Both the position numbers and the translations under genes were made by a program. Positions 1 through 64,000 of a DNA stretch of 64,000 bases are shown here, in pieces (the stretch's first letter is position 1; the number at the start of each line of letters is the position of its first letter). Below the pieces are notes generated by a model. That model did not search any database, was not told the origin of the DNA, and saw only the letters and a program-made list of their open reading frames with translations. The stretch is from Pseudomonadota bacterium (GTDB taxonomy: Bacteria; Pseudomonadota; Alphaproteobacteria; Rhodobacterales; Rhodobacteraceae), in the NCBI GenBank assembly GCA_038533095.1, contig JBCAZI010000004.1, positions 3,028-67,027 of the forward strand, given 5' to 3'.

Positions 1-1046
1 CTGAACACGCATTGCGAAGCGCGGGTGCTGTGCGGCAATCCCTCGGGATCAGATGGAAAAGAGGAATATGCGGCTTGTTCGTGAAGAGGGCGGGGATAGT
101 AGATAGCAGTTGGAATGCCCGCCGATACGAGCGTCTGCATGATCTGGTCGCGCGCGCGTTCATCTGCTGCCGCAAGAGTGTACTGCGCCCAGATTGAACG
201 ATACCCTTTGGGCACATGCGGCGTCACATACCGATTGTGCAACGCCGTGCTGTAGCGATTGGCAACCCTGTTACGGGCATCAATCTCATCGGCATAGACT
301 GACAGCTTCTCTAGCAAGATTGCCGCCTGAATTGTATCTAGTCGTGAATTCATACCAATACGGACATTTTCATATTTTTCGGCGCCCTTACCATGCACGC
401 GCAGGCTGTCCAAAGTTGCGGCAAGCGTTGCATCATTGGTGAAAATCGCGCCACCATCCCCGTAACAACCCAAAGGTTTGGCCGGAAAAAAGGATGTCGT
501 GGTGACTGTACCAAATGTGCCCGTTTTCTGACCGTCTATTTCGCCACCCCAGCCTTGGGCACTATCTGCGATCAAAAACATGCCCTCGCTATCTGCGATA
601 GCTTTAATCGCGGGATAGTCAGCAGGCAGACCGAACAGATCGACGGGAATAATCGCAGCGGGGCGCAACCCCAGCGTTTTGGCGTGATCGACTGCGCGCT
701 GCAAACTCTCCGGTGACATCGTGTAGGTGGCAAGATCTATGTCAACAAAGACTGGCGTGGCGCCCATGCAAGGGATAACCTCGGCTGTTGCAGCAAAGGT
801 AAACGACGGCACGAACACCGCATCACCGGTTCGTATGCCCAAAGCCATGAGCACGAGCTGCAATGCATCCGTTCCGTTAGCGCATGAAATGCAATGTCCT
901 GCACCGCAGAACTGAGCAAGCTTTTGCTCCAACTCGGCTACTTCAGGGCCCATGATATATGCACCATGGTCCAACACAGCGGCGATCCTTGCGTCGATCC
1001 TGTCACGCAGGCGGGTCTGTTGGGCGGCCAGATCAACAAATTGCAT
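1..1046 (-). CDS. wbpE: DegT/DnrJ/EryC1-family PLP aminotransferase, WbpE-like (UDP-2-acetamido-2-deoxy-3-oxo-glucuronate aminotransferase); 3' end runs off the window
   Basis: Absent from the ORF track because it is truncated. Hand translation of the minus strand from ATG 1046..1044 gives MQFVDLAAQQTRLRDRIDARIAAVLDHGAYIMGPEVAELEQKLAQFCGAGHCISCANGTDALQLVLMALG...SFFPAKPLGCYGDGGAIFTND...NSRLDTIQAAILL, open to position 1. It closely resembles P. aeruginosa WbpE as I remember it and lies downstream of wbpA/B/D-like genes. Confidence 0.85.
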   Translation of the reverse strand, partial: MQFVDLAAQQTRLRDRIDARIAAVLDHGAYIMGPEVAELEQKLAQFCGAGHCISCANGTDALQLVLMALGIRTGDAVFVPSFTFAATAEVIPCMGATPVFVDIDLATYTMSPESLQRAVDHAKTLGLRPAAIIPVDLFGLPADYPAIKAIADSEGMFLIADSAQGWGGEIDGQKTGTFGTVTTTSFFPAKPLGCYGDGGAIFTNDATLAATLDSLRVHGKGAEKYENVRIGMNSRLDTIQAAILLEKLSVYADEIDARNRVANRYSTALHNRYVTPHVPKGYRSIWAQYTLAAADERARDQIMQTLVSAGIPTAIYYPRPLHEQAAYSSFPSDPEGLPHSTRASQCVF

Positions 1047-1049
1047 CTG

Positions 1050-1640
1050 TTACTCGCCCTCAAGCATAAGCTGTTCACCTTTTTCAACGTAACGCTCACC
1101 GGTACGCTGGCATATTAGGTCATTACCTAGTCGGTCACCGGACCTGCTGACCCAACCGATGCGACGCGCTGGAACTCCAGCCATCAAGGCGTAGTCTGGG
1201 ACGTCCTTTGTAACGACGGCGCCTGCAGCAATCATCGCGTATGCGCCCAAAGTATTTCCGCAGACGATTGTGGCATTCGCGCCAATCGTTGCTCCCTTTT
1301 TCACGAGCGTGAGACTAAACTCTGACTGTCGCGAGACATGGGCGCGCGGTGTCAAAACATTGGTAAAGACGCATGACGGGCCACAAAAGACATTATCTTC
1401 AAGGGTCACACCGCAATAAAGCGCAACGTTGTTCTGTATCTTGCATCCTTGGCCAATAATGACATTCGGGCCAGCCATCACATTCTGGCCCAACGATGAC
1501 CGCGCGCCAATATGCGTCCCGGGCAGCACATGCACAAAATGCCACAGCTTTGCATTTGGTCCGACGGTGGACGGCCCATCGACCCAAGCGGTTTCATGAA
1601 CGAAAGCGTCCGGATGAACCTCTGCACGCGGATCAATCAT
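1050..1640 (-). CDS. wbpD: Hexapeptide-repeat N-acetyltransferase, WbpD-like (UDP-2-acetamido-3-amino-2,3-dideoxy-glucuronate N-acetyltransferase)
   Basis: 196 aa with left-handed beta-helix repeats (IGARSSLGQNVMAGPNVIIGQGCKIQNNVALYCGVTLEDNVFCGPSCVF). Overlaps the wbpB-like stop by 4 nt. Sits in wbp context. Confidence 0.8.
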   Translation of the reverse strand: MIDPRAEVHPDAFVHETAWVDGPSTVGPNAKLWHFVHVLPGTHIGARSSLGQNVMAGPNVIIGQGCKIQNNVALYCGVTLEDNVFCGPSCVFTNVLTPRAHVSRQSEFSLTLVKKGATIGANATIVCGNTLGAYAMIAAGAVVTKDVPDYALMAGVPARRIGWVSRSGDRLGNDLICQRTGERYVEKGEQLMLEGE

Positions 1641-2587
1641 GCGCCGATGACTTTACGAATATCAGGATGCTGTTCACCTTTGCGAGGTTCGATAGGGGCA
1701 TTGCGAATGTAGCTGACCACCTCGATTGATGGGCGGACAATATCAAGACCATAACCCTCACCTTTGAGAATGTTTTCGTAGGATGCGGTGTGCAAATCTG
1801 TGAAACCGCCTGAAAACTCTATTTCTTCGCCCTCAACTGTGATCGAGCGGTGGGTGGTTTGCCCCTGGGGGGTATGCGCCGGTAAGTGATCACGGTTGAT
1901 CGACAAAACCCAGCGGACACGTGCCTTTTCAAATTCAAGATACCCGGCAGCGGCGTCAGCCGCGCGATAATGTACGATGTTTTCCTGGATTGGTCCGAAA
2001 ACAAAGCTTAACATGTCGTAGAAATGCACACCGATGTTTGTGGCGATGCCGCCTGACTTTTGCTCAAAACCCTTCCAGCTAGCGTAGTACCACGCACCCC
2101 GCGACGTAAAGTAGCCTAAATCAACGTCGTAAATCTTATCCTTGGGACCGTTTGCCACCTTCTGCTGCAATGCGATGATCGCCGGATGCAGGCGCAGTTG
2201 CAGGATCGAGTTAATGCGGTGACCCGTCTCTTTTTCAAGGTCTTCCAAATCCGCCAGGTCGTCCGGCAATAGCACGAGTGGCTTTTCACAGATCGCATCT
2301 GCGCCCGCGCGTAACGCGCAAGCCATGTGGGATTTATGCAGATAGTTCGGACTACAAATTCCTGCATATGAAATCGGCTGACCGGCACGTTTCAAGCCGT
2401 GAATGTGAGCGTCAAACCGTTCAAATTCGGTGAAAAAGGCGGCGTCTGGAAAGTGGCTATCCATAATTCCGACGCTATCATTCACATCATAAGCCACGGC
2501 CAAGTTCCCGCCGACCTGCTGGATCGCTTTCATATGTCGTGGTGCGATGTATCCGGCGGCACCGATCAGGGCAAATTGGACTGTCAT
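1637..2587 (-). CDS. wbpB: Gfo/Idh/MocA oxidoreductase, WbpB-like (UDP-N-acetyl-2-amino-2-deoxyglucuronate 3-dehydrogenase)
   Basis: 316 aa. FALIGAAGYIAPRHMKAI...ICSPNYLH...ICEKPL...NIGVHFYDML...RSITVEGEEIEFSGGFTDLHTASYENIL matches WbpB nearly motif for motif, from memory. Confidence 0.85.
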   Translation of the reverse strand: MTVQFALIGAAGYIAPRHMKAIQQVGGNLAVAYDVNDSVGIMDSHFPDAAFFTEFERFDAHIHGLKRAGQPISYAGICSPNYLHKSHMACALRAGADAICEKPLVLLPDDLADLEDLEKETGHRINSILQLRLHPAIIALQQKVANGPKDKIYDVDLGYFTSRGAWYYASWKGFEQKSGGIATNIGVHFYDMLSFVFGPIQENIVHYRAADAAAGYLEFEKARVRWVLSINRDHLPAHTPQGQTTHRSITVEGEEIEFSGGFTDLHTASYENILKGEGYGLDIVRPSIEVVSYIRNAPIEPRKGEQHPDIRKVIGA

Positions 2588-2598
2588 GCTATTCCTCC

Positions 2599-3936
2599 TT
2601 ATGCACGCACGACAGCGGCATCATCGCGATATTTGCCGCGCGTATCCACAAGCACGCGCGCGTTCTTGCGGATCATTTCATAATCAAAATCGCTGTGATC
2701 GGTCAGCAAAATAACGGCATCATAGGCGCGGAGATTATCAGCGTTCAGCTCAACCGAAGCCAGATCAAACGCGTGCTGACGCATCTTTGGAAACACTGGT
2801 ACGTTCGGGTCAGAATAGGCAACCTGCGCGCCCCAATCCCGCAAAAGCTCCATCACGAAAACACTGGGGCTTTCGCGCATATCATCCACGTCGCGCTTGT
2901 AGGCGATGCCAAGAGCCAAAACACTGGCACCATTCAGGCTTTTGCCTTCGGCGTTCAATGCACGAATTGTCTTGTCTACCACATACTGGGGCATTGACGC
3001 GTTCACTTCACCCGCAAGTTCAATAAACCGCGTGTGCAATCCGTGTTCCCGTGCCTTCCAGGTCAGGTAAAACGGATCAATCGGTATACAGTGTCCACCA
3101 ATTCCGGGGCCAGGATAATAGGCGGTAAAACCAAATGGTTTTGTTTTGGCAGCGTCAATAATCTCAAAGATATCAAGCCCCATGGCATCGGCCACGATCT
3201 TCATTTCATTGACCAGACCAATGTTGATCGACCGATGAATGTTCTCCAGCAGTTTGACCATTTCTGACGCTTGCGTCGATGAAACCGGCACGACGATATC
3301 AATGAAAGACCCGTAAAGCGCTTGCGCGGCCTCTAGACAGGCGGGCGTATGGCCGCCGGCTACCTTTGGGATTGTTTGGGTATTGAAATGTGCATTCCCC
3401 GGGTCTTCGCGTTCGGGTGAATAGACAAGAAAGAAGTTCTCTCCGACGGTCAAACCAGCCTTCTCGACATAGGGCAGAAGCACCTCCTTGGTTGTGCCGG
3501 GCCAGGTCGTTGATTCAAGGCTGAGTAGCTGCCCTTCGTGCAGATACGGCGCAAGGCTGTCCATCGTGCTTGTTACAAAGCTAAGATCAGGCTCCCGATA
3601 TTCGTTGAGTGGTGTTGGTACACAAATGATCAGCGCATCGCATTCATGCGCGCGCGCAAAATCGGTCGTGGCCGAAAACCCATTCTCCGACAGGCGCTTT
3701 ATCTCGTCAGATTGGATATGTTTGATCGGCGATTGTCCCGCATTCAGTTGATCAACACGCGCTTCGTCAATGTCGAAGCCTATTGTCGGGAAACCTGCCA
3801 TGGAGACAGAACTAATCAGCGGGATGCCCACATAACCAAGCCCGATAACACCAATAACCGCCTCACGTTTGTTTACCTTTCCCAGAAAGCCGTTCAACGC
3901 CTGCGGTGGCCCTTTGGTCTTGTTATCATCAGTCAA
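2599..3936 (-). CDS. wbpA: Nucleotide-sugar dehydrogenase, WbpA-like UDP-N-acetyl-D-glucosamine 6-dehydrogenase (a WecC-type UDP-ManNAc dehydrogenase is not excluded)
   Basis: 445 aa. Rossmann motif [14 protein letters not shown] and catalytic-Cys region [13 protein letters not shown]. First gene of the wbpA-B-D-E-like string. Confidence 0.8.
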
Positions 3937-4067
3937 ATTATAAACTCGCCTCTAGTTTTGTTTGTGGTTGCCTATGGGGCAGACCGATAGATTGTAGAAA
4001 GTGGGGTGTTGCGGCACGCAGATTTGGACAACAGCAGATGCTCTGAAATCCAACATGATTGAAGGCC

Positions 4068-4412
4068 TCAGCTTTCATCGCTTTTCGCCTCGCTGCCCAA
4101 TTCGATGCGCAAACCATCAATTTCCGCCTGCAAAGCCTCATGTTCACGCATTTTTCGTTTGAGAAACTGCTTGGTCATCCGGGCCTTATCAGCAATGCCA
4201 TCAGGCGTCAGGATATAAGCGTACCGCAGTTTGCTGTCAGACGCGCGAAAGTTCTCAACCTTGATGGCGCCCTTTTCGATCAGCGCTTTGATACAATAGT
4301 TTATACCACCCAAGCTTATACCAAGCGCGCGCGAAAGCTCGCGTTGTGACATTTTGGGGTTATGCTCAAGCGCCCGCATCACGCGAAAGCGGATCTCAGC
4401 TTTGTCGTTCAT
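4068..4412 (-). CDS. MarR-family EPS-associated transcriptional regulator
   Basis: MNDKAEIRFRVMRALEHNPKMSQRELSRALGISLGGINYCIKALIEKGAIKVENFRASDSKLRYAYILTPDG is the typical winged-helix EPS-locus MarR. The maximal ORF extends to 4457. I prefer ATG 4412. Confidence 0.75.
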   Translation of the reverse strand: MNDKAEIRFRVMRALEHNPKMSQRELSRALGISLGGINYCIKALIEKGAIKVENFRASDSKLRYAYILTPDGIADKARMTKQFLKRKMREHEALQAEIDGLRIELGSEAKSDES

Positions 4413-4605
4413 TTCTTGCTCTTTCGAGGGCGCGATGTCTGCCGGTCTAGGGGTCACGAAGGTTATCTGTTCTCGTTACATGATTTATCCTGAGCGTTCA
4501 TAGATGAACGGTGGCAGCAAAAGATGGCAATTTCAAGGTCTGGTCATGGTGCTTGAACCAAGTCTGTTAATGTTCGAATTTGATGAAAATTTGGTAAAAA
4601 ATGAA

Positions 4606-5877
4606 CTAGCTCGGGGCGGGTTCGTTTTCTTGGCTGATAGTTTGATGTCCAAGGCCTTCCAGCATCGCAAATGCGATGATCGCGACTGGAACGCTATATG
4701 GATAGAAGAGCCCACCGTCGACCAACGAATGCACAATCATTGTTACCAATGCGACAAAAGGTAGAACCGCGTTGCTTGGATTTCGCTTAAGCGCCCTGAT
4801 CAGATTAGGTATGAATGCCGAAACCGTGGCAAGCATGATGAGCGTCCCAATGGCGCCCCAATGCAACATCAATTGAAGCCCAATGTTATGTGGGTGACGA
4901 AATGGTGAACCAAGGTATTCAGGGATTTGTCCCATCAAACCGGGCCCGTAGCCAAAAACAACATTCTGCGAGATTGCAATGGCGGCAAATCTCCAAACAT
5001 CTGCGCGGCCACTTAGCATTTGTGTGCCGGTCTGATCCGCGATTGCTGCACCTCGTTCAAAAAGTGGCAGCCAAGGCAAAGTCGGTGAAAGCAGAGAGAA
5101 AACACTCACCAGCACCGTGACCAAAACCATGGCGGCGACACCGGTCACCCGAACCCGTTGACGTTGCCAAATGCAAAAGCACGAGATGACAGCAAGTCCG
5201 GCAATAAAGGCGACAGCACCCCCACGAGACCCGGTATGAATGAGATAGAACACCGACGCACCGTAGCAGACAACTGGCAGGACAAGACGCGTGCTATTCA
5301 TCATAGTTTGGACTGCCATGACTGCCGCAACAGGTGCCAGAAAATACCCTAAATGCCGCACGTTATCGAAGGCCGGAAGGTGGTTAGCGCGGATCTGTTC
5401 CGGCCACAAAGCCCATGCGAAAAGAAAGGCGGCTACATGACCTAAAGCGACAATGCCGCAGACTAGCCAAATGAAACCCATGACGTCAGCCACCTGCAAT
5501 CGCGCATAGAGGACAACCGCAACAAAAAACATGACGTGTACAATCCAAGCCAAACCAAACGCGCTTGCAGAAGGGATATCTGAAGAAAACGAAATAAAAG
5601 CGACATAGGCGATAAGCACGCCAATCAGCACGTGCTGGGCACGCGTTAGTTCCATAAAAGCGGTTTGATATGTCTTTTGTCGGGCAGCTACAAAAACAAA
5701 GAAAATCTGCGTCAACGTGGTGGGTAGCTGCAAAATCTCTATGCGCCCGGGTTCCGTGCTCAAGCCAAACAGTAACAGAACAAGAGAAGACGCAACCACA
5801 AGCGCAAGCAACCCCGTCAGCAAATCAAACCGTTCCGAAGCCACGTTCAACACGTCTCCCAAAGCCCGAAGGACCAT
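4606..5877 (-). CDS. O-antigen ligase / polymerase-like polytopic membrane protein (Wzy_C family)
   Basis: 423 aa, about 10 or more hydrophobic segments, with a GSRGGAVAF-type loop. Lies inside the polysaccharide locus. Confidence 0.6.
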   Translation of the reverse strand: MVLRALGDVLNVASERFDLLTGLLALVVASSLVLLLFGLSTEPGRIEILQLPTTLTQIFFVFVAARQKTYQTAFMELTRAQHVLIGVLIAYVAFISFSSDIPSASAFGLAWIVHVMFFVAVVLYARLQVADVMGFIWLVCGIVALGHVAAFLFAWALWPEQIRANHLPAFDNVRHLGYFLAPVAAVMAVQTMMNSTRLVLPVVCYGASVFYLIHTGSRGGAVAFIAGLAVISCFCIWQRQRVRVTGVAAMVLVTVLVSVFSLLSPTLPWLPLFERGAAIADQTGTQMLSGRADVWRFAAIAISQNVVFGYGPGLMGQIPEYLGSPFRHPHNIGLQLMLHWGAIGTLIMLATVSAFIPNLIRALKRNPSNAVLPFVALVTMIVHSLVDGGLFYPYSVPVAIIAFAMLEGLGHQTISQENEPAPS

Positions 5878-6105
5878 CCATTACACATTACTTAGCCTCA
5901 CTGGTTCAGCATCCGTTTATAGGGGAGCCGTCTTTCAAGCGTCCGGCTACGCGCATGCCAAATAGACAAAGAGCGGTCTTGATATGACAATTTAGTGTCG
6001 ATTTGTCGATCCAAAGCAGAAAAGAGGCTATGCGCACGCCACACCTGCATTGCTAAGGACGCATTGGCTACGTCCAGAATCGATGCAGCGATTAAGGTCA
6101 GGACC

Positions 6106-8235
6106 CTAGGAATCGCAATAAGTCTGATAAGCGCCATAGCTATCACCGTAGCCATAGCGTTTCATACCCTTGGGGGATATCTGGCCAAGGACCAGACCAG
6201 CGATCTTGACCCTGACCTGATCAAAGGACTTTAGCCCATCCAACACCTGCCGGTGCGTGGTATGGTCCCATTTCACTGTATAGATTGTTGTATCGACCCA
6301 GCGCCCGATAATGCGCGCATCCGCGACGGCCAAAACTGGTGGTGTGTCGATGATGATGTAGTCATATCTCCCGCGCAAACTGTTGATGAACACCCCGAAC
6401 CTGTCTGAAGAGAATATATCAGCTGCATTTGTCTGAGATTTCTCGCCAAACAGGACATCAAAACTCATGCCGGGTAGTTGTGAGATCGCGTCTTCAAGCA
6501 AAACCTCACCAAGCATGACACTCAGAAAGCCGCATTTCTCAGGCACCTCAAAATACGCGCTCATTACGCGGCGGCGGATATCGCCTTCGATCAGCAATAC
6601 CTTTTTCCCCAGTCCCGCCAGATTGAGTGCCAGTGAAAGTGACTGCGTGGTCTTGCCTTCACCCGGCACCGACGACGTTGACATGATGACTTGCGGCGGC
6701 TTGTCCAAATTCGCCAGCAAAAGCGATGTGCGTAAGTTGCGCACCGCCTCTGCTACGCCAGAGTTCGGTTTGTCTTGTAGATATTTCAGAACCTTTTTCC
6801 GACTGCGTGCCGGCACCAGTGGGATCTGTCCAACGACGGCGTGGCCGGTCTTTGCTTCAAGATCCTCAGGCGTCCGGAACGTATTTTGTGACAGCTCACG
6901 CAAAAGGACCAATCCTGCGCCAATCACAGCCCCAACGATCAATGAAAGAACAAGGATAGTGCCCTTACGTGGCGCGGAGGGGCTGTTAGGTGACACTGCG
7001 TAGGATAAGATGCGACTTTCTGCCTGTTGCAGGCCTTGCTGAACAGACGTTTCCTTCAGTCTGGCGAGGAAGAACTCATAGATCAGGCGGCTGGCTTCGG
7101 TCTCGCGCTGCAACTGTTGAAGGGCCACAAGCTCATCTGACTGGGTTGCAATACTCTGGGTGATCTCTGCAATTGAAATCGCAACTGCCTGAGCTTGGGT
7201 GTCCGCGCGATCACGCTCCATGATAGCGCGTGCAAGCACGTTGTTGAACCGGGTCTCAAACTGATCTTGGTTCAGCGAAGGCTCGCGTGCGGCTGCCAGC
7301 CCGCGCAATATCGGGTCATTCGCAACCTCCGCCATGCGCGCAATATCGCCAGAGGCCAAAGCCGCATTCAACGCATCCACACGGTCCGCGTTTTCCGCGA
7401 CGCTCAGATCAATCCCTGTCTGACGCTCGCGCATATCCTTCAATTGACGGTTCAGCCCTACCAAACCTTCAGGGCTTATAAGGTCGGTGTTGCTGCTGAA
7501 CTCTTTCAGTTGGTTTTCGCTCGTCTCCAGCTCGATCTGAAGTTCGGCAACCCTCTCAGTCAACCATGCTGTCGCTTCAGCAGTTTTTTCGAACTTCAGG
7601 ACGATCTGATCTTCAACATACAGCTCTGCAAGGCGGTTCGCGATCTGGGCCGATTTCGCAGGGTCACCGGTCACAACGGTCAGATCAAAGACGTAGCTTT
7701 GGCGCACATTCGATACCGAGAGTTGGGAGAGCAAGGCATTCACGACATGGTCGCGTATAGCCGTATCGGACAGCGGCGGGTTTTGTGGTGTCTGCCCAAA
7801 GACATTCCTGCGCACCGCATCGGTGATGGCACCGACGGAGTACCACGGTTCTTCTCTCAGCGTGCTGTTGAATTCCGGGTCCGCTATAAGCCCAAGATCA
7901 TCGACAACCTTGCCAATCAAACGCCGAGAGCGCAGCACTTCAACCTCAGTATTGATGGTAACCTGATCGCCGGACAAGCCGGACATCACACCTTCAATAT
8001 CAACGATCTGTTCTTGGCGACTTTCCAGCGCAACAGAGGCTGTGGTTGTAAATTCTGGCGTTGCAACCGCAAATGCATAATAGCCACCCAGCAATACAGC
8101 AAGCAGACCGCTTAGGATGATCCAAAGCTTTCCACGCCACAACGTGCCAAAGACTGCGGTCAGATCAATCTCGTCATCCGTTGGTGCCAAGACTGGCCGT
8201 TTGCCTTTGATGATGTCATAGGAATGGAACGTCAT
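6106..8235 (-). CDS. Polysaccharide biosynthesis tyrosine autokinase / chain-length determinant (Wzc/ExoP/GumC family)
   Basis: N-terminal Wzz-like region with 2 TM segments and long coiled coils. C-terminal P-loop SSVPGEGKTTQSLSLALNLAGLGKKVLLIEGDIRRR and a Tyr-rich tail RYGYGDSYGAYQTY. The maximal ORF reaches 8265. I prefer ATG 8235 (MTFHSYD). Confidence 0.85.
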   Translation of the reverse strand: MTFHSYDIIKGKRPVLAPTDDEIDLTAVFGTLWRGKLWIILSGLLAVLLGGYYAFAVATPEFTTTASVALESRQEQIVDIEGVMSGLSGDQVTINTEVEVLRSRRLIGKVVDDLGLIADPEFNSTLREEPWYSVGAITDAVRRNVFGQTPQNPPLSDTAIRDHVVNALLSQLSVSNVRQSYVFDLTVVTGDPAKSAQIANRLAELYVEDQIVLKFEKTAEATAWLTERVAELQIELETSENQLKEFSSNTDLISPEGLVGLNRQLKDMRERQTGIDLSVAENADRVDALNAALASGDIARMAEVANDPILRGLAAAREPSLNQDQFETRFNNVLARAIMERDRADTQAQAVAISIAEITQSIATQSDELVALQQLQRETEASRLIYEFFLARLKETSVQQGLQQAESRILSYAVSPNSPSAPRKGTILVLSLIVGAVIGAGLVLLRELSQNTFRTPEDLEAKTGHAVVGQIPLVPARSRKKVLKYLQDKPNSGVAEAVRNLRTSLLLANLDKPPQVIMSTSSVPGEGKTTQSLSLALNLAGLGKKVLLIEGDIRRRVMSAYFEVPEKCGFLSVMLGEVLLEDAISQLPGMSFDVLFGEKSQTNAADIFSSDRFGVFINSLRGRYDYIIIDTPPVLAVADARIIGRWVDTTIYTVKWDHTTHRQVLDGLKSFDQVRVKIAGLVLGQISPKGMKRYGYGDSYGAYQTYCDS

Positions 8236-8386
8236 ATTGAACCTTCTGGCTGCGTCGGCGCACAACCGCTTTGCTCAAAACCAATGATTTTCATAGCAAC
8301 GCACGCGCTGATCCGACATCCTTCATTAAGGTTAATATTTGGCAAACGTTCGCAGCTTGGCTCGCCTATTTTAGCGCCAACTCAAT

Positions 8387-9199
8387 TCATGGGATTTGAA
8401 CAAATCGGCACTGGTTATCGGCCAAATAGGCCGCTGTCAGTCGTCCGGTATGGTAGGCACCTGTGTCAATCGCGATACGGCTGTTATGGATTTCCGGAGC
8501 GCCTACCGTGGTGTGCCCATGCACCACACAGGCATTGTCCTGACGTGATGTTCGCAAGAAAGCGGGATGCCCCCATAACATGGTTTTCGAACGCTGGGCA
8601 GTTGGCGTTTTGATAGGGTCCATGGCGGCATGAACGCACCAGACATTTCCGCTGTGCCAAGACAGAGGCAGTTGTCGCAACCACGCTGTCATTGCGGGGT
8701 CTAAAGCACGCTCAAGCGCTTGGCACAGGTGCATCGGATCATCATGAATAGTTGCGCGGTGCACGCCAAAGCTTTCCAGCGTCGCAAGCCCGCCATGGCG
8801 CAACCAGATATTGCCGCGCCCCAAGGGGTCGTCGATGAAATCCAGCATCATCCGTTCGTGGTTGCCCATAAGGCAGACAACCTGATCGGGGCGGCGATAT
8901 TCCAAATCAAACAACCATTTCAGAACACCCGCCGCGTCGGGACCCCGATCGATGTAGTCGCCCAAAAACACCAACTTCTGATTTGCTTCAGGGTCGATTT
9001 GCTGCATCAGCACGTCCAGCAGGTCCAATCGTCCGTGTATGTCACCGATGGCATAAAATGGCGCGTCTGGCTGCAGGACATTAGCTATTTTGTCGCCTGT
9101 TTGGGCGCGCTTTTTTTCCTTGCCAAGGAACTGTCCTAAGAATTGCCTCAACAAAGGTTTCTCCTGCGAGGGATAGAGTGGGGTTCGCTTGATACGCAT
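8387..9199 (-). CDS. Calcineurin-like (PPP-family) metallophosphoesterase, Ser/Thr phosphatase 1 / ApaH-like
   Basis: 270 aa with all three signature motifs: GDIHGRLDLL, GDYIDRGPD and GNHE. Confidence 0.8.
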   Translation of the reverse strand: MRIKRTPLYPSQEKPLLRQFLGQFLGKEKKRAQTGDKIANVLQPDAPFYAIGDIHGRLDLLDVLMQQIDPEANQKLVFLGDYIDRGPDAAGVLKWLFDLEYRRPDQVVCLMGNHERMMLDFIDDPLGRGNIWLRHGGLATLESFGVHRATIHDDPMHLCQALERALDPAMTAWLRQLPLSWHSGNVWCVHAAMDPIKTPTAQRSKTMLWGHPAFLRTSRQDNACVVHGHTTVGAPEIHNSRIAIDTGAYHTGRLTAAYLADNQCRFVQIP

Positions 9200-9543
9200 A
9201 TAGCTCTCTCGTCATTTGGACGTGTGCCAGACCTTTGCTAAGTCCATGTTTGACGTTAGAACCTTTCACTACATCCGTTATCGGTAATTCATTAAGACTA
9301 GCTTCAATAAATTCATAAATCCTTAACCAAGGTCTCTTTATCACTGGCCTAGGTCGATTGGGTTCGACGGGGATGGGTTTTCCTGAAGCTTGACCCCAAT
9401 TCCGAACGGCAATTGCCTGCACTCGTGATAGCCCTGGGGCGTTGATTTTTTGGGTCAGAACGGTGGGTGCCAGCAATCAGAAAGACGGCCCTTCTAGACG
9501 GGAATGAGAATTGATACTTGCCTTACAACGTTGGTGTCTGGGA

Positions 9544-10869
9544 ATGTTAACCGCGGTAATGCTATGCGCATGTGGTACGGCCTATATCTCACCTCAGGTG
9601 CCTGAAGCTGATGACAAAGTACGTATTGTCCCACTCACTCCTGAATCGGTTCTGATGGCCAACCGCGATATCCGTGCACCCAGTCAGATTCCCAGTGCTT
9701 TCTATCAAAACGCTGGCAGCCCTTCTGCCCCGCGTGGTGCTGGTGCGCCACCACCTGCCAGCATGACCGAACAACAGCGTCCTGCGGTCATGGCAACGCG
9801 CCCGCCACCGAAGGCTGACCCCGGCCCCTATCGTATTGGGGTGGGCGATGTTTTACTGCTGGCAACCCGCAGCGCAGGCGAAACCATCGAAGAACTCAGC
9901 GGGTTGCTGGCGGCGCAAAACAGTCGCCAAGGCTATACCGTTCAGGATGATGGTGCGATTGCCGTACCTGATGTCGGCCGGATCAAGGTTGAAGGGCTGA
10001 CGCTGGAAGATGCTGAGGCGCAGCTGTTCCAAAGCCTTGTTGAAAACAGGATTGATCCAACCTTCAGCCTTGAGATTGTGGAGTTCAATTCCAAACGCGT
10101 CTCGGTTGGGGGCGCGGTTGGAACACCAACTGTTGTGCACATTTCGCTCACCCCGCTGTTTCTGGATGAGGCCATCACCTTGGCAGGCGGGGTCGCGACG
10201 CCAGATGTCGATTTCGCATCAATTCGCATTTATCGCGATGGCAGCCTCTACCAGATGCCTGTCACACGGTATCTTCAGGAACCTGAGCTTCAAAAGACGC
10301 GTCTGATTGCGGGCGATAGTATCTTTGTCGATACCGCATTTGAACTAGACCGGGCACAGGCCTATTTCGCGGAGCAGATCACTCTCGCGCAGTTTCGTCA
10401 GGGCGCGCGGGTGCAGGCTTTGGCCGAACTAACCGCCGAGGTCGAACTCAGACGCGCGGCCCTGATCGAGGCACGCAGCAATTTCCAAGAACAGATCGCG
10501 CTGGATGCAGTTGACCGCGACTTTGTCTATCTGACCGGTGAGGTCACGCAGCCGGGCCGCTTTCCCTTGCCGTTTGGACGGCAAGCCACGCTTGCCGATG
10601 CCTTATTCGCGGAGGGTGGGTTTTCCAGTGAAACCGGCAATCCAAGTCAGATCTATGTGCTGCGCAGTTCAGACGCGGATCTTGGCGCCATCACGGCCTG
10701 GCATTTGGACGCCAGAAATGTCGCCAATTTACTGGTCGCGACAAGGATGAACCTGCTGCCCAATGACATCGTCTTTATCGCCGAACAACCCGTGACACGG
10801 TGGAACCGGGTTGTGCAGCAGCTGGTCCCATCGCTGTTAACGACTGGTGCCGGGATCGCCGCGAATTAA
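9544..10869 (+). CDS. Polysaccharide export protein (Wza-like, Poly_export + SLBB), probable lipoprotein
   Basis: Lipobox-like MLTAVMLCACGT, plus YRIGVGDVLLL and GDSIFV motifs. The track ORF starts at TTG 9511. I prefer ATG 9544. Confidence 0.75.
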   Translation: MLTAVMLCACGTAYISPQVPEADDKVRIVPLTPESVLMANRDIRAPSQIPSAFYQNAGSPSAPRGAGAPPPASMTEQQRPAVMATRPPPKADPGPYRIGVGDVLLLATRSAGETIEELSGLLAAQNSRQGYTVQDDGAIAVPDVGRIKVEGLTLEDAEAQLFQSLVENRIDPTFSLEIVEFNSKRVSVGGAVGTPTVVHISLTPLFLDEAITLAGGVATPDVDFASIRIYRDGSLYQMPVTRYLQEPELQKTRLIAGDSIFVDTAFELDRAQAYFAEQITLAQFRQGARVQALAELTAEVELRRAALIEARSNFQEQIALDAVDRDFVYLTGEVTQPGRFPLPFGRQATLADALFAEGGFSSETGNPSQIYVLRSSDADLGAITAWHLDARNVANLLVATRMNLLPNDIVFIAEQPVTRWNRVVQQLVPSLLTTGAGIAAN

Positions 10870-11747
10870 AGCAATCCATTTGGTAAGGGCTGTTCATTCG
10901 CTGTGTTCACCTGACGGAACCAAAGGGTCAGCATCGTCGATGTGATTACGATAAACAGCGAATAAAGCACCGGCACTGCCATGATTGACTGTGCCTCGGT
11001 CCCGGCAAAGGTGAAGGCAATAATCGCAATGGCGAGTGGACCATTCTGAATACCGGTTTCAAGTGCAACGGTGCGCGCATTGCGCGGGTGCAATCGCAGC
11101 AAGACCGAGAAACCATAACCCAATGCAAAGCCAAAGAGCCCCAGCACGATAGACCCAAAATAGGTGGCCCAAGTCGTCGTCAGCAGGAATTCCCAGTTCC
11201 GCGGAATCCACGACACGATCAGGAACAGAATAAAGAAGATCGCGAGCATTGATCCCATAAACTCGGTCACCGCACCTACATTGGCGTTCAGCTTACGCAG
11301 CACCATCCCGATACCCACGGGCACCAAGAGCAGCACCAAGGTTGCGATTATGTTTTCGCGCGGAATATCCAGATCAAGCGCACCCGCATAAAGCACCAGC
11401 ACAAGCGGGATCAGGATCACCCCAAAGACCGTGGATGTCACCGTCATCAGCACCGACAAAGCCAGATTACCCTTGGAAAAATAGGTGAAGATGTTCGATG
11501 TCGTCCCGCCCGGCATGCAGGCCATGATCAGAACACCGATCTTGATCGTGTCCGATACCGGCAATGTGGTGGCCAGGATAAAGCCGATCAGCGGCATAAA
11601 CCCGTATTGCGAAATCACCCCGATCATCAAACCATAGGGGCGCTTCAGCGCGAGGGTAAAATCGCGTGGGGTCAGCGATGCGCCCATGCCCAGCATGATC
11701 ACAAAGATCATCAATGCCAGAATGGCTTGTTCAAGTGGTCCAACCAT
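10866..11747 (-). CDS. Bile acid:sodium symporter (BASS) family transporter
   Basis: 293 aa, about 9 TM segments, with MACMPGGTTSNIFTYF and ALETGIQNGPLA motifs. Its start overlaps the stop of the upstream acyl-CoA synthetase by 1 nt. Confidence 0.75.
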   Translation of the reverse strand: MVGPLEQAILALMIFVIMLGMGASLTPRDFTLALKRPYGLMIGVISQYGFMPLIGFILATTLPVSDTIKIGVLIMACMPGGTTSNIFTYFSKGNLALSVLMTVTSTVFGVILIPLVLVLYAGALDLDIPRENIIATLVLLLVPVGIGMVLRKLNANVGAVTEFMGSMLAIFFILFLIVSWIPRNWEFLLTTTWATYFGSIVLGLFGFALGYGFSVLLRLHPRNARTVALETGIQNGPLAIAIIAFTFAGTEAQSIMAVPVLYSLFIVITSTMLTLWFRQVNTANEQPLPNGLL

Positions 11748-13468
11748 TATGCGTTCTCCACTTTGGCTTGTTCTTCGGCACGCAGGTCCTTGCGCAGGAT
11801 TTTCCCGACGTTTGATTTGGGCAGTTCATCGCGGAACTCGACCGCTTTGGGCACCTTATAGGCGGTCAGATGCTCCTTGCAGTAAGCGCGGACAGCATCC
11901 TTATTTAGCGTGTCATCGCGTTTCACCACAAAGGCTTTCACCGCCTCACCTGACGCCCCATCCGGCACGCCAATCACGGCCACTTCTTCAACGCCCGGAT
12001 GCCCTGCGATCGTATCCTCAATCTCATTGGGATAGACGTTGAAACCCGAGACAAGGATCATATCCTTTTTGCGGTCAACGATGCGGAAATACCCGTCATT
12101 ATCCATGACCCCAATGTCGCCCGTCAATAGCCAACCGTTTTGCAAGGTTTTAGCCGTTTCTTCGGGCTTGTTCCAATAGCCCTTCATCACCTGCGGGCCC
12201 TTGGCAATCAGCTCGCCCGCCTCGCCCAGAGGCACATCTTTGCCGTCTTCATCAACGCATTTTACATCGGTCGAAGGCAGCGGCACGCCAATCGAATTCA
12301 GGCGGCTTTTGCCGAAAGGATTGAAAGTCAAAATGGGTGACGACTCGGTCAACCCGTAGCCTTCCAATAGTGGTTTGCCGGTCAACTCTTCCCAGCGTTC
12401 GGCCACAACGCCTTGCGTCGCCATACCGCCAGAGGACGCAAATTTCAGGTGTTTGGGTGGCGTGTCCTGAAACCACACCTCGCCATTCAGCCCGTTAAAC
12501 AGCGTGTTCACGCCGCTGAGCCAGGTGATCTTGTAGTTTTCAAACGCGCGCTTGAGATTGCTGAGCGGCCGTGGGTTCGGGATCAGGATGTTATGCGCGC
12601 CTTGCGAATACATACCGAGGAAATTCACGGTGAAGGCGAAGACGTGGTAAAGCGGCAGCGCTGTCAGGGCGACTTCCTTGCCCTTTTCGAACTGCTCAAT
12701 CAGCTCCATCGTTTGTTCCATATTCATCAAAATATTAGTGTGGGTCAGCATGGCACCCTTGGAAACCCCGGTGGTCCCGCCGGTATATTGCAAGCAGGCG
12801 ACATCATCAGGATCAATCGTTGTGCGATAGCTTTGCAGCGCATTCTGCGTCTCAGCATGTTTCGCCCGGCCCACCTTTACGGCCTCTGGCAGGCGCATAT
12901 GGGGGATGGTGATCGGTTTGATCGTCTTGTCCCAATATTTCTGCACCAGCCCAACAATGCCACGCGGCATCGCGGGAAAATACTCGGCCACGCGGGTGAC
13001 AATCACATTGGGGATTGGGTGGCCCTGCATCGCCTCGACCAATTTGTCGGCGAACATATCGACAACGACAATCGCCGCCGGTTCAGCATCGGCGAACTGC
13101 TTGGCCATCTCCTCTGGCGTGTAAAGCGGATTGACGTTGACCAGCACACAGCCCGCTTTAAAAACCGCCATCGCCGCAATCGGATAGGCCAAGCAATTAG
13201 GCACCTGAATGGCCACGCGATCACCCGTTTTCAGCCCCGCAACTTCGCGAAAATAAACCGCCAGCGCGTCTGACATCTCATCCGCTTGGGCGTAGGTCAG
13301 CGTGCCGTTCATCCCATTGGGCAAGCAGGTCGTGAACGCAGGGCGGTCGCCATAAAGCTCTGCCATCGCGGTAATGAACCCGCCGATTGTGCGGTGCGCC
13401 GGGGCATCAATCGTCTTGCGAACGGACGCGCCATAAAAGGCCGTCCAAGGGCGTGTCTGATCTGTCAA
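11747..13468 (-). CDS. fadD: Long-chain-fatty-acid--CoA ligase (AMP-dependent synthetase)
   Basis: 573 aa. AMP-binding motif LQYTGGTTGVSKGAMLTHTNI, plus GYGLTE, TGDIGVMDNDGYFRIVDRKKD and C-terminal PKSNVGKILRKDL. Confidence 0.85.
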   Translation of the reverse strand: MTDQTRPWTAFYGASVRKTIDAPAHRTIGGFITAMAELYGDRPAFTTCLPNGMNGTLTYAQADEMSDALAVYFREVAGLKTGDRVAIQVPNCLAYPIAAMAVFKAGCVLVNVNPLYTPEEMAKQFADAEPAAIVVVDMFADKLVEAMQGHPIPNVIVTRVAEYFPAMPRGIVGLVQKYWDKTIKPITIPHMRLPEAVKVGRAKHAETQNALQSYRTTIDPDDVACLQYTGGTTGVSKGAMLTHTNILMNMEQTMELIEQFEKGKEVALTALPLYHVFAFTVNFLGMYSQGAHNILIPNPRPLSNLKRAFENYKITWLSGVNTLFNGLNGEVWFQDTPPKHLKFASSGGMATQGVVAERWEELTGKPLLEGYGLTESSPILTFNPFGKSRLNSIGVPLPSTDVKCVDEDGKDVPLGEAGELIAKGPQVMKGYWNKPEETAKTLQNGWLLTGDIGVMDNDGYFRIVDRKKDMILVSGFNVYPNEIEDTIAGHPGVEEVAVIGVPDGASGEAVKAFVVKRDDTLNKDAVRAYCKEHLTAYKVPKAVEFRDELPKSNVGKILRKDLRAEEQAKVENA

Positions 13469-13578
13469 AGGCTTCCTCCCAAAAGCGTTGGGTGTAGCCT
13501 AGCTGCTGTGGCTGCTTTGTGAAGCAAAACCATGATTGGGATCCAGATAACCTTACGTTTCGGCTTAGCGCTATCTTT

Positions 13579-13594
13579 GTGTACAATTGTACAC
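13579..13594. promoter_or_regulatory. Perfect 16-bp palindrome GTGTACAATTGTACAC in the fadD/icd divergent intergenic region (candidate operator)
   Basis: Read directly from the sequence. It is self-complementary and lies 111 bp from the fadD-like ATG and 117 bp from the icd ATG. Confidence 0.4.
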
Positions 13595-13710
13595 CAAGCT
13601 ATTCCAATTTCTGATCTGTTCCACTAGTGATGTGAATCAAGGGCCTGCCTGCTATGATGCAAAGGGCCGCGAGACGCCAAAACACGATTTTAGAAATGAA
13701 GGACATGCAT

Positions 13711-15927
13711 ATGTCAGATCAGACCCTGCCAGATATCATCTACACAAAGACAGACGAAGCGCCGCAATTGGCATCTGCTTCGCTGCTGCCGATCCTGCGC
13801 AAGTTCCTTTCTCAAGCGGATATTACTATTGGCACCAAAGATATCTCGCTCGCTGGTCGTATCCTGGCGGCATTTCCCGAAAAGCTTACGGATGCACAAA
13901 AGGTCTCAGATGATCTGGCCCTGCTTGGCAAAGTCGTGAAAGAGCCGGGTGCGAATGTCATCAAGCTGCCTAATGTTTCGGCCTCTGTCCCCCAGCTGGT
14001 CGAAGCGGTGAAAGAACTGCAAGAGCAGGGCTATGACATCCCGGACTACCACGCCGCCCCCGAAAGCGCGGAAGAGGTTGAGGCGCGCAAACGCTACGAC
14101 GCGATCAAGGGCTCAGCAGTCAACCCGGTACTGCGCGAAGGCAACTCTGACCGTCGCGCGCCATCATCGGTCAAGGCTTATGCCAAGGCGAACCCGCACC
14201 GCATGGGCAAATGGGTCTCTGACAGCAAAACGCGGGTATCCACGATGGGTGCGCGTGATTTCCGTTCGAATGAAACGTCGGTCACCTTGGCGGATGCGCA
14301 GACGCTGAAGATCGAACTGACCGGTGCCGATGGCACGGTCACAACCCTGAAGGACGGCATCGCGATGCCGGCAGGCACCATTGTGGACGCGACATTCATG
14401 TCGGCTGCGGCGCTGAAAGACTTCTTCCATCAGCAAATCGCCCGCACGCTAGAAGATGGCACGCTTTTTTCACTGCATATGAAAGCCACAATGATGAAAG
14501 TGTCGGACCCGATCATCTTTGGCCATGCGGTTGTCGCCTACTTGCAGCCCGTCTTTGACACATACGCTGATGATTTTGCGGCTGCCGGCATTAGCCCAAA
14601 TGGGGGCTTTGGCACGCTGTTTGATGCCATCGATGCGATGCCAAATGGTGCAGCCATCCGGGCCGAGATTGACACGCTGCTGGCAGAACGTCCGCCGCTT
14701 TACATGGTCAACTCAGACCGCGGCATCACCAACCTGCATGTGCCCTCTGACGTGATCATCGATGCATCCATGCCAGCCGTCATTCGTGCGGGCGGCAAAG
14801 GCTGGGGGCCGGATGGGCAAGAGGATGACACCAACTGCGTGATCCCAGACAGCTCTTATGCGTCGGTCTATGACGCCGCTGTAGAATTCTGCAAAGCCAA
14901 TGGCGCGCTTGATCCTGTCACCGCCGGTACAGTGCAAAACGTCGGTCTGATGGCGCAAAAAGCCGAAGAATACGGATCGCACCCGACCACCTTTGAAATC
15001 CCCCATACCGGGACTGTACGTGTGATCGCGGACAACGGCGACGTTCTGCACAGCCATGAGGTTGAGGCTGGTGACATTTGGCGCATGGCCTCTGCCCGCC
15101 GCGCGCCTATCGAAAACTGGATCCAACTAGCGCTCGACAGGATGGCAACTACCGGGTACGAGACGATTTTCTGGCTCGACCGCGACCGCGCCCATGACGC
15201 GGAGTTGTTGAAGTATGTGGAGCCCGCGCTGGCAAAGGCAGGCGTCGCGGATCAGGTTAAAATCATGGCGCCACGCGACGCGACAACACGGTCGTTTGAA
15301 GTGATCTATGAGGGCGACAACACAATTGCCGTCACCGGCAACGTGCTGCGTGATTATCTGACCGACCTGTTCCCCATCCTTGAGGTTGGCACATCAGCCA
15401 AGATGCTATCTGTGGTTGGCCTGATGAACGGTGGTGGCCTGTTTGAAACCGGCGCTGGCGGTTCAGCACCCAAGCATGTCGAACAGCTGGTACAAGAAAA
15501 TCATTTGCGCTGGGACTCGCTGGGTGAGTTCTGTGCGCTGGGTGAAAGCCTGCGGTTCCTTGGTGCCTCGCAAGGCAAAGCCACGGCCAAAATCATGGGC
15601 GATGCTGTCGATGCCGCGACAGAAAGACTGCTGTCCGAAGGGCATTCACCGCAGCGTAAGGCTGGACAGCCCGACAACCGCCACAGCCACTATTGGTTCG
15701 CGCGTTTCTGGGCCGAAGCTTTGGCGGCACAAACGGATGATGCGGCATTGGCCGCAGCCTTTGCACCCTTGGCCGAAGGTCTGGCCACGGGCGAAACCGC
15801 TATCGTGGCAGAATTGTCCCAAGGGCAAGGCACAGCCGTTGATCTGGCCGGGTATTACAACCCATCTGAGGATCGCGCCGCACAGGCAATGCGTCCATCC
15901 GCGACGCTGAATGCGTTGATTGGCTAA
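13711..15927 (+). CDS. icd: NADP-dependent isocitrate dehydrogenase, monomeric type
   Basis: About 738 aa. [29 protein letters not shown] resembles the monomeric IDH N-terminus. AAGGA lies 8 nt upstream of ATG 13711. The track ORF starts earlier, at 13654. Confidence 0.9.
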
Positions 15928-15942
15928 GCGACAGGGCGCGGG

Positions 15943-17220
15943 TTATTGGGAGTTGATCAGCTTGGCGACGCCGACACAGGCCTCTGTCTGGTCTGATTTT
16001 TCAGGCGTGATCCCCAGTACCCGCGCCCTGATGGCCGTCCAGACATCGTTTTGGGCGCCGCCACCTGCGGTATAGAGTTGCCTTGGTTTAGGGCCACCGC
16101 GCTCGATGATCGCATCATAGGCCTGCCGCTCAATGCGCGCGATGCTTTCCAAAATACCGTGCAAGAAGGCGGCATCATCGTCCGGGCGCGGCGTTAGGCG
16201 CGGGGCAAGATCAGGGTCGTTGATCGGGAACCGCTCCCCATTTTGCAAAAGCGGGTAGTAGTCTAATGGGCTGGCCATTGTAGGGTCTATTTCTGCGGAC
16301 AATCGGCCCAACTCTTGTGCATCAAAAAGACTGGCCAAAACACCGCCACCGGTGTTCGAGGCACCCCCAACCAGCCAGACATCCCCCAATTTATGGGCAT
16401 AGAGCCCCATCTGCGGTTCATCAATCCGCACGGGCGATAGAATTTTGATCGCCAGCGTGGTCCCTAATGATGTCACAGCACTGCCCGCCTCCAGCGGGGC
16501 GGTGGCGAGGAACGCGGCGATACTATCCGTGGTACCGGCATGTACGACGACATCCGCGTTGAACCCGAGTCTAGCCGCAACATCCGGCGCGATGGCCCCC
16601 AATGCCGTGCCAGCAGGCAGGACATGGGGCAGGAGTTCCATGCGCAGCCCGGTGGCCGCAAACCAATCAGGCCATTGGCCTGTTTCCGGGTCATAGCCCA
16701 GCTTCAGGGTGTTGTTCGCATCACTGGCACCTCCTGCCCCACGCAGATGGGCGATGATGAAGTCGGCTTGATGCAACAGATGTTTGGCCCGGTTTTCCGG
16801 GTCAAAGGATTGCAGGCGCAAAGCACGACCCAAGGCCGAATTGCTGCCTTTGGTGATGTGCACCGCAGGCGCATGTTGGGCGATAAGTTCTGCCTCGGCC
16901 GTGAAACCGGCAGAGTTATACATCAATGCGGGCGTCACAGGCTGCAAGGCAGCATCCGTCAGCACCATTGTGCCCGACGTGCCATCAACCCCGATGCGGG
17001 CCACATTTGACAGGTCGTATCCTACATCCTTTAGCGCGGCCGCTTGTGCTTTGATGCAATCCTGCACTGTCACCCACCATTTGGTGGCGTCGATGGCGTC
17101 CGCATTCTGCGGCAAATGCGTTGTCTTGACCGAGCTGAGAACGTGGCCGCTGGCGTCAATCACCGCGGTGCGCACCCCCGAAGTGCCCAGGTCGATCCCC
17201 AGTGAAAGTCCACCACTCAT
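15943..17220 (-). CDS. FGGY-family carbohydrate kinase
   Basis: LSLGIDLGTSGVRTAVID N-terminal actin-fold motif and C-terminal YTAGGGAQNDVW. ATG 17220 overlaps the upstream stop (ATGA). The maximal ORF reaches 17259. Confidence 0.8.
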   Translation of the reverse strand: MSGGLSLGIDLGTSGVRTAVIDASGHVLSSVKTTHLPQNADAIDATKWWVTVQDCIKAQAAALKDVGYDLSNVARIGVDGTSGTMVLTDAALQPVTPALMYNSAGFTAEAELIAQHAPAVHITKGSNSALGRALRLQSFDPENRAKHLLHQADFIIAHLRGAGGASDANNTLKLGYDPETGQWPDWFAATGLRMELLPHVLPAGTALGAIAPDVAARLGFNADVVVHAGTTDSIAAFLATAPLEAGSAVTSLGTTLAIKILSPVRIDEPQMGLYAHKLGDVWLVGGASNTGGGVLASLFDAQELGRLSAEIDPTMASPLDYYPLLQNGERFPINDPDLAPRLTPRPDDDAAFLHGILESIARIERQAYDAIIERGGPKPRQLYTAGGGAQNDVWTAIRARVLGITPEKSDQTEACVGVAKLINSQ

Positions 17221-18167
17221 CGTGCTGCCAAGGCTTGGCGATATTTCTCTGCGTCCCAATTCAGCAGTTCCGCTTCAGCCGGCGTACCAATGGGCTGGGG
17301 CGTCCAATCCATAGGCAAGCGTGACAGGCAATCGGACAGGCACTTGATCATCGCCCGTTGCGATGATGTGGCACCTACGCGCAGGTAAACCCCATCGCCG
17401 GGCTTTAGAACAACGGGCGGGTTCTCAGCGTGATCCGCACGGGGCAGCGCTGGCCCCAGAAACACGACGTGATCGGGATAATATGATCCGGCAAGAGCCA
17501 GTTCCGCAATGCGCGCGTCATGCGCCATCCAGCTTTCAGCAAGGGTTTCAAAACCGTCTAAGTCAGCGCCCCCTGCAGTTGTATCTTGCAGCACGGGCAT
17601 CAGTAGCCGGTCTTCAACCTCTTGCATAATCTGATCAGTCTCTTCCACGGTATTTCCGCAGCAGATCAGACCGTGGTTTTCCAGCACAACGATCTGTGTC
17701 TGGGGCGTGACCCGAGCAAGAATTTCGCGGGTCAGTGGCAAGCCCGGCTTGGCGTAGGGCACAAAGACTGCGGGCAGGTCGGCCAGCTTCTCTGCGGCGA
17801 CCTTGCGCCCTTCGGGGCTGATCGCATGCACCAACGTTGCGATGGAATGCGTGTGCGCGACGACAGGCCAATTCAAGGCCGCATGAAATGTTGTTTCGAT
17901 GGATGGACGCAGGGTATTGGCGGGGTCAATCACCGTGTCCTTGCAACTGCCATCACCTGCGCCTCCTGCTTCGGCCTGCGCTGCGGCGCGATCGACGGCC
18001 ACGAAAATCGGCTTACGCTCTGCATCGGCTAGCTCGGTTCCCGATGCTTTGATCCACATAACGTCGCCCAGTTTGATGGATGTATTGCCGCCGGGGCCTT
18101 GAACGCGCAGCGGGTCTTGCCCCAAGCGGGCAGAGAAAGCACAAAATGCGGGGGAAGGTCCGGTCAT
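17217..18167 (-). CDS. Class II aldolase/adducin-family protein (aldolase-domain type found N-terminal in bifunctional aldolase/SDR proteins)
   Basis: GPGGNTSIKLGDVMWIKASGTELAD ... VAHTHS motifs. ATG 18167 lies 4 nt after the HAD-IIA stop. The maximal ORF (to 18332) would overlap that gene. Confidence 0.6.
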   Translation of the reverse strand: MTGPSPAFCAFSARLGQDPLRVQGPGGNTSIKLGDVMWIKASGTELADAERKPIFVAVDRAAAQAEAGGAGDGSCKDTVIDPANTLRPSIETTFHAALNWPVVAHTHSIATLVHAISPEGRKVAAEKLADLPAVFVPYAKPGLPLTREILARVTPQTQIVVLENHGLICCGNTVEETDQIMQEVEDRLLMPVLQDTTAGGADLDGFETLAESWMAHDARIAELALAGSYYPDHVVFLGPALPRADHAENPPVVLKPGDGVYLRVGATSSQRAMIKCLSDCLSRLPMDWTPQPIGTPAEAELLNWDAEKYRQALAAR

Positions 18168-18171
18168 GGGA

Positions 18172-18981
18172 TCACCTGAGTGTTGGAATTGTATATGTGG
18201 CGGGCGGATGGCCCACAAAAGCATCGGCTGCGGCATCGGCGTGCAAGCCACCTGCGATGAAGAGACTATCCCAACCAACAGTTTGCGCGCCCGCGATGTC
18301 ATGCTCTGGGCTGTCACCGACCATGAGGACACGGGCAGGGTCGGTCACCTGTAGGGCATCGGCGAGGACATCGAAAATCGCCTTGTGTGGTTTGCCATAG
18401 AACATGACATGCCCCCCCGCATCGGCATAGGCATGGGCCAAGGCACCGGGGGATTGCACTGTTTTGCCATGCGCGCGGGGCGAGGCGCGGTCGGGATTGG
18501 AACAAATGAGGGGCAGATCAAGGGCGTTCGCCTGATCAAGAATAGCGCGCTGGGCGGGATGATCATCTGCGTCAGGCAGGCCCATCAACAAAACGGCGTC
18601 GGCCTGATCAACGGCTTCGGTAAAACTCACGGTCAACGACCCGGCCCATTTTTCCGCGTCACCGGCGGCAGCCGTCATTGGCAAGAGCGTCTTGATCTCG
18701 CGCAACCGGCCTTGGCTGAACTCAATATGCAACGCCTCGCCGGAGGTCATGACAATGCCAAAGGCATCGGAGGCAAAGCCCATACCCGTGATCCGCGCGG
18801 CATTCACATCCGCGCGCTTGCCGGAATTAGAAAGGACCGCCAGCGGCATCCCCTTAAGTGCATCGATGGTGACGATAGCATCAGGATAAGAGGAGGTGCC
18901 GTTGTGCAGCACCCCCCATTGGTCAAAGACGATGGCGTCATACTGATCTGCGATGGCCAGTATGCTGTCGATCTGTTGCAT
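18172..18981 (-). CDS. HAD-superfamily class IIA hydrolase (TIGR01459-like)
   Basis: AIVFDQWGVLHNG (DxxG-type motif I region), LSNSGK, and MVGDSPEHDIAGA motif. Confidence 0.7.
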   Translation of the reverse strand: MQQIDSILAIADQYDAIVFDQWGVLHNGTSSYPDAIVTIDALKGMPLAVLSNSGKRADVNAARITGMGFASDAFGIVMTSGEALHIEFSQGRLREIKTLLPMTAAAGDAEKWAGSLTVSFTEAVDQADAVLLMGLPDADDHPAQRAILDQANALDLPLICSNPDRASPRAHGKTVQSPGALAHAYADAGGHVMFYGKPHKAIFDVLADALQVTDPARVLMVGDSPEHDIAGAQTVGWDSLFIAGGLHADAAADAFVGHPPATYTIPTLR

Positions 18982-18984
18982 TGC

Positions 18985-19917
18985 TTACGTGGGGTCCGGT
19001 GTCGGCGGGACCAGACTTGCGATATAGGCGTCCGCTTCGTCCTTGCTCAGGGCGGGTGCCGCTTTGTCGGCCATGCCCGCAGGCATATCACCAAAGTAGA
19101 ATTGATAGCCGGGGATCACCTGACGGCGCTTGCGCAGCGGCATGCCTTCATAAGGGAAAACATCGGAACGGGCGTTCGCGACCTTGTCATGACAGGCCAG
19201 GATATAGTCGGCGCGCTTGTCCAGCTCTTCGACCGATTTCCAACCTTCGTAGGAGTTCACGAAACGCGCAGGCACCCAATAGCGCCACATCTCGTCCGGG
19301 TTCGGTTCCATGTTACGTTCTTGGAAGATCGCGTCGCCTGCAACCACGATATCGCCCATGCTGGTTGCGACCGTCACCGCCATATGCCCGACCGAATGGC
19401 CCGGCGTGTGGAACATCGTGATGCCGGGTAGCACCTCGCACTCATCTTCAACCGCCTCGAACACGCAGCCTGCATAGGCCGGTTCAATGTCCAGGATACC
19501 GCATTCGTAGGTGCGATAGTACAAAGGCAGCGGATTATAGGCCATTTCGATCTCGGCCTTGGGTGCAATGTAGCGCGCGTTCTTAAACTGTTTCATGTTC
19601 TGCACGTGGTCCCAGTGCAGATGGGTAAAGACGATGGCGTCAATCTCATCGGGATGCACACCAAGTTTCTGTTCCAGATGTTCATGCACCTGCAAACAGC
19701 CGCGTTTGTCACATTTATGGTGGTACTTCGTCGCGCGTTCTTCGTCGCAAAGCCCTGTGTCGATCAGAATCTTATGGGTGCCAGTGTCAACGTAGTGGCA
19801 ATAGACCGGGTTCCAGATCTTTTTGCCCGCAGGCCCCTTCCAAAAGATATAGGTACCAAGGTCAGCTTCGAGCCAGCCAGTGTTGATGGGATAGATTTTG
19901 GTTTCTGCGACGCCCAT
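18985..19917 (-). CDS. MBL-fold metallo-hydrolase (N-acyl homoserine lactonase-like family)
   Basis: THLHWDH and HTPGHSVGH metal-binding motifs. ATG 19917 is preceded by GGAGGA. The track starts at TTG 19929. Confidence 0.7.
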   Translation of the reverse strand: MGVAETKIYPINTGWLEADLGTYIFWKGPAGKKIWNPVYCHYVDTGTHKILIDTGLCDEERATKYHHKCDKRGCLQVHEHLEQKLGVHPDEIDAIVFTHLHWDHVQNMKQFKNARYIAPKAEIEMAYNPLPLYYRTYECGILDIEPAYAGCVFEAVEDECEVLPGITMFHTPGHSVGHMAVTVATSMGDIVVAGDAIFQERNMEPNPDEMWRYWVPARFVNSYEGWKSVEELDKRADYILACHDKVANARSDVFPYEGMPLRKRRQVIPGYQFYFGDMPAGMADKAAPALSKDEADAYIASLVPPTPDPT

Positions 19918-19943
19918 AAGGTCCTCCAATGCCGAGTCCCTAC

Positions 19944-19957
19944 TTTTGTATACAAAA
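19944..19957. promoter_or_regulatory. Perfect palindrome TTTTGTATACAAAA, candidate FadR-type GntR operator upstream of the MBL-fold gene
   Basis: Read directly. It fits the t.GT.n.AC.a rule for FadR-subfamily GntR sites. The same 13-mer recurs at 20764. Confidence 0.55.
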
Positions 19958-20010
19958 TTTACGAACTGTCTACAGTTGTACGTGAATTTTCTGCAGATTC
20001 CCGCGGGAAC

Positions 20011-20688
20011 CTAGTTATTCACCGCAAGAACACGCATAAAGCTCTCGGTCATATGCTTGCGCATACCATCTACCGCGACTTGTGTATCGTCTGAAAAAAT
20101 CTTGGCCAACAGCTCCTCATGGTTCTGCACCGATGCGTCCAAATCCGCCTGTGTTTCCAGCTTTTTCGCGCGAAATGGCCCGGTCTTGCGCCGAAAGTCT
20201 GACGCGAGATCGAAAATATAAGGGTTGTCGGTCGCCCGATAGATCGACAGGTGCAACGCTTCATTCGCGCGGATATAGGCCAGGCGGTCGTTGGCTTGCG
20301 CTGCAGCTTTGCAGTCTTCTTGCGCGGCTTCAATTTCGGACCGCGCTAACAACGTCAGACGTTGATTGGCTAAACGCGCGCAAATGCTCTCTATTTCTTG
20401 CATGGCTTCAAACATTTGCGCCAATTCTTCACGGGAATATTGCGCCACACGGACACCGCGTTTTTCGCCGCTAACCAGCACACCTTGGGCGGTCAGGCGG
20501 CTAAGCGCCTCACGCACAGGTGTGCGGGATACATCAAAGCGTGTTGCAAGCTTGGTTTCGTCCAAACGTTCGCCCGGTTCGAGTTGGCCAGAGGCGATAT
20601 CATCCAGCAATGCGCTTTCGATTCGCTGGAAGGTCGATTCGCGTAGTGATGTGCCGTTTCGATCCATATTCTGCCCCTTATTCAACAT
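20011..20688 (-). CDS. GntR-family transcriptional regulator (FadR/FCD subfamily)
   Basis: N-terminal wHTH: LDETKLATRFDVSRTPVREALSRLTAQGVL. The C-terminal region is all-helical and FCD-like. Possible starts are 20697 (TTG), 20688 (ATG) and 20667 (ATG). Confidence 0.85.
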   Translation of the reverse strand: MLNKGQNMDRNGTSLRESTFQRIESALLDDIASGQLEPGERLDETKLATRFDVSRTPVREALSRLTAQGVLVSGEKRGVRVAQYSREELAQMFEAMQEIESICARLANQRLTLLARSEIEAAQEDCKAAAQANDRLAYIRANEALHLSIYRATDNPYIFDLASDFRRKTGPFRAKKLETQADLDASVQNHEELLAKIFSDDTQVAVDGMRKHMTESFMRVLAVNN

Positions 20689-20763
20689 GCGAGCCAACGG
20701 TTTCCTAGCATGTTTTGTAGTCCAAAACCACTAAAACCAGATTATTTGGATATTTTTTGTTGC

Positions 20764-20776
20764 TTTTGTATACAAA
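20764..20776. promoter_or_regulatory. Second copy of TTTTGTATACAAA, candidate GntR operator in the gntR / ABC-transporter divergent region
   Basis: Read directly. It lies between the GntR start (20688) and the ABC ATPase ATG (20818). Confidence 0.55.
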
Positions 20777-20817
20777 CTAATGTTTCCCTTGAGCGAACGA
20801 GGGGGAGAAAACCGTTA

Positions 20818-21891
20818 ATGCCAGAAATAAGACTGCAACATTTGCGCAAAGACTATGGCGCAGTGACGGTGATCGAGGACCTTAACCTTGAAATGGCTGA
20901 TGGCGAATTCACGGTGCTTGTCGGCCCTTCTGGCTGTGGCAAATCCACGACCCTGCGCATGATTGCGGGTCTGGAGAGTGTCACAGGCGGTGAGATCATG
21001 ATCGGCGATCGTGATGTATCGCAATTAGAGCCCAAAGAACGTGACCTGGCGATGGTGTTTCAGGATTACGCGCTATACCCGCATATGGACGTGGCCAAAA
21101 ATATGTCGTTCGCGTTGCGCTTGGCGCGCATGAACAAGACCGACATTGATAAGCGCGTCAAAGAAGTGGCCGAAACGCTTGATCTGACCGCATACCTGAA
21201 CCGCAAACCAGCAGAACTGTCTGGAGGTCAGCGCCAGCGTGTTGCCATGGGCCGCGCACTGGTGCGTGATGCAGGTACTTTCCTGTTTGATGAACCACTG
21301 TCCAATCTGGACGCCAAACTGCGCGGACAAATGCGTGCCGAACTGGCCTTGATGTCGCAGCGGATCAAAAAGAACATGATCTATGTGACCCATGATCAAG
21401 TCGAAGCGATGACGCTGGGTGACAAGATTGTCGTCATGAAGTTTGGAGAAATCATGCAAGCCGGCACACCGGAAGAACTGTACCGCAGCCCCGCCAATAA
21501 ATTCGTCGCGGGTTTTATCGGATCACCAACCATGAATTTCCTGAACGCTGAATTGGCGGATGAAGGCGGAACCTTGTTTGCCAAGGGCGATGGATTCTCC
21601 ATCCCGCTGCCGGACACGCGTAAAGGCGCGCTGCAGGCCCACCAAGACCGTAACATCCATCTGGGTATCCGCCCCTCCAGCTTTGCTGAAGGGCCCGGTG
21701 GGCTGAAAATGCCGGTGATCCTGTCGGAATATATCGGCGCGCAATCGGTGCTGATCTCTGAACTGGGTGGACAGCGCGTTGCGATTGAAATCAATACCGT
21801 CGCCCCCATTCGGGCCGGCGAGGAACGTGAATTCACGGTGCAAGGGGATGAAGTCCATCTCTTTGATCCCAAAACCGAAGCGGCGCTTTAA
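20818..21891 (+). CDS. ABC transporter ATP-binding protein, sugar type (MalK/UgpC-like)
   Basis: Walker A GPSGCGKST, signature LSGGQRQR and Walker B FLFDEPLSNLD, plus a C-terminal TOBE-like domain. ATG 20818 follows GGGGGAG. Confidence 0.9.
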   Translation: MPEIRLQHLRKDYGAVTVIEDLNLEMADGEFTVLVGPSGCGKSTTLRMIAGLESVTGGEIMIGDRDVSQLEPKERDLAMVFQDYALYPHMDVAKNMSFALRLARMNKTDIDKRVKEVAETLDLTAYLNRKPAELSGGQRQRVAMGRALVRDAGTFLFDEPLSNLDAKLRGQMRAELALMSQRIKKNMIYVTHDQVEAMTLGDKIVVMKFGEIMQAGTPEELYRSPANKFVAGFIGSPTMNFLNAELADEGGTLFAKGDGFSIPLPDTRKGALQAHQDRNIHLGIRPSSFAEGPGGLKMPVILSEYIGAQSVLISELGGQRVAIEINTVAPIRAGEEREFTVQGDEVHLFDPKTEAAL

Positions 21892-21921
21892 GCCCCGCAA
21901 AAAACCATCTGGGAGGATGAT

Positions 21922-23265
21922 ATGAAGGTAACGAAGAAGAACGTCTGGTCTGCGGCAATTGCCGTATCCCTGACCTATACGACCGCATATGCCGACGGCC
22001 ATACGGCCGACGTCTATGCGCCCTACGAAGGCACGACACTGGTCGTAAACTTCCCTGCGCACCCACACTATAATGCGGTGATGGAAGTCCTGCCCGAGTT
22101 TACCGAACAGACCGGCATTGAGGTCGAAGTCGACCAGCTGCAGTACCTACGTATGCGCGAACGTCAGACGCTGGAGCTAACAAAGGACGAAGGTGATTAT
22201 GATCTGATCGCTTACGTTGTTTTCTCAAAGGCGGACTATGTCTTTGCCGATCAGCTGGAAAACCTCGCGAAATACTTCATGAACCCGCGTCTGGCTGACC
22301 CGAACTATGACGCTGGTGATCTCATCGACGGCTATGTTGCCAATATCGGCATTGCGGGTGGTGAGAAAGGCTATCTGCCCGGACCAACAGGTTCGCTTTT
22401 TGGTATTCCATTTGGGTCCGAAACATCCGTTTTGGCCTATCGCAAGGACATCTTTGAAAAGCACGGCATCGACGTGCCGGAAACCTATGATGAGCTGCTT
22501 GAGGTGGCCTGCCAGATCCCCGAGGTCGAGCCTGGCATGGGCGGCATGGCATCACGCGCGGCATCCGGCCACCAGGCCAGCCACGCGTTCCTCCTGCACC
22601 TCGCCCCCCTTGGTGGTCGTGTGTTCGACAGTGAATGGAACCCGATCATCAACAGCCCAGAGGGCGTTGCAGCCGCAAATGCGCTGAAAACGATTGTTGA
22701 TTGTGGTCCAGAGGGCGGCACAACATTTGGCCCGGCTGAGGCCGCCGCGGCTTTCCAGCAAGGTCAAGCTGCGATGTTCATGGACTCAATCGCTTTTGCT
22801 GCCGGTTTCGAAGACCCAACCAAATCAACCGTTGTCGGCAACGTCGGCTATGCGCTGCATCCCGAAGGCGTGCGTCGCGGCAGCCAGACCGGTGGCTTTG
22901 GTATCGGCATTCCATCCAACGCCCAGAACAAGGAAGCGGCCTTCCTGCTGATGCAGTGGCTGACGTCCAAAGAACAGGACCTCGCGATTGCGATGGCTGG
23001 CGGCAACCCGTCCCGTTTCTCCACCTATCAGGATGCGGGTCTAAACGAACGCTACCCTTATTCTGCGACCTTTGGTGAAGCGCTGAAGTATGCCGACCCT
23101 GACTGGCGTCCGATCATCCCAACCTGGGGTACGATCAATGCGGATATCGGCACCACAATGTCCAAAGTTCTGACCGAGGATCTGGATATCCAGACAGCCC
23201 TTGATGGTGTGGCAGAACGTGCCAAAGCGATCATGGACGAAGCTGGCTACTACACCTGGCAGTAA
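21922..23265 (+). CDS. ABC transporter extracellular solute-binding protein (family 1, sugar type)
   Basis: 447 aa with N-terminal signal peptide MKVTKKNVWSAAIAVSLTYTTAYA. Placed between the ATPase and two permeases. Confidence 0.8.
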   Translation: MKVTKKNVWSAAIAVSLTYTTAYADGHTADVYAPYEGTTLVVNFPAHPHYNAVMEVLPEFTEQTGIEVEVDQLQYLRMRERQTLELTKDEGDYDLIAYVVFSKADYVFADQLENLAKYFMNPRLADPNYDAGDLIDGYVANIGIAGGEKGYLPGPTGSLFGIPFGSETSVLAYRKDIFEKHGIDVPETYDELLEVACQIPEVEPGMGGMASRAASGHQASHAFLLHLAPLGGRVFDSEWNPIINSPEGVAAANALKTIVDCGPEGGTTFGPAEAAAAFQQGQAAMFMDSIAFAAGFEDPTKSTVVGNVGYALHPEGVRRGSQTGGFGIGIPSNAQNKEAAFLLMQWLTSKEQDLAIAMAGGNPSRFSTYQDAGLNERYPYSATFGEALKYADPDWRPIIPTWGTINADIGTTMSKVLTEDLDIQTALDGVAERAKAIMDEAGYYTWQ

Positions 23266-23342
23266 CCTCCCGATGTGTTGGGCTGGTGCGTGATGCATCG
23301 GCCCAATACGCCCCTTTGACCCCGTAAGAAAGCAATCGGCAC

Positions 23343-24257
23343 ATGAGCACTGCACGCGCCAATCGCATGACGCCATATCTGTTTCTGGCCCCTGCTGGGG
23401 TCGTTCTGGCGGTCGCGCTGTTCTATCCGATCTGCTACATGATCTACGCCAGCTTTCTGGACTGGAACCCCAGCCAGCGTATTGGTGAAGCTGATTTTAT
23501 CGGTCTGCGCAATTACACCAAACTTTTCAGCGATGATGCTTTCCGTGAAAGCATGTGGGTGACGATCAAATTTTCCATGGTCGTCGTGACCATCGAAATG
23601 ATCCTCGGCGTGGGCCTTGCCCTTTTGCTGGATCGCAACATTCGCGGCATGTCCGTGCTGCGCACCCTTTTCATCCTGCCAATGATGATTGCCCCCATCG
23701 TCGTGGGTTTGATGTGGCGCTATATGTACCACCCGACCGTGGGCATCTTTAACCGCACGCTGACGGATTGGGGGTTTGAACCGATCCCATGGTTGGCAGA
23801 TGGGGATTGGGCCTTTGCCTCCATCGTGATCGCTGACATCTGGCAGTGGACCCCGTTTATCTTCATCCTGTCGCTTGCCGCCCTGCAATCGCTGCCTGCC
23901 TCAGCCATTGAGGCCAGCAAGATTGATGGCGCAACCGGTTGGCAGCAGATCGTCTACATCAAACTGCCGCTGATGTTGCCCGTCCTGATCGTGACGCTCC
24001 TATTGCGGCTGATCGACAGCTTCAAAGTGCTTGAGGTGATCCTGGTGATGACCAATGGTGGGCCGGGCCTATCGACCGAAATCCTGTCGATCCGTATCAA
24101 CCGCACCGCATCTGAATTCCGCGAATTGGGCGAGGCTGCAGCGATGTCGAACCTGTTGTTGATCATCCTGCTGATCCTGACCTTTGCGATGTTCATCTAC
24201 AATAAAGCGCAGGAAGTGCGCGCCCAGCGCTTGCGCGCGGTGGAGGAAGAGGCATGA
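23343..24257 (+). CDS. ABC transporter permease (MalF/UgpA-like)
   Basis: 304 aa, 6 TM segments, EAA-like loop EASKIDGATGWQQIVYIKLP. Confidence 0.85.
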   Translation: MSTARANRMTPYLFLAPAGVVLAVALFYPICYMIYASFLDWNPSQRIGEADFIGLRNYTKLFSDDAFRESMWVTIKFSMVVVTIEMILGVGLALLLDRNIRGMSVLRTLFILPMMIAPIVVGLMWRYMYHPTVGIFNRTLTDWGFEPIPWLADGDWAFASIVIADIWQWTPFIFILSLAALQSLPASAIEASKIDGATGWQQIVYIKLPLMLPVLIVTLLLRLIDSFKVLEVILVMTNGGPGLSTEILSIRINRTASEFRELGEAAAMSNLLLIILLILTFAMFIYNKAQEVRAQRLRAVEEEA

Positions 24258-25126
24258 GCCAGAAAACCTATGACCGCCAGAACCCGGCCTTCTATGTGCT
24301 GATCGTCATGCTGGTGATCATGGCCATCGGCCCGATCTACCTGATGCTAGTGACCTCGCTGAAGCTGAATGTCGATATTATGTCCGACACCTCCAGCCTG
24401 ATTTTCATGCCGACACTGCGGAACTATGAAACCGCACTATGCGATTTCCTGTGGTACGAGCCAGAACATCTGCGCCGTTGCGATCCCACCTTTGGGCGGG
24501 CGCTGACAAACTCGCTTATCATCGGCCTGGTCTCTACGGCGATCACGCTGGTCATCGGCACGATGGCCGCCTATGCGCTGGTGCGTTTCCGCTTTATGGG
24601 CCGCGATGTCGTGTCGATCTGGACCCTCATGATGCGCATGGTCCCACCTGCGGTTCTGCTGGTGCCGGTCTTTGGCATCTGGACCTTCCAGTTTGGCATT
24701 GATGGCACGCGCGGCGGTATCATTCTGGTCTATGTCGCCCTGAACCTGCCCTTCGTGATCTGGATTTTACAAAGTTTCATCGTCCAAGTGCCAATCCAGC
24801 TGGAAGAGGCCGCGCGCATGGATGGCGCAGGTCCGTTTCAGGTGTTCTTTCTGGTTGTCTTACCCCTGATCAAACCGGGGATTGCGGCGGCATCTATCTT
24901 TACTTTCCGGGTCGCTTGGAACGAATTCCTGCTGGCCAACGCGCTGGCCGACCGCAACAGCCGTACGGTGCCGGTCACCATCGTGAACAGCCTGACCGAA
25001 TTTGATATCGACTGGGGTGTGATCATGGCGACGGGTATGTTGTTGGCCATCCCACCGATCATCTTTACCTTCCTGGCCAGCCGCCAGATTATCACCGGCA
25101 TGACTGCGGGGGCAGTAAAAGGGTAA
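24254..25126 (+). CDS. ABC transporter permease (MalG/UgpE-like)
   Basis: 290 aa with EAA loop EEAARMDGAGPFQVFFLVVLP. Overlaps the previous gene by 4 nt. Confidence 0.85.
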   Translation: MSQKTYDRQNPAFYVLIVMLVIMAIGPIYLMLVTSLKLNVDIMSDTSSLIFMPTLRNYETALCDFLWYEPEHLRRCDPTFGRALTNSLIIGLVSTAITLVIGTMAAYALVRFRFMGRDVVSIWTLMMRMVPPAVLLVPVFGIWTFQFGIDGTRGGIILVYVALNLPFVIWILQSFIVQVPIQLEEAARMDGAGPFQVFFLVVLPLIKPGIAAASIFTFRVAWNEFLLANALADRNSRTVPVTIVNSLTEFDIDWGVIMATGMLLAIPPIIFTFLASRQIITGMTAGAVKG

Positions 25127-26250
25127 TGAGCGTCCTTCTTCTGGCGACCTATGACACCAAACAAGAGGAAGCCGATTATCTGATCCTGGGGCTGAAAGCG
25201 CAGGGTGTTCCGGTGGAACAATGCGATATCTCTCTGAAGGCAGGGGGCGCACATTGGTCGCCTGCCGCAAAAGTTGCAGGCATGAAAGCAGCAACCGAAC
25301 GCGCAATTGCCGAAATTAACAGCGCACCCCAATCGGGGCGACGCATGGTGGTCGCGATTGGTGGCGGTACAGGCGGGCAGATTGCGGTGAATGTGCTGCG
25401 ATCCTTGCCGCTTTCCATGCCCAAGGTGCTGGTCACAACGCTGCCATTTGATCCCCGATATGTCATCGCTGACAGCTCGATCGTGCTGGTGCCCACGATT
25501 GCAGACCTCTGCGGTCTGAATGCCACCACACGCGCCGCATTGGACCGGGCCGCCGCGATCACCGGTGGGCTTTATCATGCAACACTCCCCACGGGCCCTG
25601 CATCATTGACACCCTCAGTTGGGGTCACATCGCTGGGCGTGACCGGGCCGGGAACGGATGCACTTTGCGACCGCCTGCGCGCGGATGGCGATGAGGTCAC
25701 CGTCTTCCATGCCAACGGCTTTGGCGGTGCCGCTTTTACCCGCTGGGCCGAAAACGGCGCGTTCAAATCAGTTGTCGATTATACGCCGCATGAGCTGACG
25801 CGCTGTTACATCGCCGGGGTCAATGCCGATATGCCGGGGCGCTTTACCGCTATGGGAAATGTGCCCCGCGTGATCCTGCCCGGTGGTGTAAATTTCATCG
25901 GCATGGGGCAGGCCGACCTGATGCCAGAGGCTTACCGCGCCCGCCCCCATTACAGCCATTCGCCGCTCTTTACCCATGTGCAATGTACGGCGGATGAAGT
26001 CGCCAAATGTGCCAATATCCTGGGTGAGGCAATCGCCCAAGCCACAGCCCCCGTGCGTGTGCTGATCCCCATGGGCGGCTTTTCATCAGAAGATAAACCC
26101 GGTGGCGCCATCGAAAGCATGGCGCTGCGCGAGGTCTTTCGCGACACTATTTCTCAATACACAAACGCCGTCAGCCTAGACGGGCACATCAATGACACGG
26201 CCACCGCGATAGCCGCCGTTGACGCCCTGCGCGACATCACAAAGGACTAA
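25126..26250 (+). CDS. Tm-1-like ATP-binding domain protein (UPF0261 family)
   Basis: 374 aa. The MSVLLLATYDTKQEEADYL N-terminus and GGGTGG motif are typical of UPF0261. The start overlaps the permease stop by 1 nt. Confidence 0.65.
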   Translation: MSVLLLATYDTKQEEADYLILGLKAQGVPVEQCDISLKAGGAHWSPAAKVAGMKAATERAIAEINSAPQSGRRMVVAIGGGTGGQIAVNVLRSLPLSMPKVLVTTLPFDPRYVIADSSIVLVPTIADLCGLNATTRAALDRAAAITGGLYHATLPTGPASLTPSVGVTSLGVTGPGTDALCDRLRADGDEVTVFHANGFGGAAFTRWAENGAFKSVVDYTPHELTRCYIAGVNADMPGRFTAMGNVPRVILPGGVNFIGMGQADLMPEAYRARPHYSHSPLFTHVQCTADEVAKCANILGEAIAQATAPVRVLIPMGGFSSEDKPGGAIESMALREVFRDTISQYTNAVSLDGHINDTATAIAAVDALRDITKD

Positions 26251-26255
26251 ACCCC

Positions 26256-26912
26256 ATGTTCGACCCATCCGATATCGAAGCCAAAAAAGACGCCCTGATC
26301 TGGTCTGCAAAGCGCTGCTTTGATCTGGGGCTACAGACCAACGCGGGCGGCAACCTGTCGGTGCGGCTTTCATCGGGGCCGGGCATTGTGATCAAGCCCT
26401 CTGGCGTGGGCTTCGCCGAATGCAGCCGCGACAACCTGCAAGTCGTGCATCTGGATGGCACGATTGAACCGTCAGCGTTCAAGCCATCCAAGGACATGGA
26501 TTTCCACCTTGATCTTTACCGCATCCGGCCCGACATCAACGCCATCGTCCATTGCCACAGCCCTTGGGCCACAGGTTTTGCCAGTGCCGGGATCGAGATC
26601 CCTTGCCTGACGGTGCAAACCATTGAAAAGATCGGGCGCATGCCGTTGATCCCGCTATCTGACAATGGCGGGCCGCAAACTGAGGTCGAGATCAGCCCGG
26701 TGTTTGAGGATACGTCAGTACGCGCCGCTGTTCTGGCCAACCACGGCACCATCGGGGTGGGCAAAACATTGACCGCAGCGCAATATCTGGCCGAGATTAT
26801 CGAGGAAACTGCCCATATCGCATTCGTGCGTGACACGCTGATGGCGGCCCATGGCAAAACTGCCGCTGATTTACCCGTTTACGGCACCGCGAAAGAGGCG
26901 CGCGGTGGCTAG
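26256..26912 (+). CDS. Class II aldolase/adducin-family protein
   Basis: 218 aa with GGNLSVR, IKPSG, HCHSPW and ANHGTIGVG motifs. Confidence 0.8.
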   Translation: MFDPSDIEAKKDALIWSAKRCFDLGLQTNAGGNLSVRLSSGPGIVIKPSGVGFAECSRDNLQVVHLDGTIEPSAFKPSKDMDFHLDLYRIRPDINAIVHCHSPWATGFASAGIEIPCLTVQTIEKIGRMPLIPLSDNGGPQTEVEISPVFEDTSVRAAVLANHGTIGVGKTLTAAQYLAEIIEETAHIAFVRDTLMAAHGKTAADLPVYGTAKEARGG

Positions 26913-28102
26913 CTGACCCGCGCACCTCGGCTCCAAACCCCGCGCAGCAAGGGTGTTTGTTCAACGGTGCGTACGCGCAATACGTCACCCCGCAAACCAG
27001 GCTTGAGTTCGCCGCGGTCTTGCAATCCGGCCGCCTGCGCAGGGTTGCGTGTTACTGTCGCGATGGCGCGTGGCAGATCATCCCAGATATGCGAAAGCAT
27101 GAAGGCCGCATGCAACAGCGCTGATGGAACGTAGTCAGACGACACAATATCCAGCAGGTTCGCCTTTGCCAGCTCTTCTGCGGCAACATTTCCTGAATGG
27201 GACCCGCCACGGATCAGGTTTGGCGCACCCATCATCACAGGTATGGCGTGATCATGACAGGCTTGGGCGGCTTCGAAGGTCGTCGGAAACTCGGCAAAAC
27301 CCGCCCCGTTTTGGGCAGAGGTCGCAACATGCGCAGCAGTCGTATCGTCATGGCTGGCCAGGACGGCACCCAGCCTTTGTGCCTCAAGCACTGCGCCCTT
27401 TTCATGTTTGGCACCGTATTTCTTTTGCAAGCCCAGCAGGTTTTGCACATGCTCGGCGAACTCATCATCATTCATGCCGCGTTTCTTGGCCACATAGTTT
27501 TTCAGCGCTGTCATATCGCGGAACTGCCGCTGGCCCGGTGTGTGATCCATCAGGCTGACAATGCCGACCCGATCCTCTGATCCAAAGGCGGCGAGTTCAT
27601 CAAGCAATGTCTCTGAACAGATCTCGGCCCGCAGATGCAGGAAATGGCTGATCTTGAACAAGCCAGCATCGCGCGCGGACAGCAATTCATCGGCCAGCTT
27701 GCGTGCGTAGTCGATGTAGCGGCCTTTGCCCGAATGGATCGATCCCGCCCGCATCGCATCAAACACCGTCGTGATCCCGGTTGAGGCGAGTTCGGCGTCA
27801 TGGGCAATCAACGCGGGCAGATGCGGCCAGTCCACGCTGGGGCGCGGCTCAATATGGCGTTCAAGGTTATCGGTGTGTAACTCAACAAACCCAGGCATCA
27901 GCAGATCGCCCTGACAGTCAATACTGCCTGCCGGCACTGCACCGCCTTCGGTAATGTCGACGATTACACCCTGTTCGATCGTTATTGCCCCCGTGATCAC
28001 CGCATCTGGCAGCACAAGGCGCGCATTGGCAAAACGCAGATCGTTTGACACATCACTGTCACAGGCAGAGACCATAGAAGGCGCTGGAAAAGGGGAATTC
28101 AT
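26909..28102 (-). CDS. phnM: Alpha-D-ribose 1-methylphosphonate 5-triphosphate diphosphatase
   Basis: 397 aa amidohydrolase fold: FVELHTDNLE, SLMDHTPGQRQF, ASHDD. Sits in phn context. An alternative start is ATG 28075. Confidence 0.85.
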   Translation of the reverse strand: MNSPFPAPSMVSACDSDVSNDLRFANARLVLPDAVITGAITIEQGVIVDITEGGAVPAGSIDCQGDLLMPGFVELHTDNLERHIEPRPSVDWPHLPALIAHDAELASTGITTVFDAMRAGSIHSGKGRYIDYARKLADELLSARDAGLFKISHFLHLRAEICSETLLDELAAFGSEDRVGIVSLMDHTPGQRQFRDMTALKNYVAKKRGMNDDEFAEHVQNLLGLQKKYGAKHEKGAVLEAQRLGAVLASHDDTTAAHVATSAQNGAGFAEFPTTFEAAQACHDHAIPVMMGAPNLIRGGSHSGNVAAEELAKANLLDIVSSDYVPSALLHAAFMLSHIWDDLPRAIATVTRNPAQAAGLQDRGELKPGLRGDVLRVRTVEQTPLLRGVWSRGARVS

Positions 28103-28772
28103 GTCATACTCTCGATTTGCGATCTACTATGTCCCACCCGAAGGACCTTTGGCCGATTTTGGTGCGGCATGGTTGGGATGGGATGTTATTCAAGGGTGCG
28201 CGGTTCATCAGCCGGGCTTGCCCGGTTTGGATGACATTACGATGACACCGCGCAAATACGGGTTTCACGGGACGCTGAAGCCCCCGTTTCGGCTGGCCGA
28301 CGGGTATACGGCGGGCGACCTGCAAAGCGCTGTAGCCAAACTGGCAGAGGGGCTGGCGCCCGCCCGTTGCGATGGTTTGCAACTGACCTCTATGGGTGGG
28401 TTTCTGGCCCTGACGCCGCAGGGCGATACGTCGGGTCTGCAACGGGTTGCGGGGGCTTGCGTACAAGCATTGGATGCGTTTCGTGCACCCGCGTCCGAGG
28501 CCGAGATCGCGCGCCGCCGCCAGGCGGGCCTGAGCGCGCGGCAAGACGCGCTGTTGCAGCAGTGGGGTTATCCTTACGTCATGGAAGAGTTTCGCTTTCA
28601 TCTGACACTCTCGGGCCGGTTGGACCCAGAGGAGATCACGCAATGGTCCGAAACCGCCCAAGACAGGTTGCCGGAACTGCCCGCGCCCTTCGTCATTGAT
28701 CAGGTTGCCCTCTGTGGTGAACGCAGCGACGGATGCTTTGAGTTGATCCATCGCTATACTTTGACCGGCTGA
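28101..28772 (+). CDS. DUF1045 putative phosphonate-metabolism protein (2H-phosphoesterase-like)
   Basis: The MSYSRFAIYYVPP... N-terminus and FHGTLKPPF / FHLTLS (two H-x-T-like motifs) are typical of DUF1045. The track ORF starts at 27954. I prefer ATG 28101. Confidence 0.7.
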   Translation: MSYSRFAIYYVPPEGPLADFGAAWLGWDVIQGCAVHQPGLPGLDDITMTPRKYGFHGTLKPPFRLADGYTAGDLQSAVAKLAEGLAPARCDGLQLTSMGGFLALTPQGDTSGLQRVAGACVQALDAFRAPASEAEIARRRQAGLSARQDALLQQWGYPYVMEEFRFHLTLSGRLDPEEITQWSETAQDRLPELPAPFVIDQVALCGERSDGCFELIHRYTLTG

Positions 28773-29299
28773 AGTGCCGCAACCGCGCGTGCCACGGTCT
28801 GCTCTAGCGGTCCGTCATTGGACAGATGGATAACATCAAGCTCTGCCGGCAAGGGTTTATCTGCCTCTGCCAGCCGTTTGGCGATTTCTTCCTCTGTTTC
28901 GCGCCCGCGTGCCGCGAGCCTACGCGCCAAGGTCTGGGGTGCTGCGGTAATGTTCAATACAAGAAATCGCGGAAACAGCTTTGCCGCCCGACCCAATGCT
29001 TTCCGCGAGAAATTCGCCAGACAGTCTGTGCCCTCAGCAAGCCTAGAATTGACCGCTTGCGGCAAGCCGTAATGCAGGTCATGCGCTCCCCAATGGAGCG
29101 CGAATTCCCCGTTCTGCGCCATCTGCTGAAACTGGGGCACTGACACCGCATCATAGTCTTCGCCGCCCAACTCTGGCGCGCGCGTGATGACCCGGCGCAC
29201 CAAATGGACGGCCGGTATCGCGGCATGAATGCCCGCCATGACGCTGTCTTTGCCAACACCCGACGGCCCAACCACCGCGATAAGCCGCCCCTCTGTCAT
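28754..29299 (-). CDS. phnN: Ribose 1,5-bisphosphate phosphokinase
   Basis: 181 aa with P-loop VVGPSGVGKDS, guanylate-kinase-like. Overlaps the phnL stop by 4 nt. Confidence 0.85.
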   Translation of the reverse strand: MTEGRLIAVVGPSGVGKDSVMAGIHAAIPAVHLVRRVITRAPELGGEDYDAVSVPQFQQMAQNGEFALHWGAHDLHYGLPQAVNSRLAEGTDCLANFSRKALGRAAKLFPRFLVLNITAAPQTLARRLAARGRETEEEIAKRLAEADKPLPAELDVIHLSNDGPLEQTVARAVAALQPVKV

Positions 29300-29979
29300 G
29301 CGGCAACACCCGGGACAAAACAGGCCACATCAATCTCGCGGTCACAGACCCGCGCGCGCGCTGCCTCATCATGGAAAATCCCGATGATTGCGGCACCCCG
29401 CGCCTTCGCGTCTTCAATCAGCGACAAGACAACCTCGCGATTTGCGGCATCAAGGCTCGCTGTCGGTTCATCCAGCAACATCGCCGGGTAGTTATGCGCA
29501 AAGCCCCGTGCGATATTGACCCGCTGCTGTTCCCCGCCAGAAAATGTTGTTGGCGAAAGGGACCATAGGCGTTCGGGGATATTCAGCTGCGCAAGCAAAG
29601 CGCGGGCGCGTATCTCTGCCTGGTCAGCAGCAACACCAACCATCCGCAGCGGTTCTGCCACGACATCCAAGGTTGAGACACGCGGCACAACCCGCAGGAA
29701 CTGGCTGACATAACCCAACACATCGCGCCGCAGCTGGATGACCTCGCGCGGGGCGGCCTGCACCAGATCAACATCGCCGATACGAATTTCGCCATTCTGT
29801 GCCAGATAGTTGCCGTAGATCATCCGCATCAACGTTGATTTGCCTGCGCCAGAGGCACCGGTCAGTGCCACACATTCGCCAGCGGCGACGCGGAATGAGA
29901 CATCGTTAAATACCTCGATGACCGCGCTGCCCTGATTGTGCAGGGTGAATGTCTTGGAAACGTCGTTCAGTTCAATCAT
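29296..29979 (-). CDS. phnL: C-P lyase system ATP-binding component PhnL
   Basis: 227 aa with GASGAGKST, FSGGEQQRV and LLDEPTASLD. Confidence 0.85.
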   Translation of the reverse strand: MIELNDVSKTFTLHNQGSAVIEVFNDVSFRVAAGECVALTGASGAGKSTLMRMIYGNYLAQNGEIRIGDVDLVQAAPREVIQLRRDVLGYVSQFLRVVPRVSTLDVVAEPLRMVGVAADQAEIRARALLAQLNIPERLWSLSPTTFSGGEQQRVNIARGFAHNYPAMLLDEPTASLDAANREVVLSLIEDAKARGAAIIGIFHDEAARARVCDREIDVACFVPGVAA

Positions 29980-29982
29980 CTC

Positions 29983-30753
29983 TCACACCTGCAAAACAGA
30001 GCTAACAAGAAGCTGGCTATAGGGATGCTGCGGATCGTCGAGGACTTGATCGGTCAGTCCTGCCTCAACCACATGGCCGGATTTCATGACCATCAACCGA
30101 TCCGCCAACAGCCGGACAACAGCCAGATCATGGGTGACGATGATCGCCGATAGCCCCATATCGCGGACCAGCCCGCGCAAAAGATCAAGCAAACGCGCCT
30201 GCACCGACACATCAAGGCCGCCCGTTGGCTCATCCATAAACACCAGCCGCGGCCCGGTCACCAGATTGCGCGCAATCTGCAGGCGTTGCTGCATACCGCC
30301 CGAAAAAGTCGTAGGCCGGTCATCGACACGGGCAGCATCAATCTCAACCCGTTCCAGCCAATCCGTGGCTTTACCGCGGATGTCGCCATAGTGACGGGCG
30401 CCAACGGCCATCAGACGCTCGCCCACGTTGCCACCTGCGCTGACACCCATACGCAGACCATCGCGCGCATGTTGATGGACAAAGGCCCAATCCGTGCGCG
30501 ACAGCATGCGCCGGGCGGGTTCTGACATCGTGACTGTATCCTGCGGCCCGTCAGCACGTGTATCAAAGACCACCTGCCCGGTATCCGGGGCCAAGTGGCC
30601 GGCCATGCAGTTCAGCAAGGTTGATTTCCCGGACCCGCTTTCACCGACGATCCCCATCACCTCACCGGGGTAAAGATCAAAGGATACATCAGCGCAACCA
30701 ATATGCGCGCCATAGCGCTTGGAAAGACCTTGAACGGACAGCAAAGGTGTCAT
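29983..30753 (-). CDS. phnK: C-P lyase system ATP-binding component PhnK
   Basis: GESGSGKST, FSGGMQQRLQIA and VFMDEPTGGLD. ATG 30753 forms an ATGA overlap with the phnJ stop. The maximal ORF reaches 30798. Confidence 0.85.
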   Translation of the reverse strand: MTPLLSVQGLSKRYGAHIGCADVSFDLYPGEVMGIVGESGSGKSTLLNCMAGHLAPDTGQVVFDTRADGPQDTVTMSEPARRMLSRTDWAFVHQHARDGLRMGVSAGGNVGERLMAVGARHYGDIRGKATDWLERVEIDAARVDDRPTTFSGGMQQRLQIARNLVTGPRLVFMDEPTGGLDVSVQARLLDLLRGLVRDMGLSAIIVTHDLAVVRLLADRLMVMKSGHVVEAGLTDQVLDDPQHPYSQLLVSSVLQV

Positions 30754-31607
30754 GCTGCATCCTTTCCTTTGTATCCGGCGGCTTGTCGTGCCTCGCAATA
30801 ATCTGTGTCGGAACAGACAAACATCCGCCCACCTGCATCATCGACGATCACCTCATCCAGATAGCTGTCCGCGGACCCGCAAAGCCCGCAGCAATGATTT
30901 GCCTTTGAGGCCTCAAACGGGTGATCGTCAAAATCAAGGCTGACGACCTGCGTGTAAGGTGGCAACGCGTAAATGCGCTGTTCCCGTCCGGCACCAAACA
31001 GTTGGATCGCCGCCATATCATTCAGTTTGGGGTTATCAAATTTCGGGATCGGCGACGGGTCCATCACATAGCGTCCCTCGACATTCACAGGATAGGCGTA
31101 AGAGGTGGCGATATGACCGTGACGGCTGATATCTTCATAAAGCTTCACATGCATCAGCCCGTATTCTTCAAGGCTGTGCATCTTGCGTGTCTCGCTTTCG
31201 CGTGGTTCCAGAAATCGCAAGGGTTCAGGGATAGGGACCTGATAGACAAGGATCTGACCTTCTGTCAGCGGCTCTTCAGGAATGCGGTGGCGGGTCTGGA
31301 TCACGGTGGCGTCCGCCGTCACTGTGGTCGTTTTTACTGCCGCCACCCGCTCAAAAAACGTCCTGATAGAGACGGCATTTGTGGTGTCATCTGCACCCTG
31401 ATCGATCACTTTGAATGTGTCCGCCGGGGTCAGCACCGCCGCAGAGACCTGCACCCCTCCTGTCCCCCAGCCATAGGGCATCGGCATTTCGCGACTGGCG
31501 AAGGGCACCTGATAGCCGGGGATTGCAAGCCCCTTCAGGATGGCCCGGCGGATCATCCGTTTGGTTTGTTCGTCAAGATAGGCGAAATTATACGCTTGGT
31601 CTGTCAT
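30750..31607 (-). CDS. phnJ: Alpha-D-ribose 1-methylphosphonate 5-phosphate C-P lyase (radical SAM-like)
   Basis: AYNFAYLDEQTKRMIRRAILKGLAIPGYQVPFASREMPMPYGWGTGG is almost identical to E. coli PhnJ as remembered. The C-terminal Cys cluster CGLCGS...VCSDTDYC is present. Confidence 0.95.
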   Translation of the reverse strand: MTDQAYNFAYLDEQTKRMIRRAILKGLAIPGYQVPFASREMPMPYGWGTGGVQVSAAVLTPADTFKVIDQGADDTTNAVSIRTFFERVAAVKTTTVTADATVIQTRHRIPEEPLTEGQILVYQVPIPEPLRFLEPRESETRKMHSLEEYGLMHVKLYEDISRHGHIATSYAYPVNVEGRYVMDPSPIPKFDNPKLNDMAAIQLFGAGREQRIYALPPYTQVVSLDFDDHPFEASKANHCCGLCGSADSYLDEVIVDDAGGRMFVCSDTDYCEARQAAGYKGKDAA

Positions 31608-32203
31608 AGCAGCCCCCGTTCTTGCAGGCCTGTGCGCAGCGCAGCGGCACCGGTAAAGTGGATGGCATCCATGCCGGCAGCCTTTGCGCCCATGCAGTTG
31701 TGCAAGCCGTCATCGATAAAGACACATTGCGTCGGGTTCACACCTGCCTTTTCGCAAAGCAGGCGGTAAATCTGGACACTGGGTTTGATGATACCCACCT
31801 CGCCCGAAACCACGGTAGTGCCAAAGACGCTGCCCAGTTCGGGGTGAACCTTCAAACCCTCAGGCCATGTTTCCGCCGACCAATTGGTGATCGCGTGCAA
31901 GGCAACACCCGCGTCTTTCAGCGTATACAGAATATCCCATGTCTCGGTCAGCTTGTTTGGCACGGTCCGGGCGTAGCGCGACACATATGCGGCCAGCCGC
32001 GCGGCATCGTCTGGGTCCGCGATGTCTTTGGCTGCCTCGCCGAAGGTGGCACCCGCATCACAGGCGAGGTTGATCTTGTCAAAACCAATACGCGACATAA
32101 AGCTGCGCGCGCCCTCTTCGCCCAGATCGTCCTGCCATGCCAGATGCGCCTGCCAGTCAACCAGCACACCCCCGATATCAAAAACAACGGTGTCCACGCT
32201 CAT
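31604..32203 (-). CDS. HAD-superfamily hydrolase (subfamily IA) embedded in the phn operon
   Basis: 199 aa with motif I VVFDIGGVLVDW, motif II ITNWS and motif IV FIDDGLHN. Has 4-nt overlaps with both phnI (upstream) and phnJ (downstream). Confidence 0.75.
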   Translation of the reverse strand: MSVDTVVFDIGGVLVDWQAHLAWQDDLGEEGARSFMSRIGFDKINLACDAGATFGEAAKDIADPDDAARLAAYVSRYARTVPNKLTETWDILYTLKDAGVALHAITNWSAETWPEGLKVHPELGSVFGTTVVSGEVGIIKPSVQIYRLLCEKAGVNPTQCVFIDDGLHNCMGAKAAGMDAIHFTGAAALRTGLQERGLL

Positions 32204-33288
32204 TCTGCAGCCTCCTGCACCTGGGCAGCGCCTGCTTCGCGGCGCAGCTTGCGCACCAGTTCAAGCTCGGACTGGAAATCAACGTAGTGGGGCAGCTTGA
32301 TATGCTCTAGGAACCCTGTCGCCTGGATATTGTCGGCATGGTAGAGAACAAATTCCGCGTCCTGAGCAGGCGCGCCTTCATCGTCTTCGCCTAATTCTTC
32401 CCAACGCAACGCGCGATCAACCAAGGCCATTGAAATGGCTTTGCGTTCCGTCTGTCCAAAAACCAAACCGTAGCCACGGGTGAACTGCGGTGGTTCTGTC
32501 TTTGATCCTTTGAACTGGTTGACAGTTTCGCATTCTGTCAGCGTCACCTCACCGATCTCGACGGCGAAGCCCAATTCGGGGATATCCATCTGGACCGGGA
32601 CGGTGCCGATGCGCAGTTCGCCCACAAAAGCATGGTTGCGCGCGTAGCCACGTTGCGTGGAATAGGCCAGACCCAGCGTAAACCCTTCATCCGCGCGGGT
32701 CAGCGCTTGCAACCGCAAAGCGCGCTCAGCCGGCATCTCAAGCGGTTCGCGGGTCAGATCAGGCGGAGTAGTGTCATTATGCGGCGCCTCTTCGATCAGG
32801 CCTTCGCGGTTCAAGAACCCCGTCACATGCGGTACATCGCCAACGGTCGCTTCCCGCACAGGGGCCTTGGGCACATCGCCATCTGCAACCAGTTTGAAAT
32901 CCAGCAAACGGTGCGTGTAGTCAAAGGTTGGGCCCAGCACCTGCCCACCGGGCAGGTCCTTGAACGTCGCTGAAATCCGACGATCACAAGCCATCGCACC
33001 GGTATCGACAGGCTCTGACGCGCCAAACCGCGGCAATGTGGTGCGATAGGCGCGGATCAGGAAAATCGCCTCGATCAGATCGCCGCGTGCCTGTTTGATC
33101 GCAAGTGCGGCCAAATCAGGATCATAAAGCGAGCCTTCAGCCATCACCCGGTTCACCGCAAGGCTGAGTTGCTCGCGGATCTGCGCGATGCTGAGTTCCG
33201 CAATGCCGGTATCGCCACGACGCTCTTCGGCAAGCCATGCATGGGCGTTTTCAATGGCGCGTTCGCCGCCCTTTACAGCAACATACAT
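32200..33288 (-). CDS. phnI: C-P lyase core complex subunit PhnI
   Basis: MYVAVKGGERAIENAHAWLAEERRGD matches the PhnI N-terminus. 362 aa. Confidence 0.9.
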   Translation of the reverse strand: MYVAVKGGERAIENAHAWLAEERRGDTGIAELSIAQIREQLSLAVNRVMAEGSLYDPDLAALAIKQARGDLIEAIFLIRAYRTTLPRFGASEPVDTGAMACDRRISATFKDLPGGQVLGPTFDYTHRLLDFKLVADGDVPKAPVREATVGDVPHVTGFLNREGLIEEAPHNDTTPPDLTREPLEMPAERALRLQALTRADEGFTLGLAYSTQRGYARNHAFVGELRIGTVPVQMDIPELGFAVEIGEVTLTECETVNQFKGSKTEPPQFTRGYGLVFGQTERKAISMALVDRALRWEELGEDDEGAPAQDAEFVLYHADNIQATGFLEHIKLPHYVDFQSELELVRKLRREAGAAQVQEAAE

Positions 33289-33851
33289 TATGACACCTCG
33301 GTTGTGCGGGGCAGCGCGGCAAGCTGGTCGCCACAGGTCAGGATGAAGTCCAACCCCAAGGGAAAGAGTGTGCGGTTAGACTCCAACGCCGCCACATCGG
33401 GCACAGATAGTGCAGCACGATCTTTGATCCCCGGACCGGTCAGGGTTGCACCTTTGGCGACAAGTGTCGCGCTTTCAACGATCAGTGTGGCTGAACGATC
33501 CGGATACTCAGACGTGCCGACGGGATAGGCTGAAAGCGGGCCGAGCGCATCCCATGTCCCGACTGCAAACATCGCATGAGATGGGCCGACCACAGGCGCA
33601 CCAGTGTGGAAGGCCAGCCAAGCGCGCAAGTCATCGCAATCAGCCGATCCGGCCAGATAGACAGGCGTTTCCGTATCGCAAAGCGTCAGAAGTATCGCAC
33701 CCGCTGCGGGGGATAGCGCGGCAGGCGGCAAGGCCCCCTCGACTGTTTGAATGGTGCCGGGACGCGCCATCGCCTCCATCACATTGCGAAAGACGTCTGC
33801 GGATTGAAGGGCGGGGTTTGCAAAACCGCCCGAAAGGGTCTGCGCCTGCAT
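33288..33851 (-). CDS. phnH: C-P lyase core complex subunit PhnH
   Basis: 187 aa with GFANPALQSADVFRNVMEAMARPG, typical of PhnH. Lies between phnG and phnI. Confidence 0.85.
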   Translation of the reverse strand: MQAQTLSGGFANPALQSADVFRNVMEAMARPGTIQTVEGALPPAALSPAAGAILLTLCDTETPVYLAGSADCDDLRAWLAFHTGAPVVGPSHAMFAVGTWDALGPLSAYPVGTSEYPDRSATLIVESATLVAKGATLTGPGIKDRAALSVPDVAALESNRTLFPLGLDFILTCGDQLAALPRTTEVS

Positions 33852-34306
33852 CAGTCTTCCCCGCGTGCCATGGTAAAGAAGTCCACTTTCGTGGCGGCTG
33901 CCTTTTCGGCGCGCGCCGCCTTTGCCGCGGTGATCTGTGCCGCGAGCGGGTCAAGGACCTGGGTGCGCACCGTTTCAGCCGCAGAGGTTTGCATCATGGC
34001 ATCGACCAATGCGGCGGCTTCTGCATCTGCCTTACGGCGGCCCTGAATATAGGCGTGCCCAACTTCGCCGGTTGCCAGGGTCAGGGCGCAGCGGGTCACC
34101 GTCATCTCGCCCAGATTGAACGGGGCGCCGGTCCCACCAGCGCGACCGCGCACCATGGTGCTGCCAATCTCTGGCGCGCGCAGCCAGGTGAAATCTGGGC
34201 GGTCGATCGCATCATCCAGCAAGGCAGCAACACCACCTTCGGGTGCCTTTGCCAGCAAGCTCATCCAAGCTTTGCGCGGCGCATTTTCATCAAAGGTGTC
34301 TTTCAT
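33851..34306 (-). CDS. phnG: C-P lyase core complex subunit PhnG
   Basis: About 151 aa from ATG 34306 (MKDTFDENAPRKAWMSLLAKA). First gene of the phnGHIJ string. The maximal ORF reaches 34342. Confidence 0.8.
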   Translation of the reverse strand: MKDTFDENAPRKAWMSLLAKAPEGGVAALLDDAIDRPDFTWLRAPEIGSTMVRGRAGGTGAPFNLGEMTVTRCALTLATGEVGHAYIQGRRKADAEAAALVDAMMQTSAAETVRTQVLDPLAAQITAAKAARAEKAAATKVDFFTMARGED

Positions 34307-34325
34307 CTCGACAACTTTTCCATAT

Positions 34326-34341
34326 ACTATACAACTATACA
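34326..34341. promoter_or_regulatory. Tandem ACTATACA-ACTATACA repeat in the phnG/phnF divergent region (candidate PhnF/HutC-type site)
   Basis: Read directly. On the other strand it reads GTATAG-TT-GTATAG. It lies between phnG ATG 34306 and the phnF start 34388. Confidence 0.3.
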
Positions 34342-34387
34342 TATCTTATCATGTTGCCGCCCAAAAGACAGTGGAGATTTGTGAAAC

Positions 34388-35107
34388 TTGCGTGACACTT
34401 CTGCCAAAACCCCGATCTGGAAGGCGATTGCTAATGCCCTGCGCGGCGACTTGGCAGAAGGGCGGTATCGCCCCGGCGACAAGCTACCCACCGAAGCAGC
34501 TTTGGCCGACCGCTTTGGTGTAAATCGCCACACGGTCCGTCATGCTATCTCTGCTTTGGTAGAGGAAGGCCTGATCCGCACCCGGCGTGGTGCCGGTGCC
34601 TTTGTTGCGGCGATCCCCACGGATTATCCCATCGGAAAGCGCGTTCGGTTTCATGAAAACCTGATCGCAGCAGGTCGGCGGCCGGAAAAGCGGGTGCTGC
34701 AGGTCGAAGAACGTATCGCAACCGATGGTGAGGCCGCGGCACTCAACATCGCCAAGGGCGAAATGGTCTGCGCCTACCATGGTCTTTCACTGGCGGATGG
34801 GCAGGCCATCGCAGTTTTTGAAAGCTTGTTTCCAATGTCACGTATCAACGGCATGGCGCAAGCGCTGCAGGACACCAGCAGCGTGACCGAAGCTTTGGCC
34901 CATGTCGGCATTGACGACTACACCCGCGCCTCAACCCGGCTGACGGCGACACGCGCGACAGCGACGCAAGCATTGCATCTACAGATTGCCGAAGGGGACC
35001 CTATTTTGCGGTCGTCGGGGCTGAATGTCGATATGGCGGGTCAACCCGTGGAATACGGGCGTACATGGTTTGCCGGTGACCGCGTGACGCTCACGCTAGA
35101 AGGCTAG
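34388..35107 (+). CDS. phnF: GntR/HutC-family phosphonate utilisation regulator
   Basis: wHTH: [31 protein letters not shown], plus a UTRA-like C-terminal domain. Divergent from phnG. TTG start in the track. Confidence 0.85.
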
Positions 35108-35721
35108 CCTTCGTATTTTTCAAGGAACGCCTCTGCCCGTAACGTACGAAAGTCATCCAATCCCGCGCGCAGTGCGGCCTGTGACCAATCCCACCAGGCC
35201 AGTGCAATCAACCGATCTGCGATGTCGCGCGGTTGGCGCAGCCTAAGCGGTGTTGCGGGCGTTCCGGCCACAATCGTATAGGGATCAACATCCTTGGTCA
35301 CCACCGCACCGGCGGCCACAACCGCCCCGTGGCCCAGCGTGACCTCTGGTTTGATCATTGCCCCAGCGCCGATCCACGTGTCATGGCCGATATGGGCAAT
35401 GCGGGATTTGCGATGGGCAAAGAAAGCCGTGTCACGCCCCGCGTCATCCCAATAATCATCGGACCTATACAGAAAATGATGGCACGCGGCGGTATCCAGC
35501 GGGTGGTCAGTCGCCCCGATCCGCGAAAACGCCGCGATATTCGCAAATTTCCCGATCTCTGCATTCGCGATATCGGCAAAGCGGTCGCAATAGCTATAAT
35601 CGCCAAAACGCGCATGCGCGACGCGGCTGCCTTTGCCAATTTCGACATAAGCCCCGAAACTGCTGTCCGTGATCTCGCAATCGGGGTGAATAAACGGGTT
35701 CTCCGCCGAAAGACGTGCCAT
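35104..35721 (-). CDS. Hexapeptide-repeat transferase of the phosphonate-operon type (TIGR03308-like; functional analogue of PhnO is an inference)
   Basis: Left-handed beta-helix repeats ([48 protein letters not shown]). ATG 35721 overlaps the phnE stop. The maximal ORF reaches 35826. Confidence 0.7.
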
Positions 35722-37034
35722 CAGTCTTTGCGTCCGATCAACTTGCCGCGTAACCACCCAGAGAACCAATCCATAAACATCACCATAGCGATAATCAGAA
35801 TGATGTAATAGGCGACCTCTTCCCAATCCTTTTGGGTCTGGATCGCTTGGGTCAGCATCAATCCGATACCGCCGCCGGTGATCGCCCCAATGATGGTGGC
35901 AGACCGCGTGTTGGATTCAAGAAAATACAGGACCTGCGCCAAAAGGACGGGAACGACCTGCGGGATCACACCAAAGCGGTAGCGCTGCAGGGGTTTGGCC
36001 CCCGTCGATGCCACACCTTCGATCTGCTTGTTATCCACATTTTCCAAAGCTTCGGAAAACGTTTTGCCGAATGTACCCGTATCGGTAATCAAAATCGCCA
36101 AGGTGCCGGTCAAAGGACCAGGCCCGAAGGCACGGGCCAGCACGACTGTCCAGATCAGCGCATCAACGCCGCGCACGAAATCAAACAGCCGCCGGGTTGC
36201 CGCGCGCAGCAGCATGATGGGGGAAAACCGTTTTGCGGCCAAAAACGCCAGCGGCAGTGCCAAAATGGCCGCGCCCATCGTGCCCAGGAATGCCATCAAT
36301 ATGGTTTCACCAATGGCCCAGGCCACATCCTTGTGCCGCCACATGGCGTTGTTCCACCAGTCCGACACAGCACCAGCGATATTACCGCGCGCAGGGTCAA
36401 TCTGATCCCCAAACAGGATCGCCGTCAGGCTCTGACCGTAATAGGGGCTATCAAGCGTAAACCAGAACAGCTCCCAACCGGGGAAGTAATTGAACACTTC
36501 GGTCCGCGCGCCGGTCAGCGTGATACGCCCTTCTGGTGTGGTGATGGCGATCCGCCTGTCGGAGGCCGATATCCAGTTTGGCAGATCATCGGGCAGGTTT
36601 GATGAGACGGTACGCCCTTCTGCCTGTACCGTGATCATGGGGAAATCGGGCAGTTCAATCTCGGTCCGGTTCTCTGGCAGATATCGGACAATATGGTTGG
36701 CCCCCAAATCAACGGTAATTACTTCATCACCGCTGACCCAATCGGGGCGCATACCATCGGGGTAGGTGCCTTTACGTTCCCCCTCGAACGCATATGTTAC
36801 CTCACCCGACCGATTATCGCGGGTGACATGGACCTTATGCGACCAGCTGTCAGAGGCGAGCGTGACCGCGTTATTCATATTGGCGCGCCCAGCAAGGCCC
36901 GGAATATCGAATGCAAAAAAGATATAGGTGAGATAGGCCAGGATCAGAACGGGAATGCCAAAGGCGACAAGGCGTTTACGCGCAAACAGCCCGTCGGCAT
37001 GCGCCTTTGTCTGGGTCAAATCCATCATGCTCAT
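35721..37034 (-). CDS. phnE: Phosphonate ABC transporter permease (long form)
   Basis: 437 aa with a C-terminal PhnE-type permease domain containing [19 protein letters not shown]. Follows the first phnE with a 4-nt overlap. Confidence 0.85.
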
Positions 37035-37921
37035 TGGCCTTGCCCCTCTGTCAGGCGGTTGCGGTAACGGCTGGAAACCTGATCAAAAAAGACGATTGTA
37101 CCAAACAGCAGGATGAAAATCGCCGCGGCTTCATCGAAACGGCCCGGCCCCCAGGCCATAGCATTGCGCAGCTCATATCCCAATCCGCCGGCGCCAACGA
37201 ACCCAAGAATGGCCGAGGCGCGAATGTTGATTTCAAACCGCAGGAGCGTGTAGCTGACGTAATTTGGCGCGACCTGTGGCAATATCCCCAGCAGCATCCG
37301 CTGTGACCAGTTAGCCCCGGTCGAGGCGAGCCCCTCAACCGGTTTCAGATCGGCATTTTCAGCGACCTCGGAAAAGAGCTTGCCCAGCGCACCGGCCGTA
37401 TGGATCGCGATCGCGATCATGGCAGGCACGGGCCCGCCGCCTAGAACAAAGATCAGCACCAGGGCGATCACAATCTCTGGCACGGCGCGCATCACATCGG
37501 AAATGCGGCGGAAAAGGGGGATCAGACTGGGCCAGCGTGCGAGCCCGCGTGTACCTAGCAATGACAAAAACAAACCACCGATCCCGCCAATCAGGGTAGA
37601 GACCGCAGCGATGTTAATTGTTTCAACCAGTGCCGGAAAATATTTGGCGATCAAACCCGGCAGATCGGCACGCTTTTCCCAGGCCTCTGCAAGAACTTCG
37701 GCAGGATAGTCACCGATCTGATGCAGCCCTTCCCAAAAGCCGCCGGCGTTACGATCGTCAGCGACGTTAAAGCCAGAGACCATCAGCATCACAAAGATCA
37801 GCAGCGTCAGCCCGCCATAAAGCCTGCGGCGCTGTATCTGCGCCATATAGCTTGATTGGATGCTATCCACGCTTTGCGGCGCGTGGCCCAGTGATATGTC
37901 TGCCATTCCGACCCCCAGCAA
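37031..37921 (-). CDS. phnE: Phosphonate ABC transporter permease
   Basis: 296 aa with the EVAENADLKPVEGLASTGA EAA-like loop. Confidence 0.85.
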   Translation of the reverse strand: MLGVGMADISLGHAPQSVDSIQSSYMAQIQRRRLYGGLTLLIFVMLMVSGFNVADDRNAGGFWEGLHQIGDYPAEVLAEAWEKRADLPGLIAKYFPALVETINIAAVSTLIGGIGGLFLSLLGTRGLARWPSLIPLFRRISDVMRAVPEIVIALVLIFVLGGGPVPAMIAIAIHTAGALGKLFSEVAENADLKPVEGLASTGANWSQRMLLGILPQVAPNYVSYTLLRFEINIRASAILGFVGAGGLGYELRNAMAWGPGRFDEAAAIFILLFGTIVFFDQVSSRYRNRLTEGQGQ

Positions 37922-37976
37922 AAAACATCCGGCAGCCCCATCATTCTGGGGCTGCCGGACATATTATCTTGTGCGA

Positions 37977-38888
37977 TCAGTTACCGATGACCGACTGGCG
38001 GGCGGCAACGATGCTTTCATAGGTTTCATGGGTCACAGGAATGAAACCAAGCGTATCACCGGCAGCAACGCCATAGGCACATTCGGGGTCGTTTTCGAAC
38101 AGGTTATCAACTAGCTCTGTCATCGTGGCCTTCACATCTGCGGGCAGCGCGCTGCGCAACACGACGGGACCTTCGGGGATAACGTTGGATTTCCAGATCT
38201 GTACCAGATCGTTCATGTCAACCAGACCCGCATCAACCGCACGGCGCAGCGCGCCAGAGTTATAGCCATCTTCCCAGTTGCCCTGGCCGTCGGCCCAGGT
38301 CACACCGCCGTCGATGTCGCCAGCGTTGACTGCAACGATTGTCTGTTCGTGACCACCGGTGAATTTCACTTCACCAAAGTAGTCACCTGACTCCATGGTC
38401 ACGCCGTCTTTATACTGCGGAATTTCGATGGAAGGGATAAGATAGCCAGAGGTGGAGTTCGGATCACCAAAACCAAAGACCTTGCCTTCCATGTCATCCA
38501 GCGATGTGATGCCGCTGTCAACGCGGGCAAAGCCGATTGAATGATAACCGATAGAGCCATCGAGGTTCTGCTTGACCAGCACCGGCTCGACCGCCTCTGG
38601 GTCTTGCAAGTAGGTCGCGGCATAGGATGACGCGCCCAACCAGGCCATATCAATCGTGCCGCCCAACAGGCCCTGAATAACGCCGTTATAGTCGGCAGGT
38701 GCGAACAGCTTGGTTTCAACGCCCAGCGCTTCGTTCGTATACTCGACCATGCACTGGTAGTTGTTCATGCGGTCCTGTGCGTTCTCACCACCCAGAATAC
38801 CGATGCGGAATTCAGTGATCTCTTGGGCTGATGCGCCAGTGGTCAGCGCCGTTGATGTGGCAAGCGCAATTAGAAGGGTCTTTTTCAT
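37977..38888 (-). CDS. phnD: Phosphonate ABC transporter substrate-binding protein
   Basis: ATG 38888 after GGAGAG. Signal peptide MKKTLLIALATSTALTTGASA. FGFGDPNSTSGYLIP motif. The maximal ORF reaches 39038. Confidence 0.85.
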   Translation of the reverse strand: MKKTLLIALATSTALTTGASAQEITEFRIGILGGENAQDRMNNYQCMVEYTNEALGVETKLFAPADYNGVIQGLLGGTIDMAWLGASSYAATYLQDPEAVEPVLVKQNLDGSIGYHSIGFARVDSGITSLDDMEGKVFGFGDPNSTSGYLIPSIEIPQYKDGVTMESGDYFGEVKFTGGHEQTIVAVNAGDIDGGVTWADGQGNWEDGYNSGALRRAVDAGLVDMNDLVQIWKSNVIPEGPVVLRSALPADVKATMTELVDNLFENDPECAYGVAAGDTLGFIPVTHETYESIVAARQSVIGN

Positions 38889-38940
38889 CGTTCTCTCCAT
38901 TTGATGAAATCGCCCGCGGGATCGCGGGCGCGTGAACAGG

Positions 38941-39747
38941 TCAAGCTGGAATCGATTCCCGCTCCAGCGTTTCGATCTGGGTTGATGTTGCAGCTTCGGA
39001 AAAATCCGCTCCTGCGCCGTAGATGTCGCGCGCCACACCGGTGGTTAGCTGCGCAGGCGTGCCGTCAAACACAATGCGGCCATCGCGCATGCCAATCACA
39101 CGGTCACAATAGCGCCGGGCGGTATCAAGGGTATGCAGGTTGGCAATTACCATGCGCCCGTCTTCTTCGTGAATATCGCGCAAAGACTGCATCACGACCT
39201 GCGCATTCATCGGATCCAGGCTGGCGATGGGTTCATCTGCCAGAATAATCTTGGGGTCCTGCATCAGGGCGCGCGCAATTGCGACGCGTTGTTGTTGGCC
39301 ACCTGAAAGGGCCTCGGCGCGTTTCGGAGCTTGCTCTGCGATCCCAAGGCGATCAAGGATCTCAATCGCCTGGTGGATGTCAGACTGTGGGTAAAGGTTG
39401 AACATCGTGGCAAGCGTCGACCGCTTGTTCAATGTGCCGTGCAGCACGTTTGACACCACGTCCATACGGGGCACCAGATTGAACTGCTGAAAAATCATCG
39501 CGCATTGGCATTGCCAATCACGCTTTGCAGCGCCGCGCAGGCTGGTGACATCTTCGCCTTCGAAAATAATCTGTCCTTCGGATGCGTCACTCAGCCGGTT
39601 CAGCATCCGTAGCAGTGTAGATTTCCCGGCACCTGAACGGCCGATAATCCCAATCATTGCCGGTTCTTTCACGGATATCTGCGCCGCATCAACCGCAGTT
39701 TTATCTCCGAACCGTTTGGTCAGGCTTCTGATCTCTAACATAAACAT
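38941..39747 (-). CDS. phnC: Phosphonate ABC transporter ATP-binding protein
   Basis: [27 protein letters not shown] and [11 protein letters not shown]. Confidence 0.9.
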
Positions 39748-39821
39748 CCCCGTCGTTCTGAGGGTGCGGATAAAGCGCGGAAACGACAGGCAGGTGACAG
39801 TTTCTTATCAGTTTCTTTACA

Positions 39822-39844
39822 CTGTCATGACGGATTTATGACAG
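39822..39844 (-). promoter_or_regulatory. Pho box (PhoB binding site) upstream of phnCDEE
   Basis: Minus strand reads CTGTCAT-AAAT-CCGTCAT (39844..39827), which is the 7+4+7 Pho-box layout with one mismatch, about 80 nt upstream of the phnC ATG. An extra CTGTCAT lies on the plus strand at 39822..39828. Confidence 0.7.
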
Positions 39845-39867
39845 GCGCAGCCCAGTCTGTTGTGGGG

Positions 39868-41160
39868 TCAAAGCGACAATCGCAGGACAGCGCCCAATAG
39901 TGATGCAACCGCCAGTATTTTGATCATTCCCCAATGCAATCGGAATGCAAGAAAACAGCTTAGTGCAAAAATCAGCCCCGCCAGCCATTCAAAAGAAGCG
40001 ACCTCGGGCCGCCAAAGTGTAACGATGCCCCAGCGATTTTCAACGACCGTGGCGAATAGAACATGCAGTGCGAACCAAATGGACAGGTTCAGGATAACCC
40101 CAACCACTGCCGCCGTGATCGCCTTCAACGCAGCCGTCAGTCTGGTTTGGTTCGATATCCATTCGATATAAGGGGCGCCTGCAAAGATCCAAAGAAAACA
40201 CGGAACGAAGGTGACCCAAAGCGCGACGATAGCAGCGGCGAGACCAAGGAACATGCCGCCCTCTTTGAACCCCGCCAGAAAACCCACGAATTGCGTCACC
40301 AAGATCAGCGGACCGGGTGTGGTTTCGGCCAAGCCCAGCGCGTCAATCATTTCACCAGCAGATAGCCAGCCAAACTGCACCACGACGTCCTGTGCCATAT
40401 AGGCCAACACAGCATAGGCACCGCCGAAGGTAACAATCGCCAGCTTTGAAAAGAAGCTGCCAATCTCGGCAAGAATGGCGGGGCCACCCAACCAGGTGAT
40501 AGCGAAGAGTGGCACGACCCAAATCGCCAGCCAAAGGATGACAGTGCGCAGTGTTTTGCCAGCCGAAACATGCGCCATGTCGACAACCTGCTGCTCCTGC
40601 TGCTTACCTCCCAAAATCCAACCTAAAAGTCCTGCGAACAGCACGATCAAAGGGTAAGGTACGGAAAGAAAGAATATGCCGACAAAGGCGAAACCTGCAA
40701 TCTTCCAGTGTACAGGTTGCACAAGTGCCTTTTTGGCGACCCGCAACAGCGCCTGAACCACAATCACCAGAACGGCGGCCTTGATCCCGTAAAACAGCGC
40801 TTCCACCAAGGGCACGTCGCCGTAAACGGCATAGATCGCCGCAAGCGTCATGATCACCACAGCGCCAGGTATCACAAACAACAGCCCCGCAATCAGGCCG
40901 CCCAACGTGCCGTGCAACCGCCAACCCGCATAGGTTGCCAACTGCATCGCCTCAGGCCCGGGCAACAGCATGCAAAAACTCAGCGCGTTGAGAAACTGTT
41001 GTTCCGACAGCCAAGCGCGGTCCTCAACGACCTCCTTATGCATCAATGCGATCTGCGCCGCAGGGCCGCCAAACGAAAGGATCCCGATTTTCCACCAAAC
41101 ACCCGTCGCCTCTGCCAGCGACGGGGATCGGTGTGTTAGGTTTTCAGCTGAACTGGTCAT
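39868..41160 (-). CDS. chrA: Chromate ion transporter (CHR family)
   Basis: About 430 aa duplicated CHR fold with FGGPAAQIALMH and TFGGAYAVLAYM motifs. ATG 41160 overlaps the chrB-like stop by 1 nt. The maximal ORF reaches 41190. Confidence 0.85.
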   Translation of the reverse strand: MTSSAENLTHRSPSLAEATGVWWKIGILSFGGPAAQIALMHKEVVEDRAWLSEQQFLNALSFCMLLPGPEAMQLATYAGWRLHGTLGGLIAGLLFVIPGAVVIMTLAAIYAVYGDVPLVEALFYGIKAAVLVIVVQALLRVAKKALVQPVHWKIAGFAFVGIFFLSVPYPLIVLFAGLLGWILGGKQQEQQVVDMAHVSAGKTLRTVILWLAIWVVPLFAITWLGGPAILAEIGSFFSKLAIVTFGGAYAVLAYMAQDVVVQFGWLSAGEMIDALGLAETTPGPLILVTQFVGFLAGFKEGGMFLGLAAAIVALWVTFVPCFLWIFAGAPYIEWISNQTRLTAALKAITAAVVGVILNLSIWFALHVLFATVVENRWGIVTLWRPEVASFEWLAGLIFALSCFLAFRLHWGMIKILAVASLLGAVLRLSL

Positions 41161-41600
41161 CACTGTCTCTTTTTTGACGTCATAGGCCAATCATGGTGTT
41201 CGTCTGTTGCATCACGGGCCCAACGATAGAAAGCATCGTAAAGCAACATACCTGCGTCTAATTGTTCCAGAACATCGCGACACATGCGTGACAAACCCAA
41301 GGATGCGGCCAAGAGCCCCGCGGCCTCCGGTGCTAGGTCGTGCCTGTTGGTATCGGCAGCGCGCACGATGGTCGCCAGTTTCGCAAGGGCCTCAGTCTCT
41401 ATCCCAAACTCTTCAACCATGGTGTCAAAGGTGCATCTTTCGCCGCGATGGCTCCAAAACACGCCCTCCATGTCAAAGGGCGTCGCATGGAACCGCGTCG
41501 CCACGTCACTAACCTGAGATGGCGAAACAAACAGAAACTGCGCCTTGGGGTCGATAAAGCGCGCTAATGTTGGTACGGAAATTTCGTTATATGACGCCAT
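41160..41600 (-). CDS. Chromate resistance protein, ChrB C-terminal-domain-only type
   Basis: 146 aa. IDPKAQFLFVSP...ATPFDMEGVFWSHRGERCTFDTMVEEF resembles the Chrome_Resist domain. Coupled to chrA. Confidence 0.6.
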   Translation of the reverse strand: MASYNEISVPTLARFIDPKAQFLFVSPSQVSDVATRFHATPFDMEGVFWSHRGERCTFDTMVEEFGIETEALAKLATIVRAADTNRHDLAPEAAGLLAASLGLSRMCRDVLEQLDAGMLLYDAFYRWARDATDEHHDWPMTSKKRQ

Positions 41601-41791
41601 GACGCACCCTTGAGTAAGAGATCAAACCGGAAGGATGCAAGTTTTGACTGGCGTCTTACGAGGTGCTTGCGAACCCCTGCGCAATCTGTCTACGGCTGAA
41701 TTCTGGTGCTGTCAAATCTTCGGATACGGGTTTTCGATCAGTACGGACAGAAGCACGGCGTGATACGGCCGCATGTAGTAACACGATAAAA

Positions 41792-41841
41792 TGGTGAGCC
41801 GTGATGGGTTCGAACCATCGACCTACTGATTAAAAGTCAAT
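41792..41841 (-). other. 3' half of a tRNA-Lys(UUU) gene (anticodon arm to CCA) with no 5' half: attachment-site remnant
   Basis: Minus strand reads ATTGA CTTTTAA TCAGT AGGTC GATGG TTCGAAC CCATC ACGGCTC A CCA. The required 5' acceptor strand GAGCCGT and the D arm are not present upstream. Confidence 0.75.
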
Positions 41842-42036
41842 GACACCCAATTTTCGACTATCTGTCGCGTAGCATCTCATGCTGTCCGACGTTGACTGAG
41901 AATAGCCGATATTCTGTAGTAAATGCTGACTATCTGAGCTTGTCCCCTAGTCAAAATCTGTCTATCGTCGTCGCAGGACGTCTAGTGCAATCTCGCAAGA
42001 AATGTCCCCCAGCTGTCCCCCAGAATGGGCTAAGGA

Positions 42037-43251
42037 ATGAAGCGCGACCTTAACGACAGGTTCTTGAAAACCCTCGAACCACCCAGCGAGGGCGTTGGCC
42101 GAATTGAGGTGTCTGATACACGCCGTCCAGGTCTACGCTTCCGTCTCTCTTCATCCGGTCGTGCGTCTTGGGTGTTTGAGAAACGCGTCAAAGGCGGAGC
42201 TAAACGCAAACACACGTTTGGTGCATGGCCGGAACCCATTACGCTTGCGATGGCGCGTTCGATGGCTCTTGAAATTGAAGCTGAGGCAGTCCGCGGCATT
42301 GACCGTGTTGCTATCGCCAAAGCTGACAAGCTGGCAGCGGAAGCGGCAAAGTCATCGCAGTTGACCGTCCGCAAGGTTCTTTCAACCTATGACAAACTCC
42401 ATCTGTCGAACCTACGGCGTGGCTCCGAACGGTTGCGGCAATTGGAGCAATCCCTAGCTGTCAAGTTGGATGACCCCATCGGTTCGCTAACGAAAGGCGA
42501 CCTGCAAACACCCATTGATGAAAAACTGACTGCCGGTCGGAGGGTTTACGCCAATCGTATCCGCGCGGCACTTATGGCCTTTACTCGCTGGGCCTGGGAA
42601 CGCGGCCACATTGAGACAGACATTGGGGCTAGCCTCCCGCGTGCAGCCAAGGAAGCAGAGCGTGAGCGTGTACCGTCCATTAATGAAGTTCGGCAGATTT
42701 GGACAGCCACGTTTGAGATGGGGCCAATTTGGGGGCCGTTTTTGCGGCTGTTGATCCTAACAGCGCAGCGGCGTGGAGAAGTGCTTGGGCTTGAATGGTC
42801 GGAGATAGAATTTGAACGTAAGCGCATCGTGAAGCCAGGCGCGAAGAACAAGAATGGAAAGGAGCATGTGACCCACCTATCGGCACCTGCACTGGCTGAG
42901 CTTAAAATGCTCAAGTCTGATCTGAGGGCCGCCGGTAAGCCCGTTTCGGGATACATTTTCACGACAACCGGCAGAACGCCGATTTCAGGCGTTAGTAAAG
43001 CCAAAGCCCGCTTGGACAAACTTTTGGGCGATGATTTCGATCCATGGCGTCTACATGATCTGCGAACATCATTCTCGACGGCGATGGCGGAAGCGGGTGT
43101 GCCTGAAAGCGTCGCTGACCGCGTGCTGAACCATTCGGCAGTTGGATCTGCGCCAAGCGCCGTTGCACGGGTCTACAACAAGGCCGAGATGCTGCCACAG
43201 CGGGCGGAGGCGTTGGATTCGTGGGCGCGGTTGGTGACCTATGCCGATTAA
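42037..43251 (+). CDS. int: Tyrosine-type site-specific integrase (P4-like, with DUF4102-type N-terminal arm-binding domain)
   Basis: 404 aa. N-terminus LNDRFLKTLEPPSEGVGRIEVSDTRRPGLRFRLSSSGRASWVF. Catalytic region LTAQRRGEVLGLEW ... HDLRTSFSTAMAEAG ... VLNHS ... VYNK (R..HxxR..Y). Confidence 0.9.
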   Translation: MKRDLNDRFLKTLEPPSEGVGRIEVSDTRRPGLRFRLSSSGRASWVFEKRVKGGAKRKHTFGAWPEPITLAMARSMALEIEAEAVRGIDRVAIAKADKLAAEAAKSSQLTVRKVLSTYDKLHLSNLRRGSERLRQLEQSLAVKLDDPIGSLTKGDLQTPIDEKLTAGRRVYANRIRAALMAFTRWAWERGHIETDIGASLPRAAKEAERERVPSINEVRQIWTATFEMGPIWGPFLRLLILTAQRRGEVLGLEWSEIEFERKRIVKPGAKNKNGKEHVTHLSAPALAELKMLKSDLRAAGKPVSGYIFTTTGRTPISGVSKAKARLDKLLGDDFDPWRLHDLRTSFSTAMAEAGVPESVADRVLNHSAVGSAPSAVARVYNKAEMLPQRAEALDSWARLVTYAD

Positions 43252-43945
43252 CCGTGAAAAGAACCCTCTTGATGACTTTTGGGACGAGCTCAAGAACAAC
43301 GCTGAAATCACACGCATTTTGGCTGTGATGGAAAGATTTAACCGAACCGGATACCATGTAAGCGTCTCCGATGCGCTGCCACTCTCGAAGGGTTGGATAT
43401 GCGATCCTGATATTCAAGATGCAGTGCCCGCATCCACTGCCGATGACTTAAAACGGCTTACAAAGGGAATCGAAGCCGCCAATGCAGCACTGAAATCGCT
43501 CCATCCTTCTATTTTGCAGTCGCTAGAATATAGCTTTGCATCTACACGCAAAGAAGAAGACGGCGTCAGGTTCTTTACCCGACAAAATGAACCCTTCAAT
43601 TGTTATGATCAGATTTCGACTCTTCTCACTTATTTACAAGAGGGGCTTGCAAAGGAGAATCCTGCCTCTCCCATTACCAACGCGCTAAAGTTTGCAGAAG
43701 AAATCCCCACGAAATCAAAACAGGCTACCATTCATTCAACTTGGGCCAAGATCAAGCTTGTAAGGAATGCGCGTGCAATCTGGCCAAGCTTAACCGGAAA
43801 TCGTTCTGCTCCATTGGAGCCAAGCCCAGGGACAAACTTCTTTGAATTTGTTGCCGAACTAACTTGTGCTTTGGAATTAAGCGAAGGTTGGGAAACCAGA
43901 AGCGTTTTCAACGCCTATAAAAAGCATACAAAATCAAAGTCTTAA
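43241..43945 (+). CDS. Hypothetical protein (234 aa), AT-richer orphan between int and alpA
   Basis: Long ORF overlapping the int stop by 11 nt. I recognise no motif. By eye its composition is lower in GC than its neighbours. Confidence 0.55.
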   Translation: MPINREKNPLDDFWDELKNNAEITRILAVMERFNRTGYHVSVSDALPLSKGWICDPDIQDAVPASTADDLKRLTKGIEAANAALKSLHPSILQSLEYSFASTRKEEDGVRFFTRQNEPFNCYDQISTLLTYLQEGLAKENPASPITNALKFAEEIPTKSKQATIHSTWAKIKLVRNARAIWPSLTGNRSAPLEPSPGTNFFEFVAELTCALELSEGWETRSVFNAYKKHTKSKS

Positions 43946-44053
43946 CTCGCCACCCATAGCTGATGTCAAAAAAACTGAACTAGCTATGGGTGCCACAACA
44001 TCAACTTGGCAGCAGAGTCGCATTCAGTAGCAACCGAACGCGAGGTGCATCAA

Positions 44054-44254
44054 ATGACATTTGCAAGCCAAGACCGCCTTGTTTCAGTCCGTGATACAGC
44101 AGCCATGTTGGGCTGTAGCGTTGCCACGGTCTGGCGCAAGGTATCGGAAGGGTCATTTCCGCAGCCGATGAAAATCGGCGGGATGACACGATGGTCGGAG
44201 ACTGAGCTCCTAAGCTTTATCGATGACGCCAAACAAACACGCGAAGCCGCCTAA
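44054..44254 (+). CDS. alpA: AlpA-family transcriptional regulator / excisionase-like HTH protein
   Basis: MTFASQDRLVSVRDTAAMLGCSVATVWRKVSEGSFPQPMKIGGMTRWSETELLSFI is the canonical AlpA/MerR-like phage HTH. The track ORF starts at 44006. Confidence 0.85.
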   Translation: MTFASQDRLVSVRDTAAMLGCSVATVWRKVSEGSFPQPMKIGGMTRWSETELLSFIDDAKQTREAA

Positions 44255-44358
44255 AGAAAGCCCCCGCAATCCACATCCGGGTTCGCAGGGGCCGTATTTC
44301 TTTAGCACACATTGAGAATAGCGGATGCGACCCGGTCAAACAAGCCAGTGAGGCAAAA

Positions 44359-44718
44359 ATGACCGAGCAAAATACAAGACCACCTTCAAACGCCAAGCGA
44401 GTCTACCGATGGACAGACTTGCCAGCTGCAACAGAAGCTGCGGCGTATCGCGTTTATGATCCTGATCAGGAACCGCGTACATTCGTTGTTTCAAAGCATA
44501 TGCGCCAAGTTCTAGAGGGGCTCATGCAGCACCCAATCTATGCCGCAAGCTACTGCCGCATCTCCGACCAGGTATTGCCGCTGCGCCGCGATCATGGTGT
44601 CAGCATCTGTTGCGATATGTTCAGCAACGACGTTGAAACAGGTCGCTCCCGGTTTGGAGTTTACGTCCTAGAAAGCAAGGTGGAGCGGGTTACACACAAT
44701 GAGGAGGACGCAGCATGA
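44359..44718 (+). CDS. Hypothetical protein (119 aa), possibly winged-helix DNA-binding
   Basis: ORF with ATGA coupling to the next small ORF. Precedes the replication genes. The domain call is a weak impression only. Confidence 0.5.
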   Translation: MTEQNTRPPSNAKRVYRWTDLPAATEAAAYRVYDPDQEPRTFVVSKHMRQVLEGLMQHPIYAASYCRISDQVLPLRRDHGVSICCDMFSNDVETGRSRFGVYVLESKVERVTHNEEDAA

Positions 44719-44840
44719 AGCGCCTCCAAACTTCAAAACCCCGCCAACTCCAAGAACGTCGCATTCGCTGGCAGCATGGTTTGTCGCGATCACGGGCAGG
44801 ACTGATTGCCCAGCTGCACTATGGGGAAGCGCGCCAATGA
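44715..44840 (+). CDS. Small basic ORF (41 aa) translationally coupled on both sides
   Basis: Below the track cutoff. GAGGAGG lies 7 nt upstream of ATG 44715. Sequence MKRLQTSKPRQLQERRIRWQHGLSRSRAGLIAQLHYGEARQ. Its TGA overlaps Prim-Pol ATG 44837 (ATGA). Confidence 0.4.
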   Translation: MKRLQTSKPRQLQERRIRWQHGLSRSRAGLIAQLHYGEARQ

Positions 44841-45631
44841 GTACTTCGTTCAAAATGTTTCCTGTTGGCCCGGACAAACGGCCTTTGCTTACTGGCTGGC
44901 AAGACAAAGCTACCGCTGACCCGAAAATCATCGCTGATTGGCAGAAGCAAGGCGCAAAGGCATTCGGTATCCCGACCGGGGAGAGCAACGGCCTTTTTGT
45001 CATTGATCTCGACACAGACAAGGAAACCGGAGAGGCAATTGGTGCGGCAAAGTTAGAGCAGAGCCGCTATGGCTACTTGCTGGATCAGGTGTGCGTCACA
45101 ACGCCGTCAGGTGGTGCGCACATCTACTTTCAGCATTTCGAGGGCGCACGTAACTCAACCTCGAAGCTAGCGCCCAAGGTAGATACCAGAGGCGAAGGCG
45201 GGTATGTCGTTGCTCCTGGCTCAGTAATCGCATGTGGCGAGTACAAAGGGGCTTACCCAAGTAGTCTGCCTGTAGTCCCTTTGGGGATACGCGCGTTGCT
45301 TCTCCAAAAGCATCAGCCGCAAACGTACAGCGGCGGCAGAGAAGCCGCTGCAGGCGAAGTGCAAGAGCTTTTAGAGTACATCCCAGCCGATTGCACGTAC
45401 AGCAACTGGGTGGCTGTTTTGATGGCCCTCCATGCGAAGTTCGCAGGCTCCGAGGAAGGCCTGCAGGTCGCCGACACTTGGAGCGCTTCTGGGTCGAAGT
45501 ACAAGCCCGGCGAAGTCGCTTCAAAGTGGCGCACATTTAAGGGCAGCGGCGTCTCCTGGGCGACCATCCCGGCGCTGGCACGACAAAATGGTGCAGACCT
45601 CTCAGAGATTGCGCGGAGGTGGCCTGCATGA
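44837..45631 (+). CDS. Bifunctional DNA primase/polymerase (Prim-Pol N-terminal domain + PriCT-2-like C-terminal domain)
   Basis: MFPVGPDKRPLLTGWQDKAT, GLFVIDLDTD, GGAHIYF and VDTRGEGGYVVAPGS are Prim-Pol motifs. The C-terminus YSNWVAVLMALH...KWRTFK is PriCT-like. The track ORF starts at 44699. Confidence 0.8.
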   Translation: MSTSFKMFPVGPDKRPLLTGWQDKATADPKIIADWQKQGAKAFGIPTGESNGLFVIDLDTDKETGEAIGAAKLEQSRYGYLLDQVCVTTPSGGAHIYFQHFEGARNSTSKLAPKVDTRGEGGYVVAPGSVIACGEYKGAYPSSLPVVPLGIRALLLQKHQPQTYSGGREAAAGEVQELLEYIPADCTYSNWVAVLMALHAKFAGSEEGLQVADTWSASGSKYKPGEVASKWRTFKGSGVSWATIPALARQNGADLSEIARRWPA

Positions 45632-46695
45632 ATGTAATGACACTGAACCGATCATCCGAAAGAGCAGCAGAGCTTGCAAAGAAGATGGTCGCATCGCGCG
45701 ACGTCGAGCCAACGCTAGCCACGAACTACCTTATGAAGGGGTGGCTAGACAGGAGGTGCCAATCGATCCTTTACGGGGCCTCGAACGCGGGCAAAACCTT
45801 TGTGGTGCTTGATATGGCCATGCATGTGGCTGCCAACCTCCCTTGGCGTGGGCATCGTGTTCGTGGCGGGGCGGTCCTATACATTGCCGCTGAAGGCCAA
45901 GCGGGTATCAACAACCGGATTGCAGCAATCAAGGCAGATAAGCCTGATCTTGCAGACGCTGACCTGGACGTGCTCCCTAGCACGGTTGATTTGTATGGCA
46001 GTCAAGATGCGCTAGCCATCTGTGAGGCGATTTCGGGACCTCCTCCAGTACTCATAATTGTTGATACATTGGCGCGTGCAATGGGTGGCGGAGATGAGAA
46101 CACTGCTAAGGATGCGGCCGTGTTCCTAGCCAACTGCAAGCTTATCGAAGAGGCCACTGGTGCCCATGTCATGGTCGTACATCACAGCGGCAAAGACTCC
46201 GATAAGGGCGCAAGAGGTTCTTCAGCTTTTCGGGGCGCAGTAGATACCGAAATCAGCGTCACCGCAGATGGCAAAATCGAAAGCCATAAACAGCGCGATC
46301 AGCCAAAGCCTGACCCGCTTTATTTCAGCCTGCGGCCAGTCGTGTTGGGCGTAGACGAGGACGGAGAAGAAGTGACTTCTGCCGTGGTCGATGCTGCTGA
46401 TCCTCCAAAGGCAACCAAGAAGCCGCTCACGGGCAAGAACGAGGTCGCCATCCAAGCTCTCGACGATGCCCTAAGGGAACATGGCAGCTCAAAATCTGGC
46501 AACTTCTACCCGGTTGGGCGCAAGGTCGTCCACATCGACCATTGGCGAGCTGCCTGCAAGGTTCATGGACTTACCGGCGGCGCCAGCGAAAGCTCGGAGC
46601 GCATGGCGTTCAAACGAGCCAAAGACAAACTGATGGACCTCAATGAGGTGCGCGAGTGGGGCGACCACGTTTGGAGGGTTCAAGAAGATGACTAA
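45628..46695 (+). CDS. RecA-fold AAA ATPase, RepA/AAA_25-like replicative helicase-type protein
   Basis: Walker A YGASNAGKTFVVLDM, Walker B LIIVDTLARAMGGGDEN, and VMVVHHSGKD. ATG 45628 forms an ATGA overlap with the Prim-Pol stop. Confidence 0.75.
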   Translation: MNVMTLNRSSERAAELAKKMVASRDVEPTLATNYLMKGWLDRRCQSILYGASNAGKTFVVLDMAMHVAANLPWRGHRVRGGAVLYIAAEGQAGINNRIAAIKADKPDLADADLDVLPSTVDLYGSQDALAICEAISGPPPVLIIVDTLARAMGGGDENTAKDAAVFLANCKLIEEATGAHVMVVHHSGKDSDKGARGSSAFRGAVDTEISVTADGKIESHKQRDQPKPDPLYFSLRPVVLGVDEDGEEVTSAVVDAADPPKATKKPLTGKNEVAIQALDDALREHGSSKSGNFYPVGRKVVHIDHWRAACKVHGLTGGASESSERMAFKRAKDKLMDLNEVREWGDHVWRVQEDD

Positions 46696-46701
46696 TCGAA
46701 T

Positions 46702-46801
46702 CGTCACAAACGTCACGCACCGTCACAGTGCGTCACCTGTTCTGCCCAGTTCTACCGTCACGAACGTCACACACACCTATAGGTGTGTGACGGATGTGAC
46801 G
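46702..46801. repeat. Iteron-like array: six direct CGTCAC copies (46702, 46711, 46721, 46731, 46756, 46765), two inverted GTGACG copies (46787, 46796), and a near-perfect palindrome ACACACCTATAGGTGTGT
   Basis: Read directly. The first four copies are spaced 9-10 bp apart, one helical turn. Located immediately after the RepA-like gene. Confidence 0.8.
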
Positions 46802-46842
46802 CTGGGTGGCTTCTCTGGGGGCAAGAAGGAGGCTGTTCTCAA

Positions 46843-47151
46843 ATGAAGCATCAAAGACACTTCTGGAAGGCTGGTATCAACTCAGAAACAGGCTTTGCCT
46901 TACTGGCCGAGTACGGCAGCCAACCGGGCTACTTCGCGCAAGGCCCGGATGGGTCCGTTCGTCCGCTTACAGCCACGGAGTCCGCGGCGGTGGTCGATAA
47001 GTTGGGAGAGGCCCCTAAGCGGCTCATACCGCCCTCATGCAGCCCCAAACACAACACAGGCCTTCGCGAACGCGTTGCGCAAGCAATGGGATACGAAAAG
47101 CGCACAAGCAGCGCCACTGACAAAGGCAGGTACACAGCACATGACTTCTGA
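46843..47151 (+). CDS. Hypothetical protein (about 102 aa)
   Basis: ORF MKHQRHFWKAGINSETGFALLAEY..., starting after the iterons. Overlaps the DUF5681 start by 11 nt. The track ORF begins at 46783, inside the palindrome. Confidence 0.45.
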   Translation: MKHQRHFWKAGINSETGFALLAEYGSQPGYFAQGPDGSVRPLTATESAAVVDKLGEAPKRLIPPSCSPKHNTGLRERVAQAMGYEKRTSSATDKGRYTAHDF

Positions 47152-47590
47152 GGAAGACAACCGCAATCGCGGTGAATTAGCGGAGGGGCGCACCCCAGAT
47201 GGACGTTTCGCCAAAGGTAATAAGGGGCGACCATACGGGACACGCACAAGGGCCACGAAGGCGGTTATGGAGATACTCGACGGCCAAGTGGAACAGATCA
47301 CGGAAAAGGCCCTCAGCTTGGCCCTGCAGGGCGACACGACCGCTTTGCGACTGTGTCTCGAACGGATAGCACCGCCCCGCAAAGATGCTCCAGTTGAGTT
47401 TGATCTTCCCAAGATGGAAGGTGCGGACGACGCTGCCAAGGCCGCAGCATCTATCCTTGCTGCGGTCTCGCAAGGGGACCTGACGCCAACCGAGGGCGCT
47501 CATGTGATGGCTCTGATCGAGACCTATCGTAGGACCTTGGAAGCTACCGAAATCGAAAAACGACTGACAGAGCTGGAGAACGCTAGATGA
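47141..47590 (+). CDS. DUF5681-like protein (about 149 aa)
   Basis: RFAKGNKGRPYGTRTRATKAVMEIL...ALQGDTTALRLCLERIAPPRKD resembles the basic G-rich N-terminus plus helical core of DUF5681, from memory. I prefer ATG 47141 over the track start 46895. Confidence 0.5.
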   Translation: MTSEEDNRNRGELAEGRTPDGRFAKGNKGRPYGTRTRATKAVMEILDGQVEQITEKALSLALQGDTTALRLCLERIAPPRKDAPVEFDLPKMEGADDAAKAAASILAAVSQGDLTPTEGAHVMALIETYRRTLEATEIEKRLTELENAR

Positions 47591-47736
47591 CCACAGACTC
47601 AATCAAAAAACGGCTTGCGGCCATTGAGCCCCCGAGTGAGCCAATGAAGTTCGTCGTAACCATCGGCGAGGCCCCAGATAACGGCATCATCAAAGAGCCG
47701 GTCAAAGTTACTGTAAGGGAAACGACGGATGAGTAG
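47587..47736 (+). CDS. Small ORF (49 aa)
   Basis: Below the track cutoff. ATGA overlap with the DUF5681 stop. Sequence MTTDSIKKRLAAIEPPSEPMKFVVTIGEAPDNGIIKEPVKVTVRETTDE. Overlaps the next ORF by 8 nt. Confidence 0.4.
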   Translation: MTTDSIKKRLAAIEPPSEPMKFVVTIGEAPDNGIIKEPVKVTVRETTDE

Positions 47737-47977
47737 CAGTATCAGAAGACGCCTACAGGCTTTGGCTCCCACAACCGGCACGGGCCCCGTAGGGTTCAGT
47801 CACGTGTTTCTGGTGCCTTTGCGGGGCAAGCACGACACCTCGCCACCAAGTGATCCGCGTTATTCATGCATGGTTCCCGGCAGGATTTCCGGGGCGATAG
47901 GCAGCAATCCCGGCGAAAGCTACGAGGCTTTCCAAGCCCGCATGCAAGAGGAGTACCCATCAGATGCAACGCAATAG
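47729..47977 (+). CDS. Hypothetical protein (82 aa)
   Basis: Track ORF. Its N-terminus SSIRRRLQALAP echoes the IKKRLAAIEP of the preceding small ORF. Overlaps the next ORF by 14 nt. Confidence 0.45.
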   Translation: MSSSIRRRLQALAPTTGTGPVGFSHVFLVPLRGKHDTSPPSDPRYSCMVPGRISGAIGSNPGESYEAFQARMQEEYPSDATQ

Positions 47978-48350
47978 CCTACAGGATCGCGCCACAGCCC
48001 GGCGATTGGCAAAAACTCTGGCAACACATTGCTATGGAAAGGCTGCAGATGGTTCTGAGGTCTTAATCGACAGCCCTGAAGCGACGGGTACCTTGGAGCG
48101 GGCCTTCCATCACTTTCTCCTAAATGGACCAGACCCTCATGTGATCAAGCTCTCAGGGGCCGCAGTCAAAGGGTTTCCGGTTTCAGGGATACTTCCAGAC
48201 GCGGATTGGTATCTAAGTGTTTGGATCGACGAGAGACACCAACCCCGCTTTCATGTTCGTCAAGCTGACAGCGCAATAGGTCACGGCCTAGATCACGAAA
48301 TGCAGTGCCGGAACGCCGTCGCTAAAGCGGTTCAGATCACTGCGATTTAG
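47964..48350 (+). CDS. Hypothetical protein (128 aa)
   Basis: Track ORF within the same co-directional, overlapping gene string. Confidence 0.45.
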   Translation: MQRNSLQDRATARRLAKTLATHCYGKAADGSEVLIDSPEATGTLERAFHHFLLNGPDPHVIKLSGAAVKGFPVSGILPDADWYLSVWIDERHQPRFHVRQADSAIGHGLDHEMQCRNAVAKAVQITAI

Positions 48351-48437
48351 CCCCAATTTCATAGTGTTTTGCCGCAGTTTGTGGTAGAATAATTCGAGCA
48401 TTTAGAGGGGGCAAACCCCCAGAAAGCAGGCAGAAAA

Positions 48438-50195
48438 ATGGAACTTCTTGAAGCCCAAACACAGCCCGAAAGACTTCAGTATTCAGAGAGTGATCTGAAA
48501 GCGGCAGCGATCAGAGCTCAAAATGCTGGAGACATCGCGGCAGCACGTCGGTTGGTAGAGGCCGCACGCAATGCGGCGAGCCAACAGAGCCCGACAGTTG
48601 GGCAACCAGCGATGTCGCCTTTGCCGAACAGCAGTCCACTAGCCGGTGACAACCCAACGCCTGTCAGTAGCACCGCTTCTTTGCCTTCTCTGACGCCAGG
48701 GGTCCAAGCCAACGGCCAAGGTGCAGCTATGAACATCGGTGCAAGGGGCCGTCGCGCCAATCGTGCCGACACACCAGCGGCAAGTCATCCCGGTATTTTT
48801 CAAACACTGCGCGACAACATCATTGGCGATGATGACGATACCACGATGAACTTCGGCGAAAGACTAGGTGCAGCCCTCAACAAAGGCGGCGAAAGCATGA
48901 CCATGGGCCTTGTCGGTGACGAGATGGCGGGGCGCGCCGACGCACTGATCGGGCGCGGCACGGCAGAAGACCGGACCCAGTTCTATCGTGATCAAGAGAA
49001 CCAGCTAGACGAACAGCACCCGGTACTTTCGACAACAGCCGCGATTACCGGTGCGATCATTGGTCCAGCCAAAGGTGCGACCGGGTTTGTGAACGCGGGA
49101 CGCAACGCCGGCACCAGAGTTGGCCGAGGCGCAATGGTTGGTGCCGGAGCCGGAGCAACCTATGGCGCGATGGAGGGCGAAACCGCTGAAGAGCGCCTTA
49201 CAGGTGGCCTTGTAGGCGGAACGATGGGCGCTGTGACAGGTGGTGCGCTCACTGGCGCAGGCCAGGGGTTCAGCGCTGCTGCTCAACGCCTCACTGGCAA
49301 GCCACAGGCGCAAGAGGTATTGCCAACGCTACAAAGCCTCACTGATGAAGCTCGGGGCCTCTATGCAGCCGCTGAGCGCGCTGGTGGGGTAGTTTCCCAG
49401 CAATCAATTGCAGGGCTCACGAAGAATACGCAAAGCGCTTTACGTGAGGCAGGATATAACCCTCGCCTGCATCCTCGGATGGGCGCGGTTTTAGATGAAA
49501 TGCAGGAGCTAAGTACCGGCCCAGCTTCTTTGCGCGCTATGGACCAACTCCGACGGGTCGCAGGCAACGCAGCTGAATCGCTGCAACGTGATGAGCGCCG
49601 ATTGGGAAGACTTGTGATCGGACGTATCGATGAAGCAGTTGAACAAATGGACGGTGGGGCAGAGGTCGCTGCCGCGCGGGAAGTGTGGGGTCGCTTGCAG
49701 CGGATGGCTACAATCGAAGGCGTCATTGAGAAGGCCAGTAACTCGCCAAACTTCGAAACGACCCTGGCGACTGGTTTCAGGTCCCTATTGAACCGCAAAG
49801 GTGCTTTGCGTGGTTTTAGGGACGAAGAGATACGGACTATGCGCCAGATAGCGAGTGGTGGGGGTGGAGCAGGTACGCTCAGAGCGCTAGGCAACATCTT
49901 GGCCCCTGATCGCTTCTCCGGCCAAATGTTGACGGGTGGGGCGCTTTTGGGTGGCGGTGGCATAGGGGCCTTGGCTATTCCGGCAGCGGGCGCGACGATG
50001 CGTGGAGCAGGTAACCGGCTTCAGCGGCGATCAGCAGATGGATTGCGGAACTCAGTGGGTCAGAGTGACGCCAGCCGCGCCTTGATGGACGCAATTGTTG
50101 CTCCTCCAAATCCGTTTGCAGGCGCGAGTGGTGCAGTACCGGTAGTCGGGCCCGCAACAACAGAGAACCTGATGCGTGCAATCAAAGGCCGGTAG
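48438..50195 (+). CDS. Large Ala/Gly-rich hypothetical protein (585 aa) with glycine-zipper-like hydrophobic segments
   Basis: Longest ORF of the element. Contains the segments TTAAITGAIIGPAKGATGF, GAMVGAGAGATYGAM, GGLVGGTMGAVTGGALTGAG and GGALLGGGGIGALAIPAAGA. No catalytic motif recognised. Confidence 0.6.
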   Translation: MELLEAQTQPERLQYSESDLKAAAIRAQNAGDIAAARRLVEAARNAASQQSPTVGQPAMSPLPNSSPLAGDNPTPVSSTASLPSLTPGVQANGQGAAMNIGARGRRANRADTPAASHPGIFQTLRDNIIGDDDDTTMNFGERLGAALNKGGESMTMGLVGDEMAGRADALIGRGTAEDRTQFYRDQENQLDEQHPVLSTTAAITGAIIGPAKGATGFVNAGRNAGTRVGRGAMVGAGAGATYGAMEGETAEERLTGGLVGGTMGAVTGGALTGAGQGFSAAAQRLTGKPQAQEVLPTLQSLTDEARGLYAAAERAGGVVSQQSIAGLTKNTQSALREAGYNPRLHPRMGAVLDEMQELSTGPASLRAMDQLRRVAGNAAESLQRDERRLGRLVIGRIDEAVEQMDGGAEVAAAREVWGRLQRMATIEGVIEKASNSPNFETTLATGFRSLLNRKGALRGFRDEEIRTMRQIASGGGGAGTLRALGNILAPDRFSGQMLTGGALLGGGGIGALAIPAAGATMRGAGNRLQRRSADGLRNSVGQSDASRALMDAIVAPPNPFAGASGAVPVVGPATTENLMRAIKGR

Positions 50196-50321
50196 TCCGG
50201 CAACAGCAGGCATTCGCGCCGTCTAGCAGCGGGAAGCAAATAAATTAAACTGTCAGATGTTCGCTTCGAGCCCAGTGACACCGATGCTGGATTTTGCGCG
50301 AACGTATTGTTTTCTGTGTTA

Positions 50322-50355
50322 GCTGCCCGCACGGAGCGGCGGGCAGCATTCTTTT
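50322..50355 (+). terminator. Rho-independent terminator after the 585-aa gene
   Basis: Stem GCTGCCCGC (50322..50330) / GCGGGCAGC (50339..50347), an 8-nt loop, then ATTCTTTT. Confidence 0.75.
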
Positions 50356-51364
50356 AGAGGCCCAGTTCTTCCGCAATCATACTAATAATGCTAGCGTGAA
50401 TCGCTTCGCGATTTGATCCTTCGGGGTCAGTGCAAACCGGATCATCGTCTTCTTCCGCCAAGATAGCTTCGCCAGCTTCAGTGCAGACCGGCATGGCACT
50501 GAAGTGGTAGGCAGGATCAAACCGCTCAATTTTCCGATCACCGAGCAAGGCAGAAAGCCCACTGCGATCAAAATCGGTGGCAAGCATCCGGTCACCGTCA
50601 CCGCCAAAGCCGATGACAAGTGTTTTAGGGACAAGGTTAGTGATGTCGTAATCCTCCAACCCCCAGACAAAGCCCGGGTCAATCGCGGCAATATGGGTGA
50701 CGCGACTATCGCGATAGCTGGCGTTCCAGACCTTTGGATCGAGCCCCTGCATATTCACCTCCTCTGACAATAGAAGCCCGCAGGCCTCCATGTCCGTATA
50801 GGTCATGCAAGCATCAACGATCCCGGCATGGTTGCCAGTCGCCCCTCCAAGCGACAAAGCCGTCCAGCCGCCATATGAAAACCCCGCAGCCATAACGCGG
50901 GACATATCAAGGCTGCCCGAAAAGCCGGGCATATCAACGAGCGCGTCCAGAGCAGCGCTCATGTCCTGGGCGCGGGTCCAATGGGCAACGCCTTTGGACA
51001 TATCGAAATCTCCCCAGGTGGAGTTGGCATGGTTGACGGACACGGTGATCACGCCGCGTTGCGCTAAGGCGGAGGCGAGCCAAGCCTGTGCGCGATCCGT
51101 TCCGCCCATCCCGTGGCTGAACAGGACTACAGGATGCCGGCCGAGCGTTAGAGGCGCGTCCAGATGAGCCTCAACACCCTCGAACACCGGATTGTTCGCG
51201 TATAGCGTCGGTGGCTGTTCGGAGGTGCTGGGATACCAGACCGCTACGCGGCTCGCGGCTCCGTGGTGCGGCATGAACACCTCGTTGATTTTCAGCCCCG
51301 CCACATCGGCGTGTGCATAAGAGACGCAACAGGCAAGGGCAGCAGATGACAGGATCGTTTTCAT
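50354..51364 (-). CDS. Secreted alpha/beta hydrolase (dienelactone hydrolase / PAF-acetylhydrolase-like)
   Basis: Signal peptide MKTILSSAALACCVSYAHA, nucleophile elbow GFSYGG, and VLFSHGMGG. Confidence 0.7.
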   Translation of the reverse strand: MKTILSSAALACCVSYAHADVAGLKINEVFMPHHGAASRVAVWYPSTSEQPPTLYANNPVFEGVEAHLDAPLTLGRHPVVLFSHGMGGTDRAQAWLASALAQRGVITVSVNHANSTWGDFDMSKGVAHWTRAQDMSAALDALVDMPGFSGSLDMSRVMAAGFSYGGWTALSLGGATGNHAGIVDACMTYTDMEACGLLLSEEVNMQGLDPKVWNASYRDSRVTHIAAIDPGFVWGLEDYDITNLVPKTLVIGFGGDGDRMLATDFDRSGLSALLGDRKIERFDPAYHFSAMPVCTEAGEAILAEEDDDPVCTDPEGSNREAIHASIISMIAEELGL

Positions 51365-51500
51365 TTCTTTCTCCGTTGATCATAGAGTTGATGCCCCCTC
51401 ACTACCTGCAAGGTCCGATATCGGCGTCCTAAATCCGGTTTTAGGTCGTCATGATCTGGTTCTAGGACTATCCAAGGCTGAAATTCTAAGGAGCAACGAC

Positions 51501-52472
51501 GTGCTAACCTTTCCAATTCCAGTGTTCGTGGCCTTCGTGCTTGGCTTTGCCGGTCTTCGGCTGTGGTGGCTGAGGGGACATGCCAGCCCCATCATCTTGC
51601 TGCTTATGTTATGTGCCGCTCAGTCATTGATCATTGCGCTCAGCCAACACTATGGCGTAGCCAGCATGCGCATCGTTCAACCACTCGTGGCTTCGTTGAT
51701 CCCTCCGGCAGCTTGGATTGCTTATCGAAACCACGTGTCTCGTGCCGACAGCCTGCACGGGCTTGGACCGTTGACCGCAATTGCGGCTCTTCTTGTTGCC
51801 CCCCAGTTTCTGGATGTGCTGCTGCCGGGTCTTTTCGTGGTTTACGGCATATTGATTGTGACATCTGCGAAAGACGGTGCCGATACGCAACCTGATGCGC
51901 TTTTGGCCAGCGGTGACTTGCCCGCACAGATTTGGCTTGTCATCGGAGCGGCCCTGATCGCTTCAGCACTCAGCGATATCCTGATCGTCGCATCGCAAAT
52001 GGCGGGCTATACCGAACTGCGGCCATGGATCATCAGCATCTTTTCGGTGGGCAACCTCCTGATCATCGGGGCGCTCAGTTTTTCCCCACACTTGCAAACT
52101 GTCGCCGATGGCCAGCTCGGCGAAACACCCACGGTAAAGATTGCCGACACCGAAATCTGGGACCGCATTCAAACCTTCATGGAAGAACAAAGGCCCTATC
52201 TCGACCCTGACCTGACATTGGCCCGGTTGTCGCGCAAAATGGGCGTGCCATCGAAATCACTGTCGGAGACGATCAACTTGACAACAGGAGAGAATGTGTC
52301 CCGCTTTATCAACAAAGCGCGGATCACAGCGGCTCAAGAGGCCATGTTGAAAGGTGAAACCGTCACCAACGCCATGCTGCTGTCCGGTTTCAACACCAAA
52401 TCAAATTTCAACCGCGAGTTTCTTCGTGTCGTCGGAAGCCCCCCACGTGCTTGGTTGGCCGAACACACATAA
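51501..52472 (+). CDS. AraC-family transcriptional regulator with N-terminal multi-TM domain
   Basis: About 6 hydrophobic helices in the first 200 aa. C-terminal AraC HTH: LARLSRKMGVPSKSLSETIN...LLSGFNTKSNFNREFLRVVGSPP. Confidence 0.8.
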   Translation: MLTFPIPVFVAFVLGFAGLRLWWLRGHASPIILLLMLCAAQSLIIALSQHYGVASMRIVQPLVASLIPPAAWIAYRNHVSRADSLHGLGPLTAIAALLVAPQFLDVLLPGLFVVYGILIVTSAKDGADTQPDALLASGDLPAQIWLVIGAALIASALSDILIVASQMAGYTELRPWIISIFSVGNLLIIGALSFSPHLQTVADGQLGETPTVKIADTEIWDRIQTFMEEQRPYLDPDLTLARLSRKMGVPSKSLSETINLTTGENVSRFINKARITAAQEAMLKGETVTNAMLLSGFNTKSNFNREFLRVVGSPPRAWLAEHT

Positions 52473-52687
52473 CGCCCTCGGACCGAGGTGATTGGGGCAA
52501 TGGACAGCGAACGGTTTGTTGATGTTAGTATTCCCAAATGCAGTCTTTGAGTGGTCGCTGTTGAATGAAAGTTTGGTCCTGCCCCGCAGTCATCCGAGGT
52601 CCAACAATCCGTAACTAACCGACTGAAAGCATCAAACTTCTGCTCGCTTGCACTTTGCTCAAGGCTCAGCAATTAGTAAGGTAGGGC

Positions 52688-53608
52688 ATGAACAATGACC
52701 TTCCTTCCTTCGACGCTGCCACACTTAATTCTCCGACGTCAGCAGACCTGTCTCGCATGGCTAACTGCGCGCAAGGCATAGGCTTTCTGACGGTCTACAA
52801 CACAGTCCTAACGCCTGCCCGTGTTCGTTTCGCACTTTCGGCCTATCAGGCTTTCTTCGAACTTCCAGATGTTGAGAAACAGAAGGTCAATATGGCCGTG
52901 ACGGATGCCAATCGTGGCTGGGGCGCAGCCGGTTCTGAGCAAGTAGACCCTGCAGCCAACCCTGACTACAAACAGGTCTATGATTGTGGCTTCGAGCTGC
53001 CTGCCAACAACCCGCTGTCCAAAATGCGCGCCTATGGCCCAAACTTATGGCCCGATGCTCCTGCTGGTTTCCAAGAAGTCATCCAGGCCTATTATCAGGA
53101 CGCACTTGCTGTAGCGCGACTCATTCTACGGGTACTTGCGCAAGCTATCGGTGCTGAGCCAGACTACTTCGAGGACAAGTTTACCAGACCCATGGCTTTG
53201 CTCAGGGGAAATTACTATCCTCCTCGGCCTGATTGGGCGGGTGAGAAAGACTGGGGGATTGCGACACACACCGACTACGGATGCCTCACACTTCTGGCCA
53301 CCGATGGTGTTCCAGGGCTTGAAGTCAGGTTGCGTGGCGGTGACTGGCTGCCAGTCACAGCTGAACCCGGAACTTTCATAATCAATTTCGGCGAAATGAT
53401 TGAGATGTGGACCGAGGGAAGAGTAAAGGCGACACCGCACCGAGTGCGCGGAACGGAGCAGGAACGACTATCAATGCCACTCTTTTTCAACCCCAATCAT
53501 GACACTGATGTCGCTCCTCCTGGAGCAATAAAGCCAATCAGGGCCATTGATCACTTGCAGGCGCGATTTGATGAAACTTACACCCATCTCCAGAAAGTCG
53601 CTGGCTGA
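52688..53608 (+). CDS. 2-oxoglutarate/Fe(II)-dependent oxygenase (isopenicillin N synthase-like family)
   Basis: HTDYGCLTLL (HxD), ATPHRV (distal His), and LSMPLFFNP. Confidence 0.8.
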   Translation: MNNDLPSFDAATLNSPTSADLSRMANCAQGIGFLTVYNTVLTPARVRFALSAYQAFFELPDVEKQKVNMAVTDANRGWGAAGSEQVDPAANPDYKQVYDCGFELPANNPLSKMRAYGPNLWPDAPAGFQEVIQAYYQDALAVARLILRVLAQAIGAEPDYFEDKFTRPMALLRGNYYPPRPDWAGEKDWGIATHTDYGCLTLLATDGVPGLEVRLRGGDWLPVTAEPGTFIINFGEMIEMWTEGRVKATPHRVRGTEQERLSMPLFFNPNHDTDVAPPGAIKPIRAIDHLQARFDETYTHLQKVAG

Positions 53609-53846
53609 GTTTCAGTGCTTTGCCGACTTTGAGGCAATGGGGACAAGAAAAGTACAAGACGTAACTGTTTTGGTGTGTGCTCTTTCCGATCCAAGTTGCT
53701 AAGGATACTGCGGGCGAATGTGATAGCAACCTTGAGTGACTACATCGATTGTCGTTGCTCGTTCATGCCTCAGGAAGCCTATGGCCGCTCTGAGGCGAGA
53801 TTGATTTCGATCATAACAATTCAGCCTAGAGGTACCTATATGATGG

Positions 53847-54146
53847 GTGTGGGCAGATAGGTTCGAGATGAAAGACACATACGATGCAGAGTACGCAGAC
53901 GCTTTCCAGCTGTATGAGGTGGCGATTGATGCCGGCTGGCGATCAGTCAGATCAATACCTCTTGCTGGGCAGGGTCCGTTTGAAGCGCTTACAATTCGTG
54001 GCTTGATCAGGATAGTGAAGACACGTAGCCCGGTTCTTCGGATCAGGCGCGCTGATGGCTATGGCCCTGAAAGGGTGACCGTAAAAGCAATCACGTCTGG
54101 CAACTACTTAGCGGCCATTGCGTGGCGACCTCTTCAGGGTGCGTAG
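53847..54146 (+). CDS. Hypothetical protein (99 aa; alternative start 53868)
   Basis: Track ORF flanked by AT-rich spacers. No motif recognised. Confidence 0.35.
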   Translation: MWADRFEMKDTYDAEYADAFQLYEVAIDAGWRSVRSIPLAGQGPFEALTIRGLIRIVKTRSPVLRIRRADGYGPERVTVKAITSGNYLAAIAWRPLQGA

Positions 54147-54522
54147 GCCATGACTTAGTATGCTATCTACGTTTACGTAGCTTGGTCATAAAATACATCA
54201 GTACGCTATAAATACAGGCTCCGGCGGGATCGGTGTAAGCGCCATGAACAAATAAAAAACAAAAGGCAGTTTGAGGTTCATCGCATTTCCCCTTTTTAAT
54301 GCCATCTGGTTAACGGCACTCAACTCCCTGTCTAGAAGTCAGCGTGCAATGCGCCGACACAGACCCATGAATCTGAAAAGGTATACCGCAAATCCACCGT
54401 GAGGCATGCTCAAACCAAGGTCCGCTCTGGGCTGGCACTGGTCAACCAGCCAAATCTGTCAGATATCAGCTTCGAGCCCATCTTTCTTCATGCTGCACGC
54501 ACCACGAACGTCGGCTCAGGCT

Positions 54523-54915
54523 TCACTCGTTGGATGCGTAGCACACAGCTTGGAGCTTGTTCCCATCCGGATCACGGACGTAAGCAGCATAGTAGTTCTC
54601 GCCGTAATGCGGGCGTGGTCCTGGCGCGCCTTCGGTGCTGCCGCCCAAACGCAGCGCAGCTTCATGGAAGTCCCTTACGCTTTGCTTTGTATCTGCGACA
54701 AAAGCCACATGTGTGCCATTTCCCCAAGTTGCAGGGCGGCCATCTTCAGGTGTGTAGATATAAACTGTTGGCATGCCGCCTTTCTCGTATGCAGGTGGCT
54801 TGCCCGGCGGCTTCGGTAGTCGACTAAAGCCGAGCACGCCGAGAACCTCATCGTAAAAGCGACCGGATCGTTCTGGGTCATTTGTTCCAAATGTGATGTG
54901 GCTAATGACTGACAT
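54523..54915 (-). CDS. VOC (glyoxalase/bleomycin-resistance fold) family protein
   Basis: MSVISHITFGTNDPERSGRFYDEVLGVLGF ... HVAFVA ... YAAYVRDPDGNKLQAV. Confidence 0.8.
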   Translation of the reverse strand: MSVISHITFGTNDPERSGRFYDEVLGVLGFSRLPKPPGKPPAYEKGGMPTVYIYTPEDGRPATWGNGTHVAFVADTKQSVRDFHEAALRLGGSTEGAPGPRPHYGENYYAAYVRDPDGNKLQAVCYASNE

Positions 54916-55080
54916 GCAAAATACTCTCCTTGCTTGAGTAGAGAATAAAACAAGAACATTTGCCTTGCAATCTCTGGGTTGAAGGTCAGCGATGTTTTCC
55001 CCGAACCCGCCATTCGCGCGTCCTCAGCGAAAGCTCACTTCGTCCCGCTCAGCGGTCATTGGCACCTTTCTTGTAACTCT

Positions 55081-55338
55081 TCATTGATCAAAAAACTGCA
55101 TTACAAATCCTGCTAGCAAAAGAGCAGGCCCAAGATTTGCCAGCACGTTCGCTGTACTGCGACTGAAGGTTTGACGCCATGCCAACCACCGGTTCCAAAC
55201 CGAAGGTTTGAAGTCGGGGTCTGGCAAAGGAGGAAGGCTGGCAAAGCTTTCTAAATTTGGCCGCGTTGCATATTCTAACCAAAGGATTGCTACGCCGAAT
55301 GCGTCTACTAACAACCCCCATTGGGTCAATGTCATCAT
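55081..55338 (-). CDS. Small 2-TM membrane protein (about 85 aa)
   Basis: MMTLTQWGLLVDAFGVAILWLEY ... LGPALLLAGFVMQFF. The maximal ORF reaches 55383. Confidence 0.45.
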   Translation of the reverse strand: MMTLTQWGLLVDAFGVAILWLEYATRPNLESFASLPPLPDPDFKPSVWNRWLAWRQTFSRSTANVLANLGPALLLAGFVMQFFDQ

Positions 55339-55463
55339 TCGTCGGCACCTTTGTTGGAAGCTGTTTGAGACAGCCTGACACAATTGAGACTAGAGGTCCA
55401 ACGTCGGCTTCGAGCCCACTTTTCCGGATGCTGCGCCGCGCGCAAATGGCCGCTTCTTGGAGA

Positions 55464-55967
55464 TCATCGCCGATAGATAGGGATATTGGTTCGTCCTGAC
55501 GATATCATGAATACAATGAATGCGACCGCCAACATTAGAGCCGCGCCGAAGAGATAAATTATGAAGTACCATTCACCGCCGGGAAGCAGCACCGCGACAT
55601 TTGGATCGTCAACATCATAGTAAACGATGATTTTACTCCCGCCTGTTCTTGTTGCGAGTTCTTTGATCGCCTGATCGCGCGTACTTTCTACTGTTCCATC
55701 AACACGGAAGTTTGGCGTGGGTCCGAACACGATGCGATCATGAGTATAGTTGGTTTCTGCAACAGTGTATCGATACTGCACAAAGGCTGTCCGGCCGTAC
55801 GTTTGGCCAGACCCGCCGGTCTCAAACCCCGCTGAGACAATCGTCCCGGTTACAGAGGGCCACGACTTACTTTCGATTGACAGCAACATTTGGCCAAATC
55901 CAATCCAACTCAACCAAAAGGCTCCAAAGAACAGTCCAATTACAATCAAGCGTGAGAAAAAACGCAA
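55464..55967 (-). CDS. DUF3592-domain membrane protein
   Basis: N-terminal TM, SWPSVTGTIVS...VQYRYTV....Y beta-rich core, then a C-terminal TM. This is the typical DUF3592 layout. Confidence 0.65.
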   Translation of the reverse strand: MRFFSRLIVIGLFFGAFWLSWIGFGQMLLSIESKSWPSVTGTIVSAGFETGGSGQTYGRTAFVQYRYTVAETNYTHDRIVFGPTPNFRVDGTVESTRDQAIKELATRTGGSKIIVYYDVDDPNVAVLLPGGEWYFIIYLFGAALMLAVAFIVFMISSGRTNIPIYRR

Positions 55968-56483
55968 ACTGGAACTTCCTTTCTTTCTTTCAATTGAACC
56001 AAGAACTCATGTTATCGCTGCATTGTCAAATGTGGTTTGACTGTCTTGGAAAACAGTACGAAGCCGACATTAGCGATGGCACTGAGAAGGTACGCTTCGT
56101 CCGCTAAGCAGCCGTAGCCTAAGCGCACTGCTCACATCTGTTTCTTGGCCTTCAAACTCTTGAAACGTTCAATGCGGTCGCTCGTCAAGATCATAGCATC
56201 GGGGTCAACCCGGAGCAGGATGCAAAAGGGACGTGGGTTCATCAGATTCATAATTGGTCAATCTCGGATTTGATGCATGGGGCTGTTCGCTTGGGGTGAA
56301 CAAGCCCTTCAACCGAATACAGAGAAAGCCGAGGTTTGATTCTGCATTTTATGATTGCATAGCGCACGGTACTTCGCGCTAAGATAGTAGAATGATGTTT
56401 CTGCTTTCTTCACATTATTCCACCACCGGTTCGAGAAGGCTCACCTGCGCGCTTCTCCCGTTAAAATGGTTCATATTTGAATA

Positions 56484-57548
56484 ATGCCTGAAATTGCCAA
56501 CTTCAAAGCGCTCCCGATTTCTGCATTTAGCGATCCACCTGGTGGCGGGAACGATCCCTTTATCCTCGCGTCTGATGACCCCGCTCAATTGTTGACAGTT
56601 TCTATTGATGACGATGATGCGACGATTGAGGGCGATACCATCACCAATGAAACGCCGAACGATGCAAATCAGATTGCGACCGTTACAGACGCTTCCGGTA
56701 CGTTGGTTTCGACGGATGCCTGCTATGTAGAATGGACAGCAACATACACTGGCACGAATGGCCAAGTGATCGAAGTCTGGCGTATAGAGTTGGACAACGG
56801 TCTTAGGCTCTTTGCGGTCTCCGAGATTCCCGAGGTTGGCGTTACTTTCACAACAAGTAACAAAGATCAGGGTGCTGACGGTCTTGATCCGGCTGACATA
56901 CCGGACACGCCATGCTTCACATACGGAGTCTTGATCGCTACGACAGACGGACCCCGTCCAATTGAGACTCTCAGAGTCGGTGACCGCGTCGCGCTGGAAG
57001 ACGGAACTGAGTCAGTTATTCGTTGGATTGGTCGGCGAAAATACTCGCTTGAAGAAATCACGGCGAAACCCAAGCTTCGGCCTGTTCGTATCGTCCAAGG
57101 CGCACTTGGAAGTGGCCTGCCGAAACGTGACATGCTCATTTCTCGGCAACATCGTATGCTGATCCAATCTAAGATTGCCGAACGCATGTTTGGCGAACCA
57201 GAGGTATTGGTATCAGCAATAAGACTGACCACATTGCCAGGTGTTTTCATTGATGAAAGCGTGAAAGAAGTTGAGTACTTTCATCTACTTTTTGATCGCC
57301 ATGAGATTATTTTTGCCGAAGGAGCCCCATCAGAGAGCCTATTTACAGGTCCTGAGGCTCTAAAGGCGCTTGGTCGCGAAGCCAGAGAAGAAATCCAAGA
57401 GCTGTTTCCTGAAATTTCAAGTATGAATTACGAGCCTGTCCCCGCCCGTTGTATTCCGACCGCTAAGCGGCAGAAACAGCTTGTACTTCGTCATCAGAAA
57501 AATAACCGGCCATGTGTGGGTTCGCCTGATACGAAAGCGTACAGATAG
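56484..57548 (+). CDS. Hint-domain-containing protein
   Basis: CFTYGVLIATTDGPRPIETLRVGDRVALEDGTESVIRWIGRRK ... HRMLI ... FHLLFDRHEIIFAEGAPSES is the Hint module common in Rhodobacteraceae. The N-terminal region is Asp-rich (SIDDDDATIEGDTITNE). Confidence 0.8.
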   Translation: MPEIANFKALPISAFSDPPGGGNDPFILASDDPAQLLTVSIDDDDATIEGDTITNETPNDANQIATVTDASGTLVSTDACYVEWTATYTGTNGQVIEVWRIELDNGLRLFAVSEIPEVGVTFTTSNKDQGADGLDPADIPDTPCFTYGVLIATTDGPRPIETLRVGDRVALEDGTESVIRWIGRRKYSLEEITAKPKLRPVRIVQGALGSGLPKRDMLISRQHRMLIQSKIAERMFGEPEVLVSAIRLTTLPGVFIDESVKEVEYFHLLFDRHEIIFAEGAPSESLFTGPEALKALGREAREEIQELFPEISSMNYEPVPARCIPTAKRQKQLVLRHQKNNRPCVGSPDTKAYR

Positions 57549-57593
57549 CCGGCGGCCAACTGCCATTTAGACGAAACGATTTAGTCCAAAGTA

Positions 57594-58391
57594 CTAACTC
57601 TCGGTTTTCATCTCGGCAAAGGTGGGACACACCTGTGTTCCGTCAGTCGACACAATCGGCACTGAGGTGGTAGCGATGTACTCAATCTGTGACAAAGGCA
57701 TAACGACGCTGGCTGAGCCCAGCTTGAGCAGGGCGTAGCTACCATCCGAATAAACCAGTGATCCCAAGACTGCTCCTTTCTCAACTGAGCATATCAACAC
57801 AATTGCGCTCTCTTCCAGATAAGCCATTCGCGACTTGCTCAGCACAAAGCAGAATAGCGCCGCAAGTCCGACGAGCAAGACTACTGTTCCTTGGCTAAAG
57901 ATCACTGAGCGAATGCTACGCTTAACAATGCAAGCCAGTAGGAAGGAAAGTAAGACTATTGCGTATAAAAATATGAACTCACCGGTCAGCTGATCAACCA
58001 ATACGCTATAGTCAATCCACTTAGTAATTGCGACGAAGAAACCCAAAACGCCGACCCCTAAAAAAGTGCCCGTTCTGACCAAATCATGTAGCCCTGTCAT
58101 CCCGGTAGGCAGAAAGTCAAAACTGAACATCATTGCAGCGAAAAACCGAGCTATGGCAGCGCAGCCTGCCATTAGGAAAAACAGCAGCGATATCTCGTAG
58201 GCGACAAAGCCGACACCACCAAAAGCGAAATGCACCCGCGACATTGCGGTGTACAGACCGAAACCGTAGGCAGAAGCCAAGCTGAATATCCCTAAGGCCC
58301 AAAAGACCAATGGTCCGAACCATTGGGGAGTCATGGCTTTCAGTTCACGTAGACGAACTTGCTTTTGCTTTGGCGGTTCGGCTTCAGACAA
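57594..58391 (-). CDS. Polytopic membrane protein (265 aa) with a small C-terminal soluble domain
   Basis: About 6 hydrophobic helices. Convergent with the Hint-domain gene, 45-bp gap. No motif recognised. Confidence 0.55.
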   Translation of the reverse strand: MSEAEPPKQKQVRLRELKAMTPQWFGPLVFWALGIFSLASAYGFGLYTAMSRVHFAFGGVGFVAYEISLLFFLMAGCAAIARFFAAMMFSFDFLPTGMTGLHDLVRTGTFLGVGVLGFFVAITKWIDYSVLVDQLTGEFIFLYAIVLLSFLLACIVKRSIRSVIFSQGTVVLLVGLAALFCFVLSKSRMAYLEESAIVLICSVEKGAVLGSLVYSDGSYALLKLGSASVVMPLSQIEYIATTSVPIVSTDGTQVCPTFAEMKTES

Positions 58392-58846
58392 TGGTAGCCC
58401 CCTAGACTAACACCTTTTCTTAGCTTCTTAGGTCATGCTGCCGCAAGATGTAGCGGAAGCCCCTTCAATGTGCCGCAACCAAACTTCCCTTGGGTAAACT
58501 TGTTGCTTTTAGATGCGATAGTAGTTCAAATGCGGCTACGGGGTTGTCCCGCCCCGATTTGGTATTTAGTCACCTTGCCCTAGGCGTTTCACTCAGTTCT
58601 CCCTGACGCCTAGGGCTTTTGTCGCCAAAGTTATACGCTCTGAATGGCCTAAAACAATGAAGTGCTGTTTCGTTTTGGTCGCTAGTTTCGCATTGCGTAA
58701 GTTCGACCAATCATGCGCACGACGACGGGGTGAGAACTGGTCTATTTCGACCAAAGGCTGAAACCGAGGCCTGCAGTTTCTGCGCATGGCTAGCCGGTCA
58801 TTTAGCATTTTTACCTGCCCCAAAGTCAATGTTGCCCGACGCAAAT

Positions 58847-58861
58847 GTTCCTGAAATGTTC
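58847..58861 (+). promoter_or_regulatory. Alphaproteobacterial LexA (SOS) box GTTC-N7-GTTC
   Basis: GTTCCTGAAATGTTC read directly, ending 5 nt before ATG 58867 of the ORF that contains the SRAP domain. Confidence 0.55.
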
Positions 58862-58866
58862 TTTCG

Positions 58867-59835
58867 ATGGGAAGACGGACGACACCTCAGAAGAAAACCG
58901 ATGAAGCAGCCTTTCCGGTGCGTGTGCGCTTTGCGATTCCGGCTGGTGGTTTTGGGCTGCGCTTGGATGACCTGCACCGGTGGCTGGCAAATGAGATTGG
59001 GAAGGGTGAATACGCGGTGCACTCCAGTCCCGCATTGGCGATGGATGCGATTGGCGTTTACCTTCGCGATGCCGATTGCGCGCAGGCCCTCGTTAAAGCC
59101 TTTCCTGACTTCACGCTTGCCGACGGGCTGGAAAGCCGTGCATATTACTCCCCGACGCTTGCGAGCGCCTGGAATGGTTCAGAGTTATTTGGCGTGTGTA
59201 ACCTATATTCAATGACAAAGGCGCAAACGGCGATCCGAGAGCTGTTTGACGGCATCAAGGATGAAACGGGCAACCTGCCCGCGCTGCCAGAGATTTACCC
59301 GGACAAGCAGGCTGCCGTGATCGCCAACATGCCAGAAGGTCTCAAGCTGACTATGATGCGCTGGGGCATGCCATCACCTGCATTTGCGCTGAAGAACCGC
59401 AATTATGACCGTGGCGTAACCAACGTGCGGAATACAAAGTCACCCCACTGGCGGCGCTGGTTGGGGCCGCAGAACCGCTGTCTGGTACCTTTCACGGCCT
59501 TTTCTGAGCCGGGTAAGGACAAGAAGCCTGTTTGGTTTGATTTGGGTGAGGATCAGCCCCTAGCGTTCTTTGCCGGTATCTGGACGTCGTGGACCTCAGT
59601 TCGGAAGGTGAAGGACGGGGAAACGACCGACAATCTGTTTGGTTTCCTGACATGCGACCCCAACGAGGTTGTCGCTGCGGTGCATTCTAAGGCAATGCCG
59701 GTGGTTCTGACGCAAAGGGATGAGGTCGAAACCTGGTTAAACGCCCCTGTCAATGAAGCGCTAACAATGCAACGCGCGTTGCCGGATGGTGCCTTGAGGG
59801 CGTCTGTCGCTGGGGCTGAGAAGGATAAGTGCTAG
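58867..59835 (+). CDS. SOS response-associated peptidase (SRAP/YedK family), given as the maximal ORF. The SRAP domain proper begins at GTG 59194 (V-CNLYSM...), preceded in frame by a 109-aa extension.
   Basis: CNLYSMTKAQTAIRELF is the canonical SRAP N-terminus with catalytic Cys2. The domain also contains RWGMPSP, NVRNTKSPHWR, RCLVPFTAFSE, FFAGIW and HSKAMPVVL. No stop codon lies between 58867 and 59194. Confidence 0.75.
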   Translation: MGRRTTPQKKTDEAAFPVRVRFAIPAGGFGLRLDDLHRWLANEIGKGEYAVHSSPALAMDAIGVYLRDADCAQALVKAFPDFTLADGLESRAYYSPTLASAWNGSELFGVCNLYSMTKAQTAIRELFDGIKDETGNLPALPEIYPDKQAAVIANMPEGLKLTMMRWGMPSPAFALKNRNYDRGVTNVRNTKSPHWRRWLGPQNRCLVPFTAFSEPGKDKKPVWFDLGEDQPLAFFAGIWTSWTSVRKVKDGETTDNLFGFLTCDPNEVVAAVHSKAMPVVLTQRDEVETWLNAPVNEALTMQRALPDGALRASVAGAEKDKC

Positions 59836-59841
59836 CGAGGC

Positions 59842-60372
59842 TTAAGTACGTTGAAACCTTCGCAGGAATAGCGCCGCTAGATAGGCCATGAACACATATC
59901 CCGTCATGGCTTGGGCAGAGGTCACGAGGCGACACCACCCTAGGGGTAACAGGTCGCCATATCCAAGAGTCGTGTAAGTCGTATAACTGAAATAGAGATA
60001 GTCGCGGTTGAGCATTTGATCATCGGACATGACGCACTTATCGGCACCGACCGCATATAACACCGCAAATGTAAGTGGAACAAACACCGCTCCAATCGAA
60101 AGTGCGATGTCTTCGTGTGACAAAAACACTGTGGTGGATCCGTCGCTTGTCTCAATAAAGCGCAACGTAAGTGAAACCAACAGTACAGCCAGCAAGACAA
60201 GAACACCGATGCTAGGTACCTCATCACTGGATGCCGCAAATGTCACCAAACAAATCGCCAGTGACGGATAGTAGACCCGCCGCGGATGGCGCTGGATTAA
60301 GCCAAAAAAGAGCTTCATAGTGTCGTCCGATTTTCCTTCAGTTTCAGTTCGATTTGATTGCCGGGGAAACAA
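59842..60372 (-). CDS. Minimal two-TM potassium channel (Ion_trans_2 family)
   Basis: Selectivity filter TTLGYGD in YFSYTTYTTLGYGDLLP. The likely start is ATG 60318 (MKLFFGL). Confidence 0.75.
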   Translation of the reverse strand: MFPRQSNRTETEGKSDDTMKLFFGLIQRHPRRVYYPSLAICLVTFAASSDEVPSIGVLVLLAVLLVSLTLRFIETSDGSTTVFLSHEDIALSIGAVFVPLTFAVLYAVGADKCVMSDDQMLNRDYLYFSYTTYTTLGYGDLLPLGWCRLVTSAQAMTGYVFMAYLAALFLRRFQRT

Positions 60373-60400
60373 AAACGCCCGCGCGAGGCGGGCGCTTCTT
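60371..60400 (-). terminator. Rho-independent terminator (minus strand) after the DUF2384-like gene
   Basis: Minus strand reads AAGAAGCGCCCGCCTCGCGCGGGCGTTTTT, with stem CGCCCGC/GCGGGCG, a 5-nt loop and a T5 tail. Confidence 0.75.
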
Positions 60401-60555
60401 TAGATGTTCAACATCTTGTTGGCTATCCGTTGAGTGGGGAGTGTCATGCGTGTGACGAACACCTCCCCTTTAGCCTGAAATACCTAGCCCTCGCAGATGC
60501 GTCGTCAAGGATTTTGCCAACGCTCCTGAAGGGGCCACAACGCCAGCCAGCCGGA

Positions 60556-60741
60556 TCAGTTGGGGTCAGTTTCTTCTGTCTTCAGGGACTGTGCGACCAG
60601 GATCACCTCGTCATAGCCCCGCTCGACAATCACTTGCCCAGGCGTCAATCCGTCCAGACGATCATTGGGACAATCCAACCAAGCCATAGCCTCGGGAGGC
60701 TGGAAGTGGTCAAGAAGGATGCTCAGAAGTGTTTCTCGCAT
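60556..60741 (-). CDS. DUF2384-like (MbcA/ParS/Xre antitoxin C-terminal domain) protein, 61 aa
   Basis: EAMAWLDCPNDRLDGLTPGQVIVERGYDEVILVAQSL fits the DUF2384 pattern (W-L..pn..L.G.tP....e.G...V...L), from memory. Confidence 0.55.
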   Translation of the reverse strand: MRETLLSILLDHFQPPEAMAWLDCPNDRLDGLTPGQVIVERGYDEVILVAQSLKTEETDPN

Positions 60742-60812
60742 ACGGGCTCATCGAATTTGTTCATTTAGCGTGCATGCTTCGCAGCTCACAATCAACAGCG
60801 CGATTGCCGCAC

Positions 60813-61052
60813 TCACTGCTTGTCTTGTGCAGTGATGTACGCGACGCCTTCACCTTGGGCGATTTCCCCGCTTCGCAAAAATTGGATGCCCGCAGCTTCT
60901 AGGGCGAGACGGACATGCTGGACTGTGGAAGCCTTGCCTTCCCCCTTGTCCAACTTGTTCAAGGTATTGCGATGAAGGCCTGTCATTTCGGCTAATTCAG
61001 GGTTGCTCAAGCCCAAAGCCGCTTTGGCCATCTTGAATTGATTTGAAGTCAT
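60813..61052 (-). CDS. XRE-family helix-turn-helix transcriptional regulator
   Basis: MTSNQFKMAKAALGLSNPELAEMTGLHRNTLNKLDKGEG. ATG 61052 is preceded by AGAGG. The maximal ORF reaches 61079. Confidence 0.8.
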   Translation of the reverse strand: MTSNQFKMAKAALGLSNPELAEMTGLHRNTLNKLDKGEGKASTVQHVRLALEAAGIQFLRSGEIAQGEGVAYITAQDKQ

Positions 61053-61064
61053 ACCGCCTCTTTT

Positions 61065-61132
61065 GTGCTGATAGCACATATTTTATGTTGACAGCACATG
61101 CTATCAGCCCTATTTATATGCTATCAGCACAT
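61065..61132. promoter_or_regulatory. Operator cluster: three AGCACAT-ended sites (GTGCTGATAGCACAT 61065..61079, GTTGACAGCACAT 61087..61099, ATGCTATCAGCACAT 61118..61132) plus an inverted GCTATCAGC at 61100..61108
   Basis: Read directly in the 93-bp divergent region between the XRE gene and the 61146 operon. GCTGATAGC and GCTATCAGC are reverse complements. Confidence 0.6.
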
Positions 61133-61145
61133 AAAGGGGTATGCA

Positions 61146-61739
61146 ATGACCGTCTCTGGCACACATAAACTCGCAATGATCCGCGCCAGGGAGCTCGCCA
61201 GGCAAATAGACGCCGCCTATGTCCGAATGTGTGGCGGTATTCGCAAGCTGTTCGGCGGACTGCTCAAGCAGGCGTGGGCCGAGGTAAAGGCGCGTGTAGA
61301 GCACATTGAGCTCACACCTGACCAAGCGCGTGACGCCCTCAACATGCTGCGCAACAAAGACCGCTGGTCTGACGCCGACTATGCGGAAGCAGACCGCCTG
61401 GCCCGCATTGCAGCAACATCAGTTGCGGCAGATAGAGCCGCCGACTTCGCTGAAAAGCGTGAGTTGATCGCTAGCGCAAAGGGGCGCTTTTGTTCCGTCG
61501 AATTCATGAAGGCTGATGGCTCCGAGCGCACCATGCAGGTGCAGCCCGCTACGCTCGCCAAACGCATCAAGGGCAATGCTGCCACCGATGCAGGCAAGCG
61601 TGCTGTCATTAGTCGGAAAGCCCGACACCCCCGCTTGCTGCCTGTCTGGGATGTGAAGGCTCAAGCCCCTCGTTCAATCAATCTTGCGACCGTTAAGACC
61701 ATCACCGTCGATGGCATGGCGCACGCCTACCCCAGCTAG
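61146..61739 (+). CDS. Hypothetical protein (about 197 aa). The C-terminal part resembles SH3-beta-barrel / DUF2693-type phage proteins (weak call).
   Basis: ATG 61146 follows AAAGGGG. The C-terminus reads GRFCSVEFMKADGSERTMQVQP...LLPVWDVKAQAPRSINLATVKTITVDG. The track ORF starts at 61098. Confidence 0.5.
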   Translation: MTVSGTHKLAMIRARELARQIDAAYVRMCGGIRKLFGGLLKQAWAEVKARVEHIELTPDQARDALNMLRNKDRWSDADYAEADRLARIAATSVAADRAADFAEKRELIASAKGRFCSVEFMKADGSERTMQVQPATLAKRIKGNAATDAGKRAVISRKARHPRLLPVWDVKAQAPRSINLATVKTITVDGMAHAYPS

Positions 61740-61816
61740 TCTCGTCGATAGCGGCTAAGGCCAAAGCCCAATGGCGAGGGCGACTTCGAATTACCCCAAG
61801 AAGGAAAGAACGCACT

Positions 61817-62578
61817 ATGACTGACATCCAAAGTACAAACACAGCCGTATCCCGACGCAACCTCCTTCTGGGGATTGCTGCTGCATCCACTGCGGTCGCG
61901 GCTACACCCGCAGCAGCAGCAAGTGATGAAATTCCCGAACTGATCCAAATGGCCGATGCGTTGCCCGGCCTAGCAAAGGCATACACAGACGCTTGTGAAG
62001 AAGTAGAATGGATCATTGCAGAGTGGCAGCCACAGGTCCCAACGCCCGACTTTGACCTCGTACGCTATGGCGGAACCACTCGTCGCTACCAAACGATTGA
62101 TGGGCGGGGCATACCGGTAGCGCTCTATCGAAACCCCGACATCAAGGACGTTCCAAGCCTTGGCACTGCTGAGACATTTGAGGCAAGCTTTCAGGAGCGC
62201 ATGCGAGAGGCTGAGCGCAAGGCAAAAACACCATCTCAGCGCGGTATGCAGCGGGCGCTTGAATACGCTGAAAACGAGCGCGCACGGATTGAACCAGCGC
62301 GCGCATATTGGACCGAGTTTGATCGCGTGAAGGCAGCGTCGGGTATCGAAGCCGCACAAGCTAAGGCTAAGGCTGCTCGAGAGGCACTACACACAGCTGT
62401 GGCCGACATCATGGCCGTTGAAGAGCGCACGATGGCAGGCGTTGTGATCAAAGCCCAGGCGCTTGCTGAGTGGTCCAAGGTAGACTTGGCATTCAAGGCC
62501 TTCAACGCTGATGCACCCAAGTGGTCTGACCAAATGTCTGCATCTATCATCAGGCAGGCTGGCGGGGCCGCTGTATGA
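61817..62578 (+). CDS. Hypothetical protein with twin-arginine (Tat) signal peptide
   Basis: SRRNLLLGIAAASTAVAATPAAAA N-terminus. The remainder is helical and Ala/Glu-rich. Confidence 0.55.
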   Translation: MTDIQSTNTAVSRRNLLLGIAAASTAVAATPAAAASDEIPELIQMADALPGLAKAYTDACEEVEWIIAEWQPQVPTPDFDLVRYGGTTRRYQTIDGRGIPVALYRNPDIKDVPSLGTAETFEASFQERMREAERKAKTPSQRGMQRALEYAENERARIEPARAYWTEFDRVKAASGIEAAQAKAKAAREALHTAVADIMAVEERTMAGVVIKAQALAEWSKVDLAFKAFNADAPKWSDQMSASIIRQAGGAAV

Positions 62579-62985
62579 GCTGCGGTGTCTGCAATCCGAA
62601 AGCCTTTAGGCCGAAAGCTGGTACGCGTGTGTTTGGCTACTTGACCGCCACCAACATGACGCATGCGGCTACCGGTGCCCGCCCTCTCTACTTCATGGGC
62701 TGCGAGTCGGTGTTTTGCGACGTACCTGTTGGACCCGTTGCGTCGCGCACCGGATATAAGTGGTTGTTGCTCTGCATACGCCCAGGGGACCGCATCATCG
62801 TCGCCGACATAAAGGTGCTAGGATCATCACATCGAACGCAGCAGACACGGATGGCTGAGATAGAGGCCAATGGTGGTAATGCGTTCGTGCTGACGGATCA
62901 GAAGCAAGAAATCTGGGATCCAACCCTTATGATGGGTCACCGGGCAGCCACCCAAAGTGACCACCAAACTAGCCCGGCCGACTGA
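62575..62985 (+). CDS. Hypothetical protein (136 aa)
   Basis: ATGA overlap with the previous gene. GDRIIVADIKVLGSSHRTQQTRMAEIEANGGNAFVL vaguely recalls the second half of a serine-recombinase catalytic domain, but no N-terminal catalytic Ser motif is seen. Confidence 0.45.
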   Translation: MSCGVCNPKAFRPKAGTRVFGYLTATNMTHAATGARPLYFMGCESVFCDVPVGPVASRTGYKWLLLCIRPGDRIIVADIKVLGSSHRTQQTRMAEIEANGGNAFVLTDQKQEIWDPTLMMGHRAATQSDHQTSPAD

Positions 62986-63480
62986 ATGAAAGACTACGCA
63001 ACAAATCGGACTTGGTCCGATCAATTCCTGCCGGAGGTAAAAAGGCAGATAGGGGCGCACCTGCTAAAGGTCGCCCCTGATGACATTGATAGGCGCGAAG
63101 CAACCGACCTCATGATGCTGGATGCGCGCGATACCCGTGTTGCCGTACGCATTCGACGCCCAGGCTACCACCAGCGGTATCCGCACCAGTTCACGATCCG
63201 CTCTAAAGTGCCCTCTGGCGCGCAGACAGAGCTATCCAAGGTCGTGAATGGCCACGGGGATTGGATGTTCTACGGCCACGCCAGCGCTGATGGGCAGACG
63301 CTAGATAGCTGGCAATTGCTTGACCTCAAGGCCTTCCGCGCAGCGCTCATACGGCATGTTCAGAACGGCTACCCCATTGTCCACGGAGACCAAGAGAACT
63401 GGGATGGATCAGCGTTCAAGTGGTTTGATGTGCGGTCGTTTCCGAGTGAGCCGCCGCTGGTGGTGGCTGCATCAGGCTGA
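62986..63480 (+). CDS. Hypothetical protein (164 aa)
   Basis: Its ATG immediately follows the previous stop (TGAATG). No motif recognised with confidence. Confidence 0.5.
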   Translation: MKDYATNRTWSDQFLPEVKRQIGAHLLKVAPDDIDRREATDLMMLDARDTRVAVRIRRPGYHQRYPHQFTIRSKVPSGAQTELSKVVNGHGDWMFYGHASADGQTLDSWQLLDLKAFRAALIRHVQNGYPIVHGDQENWDGSAFKWFDVRSFPSEPPLVVAASG

Positions 63481-63662
63481 ATTGCTGCCCCGCGCAACAA
63501 CCCCAGTTCCCGAGCTAGTGTCAACTAGTTGGCCAAGTCGGCGGCTTTTTAGGTGTTGGATGCGGACCCGGCACCAACGTCAAAAATTAAGACGTAGTTC
63601 AGTTGTTGCAAAGCAGGCTGCAAGTGAGTGATGATCACCCGGAAGTTGATTTATGATTCTAG

Positions 63663-64000
63663 ATGCACCAATTACCTGTCAGGGCGCTTCGGGCCGACCC
63701 CGCAAAACTCGGAACTGCCGATTGTGCGCTAATCTGCCATTGTGATGATGGCAGTGACTACGCCGTCAAAGATCAGAGCTCGGGAGCGTATGTCCAGCAC
63801 TCAGAATGGTTTTGCAAGCATCTAGGTGATAGGATTGGGATAGCTTCGCCAGATTGCCGCCTGGTAGAAGTGAACGGCAGTTCTGCATTTGGCTCCAGAT
63901 GGGAGAGCGGTCATGATCCAAGCAATTGGTGGATGCGTGTGCGGAATGGAGAGATTGATAAGGACAGGATTGCACCCGTTGTCAGCCGAATTCTGGCTTT
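63663..64000 (+). CDS. Partial ORF open to the window edge. A possible HipA-like/kinase-like N-terminal region is only a very weak impression.
   Basis: Absent from the track because it is truncated. ATG 63663 is preceded by an in-frame TAG. Hand translation gives MHQLPVRALRADPAKLGTADCALICHCDDGSDYAVKDQSSGAYVQHSEWFCKHLGDRIGIASPDCRLVEVNGSSAFGSRWESGHDPSNWWMRVRNGEIDKDRIAPVVSRILA... Confidence 0.4.
   Translation, partial: MHQLPVRALRADPAKLGTADCALICHCDDGSDYAVKDQSSGAYVQHSEWFCKHLGDRIGIASPDCRLVEVNGSSAFGSRWESGHDPSNWWMRVRNGEIDKDRIAPVVSRILA

Follow-up and report, generated by a model that had tools for sequence, protein, structure and literature searches.

Gene content and ends of the island

The window analyzed here is a 64,000-nt stretch of a Rhodobacteraceae contig, and on its right side lies an integrative, self-replicating island of 23.7 kb, inserted in the 3′ end of a tRNA-Lys(UUU) gene and spanning window position 41792 to window-equivalent ~65,520. 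The right end is past the window edge and was read from L006, a contig that matches the window over 7,887 nt without a single mismatch (related loci and contigs are given by L number throughout). The features are as follows.

41792 to 41839, minus strand: attL core, the displaced 3′ 48 nt of tRNA-Lys(UUU) including CCA (direct reading)
41941 to 42023, plus strand: arm-type repeats for integrase binding, TGTCCCC(C/T)AG, as a single copy at 41941 and two in tandem at 42003-42023 (TRF/repeat search)
42037 to 43251, plus strand: P4-type tyrosine integrase, 404 aa (Pfam Arm-DNA-bind_3, 1.4e-10; Phage_integrase, 2.7e-19)
43241 to 43945, plus strand: variable gene, 234 aa, overlapping int by 11 nt
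44006 to 44254, plus strand: AlpA-family HTH regulator (Pfam HTH_17, 1.4e-8; Phage_AlpA, 2.7e-5)
44359 to 44718, plus strand: orf119, 119 aa, after alpA in the "up1" position (conserved in relatives)
44699 to 45631, plus strand: Prim-Pol primase with PriCT_2 (Pfam, 3.3e-27 and 2.5e-18; PHROG DNA primase families)
45619 to 46695, plus strand: RepA-like RecA-fold ATPase/helicase (Pfam AAA_25, 3.9e-39; PHROG primase/helicase families)
46697 to 46806, no strand: iteron-type origin, CGTCAC six times direct and twice inverted, with a palindrome at its end
47141 to 47590, plus strand: DUF5681 protein of 149 aa, hallmark of the family (Pfam E 1.7e-5, marginally below the gathering score)
47587 to 48350, plus strand: three overlapping small ORFs of 49, 82, and 128 aa (the latter two kept in L001)
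48438 to 50195, plus strand: 585-aa protein rich in Gly and Ala, homologous to an internal virion (ejection) protein of podophages (PHROG 5880, E 7.9e-9)
50322 to 50347, plus strand: intrinsic terminator at the left-operon end, also facing a convergent hydrolase gene (9-bp stem with 8 GC pairs, then a T-run)
50354 to 60741, no strand: variable cargo (Pfam)
60813 to 61052, minus strand: XRE/Cro-type HTH repressor candidate, 79 aa (HTH by sequence reading)
61061 to 61134, no strand: operator-like repeats TGCTGATAGCA / TGCTATCAGCA, 3 to 4 copies, in a divergent promoter region (sequence repeats)
61146 to 63480, plus strand: right-end operon orf213, orf253, orf136, orf164 (conserved in relatives)
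63663 to 64000, plus strand: start of a HipA_2-like gene that runs off the window (L006 gene calls)
65393 to 65523, window-equivalent: right arm sites and attR (L006 end sequence)

The backbone order is int, the int-overlapping variable gene, AlpA, orf119, the replication module, the iteron origin, DUF5681, and the small ORFs; all genes of this left operon are on the plus strand, with start/stop overlaps of 4 to 20 nt at six junctions. The gene content reported in a preliminary description of this DNA stands, including the orphan AT-rich gene, the AlpA regulator, the Prim-Pol and RepA/AAA_25 pair with an iteron array after it, the run of small overlapping ORFs, the strong closing terminator, and the one-strand, translationally coupled layout. 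Its boundaries do not, as the element measures 23.7 kb and not 8.5 kb. The integrase is 46 to 49% identical to those of the other tRNA-Lys islands, L002 and L018, AlpA occupies an identical position in all annotated relatives, and orf119 is 35 to 61% identical in L001, L002, L016/17, and L018 (dN/dS 0.16). The 234-aa gene has no match in Pfam, PHROGs, NCBIfam, or PADLOC and a GC content of 0.454, against 0.567 in the rest of the operon; L001, L002, L015, L018, and L075 each carry a non-homologous gene of 205 to 292 aa overlapping int. By analogy with the PICMI gene iolg, which is essential for excision of PICMI115 (PMC10803314), it is predicted to be an excision cofactor. CGTCAC reaches 8 per 120 nt in 46702-46801, compared with at most 2 per 120 nt elsewhere in 65.5 kb. 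Iteron arrays are found at the equal position after the rep genes of L001 (GGGACA) and L002 (GCAACG), with divergent sequences, and the replication modules themselves are swapped among relatives, some having Prim-Pol/AAA_25 and others Toprim/DUF3987.

The attL core occurs once within the window, and neither ARAGORN nor Rfam calls a whole tRNA at 41792-41839. The tRNA-Lys scar proposed beside the integrase is nonetheless well founded; the 47-nt repeat on either side of the L002 island is its homolog, and the right copy there is an intact tRNA-Lys(ttt). A second tRNA-Lys 3′ copy ends L006, 23,684 nt from the first copy, at window-equivalent 65476; it comprises the first 26 nt of the 48-nt core, after which the contig ends. 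The tandem TGTCCCCCA-N2-TGTCCCCCA recurs ~70 nt inside this right copy (window-equivalent 65393-65412), and tandem TGTCCCCCA repeats are likewise present at both ends of L002. With the att core and matching arm-type repeats at either end, the unit on which the integrase acts is the whole island. The att repeats are 17,030 nt apart in L002 and 16,513 nt apart in L001, and in both islands the far end holds an intact tRNA; L001 has a different integrase, a tRNA-Leu target, and its own repeat at both ends.

The ~10 kb of cargo (GC 0.522) encodes an alpha/beta-hydrolase, an AraC regulator, a 2OG-Fe(II) oxygenase, DUF3592 and Hint_2 proteins, SRAP, a K+ channel, and unknowns, holds three copies of the repeat core GCTTCGAGCCCA, and has no counterpart in L001, L002, or L018. 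To its right is a second conserved module, a candidate XRE repressor with operators facing orf213-orf253-orf136-orf164. Homologs of the 79-aa HTH protein adjoin orf213 homologs in L043 and L082, HTH_3 genes hold the equivalent position in L015 and L018, and an equivalent operator-like layout is present at 15702-15789 of L001. Identities for the right-end operon are 67/61/86% in L001, 41/36/62% in L002, and 60/-/67% in L018, in equal order and adjoining attR, with dN/dS of 0.09 to 0.13. Within it, orf213 has a C-terminal SH3/WYL_2-like domain, orf253 has a twin-arginine signal, and orf164, without a match in a fold search, has 211 homologs that all belong to roseobacter genera. In the region beyond (PHROG 3162 and 5137; PADLOC PDC-M66A, 5e-7), the HipA_2-like gene is followed by a gene for a 276-aa partner.

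The DUF5681 protein and the injection-protein homolog

The DUF5681-like protein is present as previously proposed, with its start at 47141 and not at 46843 or 46895, and a database copy of the 149-aa form carries the annotation PF18932. It combines a basic arm at the N terminus (GRxxDGxFxxGNxGRPxG) with four helices (AF2 pLDDT 75), and ~1,860 homologs (protein clusters) are 62 to 76% identical. Fold and PDB searches were without match, and no small-terminase fold or sequence similarity was detected, so the check for such a fold came back empty and the argument for a small terminase is one of synteny only. The synteny itself differs from the earlier expectation that DUF5681 heads packaging modules; in L026 and L028, both genuine phage contigs, distant homologs come directly after TerL. 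A role in DNA binding linked to packaging is predicted. The small ORFs that follow (47587-48350) have no family matches in Pfam, PHROGs, or NCBIfam; relative to L001, orf82 is 79% and orf128 84% identical, with dN/dS of 0.29 and 0.15, respectively.

The 585-aa ORF, for which an ejection-protein fold had been one of the suggested checks, is a homolog of a verified roseophage internal virion/injection protein, gp19 (“IVPD/gene20”) of Sulfitobacter phage phiGT1 (tblastn E 3e-14; two blastp segments, 6e-13 and 2e-11), which is among the virion proteins that mass spectrometry detected (PMC10386132 Table S3). The copies in relatives match gp19 at 2.8e-50 (L002) and 1.4e-106 (L018), with a best identity of 55.5% over 472 aa, and more distant homologs come after an SLT-domain protein in P22-coat podophage contigs. 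The gene has a dN/dS of 0.08. It is an accessory, represented by 73 clusters against ~1,860 for DUF5681 and in 1 of 31 metagenome loci, and is thus optional in the family and cannot be a requirement for its transfer. Elsewhere among DUF5681 replicons, the large neighbor gene encodes a tape measure (L020, L024) or a “phage baseplate protein” (a Shigella plasmid).

A family of islands in the Rhodobacteraceae

The island is a member of a large, undescribed Rhodobacteraceae family marked by the DUF5681 gene. Its members are tRNA-integrated islands of ~7 to 24 kb whose replication modules are interchangeable, and metagenomes contribute at least 492 loci. In 31 loci of at least 6 kb, DUF5681 follows int-alpA-primase on the same strand, and none of these has a match to TerL, portal, or MCP in a small phage reference set, from which unrelated virion genes in unannotated loci could escape. 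No virion or conjugation genes are found in the annotated relative contexts, and at 40+ loci the modules never lie inside complete prophages or ICEs, the very arrangement that had been named as evidence against a satellite. The absence of virion, relaxase, and T4SS genes claimed earlier extends over the ORFs scanned from 41.8 to 65.5 kb, which give no match to capsid, portal, terminase, tail, lysis, relaxase, or T4SS genes. The conserved unknown genes are all under purifying selection (dN/dS 0.08 to 0.29). Three minimal relatives (L044, L075, and L078), all without a tRNA gene or chromosomal flank, assemble as circles or concatemers of 6.9 to 7.1 kb; L075 has a 77-nt and L044 a 106-nt terminal overlap, and L078, from a different sample, matches L075 at 99.6 to 99.9% identity in circularly permuted form. 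These circular contigs are minimal relatives and not the 23.7-kb island.

Mode of transfer and competing explanations

The PICI/P4-style logic noted at the outset holds for the island, which is integrative and self-replicating and lacks virion genes, and its architecture is that of the experimentally characterized satellite PICMI115 (int, iolg, alpA, up1, prim). The preliminary description placed the characterized satellites mainly in Gammaproteobacteria and Firmicutes; metagenomes have already yielded satellites of marine Alphaproteobacteria, the VEIMEs (PMC9618062). Since one of its genes is a copy of that for a roseophage DNA-injection protein, the island's spread is probably phage-mediated. 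On balance, we favor, with somewhat better than even confidence, a PICI/PICMI-type phage satellite that also ferries cargo and has an ejection-protein gene. Such an island would be silent until a helper phage infects the cell, whereupon AlpA would turn the operon on, Int and the product of the int-overlapping gene would excise a circle, as in PICMI115, and the Prim-Pol primase and RepA-like helicase would replicate it from the iterons. The DNA would then be packaged, probably as concatemers or by headful, into phiGT1-type podophage virions, with DUF5681 acting as a DNA-binding, packaging-linked factor; no pac or cos site was identified. Its own ejection-protein copy may either equip the transducing particles or poison those of the helper.

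The most serious competitor, possible although we give it clearly less credence, is a phage-independent cargo island like the tycheposons, excising and replicating by itself and moving by vesicles, GTA-assisted recombination, or transformation. Here, the injection-protein homolog and DUF5681 would be host anti-phage functions, for example, a decoy/dominant-negative ejection protein or a barrier that keeps superinfecting DNA out. The sizes of 6.9 to 23.7 kb (7 to 24 kb across the family) and the ~10 kb of metabolic-looking and regulatory cargo suit a general cargo shuttle no less than a satellite, and tycheposons with cargo are enriched in vesicles, not in phage fractions (10.1101/2020.12.28.424599). 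The accessory character of the injection-protein gene and the lack of a terminase-like fold in DUF5681 also agree with it, as does toxin/defense-like cargo (HipA_2/PDC-M66A here, Fic/SocA in L002, and MmeI in L021/L023). However, the int-iolg-alpA-primase layout is that of proven satellites, DUF5681 adjoins TerL in phages, and DUF5681 replicons repeatedly carry single virion DNA-delivery genes (IVPD, tape measure, baseplate). Moreover, no defense-system model (PADLOC) matched the 585-aa or DUF5681 proteins.

Less probable still, and in our judgment unlikely, is that the island is an integrative mobilizable element, or else a plasmid in integrated form, whose transfer a co-resident conjugative system would drive via an unrecognized oriT. 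Small plasmids with ParA and Toprim/VirE modules do carry DUF5681 homologs, and one 8.66-kb scaffold combines DUF5681 with a Mob_Pre relaxase, yet 6 of 6 plasmids were typed non-mobilizable, the island and its annotated Rhodobacteraceae relatives have no relaxase, coupling protein, or T4SS gene, and the phage-derived genes would be left without explanation. A decaying prophage remnant that keeps its integrase, replication genes, and one structural gene would account for a phage-type integrase at a tRNA gene and for a single virion-protein homolog, but is very improbable: the virion-less layout recurs in dozens of loci and many genera with att/arm sites intact, all genes are under purifying selection, replication modules are exchanged and not eroded, circular forms exist, and there is no trace of other phiGT1 structural genes. 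Scarcely more can be said for a compact 8.5-kb satellite ending at the terminator at 50355, with chromosome to its right; the genes of the compact left operon all point the same way up to a strong terminator, and minimal relatives of ~7 kb exist, but 50355 is the left-operon end only, with no att copy near it, and the reading is contradicted by the att copy and arm repeats at 65.4 to 65.5 kb and by the orf213-orf253-orf164 module (61 to 63.5 kb), which is kept beside attR in L001, L002, and L018.

Extent of the island and the unit of recombination

The family of DUF5681 islands is real and large, and the member that begins at 41792 is a tRNA-integrated element in which each end has arm sites; it encodes a primase and a helicase of its own, has an iteron origin, and carries both AlpA and an XRE/operator switch. 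It has neither virion nor conjugation apparatus, and relatives of it occur as circles. The preliminary description was partly right, because the satellite-like character, the lack of virion genes and the lead to an ejection protein have held, but its coordinates (an 8.5-kb module at 41792-50355) were wrong and the small terminase that it proposed is unproven. At the left end the tRNA-Lys scar is as described, 41792-41839 being the 3′ 48 nt, CCA included, of a minus-strand tRNA-Lys(UUU), where ARAGORN and Rfam both find no complete tRNA. The proposed right end, 50355, is just where the left operon stops. There is no second att copy within the 64-kb window, and a public contig, L006, that equals window 56114-64000 (0 mismatches over 7,887 nt) extends 1.5 kb past the window and breaks off after the first 26 nt of that tRNA-Lys 3′ sequence. 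The two att copies are thus 23,684 nt apart, the right-hand one at window-equivalent 65,476 with arm repeats nearby (near 65.4-65.5 kb), and the element measures 23.7 kb and not 8.5 kb.

A tandem TGTCCCCCA-N2-TGTCCCCCA lies directly upstream of int at 42003-42023, with one more copy at 41941, and tandem TGTCCCCCA repeats recur some 70 nt inward of the right-hand att copy. The same arrangement is found in L002, a Pseudooceanicola island with TGTCCCCCA-type repeats at both ends and att copies 17,030 nt apart, the right-hand one an intact tRNA-Lys(ttt), while L001, an island with a different integrase at tRNA-Leu(gag), has att copies 16,513 nt apart and its own tandem repeat at each end. The repeats near both att copies are read as arm-type integrase sites, and they delimit the whole 23.7 kb as the unit of recombination. 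The predicted attP would run from the right end, ...TTATTGAAAAAA, through the 48-nt core to ATGACACCCAATTTTCG.... No empty site, sought through the flanking ChrB and ABC-ATPase proteins, is on record.

The conserved backbone

Left operon
42037-43251, + strand, P4-type integrase (Arm-DNA-bind_3 and Phage_integrase)
43241-43945, + strand, orf234, orphan gene of 234 aa with an 11-nt overlap with int
+ strand, AlpA/HTH_17 regulator
+ strand, 119-aa ORF
+ strand, Prim-Pol/PriCT_2 primase
+ strand, AAA_25 RepA-like ATPase
47141-47590, + strand, DUF5681-like protein
+ strand, three small, mutually overlapping ORFs
48438-50195, + strand, 585-aa Gly/Ala-rich protein

Every gene named in the preliminary description is present, all on the + strand, with overlaps of 4-20 nt at six gene junctions and, as noted there, a strong terminator at the end (50322-50347). 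The orphan gene is indeed AT-rich (GC 0.454, against 0.567 in the remaining operon), and the iteron array is made up of CGTCAC, six times direct and twice inverted in 46702-46801, a density of 8 per 120 nt compared with at most 2 per 120 nt elsewhere in the 65.5 kb. The start first assigned to the DUF5681 ORF had to be moved; the true start is 47141, giving a product of 149 aa that matches the length of its ~1,860 homologs. The conserved genes without known function have dN/dS values of 0.08-0.29 between the window and L001, that is, they are under purifying selection.

Right-end module
60813-61052, − strand, XRE/Cro-type HTH gene, 79 aa, divergent from the orf213 operon
61146-61739, orf213
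61817-62578, orf253
62986-63480, orf164

By tblastn, orf213, orf253 and orf164 are conserved beside attR in the same gene order, at 67, 61 and 86% identity in L001 and 41, 36 and 62% in L002; in L018, a further tRNA-Lys island, orf213 is 60% and orf164 67% identical. Three to four operator-like repeats (TGCTGATAGCA / TGCTATCAGCA) separate the XRE gene from orf213, a layout shared with L001. The orf164 family comprises 211 proteins, found only in roseobacter genera. Its AF2 model is confident (pLDDT 81.6) and has no significant fold match, PvuII-like matches at TM 0.31 being not significant, and searches of PDB sequences with orf164, orf213 and the 585-aa protein gave nothing useful. In the excised circle the right-end module would stand upstream of int, so that the conserved backbone would be contiguous across attP and the cargo held in defined slots. 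As a separate observation, orf253 has at its start a twin-arginine signal (SRRNLLLGIAAAS...AAAAS), which probably directs periplasmic export, unexpected for a backbone gene of a mobile element; a homolog at 29% identity is present in L025, a region of an isolate genome predicted to be viral.

The injection-protein homolog and DUF5681

It was the 585-aa protein that bore out the ejection-protein lead. It matches PHROG 5880, has only 73 homologs, and is homologous to gp19 of Sulfitobacter phage phiGT1, annotated as "putative internal virion protein/injection protein" and listed as "IVPD/gene20", with 41 spectra in purified virions (PMC10386132 Table S3). Compared under low-complexity filtering, gp19 and the window protein align over two segments (E 6e-13 and 2e-11); for the L002 copy E is 2.8e-50, and the L018 copy is 55.5% identical to gp19 across 472 aa (E 1.4e-106). 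The island proteins differ from gp19, a P22 gene-20 analogue, in being longer by 110-450 N-terminal residues. More distant gp19-type homologs stand directly after an SLT-domain protein and before lysis genes in podophage contigs with a P22 coat. The islands examined contain no homologs of the remaining phiGT1 structural genes, and in the DUF5681 family the injection-protein gene is accessory, occurring in 1 of 31 metagenome loci. A partial copy of the 585-aa protein, 99% identical, was also met on a 1.9-kb contig of the MAG "Cyanobacteria bacterium J06576_12" (P0001), probably a binning error by which a Rhodobacteraceae contig entered a cyanobacterial bin.

DUF5681, the hallmark gene of the family, is far more widespread, with ~1,860 homolog protein clusters at 62-76% identity from Thioclava, Marivita, Paracoccus, Ruegeria, Fuscovulum, Tateyamaria and Cypionkella, among other genera. 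At 25.7 bits the over-long 231-aa ORF stays below the Pfam gathering cut-off of 27.5, and the 149-aa protein and most homologs carry the precomputed PF18932 annotation. In its AF2 model (pLDDT 75) the basic N-terminal arm is disordered and four helices come after it. Against the PDB there was no significant match (best E 0.27), the best match in BFVD was an unnamed protein (E 2e-3), with a phBC6A51 homeodomain weak at 0.09, and a profile search of PDB sequences found nothing. None of these searches returned the small-terminase fold suggested earlier, and the case for a small-terminase role is therefore one of synteny, which makes DUF5681 a candidate packaging-redirection gene or small terminase. 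In two IMG/VR phage contigs distant homologs come directly after the large terminase, and in contig L026 the homolog lies between TerL and an SU10-type portal; these matches came from an alignment-based scan of viral contigs, a single DUF5681 sequence giving none. The virion proteome of a Salmonella phage is reported to include a DUF5681 protein (PMC8954984). In the literature searched, DUF5681 turns up in a single paper, an unrelated one.

Relatives, circular forms and other DUF5681 replicons

At least 492 metagenome loci encode a DUF5681 relative. In the annotated contexts the gene order is int, an overlapping non-homologous gene of 205-292 aa, AlpA and small genes, followed by a replication module of either Prim-Pol/AAA_25 or DUF7146-Toprim plus DUF3987 (a DUF3987 primase is found in relatives L015-L018, L037 and L085), and then by DUF5681, small ORFs, an optional large protein and cargo, with a tRNA gene (Lys, Leu, Ser, Ala or Thr) at the far end. 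An iteron array comes directly after each rep gene, of CGTCAC here, GGGACA in L001 and GCAACG in L002. In all 31 metagenome loci of at least 6 kb, DUF5681 lies downstream of int-alpA-primase on the same strand, and none of the 31 matches the TerL, portal or MCP reference proteins used.

The smallest members carry int, the overlapping gene, alpA, primase/helicase, small ORFs and DUF5681. The 6,984-nt contig L075 has a 77-nt terminal overlap, giving a 6,907-nt unit, and L078, from a different sample, is a circular permutation of it at 99.6-99.9% identity; L044, whose ends overlap by 106 nt, gives a unit of 7,105 nt. These overlaps and the permutation, on contigs with neither a tRNA gene nor a chromosomal flank, mean that minimal family members exist as circles or concatemers.

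In other DUF5681 replicons the adjoining large gene is another DNA-delivery part. L020 (MT836812.1, 8,660 nt, "UNVERIFIED Bacteriophage sp.", human faeces) encodes a DUF5681 protein, 49% identical, together with a GTA-gp10-like tail chaperone, an 825-aa TMP_2 tape measure and a Mob_Pre relaxase, with no capsid genes on the 8,660-nt scaffold, and may be another satellite-like or mobilizable replicon; in L024 a TMP_3 gene stands beside DUF5681. Two small plasmids also carry DUF5681 with ParA and a tyrosine recombinase, pCMU02 of M. extorquens (L110, NC_011760.1, 22.6 kb) and a Shigella plasmid (L111, NZ_CP055032.1, 13.3 kb) that adds Toprim, VirE and a "phage baseplate protein"; both are typed as non-mobilizable, and plasmid-form relatives of the family may therefore exist. 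In the 35-kb predicted viral region of an isolate genome mentioned for orf253 (L025/L029, IMGVR_UViG_2526164571_000012), an 820-aa lysin-domain protein, a 938-aa PHROG-5880 protein and DUF5681 stand in a row. The region may be a phage or another island: its extension, checked for a complete phage with gp18-like, gp19-like and DUF5681 genes, has no large structural ORFs and no phiGT1 matches, and the 20 kb examined contain no large capsid, portal or terminase ORFs.

Comparison with known mobile elements

Among the closest known systems are the PICMIs (phage-inducible chromosomal minimalist islands) of Vibrionaceae, one of which, PICMI115, cannot be excised without iolg and is activated by alpA alone (Barcia-Cruz et al. 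2024, PMC10803314). Common to both are int, an int-overlapping variable gene, alpA, a small gene and primase in that order, the lack of capsid-remodelling or virion genes, and a variable cargo or defence hotspot, and the minimal family members, at 6.9-7.1 kb, have a DUF3987 primase and are seen as circles or concatemers. Like iolg, orf234 overlaps int (they share 11 nt), and relatives differ in the gene that they have in this place. The differences are that the PICMI primase (DUF3987/DUF5906, with int and alpA) is replaced here by Prim-Pol, AAA_25 and iterons, and that an element of ~6 kb downstream of fis in Vibrionaceae faces one of 23.7 kb, with ~10 kb of cargo, at tRNA-Lys in Rhodobacteraceae. 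DUF5681, the XRE/orf213-orf164 module and the injection-protein homolog have no PICMI counterpart.

The PICI/P4-style logic seen in the preliminary description stands for the left arm, which has the architecture of PICMI and Gram-negative PICIs, but not for P4 psu, delta and sid. With the Gram-negative PICIs (EcCICFT073 type; Fillol-Salom et al. 2018, PMC6092414), typically 10-15 kb, the island shares co-directional int and alpA at one end, a pri-rep module with adjacent origin (Prim-Pol, AAA_25, CGTCAC iterons) and a specific att site. At 23.7 kb, with relatives of 6.9-17 kb, it departs from their size (10-15 kb, about one third of the helper genome); it also has a gene for a virion internal protein, comes from another class of bacteria, and contains no recognised homolog of terS, rpp, ppi or cpm. 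With P4 it has in common an arm-binding P4-type integrase at a tRNA gene and a primase/helicase replicon, and the plasmid forms of DUF5681 replicons are comparable to P4 as well. Pfam, PHROG and NCBIfam scans of the island found none of the features that define P4 (psu, delta, sid and cos, with the alpha primase); by that measure the integrase type alone is in common.

The island also resembles the marine VEIMEs (Eppley et al. 2022, PMC9618062), which already include elements from Alphaproteobacteria and are recovered as concatemer-derived monomers from virus particles; relatives of the island are seen as circular or concatemeric contigs. The main text of the tycheposon and VEIME papers (10.1101/2020.12.28.424599, PMC9618062) mentions neither DUF5681 nor an injection-protein gene, and in the literature searched no paper describes the DUF5681 family and none brings together Rhodobacteraceae, helper phage, satellite and integrase.

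Interpretation

On balance, we lean toward reading the island as a phage satellite. In such an element a helper phage would trigger AlpA-driven expression, Int and the product of the int-overlapping gene would excise the circle (by analogy with iolg of PICMI115), and the circle would replicate. Island DNA would then enter podophage heads of ~40 kb, as concatemers or by headful, with DUF5681 taking part, and the gp19 homolog would be built into the particles or disturb those of the helper.

The most serious rival, though a less probable one, is that of a tycheposon-like cargo island which does not depend on phages and whose phage-derived genes act in defence. Tycheposons (Prochlorococcus; Hackl et al., 10.1101/2020.12.28.424599) resemble the island in a tyrosine recombinase, a partial tRNA repeat at one end opposite an intact tRNA, replication genes and optional cargo, in a marine host, and in a family that runs from minimal satellite-like to cargo-carrying members. 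These features describe a mode of working, not descent. PADLOC matches neither orf234 nor the 585-aa protein to a defence model. That the island is a mobilizable element is improbable: L020 does encode a relaxase, and both relaxase and T4SS/T4CP are absent from the island and from every annotated relative. A prophage remnant is very improbable, the single internal virion protein homolog being found with no capsid, portal, terminase, tail or lysis genes in the island. Scarcely any weight remains for a compact 8.5-kb element, which has the end of the left operon on its side and the att copies 23.7 kb apart against it.

Beyond the satellite reading of this one island, a tentative and distinctly less secure proposal is that the DUF5681 satellites of the roseobacter group form an undescribed, very large family that does not remodel capsids and instead carries one DNA-delivery component matched to the type of helper, either customising injection or sabotaging the helper. 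The matching component would be an ejection protein for phiGT1-type podophages, as in this island; other members would have a tape measure or baseplate protein instead. If this is true, it would be a new satellite strategy, in which a transducing particle has its DNA injection customised or the helper's particles are sabotaged.

Roseobacters are model marine heterotrophs, and plasmids and gene transfer agents usually get the credit for their horizontal gene transfer. Self-replicating islands that are built like satellites, sit in tRNA genes and form a family numbering thousands would be a further major path of gene flow, as yet without a name, and possibly one of phage defence; DUF5681 would gain a biological context. 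The ejection-protein gene leads to a helper hypothesis, namely podophages of the phiGT1/pCB2047 type, which are available in culture; with relatives of the island in cultured Sulfitobacter, Ruegeria and Roseobacter strains, that hypothesis is directly testable.

Cargo slots and repeats

Cargo slots
50.35-60.7 kb, hydrolase, AraC regulator, 2OG oxygenase, DUF3592, Hint_2, SRAP and K+ channel
orf164 to attR, HipA_2-like gene and partner
third slot, the int-overlapping gene

The HipA_2-like gene (246 aa) matches PHROG 3162 and the PADLOC candidate PDC-M66A at 5e-7, and its 276-aa partner PHROG 5137. The pair (window 63663-64000 and L006 7550-9104), which sits between the conserved right module and attR, is possibly toxin or defence cargo. 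In the larger slot, a 354-aa Hint_2-domain protein (56484-57548, Pfam E 2.6e-53) adjoins a stretch of lower GC, about 0.50 at 53-58 kb. An exact 12-mer, GCTTCGAGCCCA, occurs three times on the + strand, at 50263, 54469 and 55407 (0.01 expected by chance), always in the variable region of the island and as the core of a repeat of ~38 nt (50252-50289, 54458-54495 and 55396-55433), the first copy coming after the stop codon of the 585-aa gene and ahead of the terminator; the repeat might be a small regulatory element or a mark of cargo-cassette junctions. Outside the island, the 90-nt tRNA-Cys that ARAGORN calls at 14442-14531 lies inside an ORF (13654-15927), has no Rfam tRNA and is probably a false positive. 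In L001, an 84%-related island, two more tyrosine-recombinase genes (330 and 477 aa, at 12999-15421) lie between the left arm and the right module, which points to a nested insertion, or to a recombination module, within the cargo slot.

What the first reader, a model, noticed from the sequence alone, without database searches (positions are those of the whole stretch)
46702..46801. Helically phased CGTCAC iteron array plus palindrome immediately after the RepA-like ATPase: likely origin of the element
CGTCAC occurs at 46702, 46711, 46721 and 46731 (9-10 bp phasing), and again at 46756 and 46765. Inverted GTGACG copies follow at 46787 and 46796. They flank the near-perfect palindrome ACACACCTATAGGTGTGT (46771..46788). 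The array fills the gap between the helicase-type ATPase stop (46695) and the next ORF (46843). Such iterons next to pri/rep genes are how PICI and plasmid origins look. The ORF-track entry 46643..46846, with its repeated VTNVTH, is just the translation of these repeats.
Basis: seen in the sequence. Interest (0 to 1): 0.65.

Follow-up and report, generated by a model that had tools for sequence, protein, structure and literature searches.

The report
Iteron replication origin beside its helicase
The eight CGTCAC repeats and the palindrome just after the RepA-type helicase gene are almost certainly the binding sites where that helicase starts replication of a small integrated mobile element; this kind of origin is already known, but here a single amino acid in the helicase tracks a single base of the repeat.

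Summary
Six direct and two inverted CGTCAC hexamers (46702-46801) surround a perfect 20-bp palindrome and fill the gap after the RepA-like helicase gene.

It is not chance: 8 of the window's 41 CGTCAC sites lie in 100 bp. In 73 of 90 distinct related loci, including the cultured Rhizobium phage 16-3 and Roseobacter phage CRP-823, the densest hexamer cluster of the whole locus lies right after the rep stop. The layout is shared: direct repeats, spacer, two repeats, a G+C-rich palindrome with an A/T centre, then inverted repeats.

The repeat word differs between elements. In the closest clade it is CGTNAC, and N changes in all copies together. N tracks residue 329 of Rep (T-C, Q-G, V-T, M-A/C). 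This residue sits in the recognition helix of a predicted C-terminal winged-helix domain. The pairing arose about 16 times and predicted 4 of 6 unseen cases; both Lys cases failed.

The downstream genes are not conserved, no reading frame across the array is conserved, and there is no promoter, terminator, DnaA box or AT-rich stretch.

Verdict: a Rep-bound iteron origin of a PICI-like island. It is a variant of a known kind, and replication itself is untested.

The parts
46702..46736 (+). Rep-proximal set of four direct CGTCAC iterons (starts 46702, 46711, 46721, 46731; 9-10 bp phase)
   Evidence: homologous four-repeat set in the close-clade loci
46737..46755 (.). 19-nt spacer (CTGTTCTGCCCAGTTCTAC), not AT-rich
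   Evidence: a spacer of the same length is present in the close-clade arrays
46756..46770 (+). Two direct CGTCAC iterons (46756, 46765) forming the left arm of the core inverted repeat
   Evidence: I3
46770..46789 (.). Perfect 20-bp palindrome CACACACCTA|TAGGTGTGTG with a TATA centre (46778-46781). Proposed melting and/or priming site
   Evidence: I5. ssDNA hairpin of 46756-46801 has dG -17.6 kcal/mol, z -5.5. An equivalent palindrome lies downstream of rep in 58/95 loci against 42/425 control windows. Compensated changes at two stem positions
46787..46801 (-). Two inverted iterons (GTGACG at 46787 and 46796) forming the right arm of the core inverted repeat
45619..46695 (+). rep: RepA/RSF1010-type RecA-fold helicase (AAA_25, residues 23-195) with a C-terminal winged-helix domain. 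Numbering is from GTG 45619; the database version starts at Met7
   Evidence: Pfam, PHROGs, homologs named 'helicase RepA family protein', AF2 model pLDDT 85.6, best PDB match RSF1010 RepA 1NLF/1G8Y
46432..46677 (+). Coding region for the predicted winged-helix domain (residues 272-353). Recognition helix is 324-340, containing the motif R328-M329-A330-F331-K332-R333
   Evidence: topology H-b-H-H-b-b; top PDB hits are all winged-helix domains, but E is only 0.1-1; R328, A330, F331, R333 invariant
46603..46605 (+). Codon of Met329, the residue whose identity tracks the central base of the iteron across the family
44837..45631 (+). Prim-Pol + PriCT_2 primase-polymerase. The ORF is open from 44699, but Met at 44837 gives the 264-aa length seen in homologs
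   Evidence: homolog lengths of 264-266 aa
44006..44254 (+). AlpA/HTH_17-type small DNA-binding regulator
42037..43251 (+). Tyrosine integrase (Arm-DNA-bind_3 + Phage_integrase)
41792..41848 (-). 3' half of a tRNA-Lys(UUU): anticodon arm, T arm, acceptor end and CCA. This is the att remnant marking the left end of the island
   Evidence: The community-shared 52-nt segment 41788-41839 has 130-560x depth. No second copy in the window
46643..46846 (+). Open frame across the array (internal ATG at 46688 overlapping the rep stop). Judged not to be a gene

Best explanation
The array is the vegetative replication origin of a small integrated element (int - orf - alpA - orf - Prim-Pol - rep - ori - variable genes). 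Rep is a RepA/RSF1010-type hexameric helicase with a C-terminal winged-helix domain. That domain binds the eight CGTCAC words, and residue 329, early in the recognition helix, reads the fourth base. Four direct words next to the rep stop collect Rep. Two direct plus two inverted words place Rep molecules in opposite orientation on either side of the palindrome. The duplex opens at the palindrome's TATA centre, which is the only A/T-rich spot. The two strands can then each fold the same hairpin. Rep loads itself as a helicase, the neighbouring Prim-Pol primes, and host polymerase extends, without DnaA. What is shown: the array, its position, its conservation as a pattern, the covariation with Rep residue 329, the winged-helix topology and the helicase fold. 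What is inferred by analogy (SaPI/PICI Rep-ori, PIME repA-oriV, RSF1010 ssiA/ssiB, pRN1 stem-loop): physical binding, melting at the palindrome, self-loading, priming at the hairpin, and replication itself.
For: (1) Position. In 73 of 90 distinct loci encoding a Rep relative, the densest hexamer cluster of the whole locus lies within -30 to +130 bp of the rep stop (null about 2.5% per locus, binomial P about 1e-99). (2) The pattern is conserved, not the sequence. At least 20 different words are used (CGTCAC, CGTGAC, CGTAAC, CGTTAC, TGTCCC, TGTCAG, GGTATCA, CTAGCG, TGCGTACC, ACTACAAA and others) in the same layout. (3) Concerted change. Collinear arrays in the closest clade differ at the fourth base in all copies at once. 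(4) Protein-DNA covariation. Rep residue 329 carries MI/H = 0.94 with that base (next best column 0.50; observed MI 1.61 bits against a permutation maximum of 1.03). The pairings are T-C 21, Q-G 14, M-A 5, V/K-T 5. On the ATPase-core tree there are about 16 changes of class and 17 of the residue. In 120 database homologs the residue is only T, M, Q, V or K. Neighbouring residues, including ones closer to the array, do not co-vary, which argues against simple linkage. (5) Out-of-sample tests. Phage 16-3 p101 (32% identical, CGTGACA words) has R-Q-R-F-N-R; V->T, Q->G and M->A were also correct. (6) Residue 329 lies in helix 324-340 of an H-b-H-H-b-b domain whose best PDB matches are all winged-helix DNA binders. 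The ATPase part best matches RSF1010 RepA helicase. (7) The array travels with rep, not with downstream genes: 0/74 loci keep the window's orf101, orf82, orf128 or orf585, and the next gene is variously TerL, portal/capsid, defence genes, IS elements or unknowns. (8) This is the only cluster of the word in 64 kb. (9) Experimental precedents place the ori immediately 3' of rep with iterons in opposite orientation around a centre: SaPI (PMC9371898), E. coli PICI (PMC6092414), and PIME repA-oriV, where repA is an RSF1010 repA homolog (bioRxiv 10.64898/2026.01.12.698999).
Against: There is no experimental or in-situ evidence of replication. In four metagenome runs the island has the same depth as its flanks and shows no excision junction. 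The array lacks an AT-rich unwinding element and DnaA boxes, both of which the published iteron origins have. The one-residue code is incomplete: Met pairs with either A or C, and both blind Lys predictions failed because those elements use CGGGAC or GGAC-type words. The winged-helix assignment rests on a predicted model, with Foldseek E-values of only 0.1-1. Residue 329 is encoded about 100 bp from the array, so some co-inheritance by cassette exchange cannot be excluded. Support for palindrome compensation is modest in the close clade (two stem positions). In a few relatives (L014, L033, L034) the array lies 2-3 kb from rep.
Confidence: 0.8

Rival explanations
1. Rep does bind the array, but as a control locus rather than the origin: copy-number control or handcuffing, autoregulation, or a switch for the downstream module, as with the incA iterons downstream of repA in plasmid P1 (from my own knowledge of P1). 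The true origin would lie elsewhere.
For: The covariation shows recognition, not function. The array sits between rep and the next operon, which in many relatives begins with a terminase gene. There is no AT-rich DUE or DnaA box.
Against: A control locus needs a second set of the same words at the real origin. No other CGTCAC cluster exists in the island or the window, and in most loci the array is the only strong cluster. It lies downstream of rep, not at its promoter, and no promoter-like site was found in it. In the three experimentally tested systems with this gene order, the equivalent region is the ori.
Confidence: 0.1
2. The repeats are a packaging (pac/cos) site or an operator recognised by a protein other than Rep, for example a small terminase, the DUF5681-like protein or AlpA.
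For: In many relatives the array is directly upstream of packaging genes: TerL, portal and capsid. In the window it is upstream of a DUF5681-like ORF. Terminase sites can be phased repeats.
Against: The word co-varies with a Rep residue. The array stays attached to rep when the downstream genes are unrelated: defence genes, IS elements or unknown ORFs. A separate conserved motif (TGGTCCCAATGCCCCC) lies between the array and terL in relatives and is absent from the window, so it is the better candidate for a packaging or promoter signal.
Confidence: 0.04
3. The region encodes a small protein (52 codons from ATG 46688, or 67 from 46643) that is translationally coupled to rep and to the next ORF through ATGA overlaps, and the repeats are a by-product.
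For: The frame is open. Its ATG overlaps the rep stop and its TGA overlaps the next ATG. Gene callers call the equivalent ORF in relatives (L036 9061-9228, L121 2064-2195). One frame is open in most close-clade arrays.
Against: The frame through the repeats is +1 in the window, +0 in the close clade and +1 in the mid clade, and no ATG-initiated ORF spans the array in L004 and L064. Because spacings are 9, 10 and 10 bp, successive repeats fall in different frames, so the DNA repeat is not a peptide repeat. The change of central base would turn six codons at once into RN, RH, RD or RY. The ATG arises from the Asp-rich Rep C-terminus (GAT GAC TAA). The word is equally conserved on the opposite strand in the inverted copies.
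Confidence: 0.03
4. The palindrome is merely the transcription terminator of the rep operon, and the repeats are incidental.
For: It is a G+C-rich hairpin located after a stop codon.
Against: There is no T-run, and the terminator scan finds nothing in the array. The hairpin is flanked by oriented protein-specific words in more than 70 loci. The clustering is far beyond chance.
Confidence: 0.02

Closest known systems
SaPI / PICI replication origins (Rep or Pri-Rep followed by ori)
   Same: Gene order int - regulator (alpA in Gram-negative PICIs) - pri - rep - ori. The ori lies immediately 3' of rep. It holds 6-12 penta- or hexanucleotide iterons, with at least two on each side of a centre pointing in opposite directions. 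The iterons are read by a C-terminal winged-helix domain of a self-loading helicase, and specificity is cognate (PMC9371898; PMC6092414).
   Different: SaPI Reps are AAA+ helicases placed with the SF3/MCM groups. Here the motor is a RecA-fold RepA/AAA_25 helicase. The centre is a G+C-rich palindrome with a 3-4 nt A/T core rather than an AT-rich region. The extra set of four direct repeats is on one side only.
PIME repA-oriV (Pseudomonadota integrative mobilizable elements; bioRxiv 10.64898/2026.01.12.698999)
   Same: An integrated element with int, alpA and a repA homologous to RSF1010 repA. The oriV, with four direct iterons plus inverted repeats, lies immediately downstream of repA, and repA-oriV is shown to be sufficient for replication.
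   Different: The PIME oriV has a DnaA box and AT-rich regions of 60-75%, which are absent here. PIMEs carry tra/mob genes and an oriT, and none were detected here. No Prim-Pol is mentioned for PIMEs.
Satellite phage P4 alpha protein with ori/crr
   Same: A primase + helicase + C-terminal winged-helix origin-binding domain that recognises short repeats present in both orientations (as summarised in PMC4234260). Also an integrase and an AlpA-like regulator.
   Different: P4 alpha has a Toprim-type primase and, from my own knowledge, an SF3 helicase in one polypeptide, plus a second repeat region (crr) kilobases away. Here the proteins are Prim-Pol and RepA-type, and there is a single array.
IncQ plasmid RSF1010 oriV (RepA helicase, RepB' primase, RepC initiator)
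   Same: The same helicase fold and a dedicated plasmid-encoded primase. The origin combines iterons with inverted-repeat hairpins (ssiA/ssiB), one per strand, on which the primase starts (PMC8567376).
   Different: RSF1010 uses a separate initiator, RepC, to read the iterons. Here the helicase carries its own DNA-binding domain and no RepC is present. The primase families differ, and one palindrome would have to serve both strands.
pRN1 ORF904 and BPP-1-type phage replicons (Prim-Pol + helicase + winged helix, stem-loop ori 3' of the gene)
   Same: Prim-Pol (with PriCT_2 in BPP-1), a C-terminal winged helix, and an essential stem-loop downstream of the replication gene (PMC4234260).
   Different: Those helicases are SF3 and the origins are reported to lack iterons. 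Here iterons dominate and the stem is short (10-17 bp).

Membership tests
Iteron-type replication origin | Several copies of one short word, roughly helically phased, clustered far beyond chance | tested here: met
   8 copies in 100 bp at 9-10 bp spacing, against about 0.05 expected per 100 bp
Iteron-type replication origin | Located beside the gene of its initiator, and linked to it across relatives | tested here: met
   Begins 7 bp after the rep stop; the same position in 73/90 distinct loci
Iteron-type replication origin | The initiator has a sequence-specific DNA-binding domain matched to the word | tested here: met
   Predicted winged helix. Residue 329 co-varies with the central base, with 4/6 blind predictions correct. 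Binding itself is not shown.
Iteron-type replication origin | AT-rich DNA-unwinding element | tested here: not met
   40-nt windows across the array have 50-60% G+C; only a 4-bp TATA sits at the palindrome centre
Iteron-type replication origin | DnaA box(es) | tested here: not met
   No TTATCCACA match with up to 1 mismatch between 39773 and 51312
Iteron-type replication origin | Supports autonomous replication together with its Rep | not testable with these tools
   Needs cloning. Metagenome depth shows no amplification
PICI (Gram-negative type) | Integrase and an alpA-type regulator at one end | tested here: met
   int 42037-43251; AlpA/HTH_17 44006-44254
PICI (Gram-negative type) | pri and rep followed by the ori | tested here: met
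   Prim-Pol, AAA_25 Rep, then the array
PICI (Gram-negative type) | Discrete island of about 8-15 kb bounded by att repeats | tested here: inconclusive
   The left end is marked by a tRNA-Lys 3' fragment. No second att copy was found in the window. The right end, about 50.2-50.35 kb, is inferred from gene content only
PICI (Gram-negative type) | No phage structural or lysis genes, plus packaging or interference genes | tested here: inconclusive
   No capsid, tail or lysis family detected, but five ORFs, including orf585, have no family. There is only a weak DUF5681 hit. Close relatives do carry TerL, portal and capsid genes
PICI (Gram-negative type) | Induction and packaging by a helper phage | not testable with these tools
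   -
SaPI-type self-loading Rep | AAA+ (SF3/MCM-like) ATPase core | tested here: not met
   Pfam AAA_25; best structural match is RSF1010 RepA, then RecA/Rad51/KaiC
SaPI-type self-loading Rep | C-terminal winged-helix domain, with iterons immediately downstream and at least two on each side in opposite orientation | tested here: met
IncQ/RSF1010 replicon | Separate RepC initiator plus RepB' primase and 20-bp iterons | tested here: not met
   No such proteins among the island ORFs. The words are 6-7 bp.
PIME | Relaxase/tra genes and an IncP-like oriT | tested here: not met
   No relaxase or tra family in any island ORF. oriT was not searched for specifically.

The most novel reading that the evidence does not exclude
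The Rep winged helix and its iterons form a natural, nearly one-residue/one-base recognition code. Residue 329 sets the central base of every iteron (Thr-C, Gln-G, Val-T, Met-A/C), and repeated switches (about 16 in the sample) create mutually orthogonal replicons among co-resident roseobacter phages, satellites and islands. The invariant palindrome, shared by all specificity classes, would be the common single-strand initiation hairpin for the Prim-Pol on both strands. Together these would define a DnaA-independent origin type, with no DUE, used by Prim-Pol/RepA-helicase replicons from marine islands to Rhizobium phage 16-3.
Probability: 0.45. Interest if true: 0.6.

Novelty: new variant of a known kind. 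Interest (0 to 1): 0.45.

Why it matters
It assigns a function to an intergenic region that gene callers currently annotate as a hypothetical ORF. It also identifies an unannotated DNA-binding domain on proteins named only 'helicase RepA family / AAA ATPase'. The same origin layout appears in more than 70 environmental elements and in cultured phages (16-3, CRP-823) whose records do not annotate an origin in the regions I inspected. The residue-329/central-base relationship gives a testable rule for predicting which elements can cross-activate or exclude each other's replication. It also offers a compact natural system for studying how initiator specificity switches without losing function. 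In addition, it is a minimal rep-ori module that could be tried as a vector for Rhodobacterales.

Tried and rejected
(1) A hidden tRNA gene just past the arrays of relatives. The conserved 'VPMPPF...SFSLPK' stretch looked like a tRNA 3' end, but ARAGORN found none. It is a conserved motif plus the RBS and start of terL.
(2) My first palindrome-compensation script used the wrong register, because the inverted word overlaps the stem by 2 nt. Its 0.46 pairing figure is an artefact and is discarded; it was redone.
(3) The idea that the window's Rep (Met329) is mismatched to its CGTCAC array is rejected. Three other Met329 proteins with a DS(A/S)A-R-M context also pair with CGTCAC, and there is no CGTAAC cluster in the window.
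(4) A strict one-residue code is rejected for Lys, where both blind predictions failed.
(5) The search for the island's right att site found nothing: exact and 3-mismatch search, repeat finder, and blastn-short.
(6) Evidence of excision or amplification in metagenome contigs: none.
(7) Nucleotide similarity of the island to known phages: none.
(8) Rfam families in 41-52 kb: only a sub-threshold chrB-a hit outside the island.
(9) DnaA boxes, an AT-rich DUE, and sigma-70 promoters or terminators in the array: none.
(10) NCBIfam and PHROGs gave no function for orf234, orf119, orf101, orf82, orf128 or orf585.

Full report
OBSERVATION. CGTCAC starts at 46702, 46711, 46721, 46731, 46756 and 46765 on the + strand, and its complement GTGACG starts at 46787 and 46796. 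The palindrome is perfect over 20 bp (CACACACCTA/TAGGTGTGTG, 46770-46789). With the inner words it forms a 19-nt inverted repeat, 46756-46774 / 46783-46801. The rep ORF ends at 46695 and the next ATG ORF starts at 46843. The window holds 41 CGTCAC sites on both strands, which is near expectation overall (34.7 +/- 5.8), but 8 of them lie in 100 bp where about 0.05 are expected. An unbiased scan finds no other hexamer cluster in the window with more than 4 copies.

CONTEXT. The array belongs to an island that starts at a 3' fragment of tRNA-Lys(UUU) on the minus strand (41792-41848). Its genes run on the + strand in this order: tyrosine integrase (42037-43251), an unknown ORF (43241-43945), an AlpA/HTH_17 regulator (44006-44254), an unknown ORF, Prim-Pol + PriCT_2 (44837-45631 within the ORF from 44699), an AAA_25 'RepA' ATPase (45619-46695), the array, small unknown ORFs, a weak DUF5681-like ORF (about 47141-47590), and an orphan 585-aa ORF (48438-50195). 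Chromate-resistance genes flank it on the left, and a convergent esterase gene lies on the right. No second att copy exists in the window, so the right end (about 50.2-50.35 kb) is inferred only from gene content. The window comes from a marine metagenome. In four runs the island has the depth of its flanks and no excision junction, so it is a quiescent single-copy insertion there. Rep homologs are annotated in Roseovarius, Sulfitobacter, Shimia, Jannaschia and other roseobacters, and none is more than 67% identical.

COMPARATIVE TEST. I collected 129 loci that encode Rep relatives, from genomes, viral contigs, metagenomes, exact-protein look-ups and annotated phages. For each locus I asked only where the densest cluster of any hexamer lies. 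In 73 of 90 distinct loci it lies within -30 to +130 bp of the rep stop, against a null of about 2.5% per locus (binomial P about 1e-99). Several of the 17 'misses' are at -95 to -172 and are probably cases where my frame extension overshot the stop. In three loci the array is 2-3 kb away. The word differs widely between elements (CGTCAC, CGTGAC, CGTAAC, CGTTAC, TGTCCC, TGTCAG, TGTCCA, GGTATCA, CTAGCG, TGCGTACC, TGCTACG, CGCACA, ACTACAAA and others). The layout does not differ. Direct repeats 9-11 bp apart start at the stop codon. After a spacer come two more direct repeats, then a G+C-rich palindrome with a 3-4 nt A/T centre (TAG, TATA, TTTA, TAA), then one or two inverted repeats. The same design follows gene p101 of the temperate Rhizobium phage 16-3, with at least 14 CGTGACA words over 350 bp ending in CCCCCACTCC-TTT-AGGAGTGGGGG. 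It also follows the primase/helicase gene of Roseobacter phage CRP-823. Neither record annotates an origin in the regions I inspected.

WHO BINDS IT. In the closest clade (Rep 55-67% identical) the arrays are collinear with the window's, base for base. The word is CGTNAC, with N = A, C, G or T, and it is the same in all copies of one element. I classed 41 non-redundant elements by N and searched the Rep alignment for co-varying columns. One column stands out: residue 329 in the window's numbering (MI/H 0.94; next best 0.50; observed MI 1.61 bits against a maximum of 1.03 in 300 permutations). The pairings are Thr with C (21), Gln with G (14, including proteins only 21-33% identical in this domain), Met with A (5), and Val or Lys with T (5). 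The classes are interleaved on the ATPase-core tree, with about 16 changes of class and 17 of the residue by parsimony. Residue 329 sits in an otherwise invariant R-x-A-F-x-R motif. In 120 database homologs it is only T, M, Q, V or K. The residues around it, some encoded closer to the array, do not co-vary, which argues against simple co-inheritance.

THE WINDOW'S OWN PAIRING. The window has Met329 with CGTCAC, which at first looked like a mismatch. It is not. Three other Met329 proteins with the same DS(A/S)A-R-M context also sit next to CGTCAC arrays. Met is therefore compatible with a central A or C.

BLIND PREDICTIONS. Phage 16-3 (Q->G), L128 (Q->G), L125 (V->T) and L129 (M->A) were correct. 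Both Lys proteins failed: their arrays use CGGGAC and GGAC-type words. The residue always changes when the word changes, but the simple code does not cover Lys.

THE PROTEIN. An AlphaFold2 model (pLDDT 85.6) shows a RecA-fold core whose best solved match is the hexameric replicative helicase RepA of RSF1010, followed by RecA, Rad51, RadA and KaiC. The C-terminal 90 residues fold as H-beta-H-H-beta-hairpin, and residue 329 lies in the first turns of the third helix. Modelled alone (pLDDT 79.6), the domain's top PDB matches are all winged-helix DNA binders (CRP/CAP, JetB, ORC, histone H1, E2F-DP) at TM about 0.5, but with weak E-values of 0.1-1. Pairs of relatives with 83-91% identical cores but 65-67% identical tails use different words.

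THE PALINDROME. A perfect stem of at least 7 bp with a loop of at most 4 nt lies within 220 nt after rep in 58 of 95 loci, against 42 of 425 control windows. Arm sequences differ between clades but stay complementary. In the close clade one core (ACACCTC-TAG-GAGGTGT) is shared by all five word classes, so it is not part of the Rep-specific word. Two stem positions show compensated double changes with single-sided intermediates, and Watson-Crick pairing is 0.82 against 0.33 when the partner is slid by one. As single-stranded DNA, 46756-46801 folds into a 17-bp hairpin (dG -17.6 kcal/mol, z -5.5).

RIVALS. (a) Coding. An ATG overlapping the rep stop opens a 52-codon frame that ends in an ATGA overlap with the next ORF, and gene callers call it in relatives. 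However, the frame through the repeats differs between the window (+1), the close clade (+0) and others, and no ATG-initiated ORF spans the array in two loci. Successive repeats fall in different frames, and a switch of the central base would rewrite six codons at once. (b) A pac site or an operator for another protein. The downstream genes are not conserved with rep: 0/74 for four window ORFs, and the next gene is variously TerL, portal/capsid, defence genes or IS elements. The covariation also points to Rep. A different conserved motif (TGGTCCCAATGCCCCC) precedes terL in relatives and is absent here. (c) Terminator or promoter: none detected. (d) A Rep-bound control locus rather than the origin. 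This cannot be excluded by sequence, but there is no second cluster of the word that could be the 'real' origin.

COMPARISON WITH KNOWN SYSTEMS. Published descriptions of SaPI and PICI origins match the design: iterons immediately 3' of rep, two sets in opposite orientation around a centre, read by a C-terminal winged helix of a self-loading helicase, with function shown by rep-ori plasmids (PMC9371898; PMC6092414). PIMEs provide a tested case with an RSF1010-type repA and a four-iteron oriV directly downstream. The differences are consistent across this family. The motor is RepA/RecA-fold rather than AAA+. The primase is a separate or fused Prim-Pol/PriCT_2. There is no DnaA box and no AT-rich region. 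The centre is a short G+C-clamped palindrome, which recalls the ssiA/ssiB hairpins used by the RSF1010 primase (PMC8567376) and the stem-loop origins 3' of the Prim-Pol replicases of pRN1 and BPP-1 (PMC4234260). Five literature searches found no description of this origin type, of the CGTNAC words, or of an origin for phage 16-3. The library is incomplete, so this is not proof of absence.

VERDICT. The feature is a new variant of a known kind. The concept is ordinary for a specialist. The added value is the breadth of the conserved layout and the residue-to-base covariation, which make the specificity directly testable. Nothing here shows that the site fires, and the element's type (PICI-like satellite or remnant) and its right boundary remain open.

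Noticed in passing
window 41792-41848 (minus strand): A 3' half of tRNA-Lys(UUU) lies next to the integrase, but no intact tRNA-Lys or second att core exists anywhere in the 64-kb window. The island's right end is therefore undefined: it could be a remnant, or longer than it looks. The 52-nt segment 41788-41839 has 130-560x depth in the metagenomes because many genomes share it.
   Followed up: partly
L039-L091, about 12-25 nt past the arrays (e.g. L046 2238-2253): A conserved motif, TGGTCCCAATGCCCCC, sits between the array and a terminase large-subunit gene in about 25 related loci. It is followed by a variable stretch and a TCTCTCCC...GGGGGAAAGA element before the ATG. It could be a promoter or a cos/pac signal. 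It is absent from the window.
   Followed up: partly
L123 3531-3897 (Rhizobium phage 16-3, record 56245-56611): A 350-bp intergenic region after p101 holds at least 14 CGTGACA words in both orientations and a terminal palindrome. No origin is annotated there in the record. It is a likely origin for a classic model phage.
   Followed up: partly
L036 9061-9228; L121 2064-2195; window 46643-46846: Gene callers annotate short 'hypothetical proteins' that are simply the translation of the iteron arrays. This looks like a systematic annotation artefact for the family.
   Followed up: yes
window 48438-50195: A 585-aa Gly/Ala-rich ORF has no Pfam or NCBIfam family, only a weak PHROG hit (phrog_5880, unknown function), and no homolog in any of the related loci. 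It is orphan cargo of the island.
   Followed up: partly
window 41598-41682 (minus strand): A sub-threshold Rfam match to the chrB-a RNA motif (37.9 bits against a gathering score of 43.9, E 0.0012) lies directly upstream of the chrB-like gene, which is where that motif is expected.
   Followed up: no
window 50252-50289, 54458-54495, 55396-55433: A three-copy family of a 38-nt intergenic repeat (GTCAGATGTTCGCTTCGAGCCCA...GATGCTG, 68-71% identical) starts just after the island's last ORF. It may be a REP-like element.
   Followed up: no
window 14442-14531: ARAGORN calls a 90-nt tRNA-Cys that lies inside a 757-aa ORF (13654-15927). The length and location make it a doubtful call.
   Followed up: no
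L091 1208-1330; L088 2590-2705; L014, L033, L034: Some arrays depart from the standard layout. L091 has a tandem duplication of the first repeat set plus spacer, and L088 has 10 copies. In three loci the array lies 2-3 kb downstream of rep rather than adjacent.
   Followed up: no
L126 and L127, downstream of rep: Two Lys329 proteins pair with CGGGAC and GGAC(A/G) words rather than CGTTAC, in the same layout. This suggests Lys redirects recognition towards G-rich words and that more than one base is re-read.
   Followed up: partly
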